Origin: Phyllobates terribilis
Taxonomy: Eukaryota
Length of the DNA: 64,000 bases
Direction: 5' to 3'
Assembly: GCF_046119375.1 (NCBI RefSeq)
Contig: NW_027362767.1
Span: forward strand, 137,516,001-137,580,000
A program made the position numbers and the translations under genes. Numbering within the stretch: position 1 is the first letter of the stretch; each line of letters starts with the position of its first letter. This document shows positions 1-64,000 of this stretch, piece by piece. A model generated the notes under the pieces. It saw nothing but the letters and a program-made list of their open reading frames with translations. It had not been told where the DNA came from and ran no database searches.

Positions 1-730
1 ATATAACTACTATAATATTGCCCCTATGTAGAAGGATATATCTACTATAATACTGCTCTTATGTGCAAGAATATAACTACTATAATACTGCCTCCTATGT
101 ACAAGGATATAACTACTATAATACTGCTCCTATGTACAAGAATATAACTACTATAATACTGCCCCCTATGTACAAGAATATAACTACTATAATACTGCCC
201 CCTATGTACAAGAATATAAGCACTATAATACAGCCCCTATGTACAAGAATATAACTACTATAATACTGCCCCCTATGTACAAGAATATAACTACTATAAT
301 ACTGCCCCCTATGTACAAGAATATAACTACTATAATACTGTCCCCTATGTACAAGAATATAACTACTATAATACTGTCCCCTATGTACAAGAATATAACT
401 ACTATAATACTGCCCCCTATGTACAAGAATATAACTACTATAATACTGCCCCCTATGTACAAGAATATAACTACTATAATACTGCTCCTATGTACAAGAA
501 TATAACTACTATAATACTGCCCCTATGTACAAGAATATAACTACTATAATACTGCTCCCTATGTACAAGAATATAACTACTATAATACTGCCCCCTATGT
601 ATAAGAATATAACTCCTATAATACTGCCCCCTATGTACAAGAATATAACTACTATAATACTGCCCCTATGTACAAGACTATAACTACTATAATACTATCC
701 CCTATGTACAGTAATATAACTACTATAACA
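1..730. repeat. 35-36 bp AT-rich minisatellite (CTATGTACAAGAATATAACTACTATAATACTGCCCC) in a PPOX intron
   Basis: About 20 tandem copies visible; same unit as the 51365-60447 array. Confidence 0.97.
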
Positions 731-756
731 CCACCCTCTATATTTAGGATTGTCAC

Positions 757-1492
757 CTCTTTTCCAAACCGGCGTGAGAAGAAATCATGGATGGTCTCGT
801 CTTCCTTTGATCCTCGAGGGGCTGTTAGGTCCTGGAGGCCGCATAAGAATAGAGGTCTTGAGAATGGGGGGATGGTACGGAGGACACCCCTATAATTACA
901 CAGGACGGTGAATATAGTATTTCCTGTGATGTGACGTAATAGTCAGACATCGGGGGGCGCTCACCCTATACTGGACGGCAGCTTGTGTAGCGACTTGTTG
1001 ACGTAGAGGTAGCGGTTCTTGGCGGCTGGTTGACTCCTTAGCACGGGAAGAAGATCTGCTTCTAGTCCCAGCTCTGAGATCTGCAGGGTGAAAGATGTCA
1101 GACATGGGGGCGCTATAAGAGCTGCAGGGTTGTCACAGTGTACCAATGAGGCAGATTTGGCTGGTGAACGGGGTGGCTGCCATACTGATGCTCTCACCAT
1201 ACTCAGTGTGTTTCTCCCCACCACTCCTCCCGGCCGCATCCCGCGGGGTCCATGTTCAAACACAGCGCCATCTTCAGTCCGTGTGGAGCGCATCCAGCCG
1301 CCGAGCCGGCTGCCGCCCTCCAGTAATATCACCTATGGCGCAAACTATAGAGTCATCAATGGGGAGAAGGTAGTCTAGGACAAAAACGCCCCGGACCTTG
1401 CTTACCTTGGATACTCCGCCATCCTTAACCAGGTGGTAACAAGCGGTCAGTCCGCTGATGCCACCGCCCGCGACCACCACTGTCCTCTGCAT
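757..1492 (-). CDS. PPOX: Protoporphyrinogen oxidase, first four coding exons (gene continues off the left edge)
   Basis: Exons 1492-1406 (87 nt, MQRTVVVAGGGISGLTACYHL, FAD-binding GxGxxG), 1332-1198 (135 nt, VILLEGGSRLGGWMRS...FEHGPRG), 1080-965 (116 nt), 889-757 (133 nt, DETIHDFFSRRFGKE). All GT-AG, frame continuous, sequence resembles human PPOX N-terminus. Confidence 0.95.
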
Positions 1493-1529
1493 CCAGAGAT
1501 CTGCCGCGCCTGTACAGATAAAAGGCTGT

Positions 1530-2398
1530 AATAATGTACAATACACAGGGGTATACAGGAGGGGGTAATAATGTACAGGACACAGGAGTATACAGGAGGG
1601 GGTAATAATGTACAGGACACAGGGGTATACAGGAGGGGGTAATAATGTACAGGTCCCAGGGGTATACAGGAGGGGGTAATAATGTACAGGACACAGGGGT
1701 ATACAGGAGGGGGTAATAATGTACAGGTCCCAGGGGTATACAGGAGGGGGTAATAATGTACAGGACACAGGAGTATACAGGAGGGGGTAATAATGTACAG
1801 GACACAGGAGTATACAGGAGGGGGTAATAATGTACAGGACACAGGAGTATACAGGAGGGGGTAATAATGTACAGGACACAGGAGTATACAGGAGGGGGTA
1901 ATAATGTACAGGACACAGGAGTATACAGGAGGGGGTAATAATGTACAGGTCCCAGGGGTATACAGGAGGGGGTAATAATGTACAGGACACAGGAGTATAC
2001 AGGAGGATGTAATAATGTACAGGACACAGGGGTATACAGGAGGGGGTAATAATGTACAGGACACAGGAGTATACAGGAGGGGGTAATAATGTACAGGACA
2101 CAGGAGTATACAGGAGGGGGTAATAATGTACAGGACACAGGGGTATACAGGAGGGTGTAATAATGTACAGGTCCCAGGGGTATACAGGAGGGTGTAATAA
2201 TGTACAGGTCCCAGGGGTATACAGGAGGGGGTAATAATGTACAGGACACAGGAGTATACAGGAGGGGGTAATAATGTACAGGACACAGGGGTATACAGGA
2301 GGGGGTAATAATGTACAGGACACAGGAGTATACAGGAGGGGGTAATAATGTACAGGACACAGGGATATACAGGAGGGGGTAATAATGTACAGGACACG
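1530..2398. repeat. 37-bp minisatellite (ACAGGAGGGGGTAATAATGTACAGGACACAGGAGTAT), about 23 copies
   Basis: Direct tandem periodicity; ORF track shows a 37-aa repeat (3 units = 111 nt). Confidence 0.95.
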
Positions 2399-2419
2399 GG
2401 CAGGAGGTTCGTGTTCTCA

Positions 2420-2552
2420 GGTTCGGGGAGACCCGGGGTCACTCGGGAACATTCGGGGAGACCCGGAGTCACTCGGGAACATTCGGGGAGACCCGGGGTC
2501 ACTCGGAAACATTCAGGGAGACCCGGAGTCACTCGGGAACATTCGGAGAGAC
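2420..2552. repeat. 30-bp tandem repeat (GGGGAGACCCGGGGTCACTCGGGAACATTC), about 4 copies
   Basis: Visible direct repeats. Confidence 0.85.
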
Positions 2553-3454
2553 TCACCGTCTGTTCACGTTTTGGCTCCTTCAGTGACACTCAGGAGCTCC
2601 TCCCACCACATGCTCAGGAGATGGAGCCAGAGTGGGCGTGGTTGTCATATTATCCAATCACACGTCTTGCTTTGAGTGAATGACAGCAATAAGCAGGAAG
2701 TGTTTAGAATGACCTGATAGGAGAGCACACCTCACGTGATAGTCATACCGCGTGCGTGTGTGATGTTTTAGTGCGCTAGTAATTGACAGATGCGAATGTC
2801 GTTGTTACCCATGGCAACCAATCCAGACGCAGCTTTCATTTAATATCCTGCTCTTAAAAAATGAACACTGTGCTGTGATTGGTTGCTATGGGTGAGCAGC
2901 TCCGTTTCATTAATTTGCCTGGAATTGCTCTTTGTAGGGTCTAGTCTTTGTAAAGGAGGAGATATTAAGAAGTCCCTGAAAATGCAGAGTGTGGGGGTTC
3001 ACATACTTACTAGTAACCAGTGGCTGATGTCCTTATCCTTTTCTCCAGTGCTCCTCATTCTGCAGTAGAAACTAGATAAAGGTCAGCCAAGCCCGCAGAC
3101 GTGGGCGGCCATATATCTGATGTGCACAGGCCCCACAGACGCGGTCGCCAGATAAGGCCTGAGCTGGTTGTGTTTAGTCACCTGGCCCTTTTGTTCTGCA
3201 GCAGATGAGCCGCTCTGGGGGTCCGCAGGGGTAACACGCCAAATTCAATATGTGGTGTAAACAAGCCGCCATCACAGTCCGCTGAAGAAGAAGGCGGCCA
3301 TGCACATGACAGGAGAAGGGAGAAGAACCACTGAGCGAATGGTGACGCAGCCATAGATCATCCAGACCAAAGAAGTCGTCCACCCCGGCCGTGCATGTTC
3401 TGTGATACCAGGTTGCGAGCAAACAACGTGCCTAATGTGGTGCACACCTTTTTA

Positions 3455-4693
3455 GGCTATGTGCCCACGATGCAGATTTGAAGCAGAAATTTCCTGAGCG
3501 TTTTTGTCTCTCCTTGCCAGAAAAAATGCATGCGGTTTTTACATGCGTTTTTTGAAGCGTTTTTGATCATCAATGAATGATTTTTGGAGCTAAATAAAGT
3601 TGGTGAGACATTGCCTAAACCCTTGGATTACCATAAGAACTGGGGTGAGTATATTGGTTCATTTAAATGATTAAATAATGGGTCTGTTGTATTTCAAATA
3701 AAGTGTTTACACTGTGTCTGTGTGTTTATTTACTTTGTTTGGTCATGAAAAGGTCTGATTGACACCTTGACATCACCAAACAAAAGAGCTGGGTGTCAGC
3801 TAATCCCATTCACCCAATCTTCATTAGCATTTCTATTCACATAATTTATGCGACTGCTGTCAGCTGTTTTATTTAGTCTGGGAAGGTGCCAAACATTTTC
3901 TCTGACCATAATTAACATCTCACAGCTGGTTCATTAGCCCCTACGTCTCCCCTCCCCGATCAGTACTCCACAGCCCTTTGGACACAACATATTTATGTTG
4001 CGTCCAAAACGCGTTGTTCTAATGCTGATTGCTGTGGCACTGATCACCTGATGGTCACGCGACCATCAGGTGATCAGTGACGTCACTGCAGGTTTTGGAA
4101 GCACACTGCGGGGCTTGAGCCCGCACCCTGCAGTGTGCAGCGAGCCGCCGATGGGACAGCACCGCCCAGGAGGACACCAGGGGCCGCCAGAGAGGTGACT
4201 ATGAAGGTTTTTTTTTATCATGTTTACTTTTTGACTCATTTTTTTACTGGCTCTGGCACGCGGGCTGGGAGAAGCAGGCTGCCGCTTCTCCCATCCACGC
4301 TGCTCTCACTGTTATCAGCCAGAGCTGCAGTCGGATGAGGGGAGTAGCAGCCTCCTCTCCCGACCCGGGTACCAGCCGCGGCGCGATTCTGGCTCGATTT
4401 TGTGCCTATTGATTTACATTGAAAAGCAACAAATCAGCATGTATAGATATTTTACATGCGGGTTTGCTGCGATTTAATGCAAGATTTCGCCGCAAAATTG
4501 ATCCTAAATTGGTTGTTCTGCGGATTTTTCCGCAATGATAATCTGCTGCGGATATTTCTGCATCATGTGCACAGCACATGCGGATTATCATTTGGTAACC
4601 ATGACAGACCTCATACCAAGCGTTTTTAATGCGTTTCCGTGGCGGAAACACCGCCACGGAATTGCATAAAAACCACATCGTGGGCACACAACC
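3455..4693. mobile_element. Non-autonomous TIR element, Kolobok/T2-MITE-like
   Basis: Termini GGCTATGTGCCCACGATG / CATCGTGGGCACACAACC are inverted; flanks TTTA and TTAT resemble degenerate TTAA; internal palindromes; no ORF. Confidence 0.5.
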
Positions 4694-4779
4694 TTATACT
4701 CCATCTTCGTGGTCAGGCTTCTGACCAATGGTCACATCAGATTCCTGTTCCTGAGGTTTGAGATCATTAAGATGGTGAC
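4694..4779 (+). pseudogene. XCR1-like fragment 1 (TM1-ICL1)
   Basis: ATCTTCGTGGTCAGG...GAGATCATTAAGATGGTGAC aligns to the intact receptor GTCTTCATAGTCAGT...GAGAACATTAAGACGGTGAC (~26830-26906). Confidence 0.75.
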
Positions 4780-5426
4780 TGTCGAAAGAAAAATAAAAAT
4801 CCATACTGATATCTCCAGAGAGGGGACAAATCACCCTCACATTGAATATATGGGATTAAATATAACTGTGAAGCGAGAAAGAGCTCATACTTCAACATCC
4901 ATTGACGAAAGGCCTCCTGCAGTGACCAGGCAATTACCACAGATGATCTGCTCTCAGAACCAGTCACTAACACTGGGATCTATTTACGCAGAGGCGGGGA
5001 AGTGTACTCCTCAGGCCTGAGCTTCCTCTGATCAAAGCACGGTTCTGAGACGTTGTGTAGCCAGTTGTCAGTGATGAATATTGGGGTTTCCATCCATCCA
5101 ATATTTATGGGAGATACATTTTCGGCGTCGTAGCGAGAGGACAAACATAACACATTCACATCACCATAAAGTCGTTCGTTCTAACTCCTCCAACTTAATA
5201 TCGGTCCAGTGGATGGTGTTATCCATGTCATGTTTCACCTCCATGAACAAGTAAAATCGCAATAAGGAAAATTACAACAATATCTACCTCCTGGGACCTC
5301 CAAAGGCAAAGATATTCTGAAAGTTAAGGATCTCATAAAATTCTCACAGACCTAGCACATCCCACAACCAGCCCCCATATGAGCCCACTAATGGGAGGTA
5401 TGAGGGCGTAACCTTTGTCTATATAT

Positions 5427-7014
5427 AAGTATTCAGACCCCTTTAATTTTTTCACTCTTTGTTTCATTGCAGCCATTTGGTAAATTCTAAAAAGTTAATT
5501 TTTTTCTCATTAAAGTACACTCTGCACCCCATTTTGACTGAAAAAAAAACAGAAATGTAGACATTTTTGCAAATTTATTAAAAAAGAAAAACTGAAATAT
5601 CACATGGTCATAAGTATTCAGACCCTTTGCTCAGACACTCATATTTAAGTCACATGCTGTCCATTTCCTTGTGATCCTCCTTGAGATGGTTCTACTCCTT
5701 CATTGGAGTCCAGCTGTGTTTAATTAAACTGATAGGACTTGATTTGGAAAGCCACACACCTGTCTATATAAGACCTCACAGCTCACAGTGCATGTCAGAC
5801 CAAATGAGAATCATAAGCTCAAAGGAACTGCCCAAGGAGCTCAGAGACAGAATTGTGGCAAGACACAGATCTGGCCAAGGTTATAAAAGAATTTCTGCAT
5901 TACTCAAGTTCCTAAGAGCACAGTGGCCTCCATAATCCTTCCTAGACCTGGCCGTCCAGCCAAACTGAGCAATCGTGGGAGAAGAGCCTTGGTGAGAGAG
6001 GTAAAGAAGAACCCCAAGATCACTGTGGCTGAGCTCCAGCGATGCAGTATGGAGATGGGAGAAAGTTCCACAAAGTCAACTATCACTGCAGCCCTCCACC
6101 AGGCGGAGCATTTATGGTAGAGTGGCCCGACGGAAGCCTCTCCTCAGTGCAAGACATATGAAAGCCTGCATAGAGTTTTCTCAAAAACACACAAAGGACT
6201 CCCAGACTATGAGAAATCAGATTCTCTGGTCTGATGAGACGAAGATAGAAATTTTTGGTGATAATTCTAAGCGGTATGTGTGGAGAAAACCAGACACTGC
6301 TCATCACCTGCCCAATACAATCCCAATAGTGAAACATGGTGGTGGCAGCATCATGCTATAGGGGTGATTTTCAGCTGCAAGGACAGGATGACTGGTTGCA
6401 ATTGAAGGAAACATGAACGCGGCCAAGTACAGAGATATCCTGGATGAAAACCTCTCCCAGAGTGCTCTGGACCTCAGACTTGGCCGAAGTTCACCTTCCA
6501 ACAAGACAACGACCCTAAGCACACAGCTAAAATAACAAAGGAGTGGCTTCAGAACAACTCTGTGACCATTCTTGACTGGCCCAGCCAGAGCCCTGACCTA
6601 AACCCAATTGAGCATCTCTAGAGAGACCTGAAAATGGCTGTCCACCAACGTTCACCATCCAACCTGACGGAACTGGAGAGGATCTGCAAGGAAGAATGGC
6701 AGAGGATCCCCAAATCCAGGTGTGAAAAACTTGTTGCTTCATTCCCAAGAAGACTCATGGCTGTACTAGCTCAAAAGGGGGCTTCTACTCAATACTGAGC
6801 AAAGGGTCTGAAGACTTATGACCATGTGATATTTCAGTTTTCCTTTTTAATAAAATTGCAAAAAATTCTACATTTCTGTTTTTTTTCAGTCAAGATGGGG
6901 TGCAGCGTGTACTTTAATGAGAAAAAAAATGAACTTTTTAGAATTTACCAAATGGCTGCAATGAAACAAAGAGTGAAAAATGTAAAAGGGTCTGAATACT
7001 TTCCATACCCACTG
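5427..7014 (+). mobile_element. Tc1-like DNA transposon, decayed, left TIR tip truncated
   Basis: Long inverted repeats (AAGTATTCAGACCC...GGGTCTGAATACTT), right end CACTG|TA; transposase fragments ([38 protein letters not shown]) broken by frameshifts and stops. Confidence 0.92.
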
Positions 7015-7379
7015 TAGTTCTCTGTGAGAGTGTTCTACTCTCCTAATTGAAGCGCTTCCCTCCATAAAGATAAGAGCCATTTCTGCAACATCAGGTTGCG
7101 TGATTCTCTTTCATTATTACTTTTTAATACATGTAATTGTATATACCATATTGTTTTGTTCCCATTTTGTATCATCTTTGTATATATTTTTTTATAAATG
7201 CTGCCTACCTTTCTGGATTAAACATATAAAATGTAATAGGTCTGTTAATCTTGTTCTGTGAACCGCACCCCTGAAGCCATACGCTACCTTTAAGTGGTTC
7301 TTTTTGTTATTGTGGAATTGACAGTGACCATACCGGGGTATAAACAGTTTATTCCATGTATTGGAATCGGAGGTATATA

Positions 7380-9014
<1,635 letters not shown>

Positions 9015-9209
9015 TATACCAATATCTGGCCTAGTAGTGGGAGTAGCCGCGGTCTCGTCCATCACTCGTCAGTCAAGTGTTTAGTTGTCCTGAGGATTGG
9101 AGTCAATGGAGTTGTGTCCCCTCACAAAATGGTGACAGCGGTGAGATCTGCGCGATCTCCCCCTTCTCTTATCTGTGACAAACTAGTGGCAGCAGTTAGA
9201 TCTGCGTGG

Positions 9210-9510
9210 CCAACTTCTTCATCGTCAACCTGGTGCTTTCCAACTTGTTATTCAGCCTCCCACTACCCTTCTGGGGTTACAATCACCATGACCAGTGCAT
9301 ATTTGGAAGGACAACATCCTAAAATGTCAGCCTCCAGGTTCTCCATCTTGTTTTTGACTGTACATGTTCAATAATACCAGACAATGACTGTGCGATCTGT
9401 CTGAGGTGGTGCCCACTTTATTAAATTCCATCTTCATGGTCAGTCTTCTGACCAATGGTCACGTCATATTCCTTCTCTTGAAGTTCGAGATCATTAAGAT
9501 GGTGTCCAAA
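9210..9510 (+). pseudogene. XCR1-like fragment 2 (TM2-TM3 followed by a new TM1)
   Basis: CAACTTCTTCATCGTCAACCTGGTG...CTCCCACTACCCTTCTGGGGTTAC nearly identical to 26907-26976; ends before DRY then restarts at TM1. Confidence 0.85.
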
Positions 9511-10076
9511 TGTCACGCTGTCTCTGTGTACTGGAGGTAGGGGGCCTAAGCTGACCCTAAGCTGGGGCCCTGACTAATCCCTCTACCTGGAGGTACTGTT
9601 AAAGGTACAGAGGTCCAGGCCGCCAGCGTAACCCCTACCTCCTGAGGATCCCTGCACCTAAGTAATCTAGTCCTGAGAAGGACCCCTGATCACAACAAAA
9701 GGGGACAGGTAATAATATGCCCACACTCAGTACTTAGACGAACGAGACAGTACAAGGGTAAAACCAAAACCACCTTGCATACAAAAACTACACAACTACA
9801 ACAGAGGGAACACCAACGGGAAAGGAGATAAATGATAAAGCGAGGAAGGGAAAAAACACTCCAAATACACTTAGCTCTGAAACTCCAAATACCACGATCC
9901 GCTCTGTTAGTCTGCATGAAATGCTTTCACCGACACTTCCCTAACAGACCGGCAGGCATTTGAAGGAGTCCCACTACAGCAGCATTGATTGCAGCTGGGC
10001 GAGGCTGGACCTCATCTAGCACAGAGAGAGAGAGAGTTAACTCCCTCACTGCCGAAAAACACAAAGCACCAAAACC

Positions 10077-13000
10077 TCAGCTGCGAGAAGTCAGGCTGTG
10101 TAATCGTGACGATCTTCGTGGCGACACACCCGTGACAGTACCCCCCCTTCTACGAGGGGCCTCCGGACCCTCAGGGCCAGGTTTATCCGGGTGAGTCGTG
10201 TGGAAGGCCCGAACTAATCGGTCTGCGTTAATATCCGACGCAGGAACCCACATCCTCTCCTCAGGACCATACCCCTTCCAATGAACCAGGTACTGAAGGG
10301 ATCGGCGATTAAAGCGTGAATCGATGACCCTCGATACCTGGAACTCCAAGTTACCATTGACCACCACTGGAGGGGGAGGTAAAGGTGACGGTACCACCGG
10401 CGCCACATACCTCTTAAGCAATGATCTGTGGAACACGTTGTGAATTTTAAACGTAGGGGGGAGGTCAAGACGGAATGCCACCGGATTAATTATAGAACTG
10501 ATTCTGTACGGCCCGATGAACCTGGGACCCAGTTTCCAGGAGGGAACCTTAAGTTTTATATTCCTGGTAGACAACCATACCCGATCGTTCACACTTAGGT
10601 CCGGACCAGACACTCTCCTCCTATCAGCCATACGTTTGTATCGGTTCCCCATAGTATTCAGATTCTTCAGCACCCCTCTCCATACTGAAGCGAGTGATGA
10701 GGAAAATCGTTCCTCCTCAGGAACCCCCGAAGAGCCCCCCCTACTGAAAGTACAAAACTGGGGGTGAAAACCATATGCCCCAAAAAAACGGGGACTTACC
10801 AGTGGACTCGCTCCGCCTATTATTAAGAGCAAACTCTGCCAGAGGTAAGAAAGAAGCCCAGTCCTCCTGGTTCTCTGACACAAAACACCGGAGATATGTC
10901 TCCAAGCTCTGGTTCATACGTTCCGTCTGACCATTGGTCTGAGGATGAAAAGCCGATGAGAACGATAAATGCATCCCCCGCCGTGTACAAAACGCCTTCC
11001 AGAATTTGGACACAAACTGAGACCCCCGATCTGACACCACCTCGGAGGGTACCCCGTGAAGCCTCACAATCTCCCCAATGAACACCTGCGCAAGAGTTTT
11101 AGCATTAGGAAGAGCAGGAAGAGCGATAAAATGTGCCATCTTGCTGAACCTGTCCACTACAACGAGTATGACCGTTTTACCCGAAGACGGAGGGAGGTCC
11201 GTAATAAAGTCCATAGACAGATGAGTCCAAGGACGCTCCGGGATCTTCAAAGGTAAGAGGGCCCCAGACGAACGGGTATGTGAGGTCTTAGAGCGCGCAC
11301 AAACCCCACAGGACGCGACAAAAGTTACCACCTCCTTATGTAAGTTAGGCCACCAAAACCGACGCGAGAGGAGATCCACAGTTGCTTTACTCCCCGGGTG
11401 TCCTGCAAAAACTGAGTTATGGTGTGCCTCGATCACCTTTTGTCGCAACTGATCTGGAACAAACAGTCTTCCCGGAGGTCCAACAGGGGCGTCCCCCTGA
11501 GCCTCCAATACCTCCTCCTCAAGCTCAGAGCATACTGCCGAAACCACCACCCCCTCCTGAAGGATAGGAATCGGGTCGTCCGTATTCCCGGCCCCAGGGA
11601 AACTACGAGATAAGGCATCCGCCTTTACATTTTTTGACCCAGGACGATATGTAACGACAAAATTAAACCTGGTAAAAAACAATGACCCCCTAGCTTGTCT
11701 GGGATTCAGACGTTTCGCGGACTTCAGATATAGCAGGTTCTTGTGATCGGTGATGACGGTGACCGGATGGACTGCCCCCACTAAAAAATGGCGCCACTCC
11801 TCAAAAGCTAACTTAATGGCCAAGAATTCCCTATTGCCGACATCGTAATTCCTCTCAGCGGACGACAATTTTTTAGAGAAAAAGGCGCACGGATGCCACT
11901 TACAAGGGGACGAACCTTGTGACAATACTGCTCCCACCCCTACCTCGGAAGCGTCTACCTCTACAATGAATGGCTGTGACGCATCAGGTTGAATGAGTAT
12001 GGGCGCCGAGGCAAAACATTTTTTCAAGGAGGAGAATGCTTGACAAGCCTTGTCAGACCACCTAGAAAAATCCGTCCCCTTTTTAGTCATGTCTGTGAGA
12101 GGCTTAACCATGGACGAGAAATTACGAATGAACTTCCGGTAATAATTCGCAAACCCCAGGAAACGTTGTAGTGCCTTAAGATTCTCTGGCCGATCCCACT
12201 CAAGAACTGCCCGCACTTTCCCAGGGTCCATACGAAAACCGGACGCTGAAACCAGGAAGCCAAAAAACTGGAGTTCCTGTACGGCGAACACACACTTTTC
12301 CCATTTGGCATACAGTTTATTATCCCGCAAGATCTGTAACACCTGCCTAACGTGCTCCTGATGAGACATCAGATCCGGCGAGTAAATTAAGATATCATCC
12401 AGATATATGACAACAAACTGTCCCACCAGGCGGCGAAAAATGTCATTAACAAAGTGTTGGAACACCGCCGGGGCATTAGTCAGACCGAATGGCATGACAA
12501 GGTTCTCATAATGCCCCTCCGGAGTGTTAAACGCCGTCTTCCACTCATCCCCCTCCTTCATCCTAATCAGATTGTACGCCCCCCTGAGATCCAATTTAGA
12601 GAACCATTTGGCGCCCACGATCTGATTAAAGAGATCGGGAATAAGTGGGAGTGGATACGGATCTCGGACCGTAATCCGATTAAGTTCACGGAAATCCAGG
12701 CAAGGGCGTAGGCCTCCATCTTTCTTCTTAACAAAGAAGAACCCCGCGGCCACCGGTGAAGATGAAGGTCTAATATGCCCCTTAGCCAGACTTTCTGAAA
12801 TATAATCCTTCATGGCCTGCCTCTCAGGACCAGAAAGGTTATACAACCTAGCTTTAGGTAACTTGGCCTCAGGGAGCAGTTTTACAGAACAGTCATACTC
12901 GCGATGAGGAGGTAGTTCCTGACACCCTTTCTCCGAGAATACATCCTCAAAGTCCGCCAGAAATGGAGGTAAGACCCTAGGAGTAACCGCACCGATGACC

Positions 13001-13417
13001 GTATTCATGCAGTTTTTATTACAGAATTTACTCCATTGGCTTATCTCTCTGGATTGCCAATTAATAACCGGGTTATGCTTAGTTAACCAAGGAAGGCCCA
13101 ACACTATAGGAGTGGGAAGACCCTCCAACACGTAGCAAGACAACAGTTCTTTATGTATCGCCCCCACTTGAAGTTTTACGTTATGCACAGCTTGCAAAAA
13201 ACTTCCCTGACCGAGAGGCCTGGCATCTCAATCGCATACCTTGAACCCGGGCAAACCGAGCGTCCACCAGATTAGCCCCGGCCCCACTATCCAGAAGAAC
13301 AGATATCCTCTCAGTTCTCGTACCCACCACCACCTCCGCCGGTACGAGAAACTGAGACGAACCTAGGGACGAAATACCTACTCCCAGATTGCCGTCCACC
13401 ACACAACCTGGGATCAA
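10077..13417 (-). pseudogene. Pol of Gypsy element 1 (PR-RT-RH-IN-chromodomain), frameshifted near 13200 and near 10780
   Basis: Three overlapping ORFs 13417-13181, 13197-10741, 10883-10077 carry consecutive pol domains in different frames. Confidence 0.92.
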
Positions 13418-14253
13418 CAGTTTTCCGACGACTCTTCACTCTGCAAGGGACGGGATGGACACCCCCCAATAAAATGTCCCTTTCTCCCGCAGAAGAAACA
13501 CCTTCCTGTCTTATGGCGCACCACCGGTCCCCTCCCCCGAAATGATGTCCCTCCTAATTGCATAGGCTCCTCTGGACTGACCAGGGGAACCACCATATGA
13601 GGGGACCTTGTAGGAGGTGGAGTCATCACAGGGGGTGGAGTTATCCCGCACCTCTCCCGAAGCCGTCTGTCAATGCGAATAGCAAGGGCCATAGCGGCTT
13701 CCAGTGACGCGGGAGAGTCATACTGTGCCAACACATCCTGTAATTTGTCGGATAAACCTTGACAAAACTGGCTCCTAAGAGCCGGGTCATTCCACTGGGT
13801 GTCAGTGGCCCACCTACGGAACTCCGAACAGAATTCCTCCGCCGGACGATCTCCCTGCTGGATCCTACGTAACTTAGATTCAGCAAGGGAGATCCGATCC
13901 GGGTCATCATATACAAGACCCAGAGCAGCAAAAAACCTATCCACTGACTGGAGAGCCGGGGAGCCCGGGGGAAGAGAGAACGCCCAAGATTGTGGGTCCC
14001 CTTGTAGGAGCGAGATGACAATTCCCACCCTTTGTTCTTCACTCCCCGATGACCGAGGCCGCAGCCGAAAGTACAACTTACATGCCTCCCGGAAAACAAA
14101 AAACTTGTCCCGCCCCCCAGTGAACCTGTCAGGGAGAGCTACTTTAGGTTCTGGTCCGGCTTGCTCCAGAGGATACAAAACCTTGGACCTAACGTCCGCC
14201 AGCTCCATGGACAAACTCTGCAACTGCCGAGCTAGAACGGCTACTGGATCCAT
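13414..14253 (-). CDS. Gag of Gypsy element 1 (279 aa, intact)
   Basis: ORF track; LPDRFTGGR capsid start, CFFCGRKGHFIGGC zinc knuckle. Confidence 0.93.
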   Translation of the reverse strand: MDPVAVLARQLQSLSMELADVRSKVLYPLEQAGPEPKVALPDRFTGGRDKFFVFREACKLYFRLRPRSSGSEEQRVGIVISLLQGDPQSWAFSLPPGSPALQSVDRFFAALGLVYDDPDRISLAESKLRRIQQGDRPAEEFCSEFRRWATDTQWNDPALRSQFCQGLSDKLQDVLAQYDSPASLEAAMALAIRIDRRLRERCGITPPPVMTPPPTRSPHMVVPLVSPEEPMQLGGTSFRGRGPVVRHKTGRCFFCGRKGHFIGGCPSRPLQSEESSENC

Positions 14254-14913
14254 GGTAGCTGGAGAAAATCTAAGTGGTCGGTGAAAATGTCACGCTGTCT
14301 CTGTGTACTGGAGGTAGGGGGCCTAAGCTGACCCTAAGCTGGGGCCCTGACTAATCCCTCTACCTGGAGGTACTGTTAAAGGTACAGAGGTCTAGGCCGC
14401 CAGCGTAACCCCTACCTCCTGAGGATCCCTGCACCTAAGTAATCTAGTCCTGAGAAGGACCCCTGATCACAACAAAAGGGGACAGGTAATAATATGCCCA
14501 CACTCAGTACTTAGACGAACGAGACAGTACAAGGGTAAAACCAAAACCACCTTGCATACAAAAACTACACAACTACAACAGAGGGAACACCAACGGGAAA
14601 GGAGATAAATGATAAAGCGAGGAAGGGAAAAAACACTCCAAATACACTTAGCTCTGAAACTCCAAATACCACGATCCGCTCTGTTAGTCTGCATGAAATG
14701 CTTTCATCGACACTTCCCTAACAGACCGGCAGGCATTTGAAGGAGTCCCACTACAGCAGCATTGATTGCAGCTGGGCGAGGCTGGACCTGTCTAGCACAG
14801 AGAGAGAGAGAGTTAACTCCCTCACTGCCGAAAAACACAAAGCACCAAAACCTCAGCTGCGAGAAGTCAGGCTGTGTAATCGTGACGATCTTTGTGGCGA
14901 CACACCCGTGACA

Positions 14914-15196
14914 CCAACTTCTTTATCCTCAACCTTGTGCTCTCCAACTTGTTATTCACCCTCCCGTTGCCCTTCTGGGGTTACAACTACCATGACTAGT
15001 GCATATTTGTGAAGACATGTTGACCTCAAAGTTCTACAGCTCCATGTTGTTCTTGACTGTTCATGCCCATTGATACCAGGTGACGAATGATATTTCCGAG
15101 GTGTTGCCTCACCATCTATTCCGTTTTAATTTGTTTTTGGACCAATATCCACATTGTATTCCTTATCCTAAAGTTCAAGATTTTTAAGATGGTGAA
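14914..15196 (+). pseudogene. XCR1-like fragment 3 (TM2-TM3 + TM1)
   Basis: Resumes CCAACTTCTTTATCCTCAACC immediately after the LTR, continuing fragment 2's TM1; contains stops. Confidence 0.85.
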
Positions 15197-16328
15197 TGTC
15201 ATAGAAGACATTAAAATTCATAACACATATCCAGGGAAGGGGCATTCACTCCCCTCCTCTTTTGCACAAAATCTCAAGGAGAAAGAGTTTACAATCTAAG
15301 AGTCTCCTTCAAGTAGAATTACATGTTTAACATAAGGGAAGAGAGGAAGTATGGCTTAGAAGTGAGAAAACAAATTAAAACCCCCTTTGAGGCTAGGGAC
15401 TGCCTGTAGTGACCAAATAATTAAGGCAGGAAATCTATTGTGGGGAAACAGACAACCAGACTAGGATTTGTAGATTTAAGAGGCAGAGAAGTAGGAAATC
15501 CCTAGAGAGGAAGTGGGACATCTGCATCCAGACACTGGGGCACCAAAGGAAAGTTATGAATATTGGTGTTTGTATAGGTCCGATATTGATGGAATATGCA
15601 TTTTCAACTTCAGGACTAATAGGGGAAGAATCTGGATATTTTTTCATAACAGCGAGGCATGCCTATAAGCCCCAAATGAATAGTGACAAGATCGCTAACA
15701 GCCATGTCATGTTTCCTATCTATGGAAAGGTAAAATCCTGATAAAAATATATGATGGCGATATCGAATGCCTATGAACGTCAGGAGTGAAGATATTGTGA
15801 ATCTTGGAATATCATAATTTTCTGAAACTGACGCCACATCTCAGGACCAGCCCTGTTATGAGTCATCAAGGGGAGGTGCATGGGTATAACTTAGGTGCTG
15901 ATAAAAGATCATAAGCTGTGTTTCATGCAGAGAGATACATATCAGTGTATACATGATCACCGTTCAATGAACGTTTCCAATCAAAGTGCTCTCCTTTGCT
16001 AATCTCTGAGCCATCTCTGTGACCAGCGTTTAGTAAGTACTTTTGTTAATCCTGTTTATTTTATGTAACTGTATACAGGGCCTCCATCAGGGCATTGCTG
16101 CCCTTACTGACGTATGAGGTCCAGTGATGTAAGGGGGGCAGCTCACAGAAAAGGACAAAAATGTAAAAAAAATATCACAGAAAAAAACAGCCTTACCAAC
16201 ACCAGGTCAGATTACCAAAGTGTGACTGGCGTCCTATACAAGCAGCAATTGTGTGCATTTTTAATACTGCACAGCCACTCACATATCTGCCAATTCATGG
16301 AGGGGTTGGCTGTCGTGTCAGTATTCTG

Positions 16329-19300
16329 TGTTGTGATCTGCAACAAGAACTAAGGAAAAAAGGGGAAAGCTTTCCCTACAGTAAGACTAAGCTGAATCCC
16401 TACGATGTAGCGGGCTGCCTGTTCCAAGCGAACAGACCCGCCTTAGTACTAGGCTAGTTTGAATGAAAACCTATAGAATAAAGGGGAGGGGGCCCTAAAA
16501 GAACTAAGGACTGGAACAAAAATGGGACACCTCCTGAACAGAGAAAGTTGTTGCAGAAAACAAAAGATAAACTGACAAAAAGGTACTAGAGGTCCCAAGG
16601 GACGAAGCGAACTGAGAGATAGGCACCAAAGCACCTGGCAAGCAAAACAGTCAAACAACACTGAAGTCCAGCACAGCCAAAAAGGTGGAGATGGAATATA
16701 AAGGCAGATGGTCACATGACCGCAAAACACAAGATGGATAAAACAAACAGGAGGGTTCTAACAGTACCTCCTCTTTTAAGCGGATCCTCCGGATCCTCCA
16801 GGCCCAGGCCTATCCGGAAACCTCTTGTGGAAAGCTTTAACAAGCCTAGGAGCAGAGACATCATCCGTCCTTACCCAGGAGTTGTCTTCGGGACCGAAAC
16901 CCTTCCAGAAGACAAGATACTGTAATCTTCCTCTATGCCATCTAGAATTCAAGATACGAGAAATTTCATATTCGCCGTCTTCCACCACAGGAGGAACTGT
17001 GACAGTGGCGTCCCTATCAGATACATCAGCCTTTTTCAACAAGGAAACATGACACATATAGGATTAATCTTCCAGGAAGTAGGGGCATCCAACCTAACAG
17101 CAGACGGGTTAATAACCTGAAGCACTTTAAATGGACCCACAAACTTAGGGCCCAGTTTTTTAGAGGGAATCCTCAACCGCAGGTTTCTTGAGGACAACCA
17201 AACCATGTCACCCACAGTAAACTAAACCTCCTTCCGTTTCCTGTCAATATACTTCTTGGACTTCTTGTTAGCCTCTTGAAGGTTGCAACGTACATTAGTC
17301 CAAACTCTCTCCAAATCACCGGAAAAATTCTCCTCCTCCGGCACCGCCGACCCTAATTTGGAGAACGAACCAAAAGACGGATGTCTCCCATTACAACAAA
17401 AAAATGGAGAACACCCAGCAGAGGAGGATGTATGATTGTTAAGAACAAATTCTGCGAGAGGCAGAAACTCAGACCACCCCTCTTGATTGCCTGCCACAAA
17501 ACAACGCAAAAACTGTTCAACATCCTGGTTCTTTCTTTCAGTCTGTCCATTAGACTCAGGATGATAACCAGACGAAAATGACAAATGGACTCCCAACCTG
17601 TCACAAAAAGCACGCCAAAAGCGAGCCACAAACTGAGGTCCTCTATCAGAAACAATATCCGTGGGAATGCCATGGAGCCTGACAATCTCCTTAACCCTCA
17701 ACTGGTGATGTGGGGTTTCTTATACCCCAGTGTTTAGAAATCGCTTATTTTTATAGAAAATGCAAAGATCATGTTTGTTTTAATCGTTTTTTTATTGGCG
17801 ATTGATTACACATGAGTATAACAAATTTTTGACACCCACAAATGGATGGAAGCTAGTGAGACACGTATCCTCATACCAGCATTTTTCAATGAATGGCAGC
17901 CGAACAAAAATTCCCTGGGGTGTAGCAAACCACACCTCACCAGTTGAGGGTTAACAAACGCCTTAGCAAGTGTTTTAGCGCAGGGCAACTTAATGAATGG
18001 AACCAAATGACACATCTTACTAAAGCGGTAGACGACCACACAGATGACAGTAAAACCCTCGGACACAGGAAGGTCAGTAATAAAATCCATTGTGAGATGT
18101 GTCCAAGGCGCACTAGGAACCTCCAGAGGGCAAAGCAACCCCGCAACAGGAGTATGTGAAGCCTTTGATCTAGCACACACAGTACACTGACGCACCCACT
18201 TAATGACTTCTTTCTGCCATCCAGGCCACCAAAAACTGCGACTGATAAGTCTCTTAGTCTCAGAAATTCCTGAATGACCTGCCAACCGAGACTCATGACA
18301 CTCCACAAATACCTGAAATTCAATCAAATTTTCCCGCAAAGTAGTACTTCCTGAAAGAAATACTCCTGCAGAGCGTAAACAAGCAATACGGACGTACCTG
18401 ACCTTTTTTTTTCTTTACTTAAACGAAGCTCACAATACTTAATCAAATGGTCAGCTTTATCACAATAAAGACACAATCCCTCGGCGAACCTCTGGTCTCT
18501 TTCCTGAGAGCAGAGCGACATCGCCCCAACCTCCATTGGTTCTCCGCCGTCTGAGCAGATTTTCTGGGGACTAGGACCTGGCATTACAGGAGTCTTTACC
18601 TCATTCTGCCTAGATCTCAGCCTCCTATCCACACGAACAGCTAATTGCATGGCATCCTGCAGCGTCTCAGGTGCAGGGAGTGCAATTAGCAAATCCTTAA
18701 CCCTTGCACTCAAACCAGCAAGAAATAGACATTTCAGAGCAGGATCATTCCATCTGACTTCAGAAGCCCACCTTCTAAAGTGTGAGCAATAAATCTCAGC
18801 ATCATCTGACCCCTGATTCAAATGCCTGAGTTCTGCCTCAGCAGATGAGATTCGATCAGGATCGTCATATAATAGACCCATAGCAGAAAAAACCTCTTCT
18901 ACCGACCTCAAACATGGATCATTAGGTTGAAGAGCAAAGGCCCACCCTTGTGGTTCATTGCGCAAAAGTGACATAATAAAACTAATGTGCTGTGATTCAT
19001 TCCCAGAGGACCTTGGTCTCAAACGAAAATATAACAAACAAGCATTTTTAAAGGAAAAAAAATCTTGCTGTTTACCATAAAAAACATCCGGCAGTCCTAC
19101 CTTGGGTTCCACAAAATGTGCTCCGGAACAGCTACTCACATGTTGCTGGAGCTCGGCCACCTCTAGAGTCAACCCCTGCAAGCGTTGAGCCAAATCCTGG
19201 ACGGAAGCCATACTGATCCCCGTATTAATATTTCCTTAATTTTGTTTTTTTTGGGGGGCTGGACTTTCTGTTATGATCTGCAACAAGAACTAAGGAAAGA

Positions 19301-19703
19301 AGGGGAAAGCTTTCCCTACAGTAAGACTAAGCTGAATCCCTACGATGTAGCGGGCAGCCTGCTCCCAGCGAACAGACCCGCCTTAGTCCTAGGCTAGTCT
19401 GAACGAAGACCTATAGAATAAAGGGAAGGGGTCCCTAAAAGAACTAAGGACTGGAACAAAAAGGGACACCTCCTAAACAGGGAAAGTTGTTGCAGAAAAC
19501 AAAAGATAAACTGACAAAAAGGTACTAGAGGTCCCAGAAGGACCAAGCGAACTGAGAGATAGGCACCGAAGCACCTGGCAAGCAAAACAGTCAAACAACA
19601 CTGAAGTCCAGCACAGCCAAAAAGGCGGAGCTGGAATATAAAGACTGATGGTCAAGTGACCGCAAAACACAAGATGGAAAAAACAAACAGGAGGGTTCTA
19701 ACA
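16329..19703 (-). mobile_element. Ty3/Gypsy chromovirus element 2, internal deletion of PR-RT-RH (non-autonomous)
   Basis: 435-bp LTRs 16329-16763 and 19269-19703, perfect 5-bp TSD TTCTG, PPT AAAAGAGGAGGT; gag 19211-~18400 joined directly to integrase (HESRLAGHSG...C..C, RFSKMCH, HPESNGQTER) and chromodomain 17057-16776. Confidence 0.96.
17695..17950. mobile_element. 256-bp piggyBac-like MITE inserted in the integrase of element 2
   Basis: TTAA|CCCTCAACTGGTGA...TCACCAGTTGAGGG|TTAA; removing it restores integrase AFV-KEIVRLHGIP. Confidence 0.85.
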
Positions 19704-19861
19704 TTCTGCACCTGTGCTGCCCCCGCCTTTATCATGGGGGTCTGCCGCATCCTGCTTGTGCTTTAGTAATCTGACCTAGTGTTGAGAAGAGCGGGGCCTG
19801 GTCGGACCCCTCTCTGCTCACCACACCCCAGCGGCAGGATCCTCCAGGTTCACTACTGAAC

Positions 19862-20880
19862 ATGCGTCCGAGGATCATGGGACACATGGGGCAGGATAGA
19901 GACAAATGGGGCAGGATCATGGGACACATGGGGCAGGGCCATAGGACACATGGGGCAGGATGGAGACAGATGGGGCAGGATCATGGGACACATGGGGTAG
20001 GATGGAGACAGATGGGGCAGGATCATGTGGCAGGATGGAGACAGATGGGGCAGGATGGGAGATCATATGGGGCAGAATGGAGACAGATGGGACAGGATGG
20101 AGACAGATGGGGCAGGATGAGAGATCATATAGAGCAGGATCATGGGGCAGGATCATGGGACATATGGGGCAGGAATATGGGACATATGGGGCAGGAATAT
20201 CGGACACATGGGGCAGGATCATGGGACACATGGGGCAGGATCATGGAACAGATGGGGCAGGATTATGGGACAGATGGGGCACGATGGAGACATATGGGGC
20301 AGGATGGAGACAGATGGGGCAGGATGGAAGATCATATGAGGCAGGATGGGAGATTATATGGGGCAGGATGGAGACACATGAAACAGAATGGTAGATCATA
20401 GGGGACAGGTTGGAGACATATGGGGCAGGATGGGAGAACATATGGGGCAGGTTGGAGACACATGGGGCAAGTTCATGGGACACATGGGGCAGAATCATGG
20501 GGCAGGATGGAGACAGATGGGGCTGGATAGGAGATCATATGGGGCAGAATGGAGACAGATGGAGCAGAATGGGAGATCATATAGGGCAGGATCATGGGGC
20601 AGGATCATGGGGCATATGGGGCAGGAATATGGGAAACATGGGGCAGGAATATGGGACACATGGGGCAGGATGATGAGACACATGGGGCAGGATCATGGGA
20701 CAGATGGGGCAGGATGGAAGATCATATGGGGCAGGTTGGAGACACATGGGACCAGGATGGGAGAAAATATGGGGCAGGTTGGAGGATGGGAGATCATGTG
20801 TGGCAGGTTGGAGACACATGGGACCTGGATGGGAGAATATATGGATGGGGGTAGGAGTGAGACACAAGGGGGCAGGATGT
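19862..20880. repeat. Degenerate GA-rich minisatellite (GGGGCAGGATCATGGGACACAT / GGAGACAGAT units)
   Basis: Short units repeated about 1 kb; generates spurious low-complexity ORFs. Confidence 0.9.
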
Positions 20881-21314
20881 GGGATATTACTGTAGCGGCT
20901 AATCAGGACGACATCAGGGCATTACTGCCCTTACTGTTGTATGGGGCCCGGTAAACAGCAGTACAGAGGGGGGGGGGCCTGGGCCGAGTCAGGGCCCCCT
21001 CTTGTGCTTGTGCTCACCGGGCCCCATGGTGTAACAAAGTGCTGAGCGCCACCTTCGGTGGCACACACCTCGGCGCTAAGTGCCACACACCTCACAGCTC
21101 CCTCATACTTCTGGTCAGGTGACAGAGCGTACCACCATCACCTGACCAGAAGTCTGGAGAAGTATCAAGGAGGTGGAGCTGCAAAGCTGCGGAAACCACC
21201 TAGCGCCGTTGTCAGGAAACCACAAGCCGAAGCGCCTGCAGGTGATCGTAAGTGAGGTAAGTATGATAAAACTTTTTTTCCATTTTCTTTCTAAAATTAA
21301 TTAAATAGGTGAGT

Positions 21315-21960
21315 GAGGGGGGGCTGTAAGTGATGGAGTGAGGGGGCTGTAAGTGATGGAGTGGGGGGGGGCTGTAAATTATGGAGTGAGGGGGCGCTGT
21401 AAATTATGGAGTGAGGGGCGCTGTAAATTATGGAGTGAGGGGGGCTGTAAATGATGGAGTGGGGGGACAGTAAATTATGGAGTGAGGGGGGCTGTAAATT
21501 ATGGAGTGAGGGGGGCTGTAAGTGATAGAGTGAGGGGGGCTGTAAGTGATGGAGTGAGGGGGGCTGTAAGTGATGGAGTAGGGGGGCTATAAATTATGGA
21601 GTGAGGGGGGCTGTAAATTATGGAGTGAGGGGGGGCTGTAAGTGATAGAGTGAGGGGGGCTGTAAGTGATGGAGTGAGGGGGGCTGTAAGTGATGGAGTA
21701 GGGGGGCTATAAATTATGGAGGAGGGGTCTGTAAATTATGGAGTGAGGGGGGCTGTAAGTGATGGAACGAGGGGGGGCTGCAAATGATGGAGCGAGGGGG
21801 GGCTGCAAATGATGGCGTAAGGGGGGGACGAGGGACTGCAATTGATGGAGTGAGGGGGGTGATGAGGAACTGCAAATGATGGAGCGAGAGGGGGGATGAG
21901 GGACCGCAAATTATGGAGCGAGAGGGGGGATGAGGGACTGCAAATGATGAAGTACAGAGT
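21315..21960. repeat. ~24-bp G-rich minisatellite (GGAGTGAGGGGGGCTGTAAATTAT)
   Basis: Visible tandem copies, decaying at the right end. Confidence 0.9.
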
Positions 21961-22234
21961 GAGGGCGTTGAGGTTGCAGGAGTGTGACTGATTGAACTGG
22001 TGAAAAGAGTAAATGTGTGATTGGTGTGATTACTGCTGTGATGTATGTGATTTTTGAGGATACTGTTTTCAGTGGGGGGGTTCTGTTACTGTGCAGGGCG
22101 GCACTATGTCATTTCTTTTCTTCATCTGGTGCAGTGTAGAAGTTGGGGAAAAATTGGGGAATGTGCTCTGCAATCTGCTCTATATAATTGTGTTATTTTC
22201 TGCAAAGACGAGTCCTGGCTGGAAGAAGTGATGG

Positions 22235-24245
22235 TGTGGCGGTATCTAACCCCTGTGTGTGGTATTATTCGGTCATTATGAGGTGGTAATAAGGGGTCTG
22301 GTCAAGGTGTGATGATGTTTGTCCCTTGTACAGTCATGGCCAAAAGTTTTGAGAATTACACCAAAATTATATTTTCACATGATCTGCTGGCCTCTGGTTT
22401 TTATTAGTGTTTGTGTGATGTATATATCACATACAGAAATATAATTGCAATCATATTATGAGTACCAATAGGTTATATTGACAGTTAGAATGAGTTAATG
22501 CAGCAAGTCAATATTTGCAGTGTTGCCCCTTCTTCTTCAAGACCTCTGTAATTCTCCCTGGCATGCTCTCAATCAACTTTTGGACCAAATCCTGACTGAT
22601 AGCAGTCCATTCTTGCATAATCAATGCTTGCATTTTGCCAGAATTTGTTGGTTTTTGTTTGTCCACCCGTCTCTTGATGATTGACCACAAGTTCTCAATG
22701 GGATTAAGATCTGGGGAGTTTCCAGGCCATGGACCCAAAATCTCTATGTTTTGTTCCATGAGCCATTTAGTTATCACCTTTGCTTTATGGCAAGGTGCTC
22801 CATCATGCTGGAAAAGGCATTGTTGGGCGCCAAACTGCTCTTGGACGGTTGGGAGAAGTTGCTCTTGGAGGACATTCTGGTACCATTCTTTATTCATGGC
22901 TGTGTTTTTAGGCAAGACTGTGAGTGAGCCGATTCCCTTGGCTGAGAAGCAACCCCACACATGAATGGTTTCAGGATGCTTTACAGTTGGCATGAGACAA
23001 GACTGGTCGTAGCGCTCACCTCTTCTTCTCCGAATAAGCAGTTTTCCAGATGTCCCAAACAATCGAAAAGGAGATTCATCAGAGAAAATGACTTTGCCCC
23101 AGTCCTCAGCAGTCCACTCCCTGTACCTTTTGCAGAATATCAGTCAGTCCCTGATGTTTTTTCTGGAGAGAAGTGGCTTCTTTGCTGCCCTCCTTGAAAC
23201 CAGCCCTTGCTCAAAGAGTCTCTGCCTCACAGTGCGTGCAGAACTCACACCAGCCTGCTGCCATTCCTGAGCAAGCTCGGCACTGCTGGTAGTCCCATCC
23301 CGCAGCTGAAACAGTTTTAAGATACGGTCCTGGCGCTTGCTGGTCTTTCTTGGGCGCCCTGGAGCCTTTTTGACAACAATGGAAGCTCTCTCCTTGAAGT
23401 TCTTGATGATGCGATAGATTGTTGACTGAGGTGCAATCTTTGTAGCTGCGATACTCTTCCCTGTTAGGCCATTTTTGTGCAGTGCTATGATGGCTGCACG
23501 TGTTTCTTTAGAGATAACCATGGTTAACTGAAGAGAAACAATGATACCAAGAACCAGCCTCCTTTTAAAGTATCCAGTGATGTCATTCTTACTTAATCAT
23601 GACTGATTGATCGCCAGCCCTGTCCTCATCAACACACCTGTGTTAATGGATCAATCACTAAAACGATGTTAGCTGCTCCTTTTAAGGCAGGACTGCAATG
23701 ATGTTGAAATGTGTTTTGGGGGTTAAAGTTCATTTTCTGGGCAAATATTGACTTTGCAAGTACAGTAATTGCTGTTAAGCTGATCACTCTTTGACATTCA
23801 GGAGTATATGCAAATTGCCATTACAAAAAATGAAGCAGTAAACTATTTGTCTCATTCTCAATACTTTTGGCCATGACTGTAAGTGGTATTATTCGGTCAC
23901 TATGAGGTGATATTTGGTCCGGTCATGATGTAAAAGTATTTGTCCCTTGTATGTGGTATTATTCTGTCACTATGTAGTCCGGTCATGGTGTGGCGGTATT
24001 TGTCTCTTGTATGTGGCATTATTCGGTCACTATGTGGTGGTAATAGGGGGTCTGGTCATGGTGTGGCGGTATTTATCTCTTGTATGTGGTATTATTCGGT
24101 CACTATGTGGTGGTAATAGGTGGTCTGGTCATGGTGTGGCGGTATTTGTCCCTTGTATGTGGTATTATTCAGTCACTATGTGGTAGTAATATGTGATCTG
24201 GTCAAGATGTAACGGTATTTATCCCTTGTATGTGATATTATTGAT
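22235..24245. repeat. ~70-73 bp tandem repeat (GGTCTGGTCATGGTGTGGCGGTATTTGTCCCTTGTATGTGGTATTATTCGGTCACTATG...) split by a Tc1 insertion
   Basis: Copies at 22235-22330 and 23880-24245 flank the transposon. Confidence 0.8.
22331..23879 (-). mobile_element. Tc1/mariner transposon with short TIRs, DD35E spacing, one nonsense codon
   Basis: TA|CAGTCATGGCCAAAAGTTTTGAGAAT...ATTCTCAATACTTTTGGCCATGACTG|TA; ORF 23521-22508 in a single frame with one TGA at 23146-23144; motifs [18 protein letters not shown]. Confidence 0.96.
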
Positions 24246-25097
24246 CATTCTAAAAAATGTATGTGACACATTCCCTTACAGGAAAATAAATAAAAATATA
24301 CCTAAAAAGAGTATTGGATATTTTAGGAAATGTTTAATAGGTTAGAGTAGAGTACGGCCCGGCCAGAAGAGTCTCCTTGTCGTGGTGATGGCTTAAAAAA
24401 TCTTTTGCCGAAAACAGAAGCTGCTGGCTATGTTTGTGATCTGGTGATTGATGGGAACTGTTAATGTGTGATTGATGAGGACGTAGTGCAGAAGTGGAGT
24501 TTTTCCAAGAGTGGGCTGTGGGACTGTGGAAGGTTCGAGGGATGGAGGCGGAGCTGAGGTGGAGCCTGGGCGGAGTCTCAAGGGGAAAATGTTGCCAGTA
24601 CGGGGCCCTGAAATTCCTGGTGACAGCCCTGACTGTATATACTGTATTGTTTTGTCCCATTTGTAAAATCTTTTGTATATTTTTTATAAGCAGTGCCTAT
24701 CATTCTGGAATAAGTATAAAATATAATAGTTTTGTTCCTTTTGGTCTGTAAACCGCACCCTAAAGGCCATATGCTACCTGAAACCAGGTGTCCAATCGGC
24801 CTATAAACGACTGGTGGTGGCAGCTAAATCATCTTTCTTGGGTTATCATGGAGTTAGCAGTGACCGTATCAGGGTATATACTCCATGCGTTGGAATCGGA
24901 GGTGAATATACACCATACGCTCACTGTTAGTTTTCCAATAACCGGCCTAGTAGTGGGAATAGTATGCAGCCTCCTCCATTAATCGTTGGTCAATTGTGTA
25001 ATTGTCCTAACGATAGGGGGCAGCAGAGGGCTGTTTGTGACAAAACAATAACAGCATGGTGGGTTCAGTACAACCTCCCTGGTTGTGATCTTAGACA

Positions 25098-25575
25098 ATG
25101 AACAACGTCTTCTTCCTCAACCTGTTGCTCTCCAAATTGTTATTCACCCTGCCATCTCCCTTCTGGAGCTACAACCACCACAATCAGTGGATATTCGGAA
25201 GGACATTTTGCAAAATGTTGGCCTCCAGGTTCTACATTGATTTCTATAGCTCCATGTTTTTCTTGACCGTTCCTGCCCATTGATACCAGGTGACGAATGA
25301 TACTTCTGAGGTGGGGCCCACCATCTATTCTGTTTTCGTGGTCAATTTTTGGACCAATAGCCACAGTGTATTCCTTAACCTAAAGTTTAAGATTATAAAG
25401 ATGGTGACCGACTTCTTCACCCTCAATCTGTTGCTTTCCAACTTGTTATTCACCCTCCCACTGCCCTTCTGAAGTTACAACCACCACAATCAGTGGATAT
25501 TCAGAAGGATATTTTGCTAAATCTGGCCTCCAGGTTCTACATTGGTTTCTACAGCTCCATTTGTTCTTGACCGTA
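25098..25575 (+). pseudogene. XCR1-like fragments 4 and 5 (TM2-TM3, TM1, TM2-TM3 in tandem)
   Basis: ORF track NNVFFLNLLLSKLLFTLPSPFWSYNHHNQWIFGRTFCKMLASRFYIDFYSSMFFLT aligns with the intact receptor; second copy from ~25408 has stops/indels. Confidence 0.88.
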
Positions 25576-26679
25576 CATGTCCATTGATTACGAGAGATGA
25601 ACGAACGACCTGTCTGAGAAAATTCTTTCAAAGACAGTCTTCCACAGACAATATCAGTCAGTGGTCGGTCGGCTAAAACGGTTGGTCGGTCAGCTTTATT
25701 TTTAGGTTTTATAAAGAAGACGACTGATGACTGGGGAGAGGACGGACGTTCTCTTACTTCCCTTTTGAGACACCGGCTTGTAGGAGGATCTCATCTCTTT
25801 GTTCCTTAAACCAGAACAGTTATGAAGAGCTTTGATTAAATTCCCACTCCTTTGGCTACGGCTGGTGAGGTGCAGAAGGGGCCACCTGCCTGGCAGAGTG
25901 CTGAATTTACAACAAATCAGATCTTGGGAAATCTGCTGATCCTACACATGCTTAATGTAGACAGAAGCCAATAGATAATAAAAAAAATCTGCATTTGCAA
26001 AGTGTGAAGGGAACGCTCATGCGCAAGTAACACTGGCCTTAAGAGCAGCCCTTTTTGGTACACCCTCCTGACTAGTAACCTTACAACCCCTAGTAAATGG
26101 TTGATTGAGGCTTTGTGCCACTGTAAGATGTGTGGGTAGGCAAAAAAAAGGCACAACCCCCAGTATGCCACCAATCATCCTGTATTGAAGACTGGATTTT
26201 CATAATCATCCTGTCTTAATTTTGATACTAAATGGGTCAATTTTGTGTGCTGCCGTAGGACGATCCTAAAAGTCCATGTACCCGGCCAATACATATGGCC
26301 AGGGGTTATGCCCCTGTATACTCAGTCTGAGCTCAGATCCCACACTTTCCTTCTCCCCTACTCCACTTTTAGTTCTTGTCTGCTCCATCTGCGGCCGAGG
26401 CTGTCAAGATTGCAAAATCTTTGTTTATGTGGAACTATTTTTGTGATTTTTCTTTGGGGGATGGAGAGGTTGGACGTTGCACAAACTGTAGCCGCTTTGC
26501 AATGTGTTTCCTGCAGTTCCAGAGTGATCAGCGATCTACACCTTACACCGCACATTGCGAAATTTCCATTGCTCATCATCATCACCCACCAACGTGGACT
26601 GGATGATTTAATTTCTTGGACTGTGTAGAGGCAGAAGACACGCTCTACTTCTTCAAGAGTCTTGTTGAGCTCAGCTACA

Positions 26680-27744
26680 ATGTCACTCGGGGACGAGGGA
26701 CAGATGGAGAACCCTCTGGAGACTACCACTTACATAACCATCACTTATGATGAAGAACTTGTGATCTTGTGCCAAAAACAGGACAGCCACAATTTTGGGG
26801 CTTTGGTGGTGCCTGCCTTCTTCTATGTGGTCTTCATAGTCAGTCTTGTAGGCAACGGCCTCATCTTATACCTTCTACTGAAGTACGAGAACATTAAGAC
26901 GGTGACCAACTTCTTCATTCTCAACCTGGTGTTCTCCGACTTGTTGTTCACCCTCCCACTACCCTTCTGGGGTTACTACCACCGCCACCAGTGGATATTC
27001 GGGAGGACGTCTTGCAAGATGTTGGCCTCCATGTTCTACATTGGGTTTTACAGCTCCATCTTGTTCTTGACCATGATGACAGTGGATCGATACATGGCGG
27101 TTGTTCATGCCATCTATGCCACCAGGACCAGGAAGATGCTGTATGTCTATGTGGTCACTGGCTTGGTTTGGGTCATCAGCTTTTTCTCGGCCATCCCCAA
27201 GTTCATTCTGTATGGGACCAGAGAGAACGTGCTTAACAAAATGTTGGTGTGCGAGGAGACGGGCTTCATCATAGATAAGATCAATAAATGGAAGCTGGTG
27301 GGATTCTATCAGCAGGTCGTCATGTTCTTCCTGGTGCCGCTTTTCATCATCTTGTACTGTTACACACTGATCCTCATCAAGCTGAACTCTACGAAGATGC
27401 ACAACAAGAACAGGGCCATCAAGCTGATCTTCCTTATCCTTCTGGCCTTCTTCATCTGCTGGACCCCCTATAACATCATCATTTTCATCAGGGTCAGGCA
27501 GATCTCCGGGAATATTGGGGAAGATGACTGCAGTGAAACCATTGACTACGCCTTTTTCATTTGCCGGAACATCGCCTACTTCCATTGCTGCATTAACCCT
27601 TTCTTCTACACATTTGTGGGAACCAAGTTCCGTAAACACCTGTCCCAGATGATGGGGAGGTGGGTCATGTGCGGGACCAGGTACCGGCAGTCCAGCCTCA
27701 GCAGCAGGACGAGCGAATACTCCCCGCAGACCATCTACGAGTGA
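26680..27744 (+). CDS. XCR1-like chemokine receptor (class A GPCR, intronless CDS, ~346-354 aa)
   Basis: 7 TM with GN, LxxxD, DRY, CWTPYN, HCCINPFFY; XCR1-like diagnostics LKYE and ICRNIAYFHCC...FVGTKFRKHL. Start either ATG 26680 or ATG 26704; AATAAA at 27969-27974. Confidence 0.9.
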   Translation: MSLGDEGQMENPLETTTYITITYDEELVILCQKQDSHNFGALVVPAFFYVVFIVSLVGNGLILYLLLKYENIKTVTNFFILNLVFSDLLFTLPLPFWGYYHRHQWIFGRTSCKMLASMFYIGFYSSILFLTMMTVDRYMAVVHAIYATRTRKMLYVYVVTGLVWVISFFSAIPKFILYGTRENVLNKMLVCEETGFIIDKINKWKLVGFYQQVVMFFLVPLFIILYCYTLILIKLNSTKMHNKNRAIKLIFLILLAFFICWTPYNIIIFIRVRQISGNIGEDDCSETIDYAFFICRNIAYFHCCINPFFYTFVGTKFRKHLSQMMGRWVMCGTRYRQSSLSSRTSEYSPQTIYE

Positions 27745-28039
27745 CGCCGACCCCGCAGATTGTCTGTCAGTACAAAGCTACACGTAGAGAAGGGCGGATG
27801 GGACAAGATGGACGGGGACACTTAAAGGGGCAGCTCAGTATTGTGGCTCCCAAGTCTTATGCATCACGAGTATAGATGTATCCAAGCAGAGAACACGTGT
27901 ATCATTATTATTAATAGAGATTGTAATGTCTGTATCACATATCCCTCATCATCACTGGTCACATACTGAATAAAGCCAGTGAACAAAACTAAGACCATAC
28001 TGTGTATCTAAGCCTGTAATGCGATACCACCTGCTGAGT

Positions 28040-30195
28040 CTTATATCTAATTCTATCATGTGTCATACTGTCTGCTGAGCCGTGTATCTAATCCTGTCCT
28101 GTGTTATACTGTCTGAGCCGTGTATCTAATCCTATCCTGTGTGATACTGTCTGCTGAGCCGTGTATCTAATCCTGTCCTGTGTTATACTGTCTGAGCCGT
28201 GTATCTAATCCTATCCTGTGTGATACTGTCTGCTGTGCCGTGTATCTAATCCTATCCCGTGATACTGTCTGCTGAGCTGTGTATCTAATCTTCTCCTGTA
28301 TGTCTGCTGAGCCATGTATCTAATCCTGTCCTGTGCGATACTGTCTGCTGAGCTGTGTATCTAATCCTATCCTGTGTGATACTGTCTGCTGAGCCGTGTA
28401 TCTAAGCCTATCCTGTGTGATACTGTCTGCTGAGCCGTGTATCTAATCCTGTCCTGTGTGATACTGTCTGCTGAGCCGTGTATCTAATCCTCTCCTGTGT
28501 GATACTGTCTGCTGAGCCGTATCTAATCCTCTCCTGTGTGATACTGTCTGCTGAGCCATGTATCTAATCCTATCCCGTGATCCTGTCTGCTGAGCCATGT
28601 ATCTAATCCTATCCTGTGTGATCCTGTCTGCTGAGCTGTGTATCTAATCCTATCCTGTGTGATACTGTCTGCTGAGCCGTGTATCTAATCCCATCCTGTG
28701 TGATCCTGTCTGCTGAGCTGTGTATCTAATCCTCTCCTGTGTGATACTGTCTGCTGAGCCGTATCTAATCCTCTCCTGTGTGATACTGTCTGCTGAGCCA
28801 TGTATCTAATCCTATCCTGTGATACTGTCTGCTGAGCTGTGTATCTAATCCTCTCCTGTGTGATACTGTCTGCTGAGCAGTGTATCTAATCCTGTCCTGT
28901 GTGATACTGTCTGCTGAGCTGTGTATCTAATCCTATCCTGTGTGATACTGTCTGCTGAGCAGTGTATCTAATCCTGTCATGTGTGATACTGTCTGCTGAG
29001 CTGTGTATCTAATCCTATCCTGTGTGATCCTGTCTGCTGAGCTGTGTATCTAATCCTATCCTGTGTGATACTGTCTGCTGAGCTGTGTATCTAATCCTAT
29101 CCTGTGTGATACTGTCTGCTGAGCCGTGTATCTAATCCTGTCCTGTATGATACTGTCTGCTGAGCCGTGTATCTAACCCTATGTGATCCTGTCTGCTGAG
29201 CTGTGTATCTAATCCTGTCCTGTGTGATACTGTCTGCTGAGCTGTGTATCTAATCCTATCCTGTGTGATACTGTCTGCTGAGCAGTGTATCTAATCCTAT
29301 CCTGTGTGATACTGTCTGCTGAGCCGTGTATCTAATCCTGTCCTGTGTGATACTGTCTGCTGAGCCGTGTATCTAATCCTATCCTGTGTGATCCTGTCTG
29401 CTGAGCTGTGTATCTAATCCTATCCTGTGTGATACTGTCTGCTGAGCCGTGTATCTAATCCTGTCCTGTGTGATACTGTCTGCTGAGCCGTGTATCTAAT
29501 CCTGTCCTGTATGATACTGTCTGCTGAGCCGTGTATCTAATCCTATGTGATCCTGTCTGCTGAGCTGTGTATCTAATCCTATCCTGTGTGATACTGTCTG
29601 CTGAGCCGTATCTAATCCTCTCCTGTGTGATACTGTCTGCTGAGCCATGTATCTAATCCTCTCCTGTGTGATACTGTCTGCTGAGCCGTGTATCTAATCC
29701 TCTCCTGTGTGATACTGTCTGCTGAGCTGTGTATCTAAACCTATCCTGTGTGATACTGTCTGCTGAGCCGTGTATCTAATCCTCTCCTGTGTGATACTGT
29801 CTGCTGAGCCGTGTATCTAATCCTCTCCTGTGTGATACTGTCTGCTGAACAGTGTATTTAACTCTATCCTGTGTGATACTGTCTGCTGTGTATCTAATCC
29901 TCTCCTGTGTGATACTGTCTGCTGAGCTGTGTATCTAACCCTATCCTGTGTGGTACTGTCTGCTGAGCCGTGTATCTAATCCCATCCTGTGGGATACAGT
30001 CTACTGAGCCGTGTATCTAATCCTATCCTGTGTGATACGGTCGGCTGAGCTGTGTATCTAATCCCATCCTGTGGGATACAGTCTACTGAGCCGTGTATCT
30101 AATCCTATCCTGTGTGATACGGTCGGCTGAGCTGTGTATCTAATCCCATCCTATGATACGGACTGCTGAGCAGTGTATCTAATCCCATCCTGTGT
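28040..30195. repeat. 41-bp minisatellite (CTGTCTGCTGAGCCGTGTATCTAATCCTATCCTGTGTGATA), about 53 copies
   Basis: Direct tandem periodicity. Confidence 0.97.
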
Positions 30196-31218
30196 GGTAA
30201 CGCCACGTGGTGTGGGATTGCCATTACTAGGACCATCTGATGGGGGTCCTGATGTTGGGGCTTTTAGAGGCCGCCCCCACTGACGTTGACACAGAGCAGG
30301 ACGTGAGGTTGTCAGTGCTCCATAAAGGAGACCTCTACCAATGGGGTCCGGGCCTCAGTCAGAGATCTCCCCATACAATATATCTACGGGCACCAATCAG
30401 CTGCTCGCTATTAGGATGCAGGTGGAGTTACAGGATGAGTACTGGCTGCTGATTGGCGGCACTACCCCAGCCCCTCCTGAGGACCCGTGGGATCAGAGAT
30501 TGGTGGGTTCACAGGGACTGTTGTGGGAGAAGCCTCATCACCGTGCAGCTGCGCGTACAGGGAACTCGTCAGCAGGAAGGCAGCACCCAAAAAACGAGAA
30601 GCACTGATCCTGAATAAAAAATGTAAAGCACTTCTCGTATTTTTTTGGGTTCCCCCTCAGATGTATAATCATGAAAAGTGAAAAGCCACATGCATGCCAG
30701 TATGTGATCTCCCACCATAACGGCAGCAGAGTCCGCTCAGTGGGTCCCAACCGGCAATCCAGGGAGCTAACAGGAAGTCAGCCGAACTATGATTGCAGCT
30801 CTGGGAAGTAAAGCTAAGAAAACGCTGCATGTTTGGCGAGAAAAGACACCACTATGGCATCAGTACGACCACACACATCTCACTTCTGATACTTTATTAC
30901 AATGCGTCCTCATCCTCCTTACAGAGGAACCAATAGACTGGAGATACTGAAACAAACCCTCAGCTGCGAGTATAAATTAAGCTGTGGCTGTAAATGTGTC
31001 CATTCACTGTCAGCAGAGAGAGGCCCACAGTGAGTGATAAAGCTTTATTCTCTATGAACAGCGAGGACTGACACCTGCAAGCAGCAACGCTGCTCCCCCT
31101 ATAATTGTGGGGTCACTCACTGCAGCCCCTTGATCAGGACCCCACCAACAACAAAAAAAGGTGAAAAAAATGTCCCAACATCTGGATAATCCGGCCTCTA
31201 GGGGACAGTGTGGGGGGC

Positions 31219-33229
<2,011 letters not shown>

Positions 33230-33422
33230 CACTGCGGGAGAGAGCGAGAAGGGGGTGGGGCGGACACCACGGCTCATATCCACCGCTCATTGGCCGCAGA
33301 ACATGCCGCGTCCTGATTGGCTGAGGTGATGATTACGCTTCATAGGTATCCATACCGTCCCGCCCCTTAGCGTAACAGTTGCTAGGAGACGGCGTTGTGC
33401 ACAGACTGGAGAGAGGAGCATC
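33230..33422. promoter_or_regulatory. Bidirectional promoter/5' UTRs of EIF3F and CFAP126
   Basis: 193 nt between divergent ATGs; ATTGG at 33289 and 33316, GC boxes ~33257 and ~33360, RFX-like GTTGCTAGGAGAC 33378-33390. Confidence 0.75.
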
Positions 33423-36321
33423 ATGGCGGCCGCCTACAGCGCCAACCAGGTACCGACCCTGACTCACAGCCAGAGGCGTACATAGAAAACATGGGGCCCA
33501 TAGCGGAAGGTAGAATTACCCCCGGGCCCTTTTCCGTTTTTTGCTCCTCTTCTTCCCAGAGCCATAACTTTTTTATTTTTCCGTCAATATGGCCATGTGA
33601 GGGCTTGTTATTTGCGGGACAAGTTGTACTTTTGAAAAAGATCACTGATTGTACCCTATCATGTACTGGAAAACGGGAAAGAAATCCAAGTGCAGTGAAA
33701 TTGCAAAAAAAAAGTGCTACTCTACACTGTTTTTTTTTTTTTTTTTACCACGTTCACTGAATGCTAAAACTGACCAGCCATTATTAGTCTCCAGGTCATT
33801 ACGAGTTCGTAGACACCAAACATGTATAGGTTCTTTTTTTATTTTAGTGGAGGATAAAAACCAAAGTTTATAAAGAAAAAAAAAAAAAAATAGTCCCCAT
33901 TTTACCATTGTGGGATAGATCCGATGTCTTTATCGCCCATTATTGCATTTATGACAATAAATGTTGCGTTTTGATCGTTTTTCTCGTTACGCCGTTTACT
34001 GATCAGATTATTTTTATATATTAATAGATCAGACGTTTCTGAACGCAGCGATCAAAAATATACATATTTGTTATTTTTTTTAGTGTTTTATTTTGAATAG
34101 GGCGAAAGTGGGGGCGATTTGAACTTTTATATTTTTTTAATATTTTGAAAAACTTTTTATTTTTTTTACACTTTTTAACTGCTTAAATAGTCTCCTTGGG
34201 AGACTAAAAGCTGCAATCATCTGATCACTTGTGCAACACATTGCTCATCTGTTATGAACGCCAACCGCTGGGTGGTGCTCTTAGCGGATCGGCTATGACA
34301 ACTACAGAGGTTTTCTGCAGACCCCGGGTTGGGCGAGTCTTATGCTGAGCTTCCGGTGCGGCCATGTTGAATGCCGTTTTCAGAGATTGACAGCGGCGTT
34401 TAACATGTTAACAGCCGCGGTTGGATCGCGATTCCACCCGAGGCTGTTAAGAGTCACATGTGCCTGAAACTATGTGGGCTCAGTGCAGGAGCCTCATCAA
34501 AGGGGGAGACACAACATGTGCAGTATATATACAGCATATGTCGTGAAGGGATTAATATAGGTGAGGTCACAGCAGAGCAGATCTCACAACTCTGCAGCCC
34601 TGCAAAGTAATTTCCCTACTATTGAAGCCCCTAGATTCCACTTTCATTGCCCTCATAAAGTATGATGCCATCAAAAGTGCCCCCAACCACATTATGATAC
34701 CCCCATGGTGAATTCCTCCACATGCACAGTATAATGACTCTACTGTACCCCTCATCAACTGCCCCAAGTATGGTGACCCCAACACGGTATGATCCCTCAC
34801 CTGTGACCCATTCACAGCCCTCCATGCAGTATAATGGGCCTACGTATGGTATAACGGTCCTACACTGTATAATGGCCCGCACTAGCCCCCCACACAGTAT
34901 GATGGACCCCAAACAAACCTTCACACTGTATAATTGCTTATATACAGAATAATGGGCCCCACATAGTCCTCCATCATACAGTATAATGGGCCCCACATAG
35001 TCCTCCATCATACAGTATAATGGGCCCCACATAGTCCTCCATCATACAGTATAATGGGCCCCACATAGTCCTCCATACAGTATAGTGGGCCCCAGATAAA
35101 AAATAAATACTCGCCTCTCCCCGTTCCTCCGATCTCTGCAATGCTTGTCACAGAGGGGGCGCTGTAGTGACGTCTTCACGCCCTGAGACGTCACAGTGTT
35201 CATACGCAGAGGAGGAATGATTGGAGAGGGAGCATCACCTGATGGCGTTTTCATCTGTATCAGCATACAGGGCCAGGATGCCAATACAGTTGAAAGTACA
35301 TTTCCGCCAACCCCCCCCACACGAGCCGCCATTGGCGGTACGCCACTGCTCAGAACTGCTGAATAGTGGGGTCCATCACCCTAGGACTAAGGGGTAGAGA
35401 GCCAAGGAGGATTTGACACACAGTCACCCAGTTATAAGAGGACTATAGCCCCTCACTAGTTTACAGGCTGGTCATCAGTATCTCTTCCTTCTCGTTCCAG
35501 TATGATGGCGCCTTCTCCTCCACCCGCCTGCAGAACTGGAGCATCCCCTGCCCCCACCAGGAGGTAATGTCCATGTCTTGCCCCTTCTGGACGCCTTTAT
35601 TTGGTCCGTGACCATTGTATACATACTCTCATCATCCTCGTCTGTTCCAGGCACCGGCTGCCCATGACGGCTTCACACAGTTCATCTCCAATGACAGAAG
35701 TCACCTGTTGTCGGGGGTCCCACGGTCAAAGGTGAGTTTTGGTCACCCCTCATACTATTACGTAGATCTTACAGGAGAGCTCCAGTGGCAGCTGTGGTTG
35801 GAGAAGACATGTATACTGTACTCATCTATATTCAGTCACCTCTCATCTCTATCTTTCAGATCAGTCCATGGGGGACCTTCATTGGCACCTGGGATATGCC
35901 CACCAAGATCCCCCCCGCTAAGGTGAGCCTCACCTCCCGCTCTGCGGATGCTTCCAGACGACTCACCGACTGGATCATGAGATCGGACGTCCTGGTCAGC
36001 GCCTGTAACGGACTGAGACCGGATGTCACTGGGAAGGTCTGTGTCCACCACGAAGGAACTGCTGGGACTTGTAGTCTCACATCAGCTGGAGAGCCCAGTA
36101 GTCTTTCTAGGGTCATACATAAAGTCTAGAGGGCTCTTGTATTAGATGGAGCAGATGCTGGCTCAGGTCTGTAAAGCTGACACTGCCCCTTTAAGACGTC
36201 TACGTGATTACTTTAGGAATTCTCTTTCCTGGACCAACAGGTTCCTCTCACAGAAGAAAAAGATCAAAATCTGCAGCAGCCGAGCCGATGTCTCATTCAG
36301 AAGAGCAGCCCCCAGAAATAG
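33423..36321 (+). CDS. CFAP126: Flattop / cilia- and flagella-associated protein 126
   Basis: Exons 33423-33449 (MAAAYSANQ), 35501-35563 (YDGAFSSTRLQNWS), 35651-35731 (FTQFISNDRSHLL..VPRSK), 35860-36036 (PWGTFIGTWDMP), last exon from 36241 (stop 36321) or 36254 (stop 36376) - last acceptor uncertain. Confidence 0.9.
33516..34553. mobile_element. Probable piggyBac-like non-autonomous element in CFAP126 intron 1, left end degenerate
   Basis: Right end GTCGTGAAGGGA|TTAA resembles an inverted TTAA-CCC terminus; AT-rich internal body; left terminus not clearly matched. Confidence 0.4.
34930..35095. repeat. ~34-bp tandem repeat (CAGTATAATGGGCCCCACATAGTCCTCCATCATA)
   Basis: About 4-5 copies in CFAP126 intron 1. 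Confidence 0.8.
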
Positions 36322-37514
36322 GAGCCGCAGCCCTGTGCCAGCCATGACGGAGGCCGAGGCAGTCGCCATGAGATGATGGAGGATGGGGCCGAGCTGTCAC
36401 TGTAAATCCTCATTAAACTTGAGAACCGCCTGTCACGTCTCCTTATAATTTACATGTAATGTAAGAAGAGAGAGTGACCGCCCCCTTTCTACCGGACCCC
36501 CAGAAACCACGATACAGGGGACTGATTGGTAAAGTCTCATCACAGTGTGCGGACTGCAAACAGCGCCCTGTATCTCAGCTTCCCCAGGTACTAATCTAAT
36601 GGATGCGTCCTCTGTACGTGACAACTCACTGCTTTACCAAATATTACTACCAGAGGGCGCTGCTCAGTGCGTGAAATGCCACCTTGTAGTCAGTCATGAG
36701 ACGCCCCCCACCCCAGCACTGGGTTAATAATGGTCAGAACCACAGTCACTGTCCAGCACTAAGGGGGCTGCGCCACCCCCTCTACATTCTTCAGAGATAT
36801 GCTCATTCCTGCGGACAATGCCCCGTGTGTCTGCAGGAGATCATGGGGGGGGTCCCGCAAGGAGGACGACAGGCACTTCTCTTACACAATATATTTTATT
36901 GAGATCAAAAGTAAAGAAAATTATCGCTCTCTCAACCTTCAGGCATAAAAATGGGGGTGAAGTGACACTCGCAAAGTGAGGAAACGTATTCCCTTCTATG
37001 TATTAGCCGTGCTTAAAAGGGAAGCTCCACTTTGGTCGCTTCTAGCTGTGAAGCTGAAAGTAGACAGCCAGGTCTCTACCAGACCAAATAATTCACTTTC
37101 CACAATGAGGAGTGTCCCCTTTAAACCCAGGACATGATAACTGTATTAAAAGGGGTAGAACCTGGTCTAATGATAAGCAGGACATAACTGATCCCTTTAA
37201 ATACTGAAGATCTGTGTCGCCGCCCCTCGGTCTTACTTTTGCCCTTTCCTAGTTCCCCACGCAAATTGCAGAATTTTAATTCCCTTCCCACAATAAACCA
37301 GGACAATGGGGTCCCTTATGTGTCAGGGGGATGGGTGCGGACTCCGCTCATCCAGTATGGGCCGGCGGGTGGGTCAGAGAGACAATCCTGGGGTCAGAGA
37401 AAATTCCCTTTAATAGCCAATGGAGGGTCTGATGGCAGAGTGGACGATGGACATGGGGGCCATCGGAGAAGACCCTAGAAATCCCAATTAGAGGCGGTGA
37501 AGGATTCTTCCAGA

Positions 37515-40500
37515 TCACAGGGAAGCAATGCCTGCCGCAGACAGGATTGTGAGCGCCAGTACGATGTAGCCAGTCTGGTACACCTCAGGGATCTTAAAGC
37601 CTTTGCCGAGGTCCCAGGCCTGCGGAAAAGAGGAGATGGTCACTGATCAGCTCTACTCCAGTTACATCCAAAGCTGCATTGTCATTGCCGCCCTCTGCTC
37701 TAGCGATGTTACTCTCCCAAGATGAGTAGATGCAGCTTTGGCTGTGACTAGAGCACGAAGCATCTAGGCCAATACCCGCACTCACCAGGTGGCGAATGCC
37801 GTTCAACGTGTGATACATGACGGGGAAAGCGATGGCGAACTTGGCAGAGTAGATGAGCGCTGGGCCGAGGCTCAGAGACTTGATGAGGTCCAGGTATGAG
37901 GCGTAATCTCCGGGGAGGACCAAGGCGGCCAGGCCGAACAGCGACACACCTGAGAATGAGAGGCCGATCATACAAGGCGGAGGGGCTTGTGGTGACCCCC
38001 TCTGTGCACATGGTGTAATACAGAACAAATATGGCCACCACCCAGTCTCTGGCACTCACCAGCGCTCAGGGCAATGCCCGTTCCTCTGTGCGTGATGGAC
38101 ATCATCATGGGCAAAGACCATCTGTGAGGAGAAAACAGCCGGCGGTCAGTAACCAGGAGACTCACGTCCTCAGCGCCAGTCACATCCAGAGCTGCACTCA
38201 CAATTCTGCAGATTTCATCTCACTGCTGGCCCCCTGCAGTACAGTGTATATTACGGGGGATTTAGTCACATACTGTGCTGCACTTATTAATTACTGCCTT
38301 CCTGTCAGCCCTCAGGATCAGGGAGCACCGTACACACTACATCTCCCACTGTGCAATGCATCATGGGAGCTCCCATGTCCCAGGAAATTGCTCTTCATGC
38401 AGTTGTCGGACAGTGGACAGAACATGCATTATATACACGGCTGGGATTCGGGTGGGCTTTTAGTATACTCCGCTTTATTTTGGGGTCACGATGGGGAAAA
38501 CACAAAATCTAGATCCAAAATTAGCCAAAGCTGTAGATATAAAGGGCGAGCGATGCCAGCGGCGGTGGGTGGGGGGCAGCGATGGCACATTCTCCGGTGG
38601 GGATGGTGTCAGGAATGCTGTGAGGGGGAGCCGCCGCCATCCTCACCCCTCGTCTCACATAGCAGGGTCATTCATAGGGCCGGTATGTGAGGCGGGGGAG
38701 GAACAATGCAGCCGCCGGCCCGGCACTTGCTGAAGGGACAACTTTCCCTGGCACAGGGCATGGTGATGCCCACCTAGTGCCACTGAGGAATGTCTGCTGC
38801 TGGGTCCTGGAGGAGCGGGCCGTGCAGGCGACCATATTGGATATTTCTAGTATCTTACTTATAGATAGAGATGTGGGGCGACAAGGGGCGGCTCAACCGG
38901 GTGTTCTTGTCCCAGAAGCGATCCATCTCCTGCTTGGCCGATGTCCCCATGGGAACAGCGCTGAAAAGAACGAGGACGACGTTAGCAGCGACAATGAAGA
39001 TCACACACCAGGAGTGGAGGACCCCTCTAAATCAGCATCTTGGGGTTCTGTCACAGGACGGCGATCGTCCATAGCGGGGGCACTTACTTTCGGAGGCACA
39101 GGCCCGGGCGCAGCGGGGAGCTCAGGCATCGCCACGCGCTGTGTCTGATGGGGGAAGCAGAATTCCAGGTCACACAAGAAACAAAGCGGCTTAGGGGCAT
39201 GAGGAAGGTGTCCACACCATAGTACAGACCAAAAGTTTGGACACACCTCATTTCAAGATTTTTCTGAATTTTCACGACTATGAAAATTGTACATTCACAC
39301 TGAAGGCATCAAAACTATGAATTAACACATGTGGAATTATATACTTAACAAAAAAAGTGTGAAACAACTGAAAATATGTCTTATATTCTAGGTTCTTCAT
39401 AGTAGCCACCTTTTGCTTTGATGACTGCTTTGCACACTCTTGGCATTCTCTTGATGAGCTTCAAGAGGTAGTCACCGGAAATGGTCTCCCAACAATCTTG
39501 AAGGAGTTCCCAGAGATGCTTAGCACTTGTTGGCCCTTTTGCCTTCACTCTGCGGTCCAGCTCACCCCAAACCATCTCGATTGGGTTCAGGTCTGGTGAC
39601 TGTGGAGGCCAGGTCATCTGGCGTAGCATCCCATCACTCTCCTACTTGGTCATATAGCCCTTACACAGCCTGGAGGTGTGTTTGGGGTCATTGTCCTGTT
39701 GAAAAAATAAATGATGGTCCAACTAAACGCAAACAGGATGGAATAGCATGCTGCTGCAAGATGCTGTGGTAGCCATGCTGGTTCAGTATGCCTTCAATTT
39801 TGAATAAATCCCCAACAGTGTCACCAGCAAAGCCCCCCCACACCATCACACCTCCTCCTCCATGCTTCACGGTGGGAACCAGGCATGTAGAGTCCATCCG
39901 TTCACCTTTTCTGCGTCGCACAAAGACACGGTGGTTGGAACCAAAGATCTCAAATTTGGACTCATCAGACCAAAGCACAGATTTCCACTGGTCTAATGTC
40001 CATTCCTTGTGTTCTTTAGCCCAAACAAGTCTCTTCTGCTTGTTGCCTGTCCTTAGCAATGGTTTCCTAGCAGCTATTTTACCATGAAGGCCTGCTGCAC
40101 AAAGTCTCCTCTTAACAGTTGTTGTAGAGATGTCTGCTGCTAGAACTCTGTCTGGCATTGACCTGGTCTCTAATCTGAGCTGCTGTTAACCTGCGATTTC
40201 TGAGGCTGGTGACTCGGATAAACTTATCCTCAGAAGCAGAGGTGACTCTTGGTCTTCCTTTCCTGGGGCGGTCCTCATGTGAGCCAGTTTCTTTGTAGCG
40301 CTTGATGGTTTTTGCAACTGCACTTGGGGACACTTTCCAAGTTTACCCAATTTTTTCAGACTGACTGACCTTCATTTCTTAAAGTAATGATGGCCACTCG
40401 TTTTTCTTTACTTAGCTGCTTTTTTCTTGCCATAATACAAATTCTAACAGTCTATTCAGTAGGACTATCAGCTGTGTATCCACCTGACTTCTGCTCAACA

Positions 40501-41210
40501 CAACTGATGGTCCCAACCCCATTTATAAGGCAAGAAATCCCACTTATTAAACCTGACAGGGCACACCTGTGAAGTGAAAACCATTTCCGGTGACTACCTC
40601 TTGAAGCTCATCAAGAGAATGCCAAGAGTGTGCAAAGCAGTCATCAAAGCAAAAGGTGGCTACTTTGAAGAACCTAGAATATAAGACATATTTTCAGTTG
40701 TTTCACACTTTTTTGTTAAGTATATAATTCCACATGTGTTAATTCATAGTTTTGATGCCTTCAGTGTGAATGTACAATTTTCATAGTCATGAAAATACAG
40801 AAAAATCTTTAAATGAGAAGGTGTGTCCAAACTTTTGGTCTGTACTGTATGTATGTGAGCGGTGCCGTCCACTCCCCGGGGGGCTCCTCTATATATATAT
40901 ATGTATGAGCGGTGCCCTCCACACCTCCATGTGGGAGGACAATGGCGGAGAACCCCTGTAAGTGTCTTGTGTCCCCTCCCACACACAACGTTAGTCTAAT
41001 AATAGGTGGACACTACACCCCAAGATACCACACGGGTGACCCTTAACACCGTCACCTTTACCCCTCCCCCTCCAGGTGACTCCTCCTCACCACAGGTGTT
41101 CCGTTATCTCCGCGCACTGCGCCCACCCCACAGTACCGAACCCCGGTCCGCAGAGCCGGCTCCACCCCCGATATCCCCGACTAAAGTCACCTCAATAACA
41201 GAGCCGCCAT
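37515..41210 (-). CDS. SDHC: Succinate dehydrogenase cytochrome b560 subunit (169 aa, 6 exons)
   Basis: Exons 41210-41191 (MAALLLR), 39144-39088, 38960-38859 ([10 protein letters not shown]), 38121-38060 ([15 protein letters not shown]), 37949-37786 ([10 protein letters not shown]), 37619-37515; total 510 nt; all GT-AG. Confidence 0.97.
39220..40847 (-). mobile_element. Tc1-like transposon in SDHC intron 1, decayed transposase, ~267-bp TIRs
   Basis: AGTACAGACCAAAAGTTTGGACACAC termini, right end CTG|TA; transposase from ATG 40433 ([16 protein letters not shown]) to 39381 with stops/frameshifts; [32 protein letters not shown]. Confidence 0.93.
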
Positions 41211-41394
41211 CTTCACCCAGTGACGTTACCGCCCCGGACACGCGCGCATTAGTGTCGTCAGCCGTGTTGTCATTGGCCGAATCCAGAGGAAGGCGTGGTT
41301 ATAGACTGGGGGGCGGATCTACGGGAGAAGGGAGTCATGTGACTGTAAGTCTGTAACCATGGCAACCACTGGCACCAAACGGAATGTCAGCAGA

Positions 41395-44110
41395 ACAGTA
41401 TCACACATGATGGATTAGATACACCAGGACAGTATCACACATGATGGATTAGATATACCAGGGCAGTATCACACATGGTGGATTAGATATACCAGGGCAG
41501 TATCATACATGGTGGATTAGATATACCAGGACAGTATCACACATGGTGGATTAGATATACCAGGACAGTATCACACATGATGGATTAGATATACCAGGGC
41601 AGTATCACACATGGTGGATTAGATACACCAGGGCAGTATCACACATGGTGGATTAGATACACCAGGGCAGTATCACACATGGTGGATTAGATACACCAGG
41701 ACAGTATCACACATGATGGATTAGATACACCAGGGCAGTATCACACATGGTGGATTAGATACACCAGGACAGTATCACACATGATGGATTAGATACACCA
41801 GGACAGTATCACACATGATGGATTAGATACACCAGGACAGTATCACACATGATGGATTAGGTACACCAGGGCAGTATCACACATGGTGGATTAGATATAC
41901 CAGGACAGTATCACACATGATGGATTAGATATACCAGGACAGTATCACACATGATGGATTAGATACACCAGGACAGTATCACACATGATGGATTAGATAC
42001 ACCAGGGCAGTATCATACATGGTGGATTAGATATACCAGGACAGTATCACACATGATGGATTAGATACACCAGGGCAGTATCATACATGGTGGATTAGAT
42101 ACACCAGGACAGTATCACACATGATGGATTAGATACACCAGGACAGTATCACACATGATGGATTAGATACACCAGGGCAGTATCATACATGGTGGATTAG
42201 ATATACCAGGACAGTATCACACATGATGGATTAGATACACCAGGGCAGTATCATACATGGTGGATTAGATACACCAGGACAGTATCACACATGGTGGATT
42301 AGATACACCAGGGCAGTATCACACATGATGGATTAGGTACACCAGGGCAGTATCACACATGGTGGATTAGATATACCAGGACAGTATCACACATGATGGA
42401 TTAGATACACCAGGACAGTATCACACATGATGGATTAGATACACCAGGACAGTATCACACATGATGGATTAGATATACCAGGGCAGTATCATACATGGTG
42501 GATTAGATACACCAGGACAGTATCACACATGATGGATTAGATACACCAGGGCAGTATCATACATGGTGGATTAGATACACCAGGACAGTATCACACATGA
42601 TGGATTAGATACACCAGGACAGTATCACACATGATGGATTAGATACACCAGGGCAGTATCACACATGGTGGATTAGATATACCAGGGCAGTATCACACAT
42701 GGTGGATTAGATATACCAGGACAGTATCACACATGATGGATTAGATACACCAGGGCAGTATCACACATGGTGGATTAGATACACCAGGACAGTATCACAC
42801 ATGATGGATTAGATACACCAGGACAGTATCACACATGATGGATTAGATATACCAGGACAGTATCACACATGATGGATTAGATACACCAGGACAGTATCAC
42901 ACATGGTGGATTAGATATACCAGGACAGTATCACACATGATGGATTAGATACACCAGGGCAGTATCACACATGGTGGATTAGATACACCAGGGCAGTATC
43001 ACACATGATGGATTAGATACACCAGGACAGTATCACACATGATGGATTAGATATACCAGGGCAGTATCACACATGGTGGATTAGATATACCAGGACAGTA
43101 TCACACATGATGGATTAGATACACCAGGGCAGTATCACACATGGTGGATTAGATACACCAGGGCAGTATCACACATGATGGATTAGATATACCAGGACAG
43201 TATCACACATGATGGATTAGATATACCAGGACAGTATCACACATGATGGATTAGATACACCAGGACAGTATCACACATGATGGATTAGATACACCAGGAC
43301 AGTATCACACATGATGGATTAGATATACCAGGACAGTATCACACATGATGGATTAGATACACCAGGACAGTATCACACATGATGGATTAGATACACCAGG
43401 GCAGTATCACACATGGTGGATTAGATATACCAGGGCAGTATCACACATGGTGGATTAGATATACCAGGACAGTATCACACATGATGGATTAGATACACCA
43501 GGGCAGTATCACACATGGTGGATTAGATACACCAGGACAGTATCACACATGATGGATTAGATACACCAGGACAGTATCACACATGATGGATTAGATACAC
43601 CAGGACAGTATCACACATGATGGATTAGATATACCAGGACAGTATCACACATGATGGATTAGATACACCAGGGCAGTATCACACATGGTGGATTAGATAC
43701 ACCAGGGCAGTATCACACATGATGGATTAGATACACCAGGACAGTATCACACATGATGGATTAGATACACCAGGACAGTATCACACATGATGGATTAGAT
43801 ACACCAGGACAGTATCACACATGATGGATTAGATACACCAGAGCAGTATCACACATGGTGGATTAGATATACCAGGACAGTATCACACATGATGGATTAG
43901 ATACACCAGGGCAGTATCACACATGGTGGATTAGATACACCAGGGCAGTATCACACATGATGGATTAGATACACCAGGGCAGTATCACACATGGTGGATT
44001 AGATACACCAGGGCAGTATCACACAAGATGGATTAGATACACCAGGTTAGTATCACACATGATGGATTAGATACACCAGGGCAGTATCACATGATGGATT
44101 AGATACACAT
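41395..44110. repeat. 34-bp minisatellite (GGACAGTATCACACATGATGGATTAGATACACCA), about 80 copies
   Basis: Very homogeneous tandem array between SDHC and MPZ starts. Confidence 0.98.
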
Positions 44111-44169
44111 GGTAGGATGAGATACAGTCTTTATATCCCTGGTGGTCTCTTTGCCCCATGCTGCCCCCT

Positions 44170-44290
44170 GGTGCCTGGTCTCATTGTCTCCATTGTTCGC
44201 TCCTCTTCCCCCTCCTGTGATTGGTCGTCTGTGGGGGAGATGATTTCCCTTCCTCCCCTTTGGGGTTTTTAAGGCCGGATCCCGCTCTCC
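44170..44290 (+). promoter_or_regulatory. Candidate MPZ proximal promoter
   Basis: Two SOX-type CATTGT sites (44182, 44191), ATTGG at ~44220, TTTTAAG at ~44267, within 200 nt of the ATG. Motif matches only. Confidence 0.4.
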
Positions 44291-44365
44291 CTCCCGGACT
44301 CCACAGCCGCCGGGATCTGAGGGTTTCTGGGCTTCTCCTATGACTCTCCCACTACTGGACGACCA

Positions 44366-46876
44366 ATGGAATCGCTGACCTCCTCCTGCTGCCTGCTGGG
44401 CCTTGTAGTGCTCTCCGCTCTGAGTAAGTCCTCGCTTCTAGTCACATAACTAAAAGTGTTCTGGCGTCTGCAGTGATACATATCCATAGTGGGACTGTTG
44501 AACGCGGCGGCCGCCATGTTTGGACAGATACAATCGTCCGCGGTCACAGCGGCGTATTTATGGGGAGATGTTTTGTGTCCTTTATATTGTATCCGGGAGG
44601 TGTATATTATATTATATAGGTGTATAGAAAGCTAGTGATGTCTGGAAACCATCAGCAGGTAGGCGACTGCTCCTGACAGATTCTCACATGGTTTTGTATT
44701 GTACGTATTGTCTGGGTCATTATCAAATCTGCACATTGGGGGGTTTGTGAGGTTCTGGGGGTACAGCGAATGGGATTGGTGCAGTTCCCACCACTAAGAC
44801 CATCCACAGTAGGACAGAGCAGCTTGCCTGCTTGCTGAGGGTCTCCTTTTGGTCTAGTAATGCCTGTGTACGCAGTCACTTTAAGACTTGGGGAAAGTAC
44901 AAAGAATATTTACAAATAGAATTCTGTTCTTTGTTTTGTTGATTGTTTACAAAAATATGAAAATTTGTAGCAAATTTGTGTTTTTTTCTCGGAAACTAAA
45001 TTGTGATTAAAAAAAGTTAATATTTTACGTCAGATCGAAGCTTGTGGAAATTTAGCCCTGTGTTTGCTTTCCCTGAAGGCTGCTCCCCCCGCCGAGTCTA
45101 TGATACCTGTGTGACATTGTCTTTGCCCCGCAGCGCTCCCCCCGGCCCTGGCCATTGAGGTTTACACAGCCCGCGAGATACACGGCACGGTCGGCTCGCA
45201 GGTCCACCTGTCCTGCACTTTCTGGTCCAGTGAATGGATCTCAGACGACATCTCCGTCACCTGGCACTACCAGCCTGACAACAGCAGAAGCACGTACTCG
45301 GTAAGACTGGCTGATAACAGGGAACAGCAGCCTGTATTCAGCGTCAGAGTGCTGTCCCTTTAAATCCAACATGGAGACCTGGTCTTTGTCTCCGGCAGAT
45401 ATTTCACTACTCCAAGGGACAGGCGCACATAGACGACACAGGCATCTTCAAGGATCGTATCGAGTGGGTGGGCTACCCCCGGAGCAAGGACGGCTCCATC
45501 GTGGTCCACAACCTGGAATATGGCGACAACGGGACCTTCACCTGCGACGTGAAGAACCCGCCGGACGTGGTGGGGAAGTCGTCCTTTGTGCACCTGCTGG
45601 TCTATGACAAAGGTGAGGAGCCGGCCCTAGCCCCGAGGTGCGGGCACAGGTGGGCTCACACGGCACTAACACTACCATCCTCCCCCAGGCCCCGTCCGCG
45701 CTGGCATGGTGCTCGGCATCATTATCGGAGCCGCCCTGGGGCTGGTGATCATCGTGGCGCTCCTGGCATACCTCATACGTTACTGCTGGCTGCGGAGGCA
45801 GATCCGGGTGCAGCGCCAGCTCAGGTGGGTGCGGGTGGGCACCAGGGGCACTGAGTGAGGGCCAGGTGGGCACCAGGGGGCGCTGTCACCTCTCTATCCA
45901 TCTCCCCTCACTGACGACTGCCATCTTCTCTTTACAGCGCCCTAGAAAGAGGAAAACTTCACAAATTAACCAGAGGCTCAAAAGGCGGCAGACAGGTGAG
46001 CGGGGGGCCAGCGGTGCCCCAGTGTCAGGCGTGATGCCCCGTATACTCCAGTCTCATCCAAAGCTGCAAGTCCTGTATGCTAGATGCATCTATCTATATG
46101 TTGTGTCTCATACTCCGGTCACACCTAGAGCTGCACTATATCTAATACACCAGTCACACCCAAAGCTGCACTATATCTAATACTCAAGTCACACCCAGAG
46201 CTGCAACACATCCATATACATATCATATGCAATATTCCAGTCACATCCAGAGCGGCATTATATCTATCACTCCAATCACACCCAGAGCTGCCTTATATCT
46301 AATACTCCAGTCAAACTCAGAGCTGTACTATATATGACTCCAGTCACATCCATAGCTGCATTACTATCTTATACTCCAGTCACATCCATAGCTGCATTAT
46401 TATCTTATACTCCAGTCACATCCAGAGCTGCATTATATCTAATACTCCAGTCACGTCCAGAGCTGCAGAATGACCTATACTCCAGTCACACCCAGAGCTG
46501 CACTATATGTAATATTCCAGTGACATCCAGAGCAGCAGCATGTCCTATACTTCAGTCACACCCAGAGCTGTATTATATCTAATTCTCCAGTCACATTTAG
46601 AGCTGCATTTTGTCTTATACTCCAGCTTGTAGTGTGATGTAGTGTATTACAGACATTGAACCAGCAGGTGGCAGTAGAGAGCTGTGAGACCTGCACACTG
46701 AGGCCTAATAGCTGATATGTGAGTGCAGCTTTGGATGTGACTGGAGTACAATGCACTATTTAACCCTTTTTTCCTTGATTTTCCAGACGCCGCTTCTCTC
46801 CATGCTCGACCAAACCAGGAGCTTCAAATCCAGCGACAAGAAACCTAAAGGGCTGGGCGACTCCCGCAAGAAATAG
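44366..46876 (+). CDS. MPZ: Myelin protein zero (240 aa, 6 exons)
   Basis: Exons 44366-44423, 45134-45300, 45399-45612, 45689-45824, 45938-45995, 46787-46876; Ig-V FWSSEWISDDIS...DNGTFTCDVKNPPD, TM, RYCWLRR; TAG at 46874-46876. Confidence 0.98.
46020..46630. repeat. Degenerate CTCCAGTCAC..CCAGAGCTGCA repeats in MPZ intron 5
   Basis: About 12 diverged copies; similar motifs at ~37660-37750 and ~38170-38200. Confidence 0.75.
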
Positions 46877-47080
46877 CAATTAGCAGGCAGGGAAGGTACA
46901 CATAAGGCAGATACGGAGTCCCCCCGCAGCTCCAAGGTGATCTATACCATCGAGATGGAGCTGCGGGGGGACGAGGACGGGGACCAGCCCCGCCGAGCCG
47001 CGGTAAAGTCTCCCAGTAAGAACAGCCTCAAAAACGCCCTCAAGAATTTAATCAAAAGTGACTCAGAGAAACACCCTTAA
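46877..47080 (+). CDS. MPZ: In-frame readthrough extension of MPZ (L-MPZ, 67 aa)
   Basis: QLAGREG...KVIYTIEMELRGDEDGDQPRRAAVKSPSKNSLKNALKNLIKSDSEKHP* resembles the mammalian L-MPZ tail (IEMELR, AVKSPS, SLKNALKN). Confidence 0.88.
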   Translation, partial: QLAGREGTHKADTESPRSSKVIYTIEMELRGDEDGDQPRRAAVKSPSKNSLKNALKNLIKSDSEKHP

Positions 47081-48139
47081 TCTAGCGGAGGCCGGTGGGG
47101 ACCTGGGCGAGAAGGTGTACCCCGGGGTCACACCCCCAATCCTTCTCCCGGGTCCCCGCCGGTCTCCTGCCGCGGCTAATGCCTTATAATAACCTGTATG
47201 TGTGATCCGTATCGTACCTTTCCCTGCGGGAAACTAGCAAGAGCTTTCTGAGAAACCAAGAATCAAAGTAGGACTCCTCCAGACCAGCGGGGGCGCCGTC
47301 TATCACCCTAGGGGTGGCTGCAATGCGATGCAATGCAATCTCTACCCAACCAGGGCACCCTGGAGGATGGGCCAGCCATAATAATCATGGTAATCACCCA
47401 GATCTGGGATTTTTGGCTCCTCGTGGGAGGGGCCTGAGATCTCCGCCAATCAAGTATCACTTTATGATGATGTCTGATCTGACCGCGATCTCCAGCCACC
47501 TGCTGTGCCCTTTTGGCTCGTGTACAAGTATCGCCCTCTCTGCCTCTCTCCAGGGCGATATTTCTACAGCTTTAACCCCTTCGTGGCCAACCAGGGGTTG
47601 TTAAAGCTTTAATGGCTTCTGTTAACCCCTAAGATGCTGCACAGACCAACTGCAGTGTCAACTGGGGTTCAATAGAAGGTGTTAATAACCGGTACCATAA
47701 ATCCCAGAATATAGGCCCTGATGTGTCTAAAGTGATAATAGGGTGATAACACCATACGCACTAAATTAAATACCGTAAGTCTCCAAATGTAAGAGCAGCA
47801 TCACTTCTCAACCCCCAGAAAGCGCCAATACTTACCGTATATATTAGAATAGAAAGCCCAGCATGAGACTCTAATTCCAAGACTTTAGTCTAGGCCAGGA
47901 TACCTAGCTCTAACTTTATATCCCATAAATCCTAGAATATAAAGCCTTCCCAATACCGTGAATGACAGAATAAATCGCCAGAATCACTCTGAGAGCCTCC
48001 GATTGGGTGCTCATATCTAGCCACACCCTGTTAATGTAAATAATAGAATATAGGGGCAGTATGGTTCATCACACTCCAATGAATACCTGTTACCATAAGT
48101 ACTAAAATATAGAACCACTACGCTTTATACCCGACAGTG

Positions 48140-48610
48140 AAATACTGTACCGTAAATATCAGAATATAGGGCCACTATGCTTTAATACACCCCAGTATAC
48201 TTGACAGTGTAACACTTATACTGTAAATATCAGAATATAGGGCCACTATGCTCTATTATACTGCAGTCTACCTGACAGTGTAATACGTATACTGTAAATA
48301 TCAGAATATAGGGCCACTATGCTTTAATACACCCCAGTATACCTGACAGTGTAATACATATACCGTAAATATCAGAATATAGGGCCACTATGCTTTATAA
48401 TACTCCAGCATACCTGACAGTGTAATACGTATACCGTATGTATCAGAATATAGGGCCACTATCCTTTATAATACTCCAGCATACCTGACAGTGTAATGCG
48501 TATACTGTATGTATCAGAATATAGGGCCACAATGCTTTATTATACTCCAGTCTACCTGACAGTGTAATACATATACCGTAAATATCAGAATATAAGCCCA
48601 TCATGTTTTT
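48140..48610. repeat. ~72-bp tandem repeat (AATATCAGAATATAGGGCCACTATGC...)
   Basis: About 6-7 copies downstream of MPZ stop. Confidence 0.85.
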
Positions 48611-49255
48611 CTTTACACCCCAGTGTAATATCAGACTATCCGCCCAGCATTGCTCATTAGTCCCTCTATCCCGATTCCTCCGGCCTTCTTGAGTTCCCTG
48701 CAGGTCTCCGTGTAGCGTTACTATCAGGATATTCTCGTCTCGTCCTCATCGTTCATGGTGCTGTGCTGGAAACTGATCCAGAATGACGTTTCCTATTTCC
48801 ATATTTTGGTGAAATCATCGTTTCTATGTTCGGCCCCTCGTGACTGAGAATTAACTGGATTTACATTGTTATTTTTTACAACTTTTTTTCTGAATTTTCT
48901 GCATTGTTGATGTGTAATGATAAAAGCCTATTCACAGCGGACAGACCAGACTTGACGATCACCGAGGTCACTGGGGTCTCCGGCAGCAGCAAAGCATCCT
49001 GGGACTTCCAATATGGCTGCACTGCAAACTCTGTGGTGTCGCCAACAATTCTCCCCAATCCGAACCATCCTTAGCCACGTCCGATGTATGTGTATATGTA
49101 TGTAAATATGTGACCCCCTGTACAAACCACCGACATCAGGACCATTAATAAACTCACACCCCGAAAATCAACTCGTCTCCTCGCTTCATTATTATCCAGC
49201 AGACCACCGCTCTTCTGATTCAACCTGCAGAGTATTATACCACTACAAGATATTG

Positions 49256-50368
49256 TGTGGCGCCCAGCTGCGCTTGGTACCACAGATCCTGGAAGGGTGC
49301 ATGAACGGATTCCTCCACAAGAGGCCCCCCACAGCATACACACACCTCCACCTTCCATCTCAGACCACCAGAGGGAGCCCGTTAGGGATATAAATAGGGA
49401 AGGTGGAGCTAGGCAGTTGAGTCTAGTCTGGAGTCGACGGAGAGTCAAGTCTGTTGAGAGAGTTCCTGCAGTAGTTAAGCCTGAGACAGGTCAGCCTGCA
49501 GTGGAGCCCAGTCCAGACTCAGTCGTAGCTCAGCATAGTGAGCTTAAGGTGTGCCGACGCGTTGAAGCGCGGCAAGCTGCCGCTAGTGTGTATAGCCTAG
49601 TGAGGGCCCTGAGTAGGCCGAAGGCTAGAAGAGTGAGTAGCATTGGGGGCAGAGGAGCTTAACCAGCTCACCCCAGAAAACATATACTGGACACCGGGTT
49701 CGCGTCTACAGGGTCGTATACCCCCCTGTAGAGACAACCGGAGACCCCTGGAAGACTTCAAGTCCCAGAAACACCAGAGAGCTGATACGTAACAGAGCCA
49801 GGAGTCACACAGGCCCCGTAAGCTGGGAGCGCGTACTCCAAGAGAAGGCCCTACCACAAAGTCAGCCGGTGCAGAACAGAAACCTAGTTAGGCCTAGCTT
49901 CAGGCAGGTCAAAAAATTACTACACAAAGGCAAGAGACAGGAGGCCCTATACCCGCTCACTGGGGAGGATCCTGATATGCACCCTTCACCCTACAGTGCT
50001 CCGGAGTGTGCCTGAACTTCCATCAGTAAAAGATACTGAAGTGACTATCGTGTTTGTCCCTGTTCTTGCTCCGACCCGGCTGGGTCATATCTGTCCAGCA
50101 TCCTTACATCCCCGCTGCCCTGAGGCCCAGCTCCACCTGTGGGGAGCTATAACATCAAGCTGCCTTATCACCAGCCTCAGTGGACTGCGCAGCGCTGGTG
50201 ATTCTCACCAGATACCACAGGTGGCGTCACGGACTTTCATATAATTAACAACCCCCCTTTTTAAAAGAGAGGCCCAGAGTACGGGCCCGGGAGTCGACTA
50301 CCGCGACATCCCCTGAAACTATCAACGAGGCCCGGGCGCCAAGTCCTTCCCATCCCCTGGGCTCTACA
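49256..50368. mobile_element. Solo LTR, 1113 bp
   Basis: TGTGGCGCCC...GGGCTCTACA imperfect terminal inverted repeat, 4-bp TSD ATTG both sides, TATAAATA at ~49388, no retroviral ORF. Confidence 0.75.
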
Positions 50369-51203
50369 ATTGCTCTTTTCACTTAGTTTTTTAAAAAAAC
50401 AACAACACAGAACTTTTTACTTTTAAATAATTTTATTAATTAAACATGCTAAAATATTCCAAAAATGTGAGAGCCCGCAGTTGGGTCTGGAGGTTGGAGA
50501 GGGGGCAGAGGATGGGGAGATTATGGGGCGAACTCTTAGTCGACGATGGGAAAAATTCTGCAGGTGCATTCTGAGGAACAGCCACCAGATGGCAGCTGAG
50601 TCCTGTCACCAATCACCTAGTGAAGGGGCTCCAATGGTGATGGGACAGTCAAAGCCAGAGCGGCTGCTGCACCTTCCTGCAGCACTGGGGGTCTCCCCAC
50701 ATCAGGATTAGGACTGGGCGCCATACGAGAGGGACAACCTCCATTGCTAGGGCCCGAAAATGGCAACTACATTTATAAATATGATACATATTTTTGAGTG
50801 TTTTTCTGATTATTGGTCTGGTGCATGGTGATTTCAGATGACAAGTGCAGTTTAAGATACAGGAAGCATGCCTAGATATAAGGGGAGGACCCCAGGACAC
50901 ATGCCTCAATACAAGACCGCAGCTGCCATGACAGCGCTGCCATAAAATCATCTTCTTCTTACATCGTATAAAAGTCTCTCGTCTATTGGACTGACTATAC
51001 CGAGAAGTGTATGAACACGGCGGCCACCAGATGGTACGTCCGAGGGTCGCAGTGGCCACCGTCGTAAGCATTCATAATAAATTAAGGGTGGGAGAAGGGT
51101 GGGTAGTGTTGGGGGGCTGTAGATATGATGCCCCACTTTTTGTCTGGCATGTCCATTACAGAAGGAAGTGTAGAATCAACATAAGAGGACGGGGGTAATA
51201 TAA

Positions 51204-51356
<153 letters not shown>

Positions 51357-51364
51357 TCAGATAA

Positions 51365-54300
51365 TAATTATACTGCCTCCTATGTACAAGAATATAACTA
51401 CTATAATACTGCCTCCTATGTACAAGAATATAACTACTATAATACTGCTCCTATGTACAAGAATATAGCTACTATAATACTGCTCCTATGTACAAGAATA
51501 TAGCTACTATAATACTGCTCCTATGTACAAGAATATAACTACTATAATACTGCCCCCTATGTACAAGAATATATCTACTATAATACTGCCCCTATATACA
51601 AGAATATAACTACTATAATACTGCCCCATGTACAAGAATATAACTACTATAATACTGCCCCTATGTACAAGAATATAACTACTATAATACTGACCACTAT
51701 GTACAAGAATATAACTACTATAATACTGCCCCTATGTACAAGAATATAACTACTATAATACTGCTCCTATGTACAAGAATATAGCTACTATAATACTGCT
51801 CCTATGTACAAGAATATAACTACTATAATACTGCCCCCTATGTACAAGAATATATCTACTATAATACTGCCCCTATATACAAGAATATAACTACTATAAT
51901 ACTGCCCCATGTACAAGAATATAACTACTATAATACTGCCCCTATGTACAAGAATATATCTACTATAATACTGCCCCTATATACAAGAATATAACTACTA
52001 TAATACTCCCCCTATGTACAAGAATATAACTACTATAATACTGCCCCATGTACAAGAATATAACTACTATAATACTGCTCCTATGTACAAGAATATAACA
52101 ACTATAATACTGCTCCTATGTACAAGAATATAACTACTATAATACTGCCCCTATGTACAAGAATATAACTACTATAATACTGCTCCTATGTACAAGAACA
52201 TAACTACTATAATACTGCCCCCTATGTACAAGAATATAACTACTATAATACTGCCCCTATGTACAAGAATATAACTACTATAATACTGCCCCTATATACA
52301 AGAATATAACTACTATAATACTGCCCCTATGTACAAGAATATAACTACTATAATACTGCCCCATGTACAAGAATATAACTACTATAATACTGCCCCTATG
52401 TACAAGAATATAACTACTATAATACTGCCCCTATGTACAAGAATATAACTACTATAATACTGCCTCCTATGTACAAGAATATAACTACTATAATACTGCT
52501 CCTATGTACAAGAATATAGCTACTATAATACTGCTCCTATGTACAAGAATATAGCTACTATAATACTGCTCCTATGTACAAGAATATAACTACTATAATA
52601 CTGCCCCCTATGTACAAGAATATATCTACTATAATACTGCCCCTATATACAAGAATATAACTACTATAATACTGCCCCATGTACAAGAATATAACTACTA
52701 TAATACTGCCCCTATGTACAAGAATATAACTACTATAATACTGACCACTATGTACAAGAATATAACTACTATAATACTGCCCCTATGTACAAGAATATAA
52801 CTACTATAATACTGCTCCTATGTACAAGAATATAGCTACTATAATACTGCTCCTATGTACAAGAATATAACTACTATAATACTGCCCCCTATGTACAAGA
52901 ATATATCTACTATAATACTGCCCCTATATACAAGAATATAACTACTATAATACTGCCCCATGTACAAGAATATAACTACTATAATACTGCCCCTATGTAC
53001 AAGAATATATCTACTATAATACTGCCCCTATATACAAGAATATAACTACTATAATACTCCCCCTATGTACAAGAATATAACTACTATAATACTGCCCCAT
53101 GTACAAGAATATAACTACTATAATACTGCTCCTATGTACAAGAATATAACAACTATAATACTGCTCCTATGTACAAGAATATAACTACTATAATACTGCC
53201 CCTATGTACAAGAATATAACTACTATAATACTGCTCCTATGTACAAGAATATAACTACTATAATACTGCCCCCTATGTACAAGAATATAACTACTATAAT
53301 ACTGCCCCTATGTACAAGAATATAACTACTATAATACTGCCCCTATGTACAAGAATATAACTACTATAATACTGCTCCTATGTACAAGAATATAACTACT
53401 ATAATACTGCCCCCTATGTACAAGAATATATCTACTATAATACTGCCCCTATATACAAGAATATAACTACTATAATACTGCCCCTATGTACAAGAATATA
53501 ACTACTATAATACTGCCCCATGTACAAGAATATAACTACTATAATACTGCCCCTATGTACAAGAATATAACTACTATAATACTGCCCCTATGTACAAGAA
53601 TATAACTACTATAATACTGCTCCTATGTACAAGAATATAACTACTATAATACTGCTCCTATGTACAAGAATATAACTACTATAATACTGCCCCTATGTAC
53701 AAGAATATAACTACTATAATACTGCCCCATGTACAAGAATATAACTACTATAATACTGCCCCTATGTACAAGAATATATCTACTATAATACTGCCCCTAT
53801 ATACAAGAATATAACTACTATAATACTGCCCCTATGTACAAGAATATAACTACTATAATACTGCCCCATGTACAAGAATATAACTACTATAATACTGCCC
53901 CTATGTACAAGAATATAACTACTATAATACTGCCCCTATGTACAAGAATATAACTACTATAATACTGCTCCTATGTACAAGAATATAACTACTATAATAC
54001 TGCTCCTATGTACAAGAATATAACTACTATAATACTGCCCCTATGTACAAGAATATAACTACTATAATACTGCCCCATGTACAAGAATATAACTACTATA
54101 ATACTGCCCCTATGTACAAGAATATATCTACTATAATACTGCCCCTATATACAAGAATATAACTACTATAATACTGCCCCTATGTACAAGAATATAACTA
54201 CTATAATACTGCCCCATGTACAAGAATATAACTACTATAATACTGCCCCTATGTACAAGAATATAACTACTATAATACTGCCCCTATGTACAAGAATATA

Positions 54301-57300
54301 ACTACTATAATACTGCTCCTATGTACAAGAATATAACTACTATAATACTGCCCCCTATGTACAAGAATATATCTACTATAATACTGCCCCTATATACAAG
54401 AATATAACTACTATATTACTGCCCCTATGTACAAGAATATAACTACTATAATACTGCCCCATGTACAAGAATATAACTACTATAAAACTGCCCCTATGTA
54501 CAAGAATATAACTACTATAATACTGCCCCTATGTACAAGAATATAACTACTATAATACTGCTCCTATGTACAAGAATATAACTACTATAATACTGCCCCC
54601 TATGTACAAGAATATATCTAATATAATACTGCCCCTATATACAAGAATATAACTACTATAATACTGCCCCTATGTACAAGAATATAACTACTATAATACT
54701 GCCCCATGTACAAGAATATAACTACTATAATACTGCCCCTATGTATAAGAATATAACTACTATAATACTGTCCTCTATATACAAGAATATAACTACTATA
54801 ATACTGTTATGATCTGCTACAGAGACTAAGGAAAGACAGGAGATCTGTCCCTACAATAGAACTAAACTAGATCCCTACAATGTAACGGGGAACCTGATCC
54901 TGCGATCAGACCCGCTAAAGTCCTCGGCTAGTCTGTACGAAGACCTATAGATGTGAGGGAGGAATCCCTACAAGAACTAGGGACTGGGAAAAGTTGGACA
55001 CCTCCTAGCAGAAATCGTAGCAGTCAAAGACAAACACACAACAAAAAGTAAAGAGGTCAGAAGACCTAGCAAAACTAACAGAGAACGGCAACAGAGCACC
55101 AAGTTAGCTCAACAGTAGTAAATACAAATGAAGTCCAGCAATGCCAGGAGGGCGGAGCCGGATTAAATAGGCAAAACTGGTCATGTGACCAGCAAACTAA
55201 AAAAAACCTAACAGGAGAGTTGTAACAAATACTGCCCCTATGTACAAGAATATAACTACTATAATACTGCTCCCTATGTACAAGAATATAACTACTATAA
55301 TACTGCCCCTATGTACAAGAATATAACTACTATAATACTGCCTCCTATGTACAAGAATATAACTACTATAATACTGCTCCTATGTACAATAATATAACTA
55401 CTATAATACTGCTCCTATGTACAAGAATATAACTACTATAATACTGCCCCCTATGTACAAGAATATAACTACTATAATACTGCTCTTATGTACAATAATA
55501 TAACTACTATAATACTGCCCCTATGTACAAGAATATAACTACTATAATACTGCTCCTATGCACAAGAATATAACTAATATAATACTGCTCCTCTGTACAA
55601 GAATATAACTACTATAATACTGCTCCTATGTACTAGAATATATCTACTATAATACTGCCCCCTATGTACAGTACAAGAATATAACTACTATAATACTGTC
55701 CCCTATGTACAAGAATATAACTACAATAATACTGCCCCTATGTACAAGAATATAACTACTATAATACTGCTCCTATGTACAAGAATATACCTACTATAAT
55801 ACTGCCCCCTATGTACAAGAATATACTTACTATAATACTGACTCTGTGTACAAGAATATAACTACTACAATACTGCCCCCTAGGTGCAAGAATATAACTA
55901 CTATAATACTGCCCCCTGTGTACAAGAATATAACTAATATGATAATGTCCCCATGTACAAGAATATAACTACTATGATACTGTCCCCATGTACAAGAATA
56001 TAACTACTATAATACTGCTCCTATGTAGAAGAATATAACTACTATAATACTGCCCCCTATGCACAAGAATATAACTACTATAATACTGCCCCCTATGTAC
56101 AAGAATATAACTACTATAATACTGCCCCCTATGTACAAGAATATAGTTACTATAATACTGCCCCTATGTACAAGAATATAACTACTATAATACTGCTCCT
56201 ATGTACAAGAATATACCTACTATAATACTGCCCCCTATGTACAAGAATATAACTACTATAATACTGCCCCCTATGTACAAGAATATAACTACTAAAATAC
56301 TGCTCCTATGTACAAGAATATAACTACTATAATACTGCTCCTATGTACAAGAATATACCTACTATAATACTGCCCCCTATGTACAAGAATATACTTACTA
56401 TAATACTGCCCCCTACGTACAAGAATATAACTACTATAATACTGCCCCCTACGTACAAGAATATAACTACTATAATACTGCCCCCTGTGTACAAGAATAT
56501 AACTAATATGATACTGTCCCCATGTACAAGAATATAACTACTATGATACTGTCCCCATGTACAAGAATATAACTACTATAATACTGCTCCTATGTAGAAG
56601 AATATAACTACTATAATACTGCTCCTATGTACAAGAATATAACTACTATAATACTGCCCCTATGTACAAGAATACAACTACTATAATACTGTCCCCATGT
56701 ACAAGAATATAACTACTATGATACTGTCCCAATGTACAAGAATATAACTACTATAATACTGCTCCTATGTAGAAGAATATAACTACTATAATACTGCCCC
56801 CTATGTACAAGAATATAACTATATAATACTGCGCTCTATGTACAGTACAAGAATATAACTACTATAATACTGCCCCCTATGTACAAGAATATAACTACTA
56901 TAATACTGCTCCTATGTACAAGAATATAACTACTATAATACTGCTCCTATGTACAAGAATATACCTACTATAATACTGCCCCCTATGTACAAGAATATAC
57001 TTACTATAATACTGCCCCTGTGTACAAGAATATAACTACTACAATACTGCCCCCTATGTACAAGAATATAACTACTATAATACTGCCCCGTGTGTACAAG
57101 AATATAACTAATATGATACTGTCCCCATGTATAAGAATATAACTACTATGATACTGTCATCATGAACAAGAATATAACTACTATAATACTGCCCCCTATG
57201 TAGAAGAATATAACTACTATAATACTGCTCCTATGTACAAGAATATAACTACTATAATACTGCTCCTATGTACAAGAATATAACTACTATAATACTGCCC

Positions 57301-60300
57301 CCTATGTACAAGAATATACCTACTATAATACTGCCCACTATGTACAAGAATATAACTACTATAATACTGCCCCCTATGTACAAGAATATAACTACTATAA
57401 TACTGCTCCTATGTACAAGAATATAACTACTATAATACTGCTCCTATGTACAAGAATATACCTACTATAATACTGCCCCCTATGTACAAGAATATACTTA
57501 CTATAATACTGCCCCCTATGTACAAGAATATAACTACTATAATACTGCCCTCTATGTACAAGAATATAACTACTATGATACTGTCCCTGTGTACAAGAAT
57601 ATACCTACTACAATACTGCCCCCTATGTACAAGAATACAACTACTATAATACTGCTCCTATGTACAAGAATATAACTACTATAATACTGCCCCCTGTGTA
57701 CAAGAATATAACTAATATGATACTGTCCCCATGTACAAGAATATAACTACTATGATACTGTCCCCATGTACAAGAATATAACTACTATAATACTGCTCCT
57801 ATGTAGAAGACTATAACTACTATAATACTGCTCATATGTACAAGAATATAACTACTATAATACTGCCCCTATGTACAAGAATATAACTACTATAATACTG
57901 TCCCCATGTACAAGAATATAACTACTATGATACTGTCCCCATGTACAAGAATATAACTACTATAATACTGCCCCCTATGTACAAGAATATAACTACTATA
58001 ATACTGCTCCCTATGTACAAGAATATAACTACTATAATACTGCCCCTATGTACAAGAATATAACTACTATAATACTGCTCCTATGTACAAGAATATACCT
58101 ACTATAATACTGCCCACTATGTACAAGAATATAACTACTATAATACTGCCCCCTATGTACAAGAATATAACTACTATAATACTGCTCCTATGTACAAGAA
58201 TATAACTACTATAATACTGCTTCTATGTACAAGAATATACCTACTATAATACTGCCCCCTATGTACAAGAATATACTTACTATAATACTGCCCCCTATGT
58301 ACAAGAATATAACTACTTTAATTCTGCCTTCTATGTACAAGAATATAACTACTATGATACTGCCCCTGTGTACAAGAATATACCTACTACAATACTGCCC
58401 CCTATGTACAATAATACAACTACTATAATACTGCTCCTATGTACAAGAATATAACTACTATAATACTGCCCCCTGTGTACAAGAATATAACTAATATGAT
58501 ACTGTCCCCATGTACAAGAATATAACTACTATAATACTGCCCCCTGTGTACAAGAATATAACTAATATGATACTGTCCCCATGTACAAGAATATAACTAC
58601 TATAATACTGCCCCCTGTGTACAAGAATATAACTACTATAATACTGCTCCCTATGTACAAGAATATAACTACTATAATACTGCTCCTATGTAGAAGAATA
58701 TAACTACTATAATACTGCTCCTATGTACAAGAATATAACTACTATAATACTGCTCCTATGTACAAGAATATAACTACTATAATACTGCTCCTATGTACAA
58801 GAATATAACTACTATAATACTGCCCTCTATGTACAGTACAAGAATATAACTACAATAATACTGCCCCTATGTACAAGAATATAACTACTATAATACTGCT
58901 CCTATGTACAAGAATATAACTACTATAATACTGCTCCTATGTACAAGAATATACCTACTATAATACTGCCCCCTATGTACAAGAATATACTTACTATAAT
59001 ACTGACCCTGTGTACAAGAATATAACTACTACAATACTGCCCCCTATGTGCAAGAATATAACTACTATAATACTGCCCCCTGTGTACAAGAATATAACTA
59101 ATATGATACTGTCCCCATGTACAAGAATATAACTACTATGATACTGTCCCCATGTACAAGAATATAACTACTATAATACTGCTCCTATGTAGAACAATAT
59201 AACTACTATAATACTGCTCCTATGTACAAGAATATAACTGCTATAATACTGCCCCTATGTACAAGAATACAACTACTATAATACTGTCCCCATGTACAAG
59301 AATATAACTGCTATGATACTGTCCCCATGTACAAGAATATAGCTACTATAATACTGATCCTATGTAGAAGAATATAACTACTATAATACTGCCCCCTATG
59401 TACAAGAATATAACTACTATAATACTGCCCCCTATGTACAAGAATATAACTACTATAATACTGCCCCCTATGTACAAGAATATAGTTACTATAATACTGC
59501 CCCTATGTACAAGAATATAACTACTATAATACTGCTCCTATGTAGAAGAATATACCTACTATAATACTGCCCCCTATGTACAAGAATATAACTACTATAA
59601 TACTGCCCCCTATGTACAAGAATATAACTACTATAATACTGCTCCTATGTACAAGAATATAACTACTATAGTACTGCTCCTATGTACAAGAATATACCTA
59701 CTATAATACTGCCCCCTATGTACAAGGATATACTTACTATAATACTGCCCCCTACGTACAAGAATATAACTACTATAATACTGCCCCCTACGTACAAGAA
59801 TATAACTACTATAATACTGCCCCCTGTGTACAAGAATATAACTAATATGATACTGTCCCCATGTACAAGAATATAACTACTATGATACTGTCCCCATGTA
59901 CAAGAATATAACTACTATAATACTGCTCCTATGTAGAAGAATATAACTACTATAATACTGCCCCTATGTACAAGAATATAACTACTATAATACTGTCCCC
60001 ATGTACAAGAATATAACTACTATGATACTGTCCCCATGTACAAGAATATAACTACTATAATACTGCTCCTATGTAGAAGAATATAACTACTATAATACTG
60101 CTCCTATGTACAAGAATATAACTACTATAATACTGCCCCTATGTACAAGAATACAACTACTATAATACTGTCCCCATGTACAAGAATATAACTACTATGA
60201 TACTGTCCCCATGTACAAGAATATAACTACTATAATACTGCTCCTATGTAGAAGAATATAACTACTATAATACTGCCCCCTATGTACAAGAATATAAGTA

Positions 60301-60447
60301 TATAATACTGCCCTCTATGTACAGTACAAGAATATAACTACTATAATACTGTCCCCTATGTACAAGAATATAACTACTATAATACTGCCCCCTATGTACA
60401 AGAATATAAGTACTATAATACTGCTCCCTATGTACAAGAATATAACT
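51365..60447. repeat. ~9-kb array of the 35-36 bp CTATGTACAAGAATATAACTACTATAATACTGCCCC minisatellite
   Basis: Roughly 240 copies, interrupted by a solo LTR and ended by a Gypsy insertion. Confidence 0.99.
54805..55227 (-). mobile_element. Solo LTR (423 bp) related to Gypsy element 2
   Basis: TGTTATGATCTGC...TGTAACA, perfect 5-bp TSD AATAC; collinear similarity to 16329-16763. Confidence 0.93.
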
Positions 60448-61662
60448 TGTAGCATCGGCGTCTCTGTCCCGTTCTAGGCAGAGACGCCGTCCCTCTCACC
60501 TCCCCGCTCCTGGCGCGGCGTCCTCCAGCGCTTCTCTCCCCGCTGCTTCCGGCACGCGCTCCTTCCCCGGCAGTGTGCTTAGGGCGCGCGCGCGCTCCCC
60601 CTCTCTTAAAGGGACCGCGCGCGCCGTCCTAAGGAGTCCCCGGCCAATTGCCGGAGGACCTCCCATATAAAAGGCACCTCCTCCAAAATGGAGGTGCCCG
60701 AGCAATGTTGTAGCACTGTTCACTACTCTGCTTCAGCCCTCAGGTCCCGTTGCCAGTTACCTGCCAGATACCTGCCAGATTCCTGCCAGTCTGCTGTCTA
60801 ATTCCTGCCTGATATCCTGCTACCTGCCTGCTAGCCTGAGGTCCGACGGTCTGCCCTCCAACTTCTGTCAGTCTGTCTAAGGACCAGCTTGCCCGCTCAC
60901 CTGGGAGCGCACATCTTCTACCTGCCTGCTTGCCTGAGGTCCGACGGTCTGCCTTCCAACTCCTGTCAGTCTGTCTAAGGACCAGCTTGCCCGCTCACCT
61001 GGGAGCGCACATCTTCTACCTGCCTGCTTGCCTGAGGTCCAACGGTCTGCCTTCCAACTCCTGTCAGTCTGTCTAAGGACCAGCTTGCCCGCTCACCTGG
61101 GAGCGCTCATCTGCTGCCTGTCTGCTAGCCTACCAGGAGGCTCTGCCGTCACGTGCTGTGACCACCCGCCTGTCCAGAGACTCCTGCCCGCTCACCTGGG
61201 AGCGCTCATCTGCTACCTGTCTGTTGGTCTTCCTGGAGGCTCCGCCGTCACATGCTGTGACCACCCGTTTATCCAGAGACTCTCGCCTGCTCACCTGGGA
61301 GCTCACGTCTATCATCTGCCGCCACAGGTCGTACCAATCCTTTACCCAGAGACTGCCCCGGTCACTTGCCGTGACCTCCTGCCCGTTCATCCAGAGACTG
61401 CCCCGGTCACTTGCCGTGACCTCCTGCCCGTTCATCCAGAGACTGCCCCGGTCACTTGCCGTGACCTCCTGCCCGTTCATCCAGAGACTGCCCCGGTCAC
61501 TTGCCGTGACCTCCTGTCCGTTCATTCAGAGACTGTCCCAGTCACCTGCTGTGACTGCCTGCCCGTCTACCCTGGTCGCCACCCGCTCCCTTACAAGGAC
61601 CGCCCCCTTGTATAGTAGCTCAGAGGTTCCGCCTCCCAGACCCGTTACAGTTTGCTCGGGCC

Positions 61663-62613
61663 ATGGAACCCGGTGGCACCCAAGCTCCCTCGCTCTCGGA
61701 CCTGTGTCATGAACTGTCCCGTCAGAGGTCCCAACAGGAGTCCATCCTGGGTCACCTGCGGAATGTCAATTCTCGCCTGGACACTCTGACTGCTCTGCCT
61801 GCAACCACCGCCAGTGCCATGACTCGCAATCCGGCAGCTCCACTGCCCACTAATAACATGGTATCCTACCCCGGACCCCGGCTTTCTGCACCTCCTCGTT
61901 TCGGAGGCGACTCCGCCCAGGCTCGGGGCTTCATAAATCAGTGCACCCTGCACTTTGAACTCCTGTCTCACCAGTTTAACTCCGACCGGGCCAAAATTGC
62001 CTTCATCATGTCCCATCTCACCGGGGAGGCCCTGGCCTGGCTAAATCCTCTATGGGAGAGAGGAGACCCCCTGGTGTCCGACTTGCCTGCCTTTCTCACG
62101 GCTTTCCGGAAAGTCTTCGACGAACCCGGACGGAAGACCTCATCCGCATCATCTCTGCTACACCTCCGTCAGGGAAGTCTCACCGTGGGCCAATATGCCA
62201 TACGGTTCCGTACCCTTGCCTCGGAGCTGGCCTGGGATAATGACGCTCTGGTTTCCGTCTTCTGGGAGGGTCTGTCCGGCCGTATTAAAGATGAACTTGC
62301 CGGTCGGGACATTCCTACCACTCTCGATGACCTTATAACTCTTGCCACCCGGATTGACCTGCGGTTCCAGGAGCGTGCCAAAGAGGTCACCCGTGAGAGG
62401 AGGGTTCCACGTCTAGCTCCTACTTTCCAGAAACCCGTCACTCCCTCCGTCTCTCCTCAGCTACACTCTCCTGAGCCTATGCAGGTCGACCAGACCAAGA
62501 TGGTCGGTTCTCGCCAAGAATCTCGCCGAGCCGAGGGAAGCTGTTTCTATTGTGGCAGTATGAAGCACTTCATCCGTTCCTGCCCGGAAAAACCGGGAAA
62601 CGCCAGTGTCTAG
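61663..62613 (+). CDS. Gag of Gypsy element 3 (316 aa, intact)
   Basis: PPRFGGDS capsid start, [14 protein letters not shown] knuckle. Confidence 0.94.
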
Positions 62614-64000
62614 GACCACTCGGAGAGGTCGTCCTAGACAAAAGTAAGCCCTCTCCGTCTCTGACCTTACCGGTCTCTATTGCTTGGGGAGAGAACCGTC
62701 TCTTTGAACTCGCCCATCTGGATTCTGGAGCTGCTGGAAACCTCATCTCCCAGTCTCTGGTAGAGAGATACCATATTCCCACCAAGTCCTTGGCTGAACC
62801 ATTGTCAGTCGCCTCCGTTGATGGAAGACTTCTCTCGGAGACCATCCTGCTCGTCACCGAACCCATAACCCTGCAGGTGGGAATGCTGCACTCTGAGGAG
62901 ATCTCATTCCATGTGCTGTCCGGACTTTCTCACTCCCTGTTGCTAGGTCTACCTTGGCTCCAGACACATGAACCCGTATTGAACTGGCGGTCCGGTGAAG
63001 TACTCCGATGGGGTCCTGACTGCCATAGGACCTGCCTGGTCCCAGTCCGTCCACTTCGCCCTCAGCCTACTCCAGCTAACTTACCTGGTCTCCCGGCTCC
63101 CTACTGGCCCTATGCGGACGTCTTCGGTAAGAAGGAAGCTGAGACGTTGCCACCCCATAGGCCATACGATTGCCCGATCGACCTGGTACCTGGCACCACT
63201 CCTCCCCGTGGGCGTATCTACCCGTTGTCTGCAGCCGAGACCCGAGCCATGTCTGAGTACATTGAAGAGAATCTGGCTAGGGGATTTATCCGAAAATCTA
63301 CCTCCCCGGCTGGAGCCGGATTCTTCTTTGTCAAAAAGAAAGACGGCTCGCTACGTCCCTGTATTGACTACAGAGGACTCAATCTCATCACGGTAAAAAA
63401 CAAATATCCCCTGCCACTCATCTCCGAATTGTTTGACCGTCTCAAGGGCGCCAGGATCTTCTCCAAGCTGGATCTACGAGGAGCGTATAATCTGGTCCGT
63501 ATCCGTCAAGGAGACGAGTGGAAGACGGCATTCAATACCCGGGACGGTCACTACGAGTACCTTGTGATGCCCTTCGGTCTCTGTAATGCTCCCGCGGTCT
63601 TTCAGGAACTAGTCAACGACATCTTCCGTGACCTCCTGTACTCCTGCGTAGTGGTATACCTGGACGATATCTTGGTCTTCTCTCCGGATCTCCCCACACA
63701 CCGGAGGGATGTTCGTCAGGTCCTGCTTACGCTTCGGCAGAACCACCTTTACGCCAAATACGAGAAGTGCCTCTTCGATCAGACCTCCCTTCCGTTCTTG
63801 GGCTATGTCATCTCCCAAACAGGTCTGCAAATGGATCCCGAGAAGCTCTCTTCCGTTCTAAAATGGCCTCGTCCTGAAGGTTTGAAGGCGATACAGCGAT
63901 TCCTGGGCTTCGCTAATTATTATCGTCTTTTCATCCCACACTTCTCGTCTCGGACTGCTCCCATATCTGCACTTACCCGTAAGGGGTCTAACCCCAGGAC
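62601..64000 (+). CDS. Pol of Gypsy element 3 (protease + RT), open to window end, reached by -1 frameshift
   Basis: Manual translation from 62601: HLDSGAAGN protease, [54 protein letters not shown] with no stop in ~466 codons (absent from ORF track because it has no stop in the window). Confidence 0.92.

Follow-up and report, generated by a model that had tools for sequence, protein, structure and literature searches.

The myelin protein zero gene (MPZ) of Phyllobates terribilis, its chief gene for nerve myelin, raises the question whether translation always ends at its first stop codon, or whether some ribosomes proceed into the tail behind it, and what in the messenger RNA might set the proportion of the two products. 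The DNA analysed, termed the window throughout, is a stretch of 64,000 nucleotides (assembly GCF_046119375.1, contig NW_027362767.1, positions 137,516,001 to 137,580,000, forward strand). In this window the gene model comprises six exons with GT-AG junctions, which yield a P0 protein of 240 amino acids:

44366..44423, + strand: MPZ coding exon 1, start codon and signal peptide (gene model, GT donor)
45134..45300, + strand: MPZ exon 2, first half of the Ig V domain (gene model)
45399..45612, + strand: MPZ exon 3, second half of the Ig V domain (gene model; Pfam V-set, E=3.9e-10)
45689..45824, + strand: MPZ exon 4, transmembrane helix (gene model; alignment to protein models P0002-P0004)
45938..45995, + strand: MPZ exon 5, cytoplasmic tail (gene model; 3' end coincides with a contig loose end in runs X5, X10 and X14)
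46787..46873, + strand: MPZ exon 6, the last 29 P0 codons, ending AAG AAA (Pfam Myelin-PO_C; splice junction in contigs)

The identity of the gene is evident from the joint presence of an Ig V domain, a transmembrane helix and a Myelin-PO_C tail, exon 6 reaching 31.8 bits against the latter family (cut-off 25). The top protein matches are named myelin P0 of frog and mammal in the databases, and the MPZ stretch has a single match in its own genome. The P0 tail at 46787-46810 reads PLLSML in the frog and PVLYAML in mammals, and the mammalian tyrosine is absent in 3/3 frogs. Conversely, at 46937-46951 (VIYTI) the extension of the frog contains a tyrosine missing from the mammals.

Elsewhere in the window lie what we take to be look-alikes of protoporphyrinogen oxidase (655-1375, - strand), an XCR1-like chemokine receptor (26629-27741, +), eIF3f (31348-33016, -) and SDHC exons (37597-38055, -); SDHC adjoins MPZ in human. 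Frames resembling Ty3/gypsy LTR retrotransposons were recognized by eye at 10080-14289 (-), where one long frame (13227-10744) is pol-like, at 17225-19235 (-) and at 61555-62610 (+), as were Tc1/mariner-like transposase fragments at 5675-8281 (+), 22511-23596 (-) and 39691-40185 (-). The window also holds a 19-bp perfect inverted repeat with a 4-nt loop (4038-4079) and another of 16 bp (21107-21153), a long, short-period tandem array upstream of MPZ (about 41390-44110), an array with a 35-bp unit in intron 5 (46106-46625) and one with a 71-bp unit behind the 3' UTR (48126 onward).

The features that bear on the question follow directly on the last P0 codon:

46874..46882, + strand: first stop and its context TAG CAA TTA, the TMV type I nonamer (TAG at 46874-46876; no listed difference in runs X1 or X5)
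46877..47077, + strand: L-MPZ extension of 67 codons (7.4 kDa), ending in the amphipathic segment SLKNALKNLIK (open frame, protein comparison)
47078..47080, + strand: second stop TAA (sequence, gene model)

By the definition in passages of PMC13517186, UAG CAA UUA constitutes the type I (TMV) readthrough context. The original prediction had pointed to a UAG-CAR-YYA signal made up of the TAG at 46874 and the following CAATTA, to 67 open codons containing IEMELR, AVKSPS and SLKNALKN, and to a readthrough isoform of 308 amino acids. The signal is found in the sequence at 46874-46882, the open codons carry these motifs, which are common to the mammalian models, and the six-exon gene model gives the same length (240+1+67 = 308, computed). 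An open run of at least 67 codons is unremarkable alone, with a chance probability of 6-8% under dinucleotide nulls. After a given stop, CARYYA is expected by chance with P = 0.2-0.3% and the exact CAATTA with P of about 1.6e-4, and TAGCAATTA occurs once in the window when both strands are searched. The P0 C-terminus, SRKK (46862-46873), is two residues shorter than the SRKDRK of Gastrophryne and Aquarana, so that an AAA codon directly precedes the stop and, with AAG AAA upstream, positions -2 and -1 are adenines.

The tail has clear relatives. Compared with the NCBI P0 model of Gastrophryne, 62/67 residues are identical (93%), as against 47/63 in the P0 cytoplasmic tail and 129/151 in the ectodomain plus transmembrane helix of the same pair, so the tail is the more conserved part at borderline significance (p=0.05). 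In five full-length mammalian models, 34-36 of the 67 residues are the same (51-54%), fragments in Ranitomeya, Naja and Lerista retain the C-terminal motifs, and AVKSPS and SLKNAL persist in both mammals and squamates across frame-preserving indels. These tail-bearing NCBI and UniRef models are predictions, which document the conservation of the sequence rather than independently prove its translation. The extension matched no Pfam family and no PDB entry, and a metagenome scan for related loci returned 242 pattern matches, 0 of them confirmed, and hence no DNA from distant orthologs. P0017 was discarded as a repetitive chance match. The coding appearance of the L-MPZ tail leads the automated models P0009, P0010, P0012 and P0013 to place splice junctions into it, and thereby puts spurious P0 isoforms in public databases.

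At its very start the tail differs between lineages: it begins Q-L in both frog sequences (2/2) and R-L in the 6/6 mammalian models that cover the position. P0011-P0015, in which the position is missing, were excluded from this count, as was P0010, which served for the inference on the leucine codon only. The putative mammalian stop context TAG-CGG-TTA, named in the original prediction, is compatible with the R-L start at the level of the protein. The splice acceptors of two automated models suggest in addition that the Fukomys stop ends in AG and that the hamster leucine codon ends in A, which would fit a CGN-YYA-type context; the literature texts and supplements searched held nothing usable on the mammalian context as DNA. 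The original prediction suggested CAA-TTA as the possible ancestral signal; since frogs have Q-L and mammals R-L, while the two squamate fragments lack the first-codon position and no outgroup was found, either start may be the ancestral one.

Are stop and tail parts of one messenger RNA? Contigs from four runs (X1, X5, X10 and X14, of 18 runs listed) were placed on 46640-48100. In 4/4 runs a contig begins at the exon 6 boundary and spans the TAG and the whole tail, and in X5, X10 and X14 the loose end listed is the end of exon 5. Exon 6 starts and exon 5 loose ends together indicate spliced transcripts, and these junctions support the RNA nature of the runs, which is a tool's guess, none being recorded as RNA. 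The stop and the extension thus lie on one spliced mRNA in all four runs.

The same contigs bear on two ways of reaching the tail without reading through the stop. In one, the AG of the TAG would serve as splice acceptor and join exon 5 to the tail, with loss of the last 29 P0 residues; such a junction would be in frame, and the automated Fukomys model P0009 has exactly this one. We nevertheless hold it to be highly unlikely, since only 37% of the 19 bases before that AG are pyrimidines, and 4/4 runs use the acceptor at 46787 and cross the TAG, with no loose end at 46876 among those listed. Moreover, published passages put mouse L-MPZ at about 36 kDa compared with 30 kDa for P0, and report that a TAG-to-GCG change turns all P0 into L-MPZ. 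In the other, A-to-I editing would convert UAG to UIG (Trp) in some transcripts, for which long predicted double-stranded stems nearby could provide a substrate. These stems leave the stop out, however, and no difference is listed at 46875 in X1 (0 other letters, contig 8) or in X5, though contigs drop rare variants; we regard the chance of editing as next to negligible. The preferred reading remains translational readthrough of an unaltered stop.

The tail also bears the marks of selection in contigs of related organisms. The differences listed individually are 40 of 129 rows, all from X5 and reaching up to 47717. In X5 none is listed from 46847 to 47085 (17/18 differences of that contig piece being listed), and the tail has 0/204 bases listed as differing, compared with 16/246 just past the second stop (Fisher p=1e-4, or p=7e-4 in the worst case that the unlisted difference falls in the tail). 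X10 differs at 6/320 positions in 46784-47103 and at 86/949 further on (p=2.6e-6). The 9 indels listed are without exception located 3' of 47080, as is a 49-nt skip. The contrast in substitutions and indels, rather than a dN/dS ratio, shows that the tail is under purifying selection.

The tail of X5 is also devoid of synonymous change, where about 3-3.7 changes would be expected at UTR rates (P(0) 0.03-0.06), and RNA structure may be the source of part of the constraint on its nucleotides. A candidate structure lies within the tail:

46918..46972, + strand: predicted hairpin H1, a perfect 17-bp stem pairing 46918-46934 with 46956-46972 (folding, shuffles, recoding)

H1, which was found post hoc, has a z of -5.3, and 0/200 shuffles fold as well; with the peptide held fixed, 0, 0 and 1 of 5000 synonymous recodings do so under three codon usages. 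The window contains 7 perfect inverted repeats that have at least 11 bp and a loop of no more than 60 nt, and only one of them is longer than H1. Its stem is unchanged in X5, and the Gastrophryne peptide permits 17/17 pairs, as its one replacement in an arm (R to C) allows a U-G pair, considered at the protein level only. Eight mammalian peptides permit 11-13 of the 17 pairs, and the perfect stem is, by these sequences, one that mammalian proteins cannot encode. When the spliced mRNA was scanned in 97 windows, the first 40 included none below z -2, and all 8/97 with z<=-3 were 3' of the first stop, where they coincide with H1, a second hairpin H2 (47087-47167) and the region 47490-47700. Rfam returned only sub-threshold matches for H1 and H2 (the best was mir-H1, 34 bits against a gathering threshold of 97), and no MPZ hairpin in print was found in the literature listings searched, outside of which lay Yamaguchi 2012 and Yamaguchi and Baba 2018 with their supplements.

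With such structures confined to the region behind the stop, H1 lying in the tail, and synonymous change missing as well, one might suppose that the tail is untranslated in this frog and conserved as an RNA structure or binding site of the 3' UTR. This we deem very unlikely: constraint stops at the second stop codon, motifs outside H1 (AVKSPS, SLKNAL) are the ones retained across frame-preserving indels, and passages of PMC7070019, citing another paper, report the longer protein in frog peripheral nerve.

Does H1, then, trigger the readthrough? Its 5' end follows the TAG after a 41-nt spacer, at +45. Known stimulatory stems start at +2 to +13, and the stem behind UAG CAA in Drosophila dfr loses its activity when shifted 3-9 nt further (passages of PMC13170385 and PMC13517186). 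H1 starts beyond the limit of about 13 nt for stems stimulating at the entry channel and is therefore too far away for a known readthrough-stimulating stem, and the folds computed contain no strong stem nearer to the stop. H1 is thus likely not the trigger.

It may even have no function at all. That H1 is a mutational by-product, an inverted repeat perfected by template switching and kept through constraint on the peptide, has in our judgement a chance not far short of even. The window has other perfect inverted repeats of similar length (16 and 19 bp), the 5' arm falls within that section of the tail which mammals share least, and the position falls outside the known stimulatory spacing. Neither H1 nor H2 showed a compensatory change on both sides of the stem, X5 having no change in H1 and the rows of X10 and X14 there being unlisted. 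The rarity of equally stable recodings, the unchanged stem in X5 and the Gastrophryne replacement that preserves all 17 possible pairs point the other way, and H1 probably exists as an RNA stem superimposed on the tail of the frog. As such, it could conceivably act in a Neobatrachian dosage control absent in mammals, where a ribosome that has read through pauses at H1, the next one is held on the stop and the P0/L-MPZ ratio is tuned, an improbable scheme in our estimate. Given the 11-12 nt of mRNA in the entry channel (PMC13517186, in part), the A site of a ribosome stopped by H1 is computed to lie near 46904, about 30 nt past the TAG. This distance is about the spacing of collided ribosomes, i.e., one ribosome length. 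If functional, H1 would be an RNA structure laid over a vertebrate readthrough tail.

Further structures are predicted beyond the second stop, the closest being:

47087..47167, + strand: predicted hairpin H2 in the 3' UTR, long and GC-rich, 6 nt past the second stop (z -5.3; conservation mixed)

H2 is spaced from the TAA as is typical of stimulatory stems, and 32 further codons are open past the TAA. The region is variable among the related organisms (at least 14 changes in X5, indels in X14), and because it varies so freely, readthrough of the second stop looks unlikely. Covariation in H2 was not apparent in the changes listed: the 14 of X5 lead to 3 mismatches, and placing the changes at random gives equally good folding in 207/2000 cases; the lists for X10 and X14 are partial. 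The distal hairpins at 47490-47700 have z values of -3 to -4.3; in one stem (47632-47658) three one-sided compatible changes are common to three organisms, and adjoining stems take mismatches. A long-range helix (46996-47005/47168-47177) was rejected, since a change common to three organisms breaks it.

In the mechanism we favour, a minority of ribosomes likely reads through UAG-CAA-UUA to give the 308-aa L-MPZ, as reported for other tetrapods. The AAA-UAG-CAA-UUA context would weaken termination by eRF1, a near-cognate tRNA would insert a residue at the UAG, and translation would then end at the TAA. At a read-through UAG, the residue inserted is usually Gln, Tyr or Lys. Through the 7.4-kDa tail, a fraction of P0 would likely gain a PKC site together with an amphipathic end that binds membranes.

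How strong might the effect be? Passages of PMC13517186 state that in mammals the type I motif is active with no structure downstream, and according to PMC3159437, likewise in part, yeast readthrough is favoured by adenines at -1 and -2, and the TMV context swapped into a UGA alphavirus cassette gave 10.1% compared with 7.6%. Where mammalian translation was reconstituted and release factors were left out, the TMV context gave only 2.36-fold over a standard UAG context, and release factors suppressed readthrough (PMC9272376, in part); the gains in these mammalian data are modest. Published passages put mouse L-MPZ at 5-10% of P0 and describe its phosphorylation by PKC; by the protein models, the mouse reaches this level with an extension starting R-L, not Q-L. 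An excess of L-MPZ is reported to disrupt myelin, and a raised L-MPZ/P0 ratio causes neuropathy in mice (passages of PMC7070019). Higher readthrough in the frog, which the original prediction expected to be efficient, is plausible. Frog Q-L and mammalian R-L make the locus a clean natural contrast in which to see how the L-MPZ/P0 ratio is set. Yamaguchi and Baba are said to have noted in 2018 a resemblance to UAG motifs of viruses and yeast as well. No frog-specific context was found in passages of PMC7465998, PMC10020422, PMC6298568, PMC9841425 and PMC5100048, nor in the supplement of PMC4359377.

Three known systems invite comparison. With the TMV type I context of tobamo-, beny- and pomoviruses, frog MPZ shares the exact nonamer UAG CAA UUA and the adenines at -2/-1, yet it is a cellular vertebrate gene whose upstream codon is AAA where that of TMV is CAA. 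Like the structure-stimulated systems (Drosophila dfr/vvl with UAG CAA UCA and a stem, the alphavirus stems and the MuLV pseudoknot), it combines a UAG and CAR-YYA with a stable stem in the extension, but their stems start at +2 to +13 and H1 at +45. The closest counterpart is L-MPZ itself (Yamaguchi et al. 2012; Yamaguchi and Baba 2018; Otani et al. 2020, PMC7070019), which arises from the same gene and the same UAG and has a homologous tail with EMEL, AVKSPS and SLKNALK. Passages of PMC7070019 report that stop context and tail show conservation across species ranging from frogs to humans, and that the protein is present in the nerves of these species, and PMC4973966 likewise describes, in part, the conservation from frog to human. 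The programmed readthrough into a conserved L-MPZ that the original prediction proposed is thereby supported, by context, homologous tail and constraint, and was already in print for frogs; as an NCBI frog model also has the tail, the readthrough itself is little news. The feature is very probably this frog's L-MPZ and of the same kind as the published one, although the frog tail has 67 residues and the mammalian models 63, starts with Q-L instead of R-L, follows a P0 tail without the tyrosine of the mammalian VLYAML, and carries a perfect 17-bp stem where mammalian peptides allow at most 11-13 pairs.

Follow-up and report, generated by a model that had tools for sequence, protein, structure and literature searches.

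A chromodomain Ty3/Gypsy retrotransposon of Phyllobates terribilis that likely primes reverse transcription with the first nucleotides of its own RNA

How an LTR retrotransposon starts to copy its RNA when its primer-binding site (PBS) offers no place to a tRNA is the question raised by element 3, a Ty3/Gypsy element which runs over the end of a 64,000-nt stretch of DNA of Phyllobates terribilis (assembly GCF_046119375.1, contig NW_027362767.1, positions 137,516,001 to 137,580,000), called the window hereafter. A sequence-only reading of the window had proposed that this element primes itself, that is, that a decamer lying shortly after a TATA box in the 5' LTR pairs with a PBS between the LTR and gag. 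The coordinates it gave for TATAAAA, for the decamer GCCCGAGCAA and for its complement (Table 1) are right throughout, no tRNA-type TGG is present at the PBS, and the position of the PBS, 2 nt past the LTR end (61649) and 1 nt before the gag ATG (61663), was verified by LTR ends that were set independently from the 3' LTR and the TAACT target duplication in the neighbouring stretch (L031). Element 3 is an intact chromodomain Ty3/Gypsy element and very likely primes its reverse transcription in the manner of Tf1, using the 10 nt at the 5' end of its own capped transcript, a reading which we hold with high confidence. Self-priming of this kind is not new, since passages of PMC10085805 and PMC6317226 give it as a hallmark by which the Tf1/sushi group is known in both fungi and vertebrates, and because the mechanism is already known, the finding of self-priming as such is ordinary. 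What the copies of this and related families have kept of the copying process is described below.

Element 3 is a full-length chromodomain Ty3/Gypsy retrotransposon in which both gag and pol are open. It is completed by the adjoining stretch and amounts to 6,622 bp, with the structure of a Ty3/Gypsy chromovirus: two TG...CA LTRs, a target duplication and a polypurine tract. The Pfam domains stand in the Ty3/Gypsy order of gag, protease, RT, RNase H and integrase, and a chromodomain (PF00385, E 1.3e-12) lies at the integrase C-terminus of pol, at residues 1070-1117 of 1184. The best PDB match of pol is Ty3 Gag-Pol (E 1.9e-131) and the only PDB match of gag is PEG10, which belongs to a sushi-ichi-related gene family according to a passage of PMC4340606. 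This copy is young though not new. Activity, which the sequence-only reading had suggested, is at most a possibility: the frames are open, but the 5' and 3' LTRs already differ by 2 substitutions and one 4-bp indel. Copies of the family differ in LTR length, between about 850 and 1200 bp. A self-priming family with a different layout from the -1 frameshift of element 3 (L096, L097, L100 and related copies) joins gag and pol in one frame of about 1499 aa, and its LTRs are 99.9-100% alike.

Table 1. Features of element 3 and of related elements used for comparison; positions are those of the window unless a neighbouring or sampled stretch (L) is given
Feature	Position	Strand	Remarks
Target site duplication TAACT, 5 bp	60443..60447	+	within 35-nt minisatellite; second copy at L031:7070-7074, after the 3' LTR
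5' LTR, 1202 bp, TG...CA ends	60448..61649	+	paired with the 3' LTR
3' LTR, 1206 bp	L031:5864-7069		outside the window; 99.5% alike to the 5' LTR
TATA box TATAAAA	60666..60672	+	putative promoter
9-bp hairpin, z = -6.2	60673..60698	+	spans the predicted U3/R border and includes the first 3 primer bases
GGT directly upstream of the predicted start	60693..60695	+	its complement ACC recurs after the PBS in other copies
Predicted self-primer GCCCGAGCAA	60696..60705	+	putative 5'-terminal 10 nt of the RNA; begins at TATA+30 on a pyrimidine/purine step
Internal LTR tandem repeats	60751..61566	+	units of 11, 98, 99 and 45 nt
GGTTCC	61625..61630	+	could form a helix with GGAACC at 61665-61670, a candidate for one flank of the 'pretzel'; 34 of 300 shuffles as good, not significant alone
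Spacer GT, 2 nt	61650..61651	+	has its mirror in the AC that separates the polypurine tract from the 3' LTR
PBS TTGCTCGGGC	61652..61661	+	exact reverse complement of 60696-60705
Single C after the PBS, before ATG	61662	+	would face the RNA cap
gag, 316 aa	61663..62613	+	Retrotrans_gag, Ty3_capsid; CCHC knuckle from the translation
Slippery heptamer GGGAAAC	62595..62601	+	pol in -1 frame; putative frameshift
pol, start of 1184-aa open frame	62475..64000	+	ends at L031:6029; protease, RT, RNase H, integrase, SH3, chromodomain
Element 1 PBS TTCACCGAC	14277..14285	-	LTRs 14288-14913 and 9511-10137; second family, for comparison
Element 2 PBS AAGTCCAGC	19258..19266	-	primer match 19604-19612, TATA-like 19635-19642
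Palindromic insertions, element-1 family	L283:6773-7616, L285:2186-3029, L286:1531-2366, L284:6773-7146

The TATA box is the sole TATAAAA within 60401-61700, and GCCCGAGCAA begins 30 nt past its first T. The match between this decamer and the PBS is exactly 10 nt long and extends on neither side; a 10-nt complement anywhere in the 1202-nt LTR was found in 3 of 2000 dinucleotide shuffles, a count into which the position at TATA+30 does not enter. This distance and the pyrimidine/purine step fit an RNA 5' end at the primer, the start itself being predicted from the sequence. In addition, the 3' LTR is preceded by a purine tract and then AC, which mirrors the GT spacer, as would be expected if the 3' end of the primer sits at 61652.

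The sequence-only reading had counted three unrelated sequences with the same layout in the window and had suggested that tRNA-independent priming is the norm. The layout is indeed common to all three, with 9-nt matches in elements 1 and 2, but the elements are not unrelated: the RTs of elements 1 and 3 are 66% identical, and only the primer and PBS letters differ. In element 1 the primer copy is damaged in the 5' LTR and intact in the 3' LTR. The survey of PBS-LTR complementarity that had been called for was run on sampled stretches, namely another 80 stretches of 10 kb taken around hits to gag, RT, SH3, chromodomain and integrase, which are not a random sample. LTR ends were called from paired repeats and target duplications; 41 of 83 stretches gave an LTR pair, and the other 42, including the element adjoining element 3 and L108, gave no LTR pair with target duplication; the end of L108 came from a separate result. 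After exclusion of two pairs with mis-called ends (L134 and L136) and with a non-chromodomain pair (L159) set aside as control, 38 chromodomain pairs remain. A perfect 9-12-nt match between the PBS and the element's own LTR is present in 34 of these, the other four being damaged at the same site, and TGG at the PBS start is present in none of the 38, while the PBS of the control, whose RT is 32% identical, starts with TGG and has no 9-nt LTR match. Self-priming is well supported by these counts from a non-random sample, and as a reading it is again not new.

Each of the ten families recognized in the survey matches its own LTR. Their representatives carry nine different PBS sequences with matches of 9-10 nt, and shuffles as good as the own match numbered 0-9 of 2000 per family; matches across families do not exceed 8 nt, except for two families that share one PBS and for their 9-nt match to the LTR of L121. 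These families are not fully independent, because they are related (RT identity 58-88% among the nine representatives with an RT). The spacer is 2 nt and the primer starts with G after a pyrimidine in all ten, and TATAWAW with at most one mismatch stands 28-31 nt upstream of the primer in seven, the TATA being weak in the other three. In one family an A/T change in the PBS is paired with a T/A change in the primer in all 11 copies readable at both sites, which is probably one ancestral event. In predicted folds of the natural leader the probability of primer:PBS pairing is 0.69 for element 3, 0.95-0.99 in five other families and at most 0.14 in the remaining four. The central duplex of the 'pretzel' is predicted in six of the ten families, and the two flanking helices are mostly no better than shuffles. 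A hairpin at the U3/R border was also considered as a general feature and was rejected, since it is strong in only two of ten families: strong hairpins over part of the primer were found at 60673-60698 in element 3 (z -6.2) and at 19604-19633 of the minus strand in element 2 (z -4.9), and no strong one was found in the eight other families.

According to a passage of PMC10085805, members of the Tf1/sushi group, which occurs in fungi, vertebrates and some plants, commonly prime themselves, with a 'pretzel' of three duplexes, and a range of self-priming from yeast to vertebrates is also stated in passages of PMC6317226 and PMC4600332; by the wording of the latter two, self-priming is demonstrated for Tf1 and 'implicated' or predicted elsewhere. 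Tf1 and Tf2 of Schizosaccharomyces pombe, as well as Tj1, Tosmo1-3 and Tcry1, are like element 3 chromodomain Ty3/Gypsy elements with a PBS complementary to the predicted RNA 5' end and without a tRNA site (parts of PMC10085805, PMC4600332 and PMC7175516). The Tf1 primer is the first 11 nt of the RNA, cut by RNase H (passage of PMC7175516), and in the ten families described here the primer is 9-10 nt. Furthermore, gag and pol of element 3 overlap in the -1 frame with GGGAAAC, whereas the fission-yeast elements have single-ORF or in-frame-stop layouts (passage of PMC10085805), and the element 3 family has at least 17,705 copies as against 13 of Tf2 in the S. pombe laboratory strain (passage of PMC11042837). 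Element 3 also differs from Tf1 and Tf2 in the approximately 950 nt with tandem repeats which lie between primer and PBS. Amphibian elements are reportedly included in the work of Butler et al. from 2001, in which priming is said to be inferred from complementarity. Within the vertebrate part of the Tf1/sushi group, that is, pufferfish sushi-ichi with its relatives and the 'Fungi/Vertebrates' chromovirus cluster of GyDB, self-priming and the 'pretzel' were proposed too (parts of PMC10085805 and PMC6317226). The PEG10 match of gag is no more than a lead towards the sushi group; of the Sushi motifs in Table 3 of PMC3601003, CNTNACA fits the 3' end of the element 3 LTR and TGTYANR does not fit its 5' end. 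By its sequence, element 3 very probably belongs to the Tf1/sushi group. Chromoviruses of the plant Tcn1 clade and the copia element TAR likewise lack a tRNA PBS, and self-priming was predicted for them from sequence (passage of PMC6317226); they live in different hosts, and TAR belongs also to a different superfamily.

In element 3 priming would take the following course. RNA polymerase II would start at G60696, the 5' decamer of the RNA would pair with the PBS about 950 nt downstream, RT/RNase H would cut after nucleotide 10, and the freed 3' end would copy the GT spacer, U5 and R. Plus-strand strong-stop DNA would later copy the primer, which is still attached, and probably the cap too, so that PBS plus C would be written. 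Reverse transcriptases can copy the m7G cap as C, and this joint copying of primer and cap is proposed as the reason why a C follows the PBS in every family. The C is present in ten of ten families and is nearly invariant within three of them, the counts of copies with C and of copies with another base being 17,705 and 126 (in register downstream) in the element 3 family, 5,499 and 22 in the element-1 family and 1,164 and 15 in the ATCWGAGCGC family. In the element-1 family the letters after this C take about ten forms among the 100 matches listed first. Across families the primer is preceded by T or C, and the C after the PBS is not complementary to this base; an invariant C is what copying of the RNA cap would predict. 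The non-C copies show an excess of A (46 of the 100 matches listed, of 126), which was considered as a scar and rejected, the control position being confounded by one-base deletions; moreover, this A is not templated by the LTR, because A dominates (10 of 15) in a family that has mostly C upstream of the primer.

Genome-wide pattern counts in the 10.6-Gb assembly were prompted by a copy (L166) with two extra complementary bases after the PBS. The exact PBS junction of element 3 is present in 17,705 copies, and in 126 copies the first base after the PBS is not C and the downstream letters stay in register. Those with a non-C base and then C number 96, all of which were listed, and 94 of them read AC. 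These 94 comprise 74 in which ACC replaces CAT, one with ACC and a further change, 11 with ACC that realign as a 2-nt insertion, one with ACC before TGG, three with AC only, one with a 13-nt complement of U3, and three others, so ACC stands in 87 of 94. The letters ACC are complementary to 60693-60695, which directly precede the primer. As against the 74 ACC copies, the other 26 in-register triple changes after the PBS amount to one copy in total, which is the single copy that the 18 triple changes with G or T in second place give. The control count at the matching LTR site gave no triple changes, and for this reason the transfer is one-way, from the LTR to the far side of the PBS. In a gag tree of 86 copies (two of 88 rows with too little gag were left out) the 28 ACC tips need 22 changes, compared with 23.9 +/- 1.8 for shuffled labels, and several ACC tips pair with ordinary copies at support 0.98-1.0. 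The ACC change thus recurs, since ACC copies are scattered over the tree, while some ACC copies are local duplicates (e.g. L245-L248) and an old ACC variant could have been spread over the tree by recombination between subfamilies. A downstream GGCACC was tried as the source of ACC and was rejected, because ACC is present in four copies without it.

On this sequence pattern, the ACC letters are probably scars left by the copying process. A longer copied end would have arisen in about 0.5% of insertions, most likely from a start 2 nt upstream (60694) together with a C templated by the cap, and ACC written after the PBS would usually remove the gag start codon. Start-site choice decides whether Tf2 RNA can be copied (passage of PMC5341516). 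Neither the -2 nor the -3 base of element 3 gives a pyrimidine/purine start. An ACC-type scar was found in none of 1,179 copies of the ATCWGAGCGC family, in which about five would be expected at the rate of the element 3 family. In the small families the junction variants (1, 4, 3 and 4 matches) are too few to separate cap copying from a start at -3, and one copy of the element-1 family (L272) reads ACC where its -3 base is A, the third letter being ambiguous. The scars support an RNA self-primer and do not prove it, because a DNA fold-back could make them whatever the primer is.

Products of such fold-back are present in the element-1 family, where inverted U3 follows at five of the 22 non-C junctions. 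Four of the five are palindromic insertions of LTR, PBS and inverted U3, each with its own 5-bp target duplication (Table 1); three are 836-844 bp long and one, with an internal deletion, is about 375 bp. The fifth (L347) was considered as a simple palindrome and turned out to be a complex rearrangement. In the three long palindromes the inverted arm differs from the insertion's own U3 at 0, 0 and 9 positions and from the U3 of the others at 3-26, and because each arm is closest to its own U3, they likely arose separately. Their PBS end would have folded back on the primer sequence of its own strand and copied U3. One copy of the element 3 family has a 13-nt complement of U3 after the PBS and then rejoins gag via a short shared stretch. 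In Tf1, a single-stranded PBS end persists on about half of the cDNA, and the RT adds untemplated bases (passage of PMC11042837). Junctions at which an LTR and all or part of the PBS are followed by apparently unrelated DNA (L009, L277, L299, L305, G000:C11:280310034 and C46:7138619) resemble these retained PBS ends of Tf1 as a part of PMC11042837 describes them.

If a host tRNA fragment or another small RNA primed at the PBS, the match to the LTR would be a by-product or a regulatory helix. Half-tRNA priming does occur in plant Ty1/copia lineages (passage of PMC6317226), and the host tRNA comparison was limited to tRNA-Lys: the host set had 63 matches in two clusters, and the loci examined yielded tRNA-Lys alone, in 19 variants, against which the best PBS match is 7 nt. 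That short match, the nine PBS sequences that each track their own LTR and the lack of a TGG start in all 38 pairs go against a host primer, and so do the LTR bases from upstream of the primer that are written after the PBS, which it leaves unexplained; we regard it as very improbable. Chance or ordinary chromosomal mutation, whether palindrome correction or one old variant that spread, is scarcely credible as the source of the 10-nt match and the ACC variant. The families are related and so not fully independent, and some ACC copies are duplicates, but the shuffles per family, the missing reciprocal change in the LTR, the near absence of other triple changes and the unclustered ACC tips of the gag tree all go against it.

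A more serious alternative accepts that the element primes itself and, in place of a longer RNA primer whose cap is copied, derives ACC from plus-strand DNA which folds back onto its own R start and stalls after three bases at the U3/R hairpin. The four palindromic insertions of the element-1 family are full fold-back products, and one copy of the element 3 family has the 13-nt anti-U3 extension. The U3/R hairpin of the element 3 family is strong, and its 96 variants include no full palindrome, all of which suits a stall. However, a stall should give a spread of lengths, yet ACC accounts for nearly all AC copies, and the C after the PBS in ten of ten families with T or C upstream of the primer is left unexplained, so we consider this route rather unlikely.

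With RNA self-priming as the preferred reading, the genome may be seen as a fossil record of the process in a vertebrate-type element, a tentative interpretation to which we give slightly less than even credence. RNA copied through to the cap would fix the C after every PBS, starts 2 nt upstream would repeatedly overwrite the gag start codon with ACC, and strong-stop DNA would fold back and integrate as a palindromic element of about 840 bp that ends in U3 on both sides; this by-product would be peculiar to self-priming elements and maybe suppressed by a U3/R hairpin. If this is true, start sites and primer lengths can be read from genome sequence alone, and the predictions are precise: RNA should start mainly at 60696 and to a minor extent at 60694, and its cap should be copied. 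If the scars and palindromes hold up, they are in vivo evidence for self-priming in an animal, and the element 3 family, with more than 17,000 copies, supplies traces of copying at population scale, such as the LTR-to-PBS transfer, beside palindromic insertions with duplications. The palindromes would also be a route from LTR retrotransposons to short inverted-repeat elements, which annotation might take for derivatives of DNA transposons. In the open-licence literature, as far as titles or abstract beginnings tell, no account was found of recurring upstream-complement scars, of an invariant C after the PBS or of palindromic LTR-PBS-U3 insertions, and no paper on amphibian cases, fold-back products or cap copying in Tf1/sushi-type elements; this silence is weak evidence that the scar, the C and the palindromes are novel.

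Element 3 lies tail to tail with a full-length sister element (L031:7077 to L092:3440), 7 bp away and in a minisatellite more than 9 kb long. The sister is about 85% identical, has the same PBS and primer, and has LTRs 97.7% alike. The two insertion points are 2 nt apart, as the target duplications TAACT and ACTAC overlap. A target preference for the minisatellite was considered and rejected, the minisatellite being absent from the upstream flanks of the other 29 loci. Minisatellite arrays of 34-nt and 35-nt units occupy about 41255-44200 and 51370-60447 of the window. Elsewhere in the assembly, RT hits about 5 kb apart on one strand (G000:C2:866921838-866932788, C1:179059619-179069715 and C3:730102805-730108607) suggest tandem elements sharing an LTR. 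Small contigs (L062-L091 and others, about C2700-C8300) carry nearly all of the best Retrotrans_gag and SH3_Tf2-1 matches, which score above chromosomal copies and are possibly foreign DNA in the assembly. Other features of the window are Tc1/mariner-type transposase pieces at 7706-8284 (plus) and 22508-23143 (minus), an open frame at 37594-38055 (minus) that matches Sdh_cyt (PF01127, E 2.3e-07) and is perhaps a processed or partial copy of a succinate dehydrogenase subunit, and a single-frame rhodopsin-family GPCR at 26629-27744 (plus; 7tm_1, E 1.8e-58).
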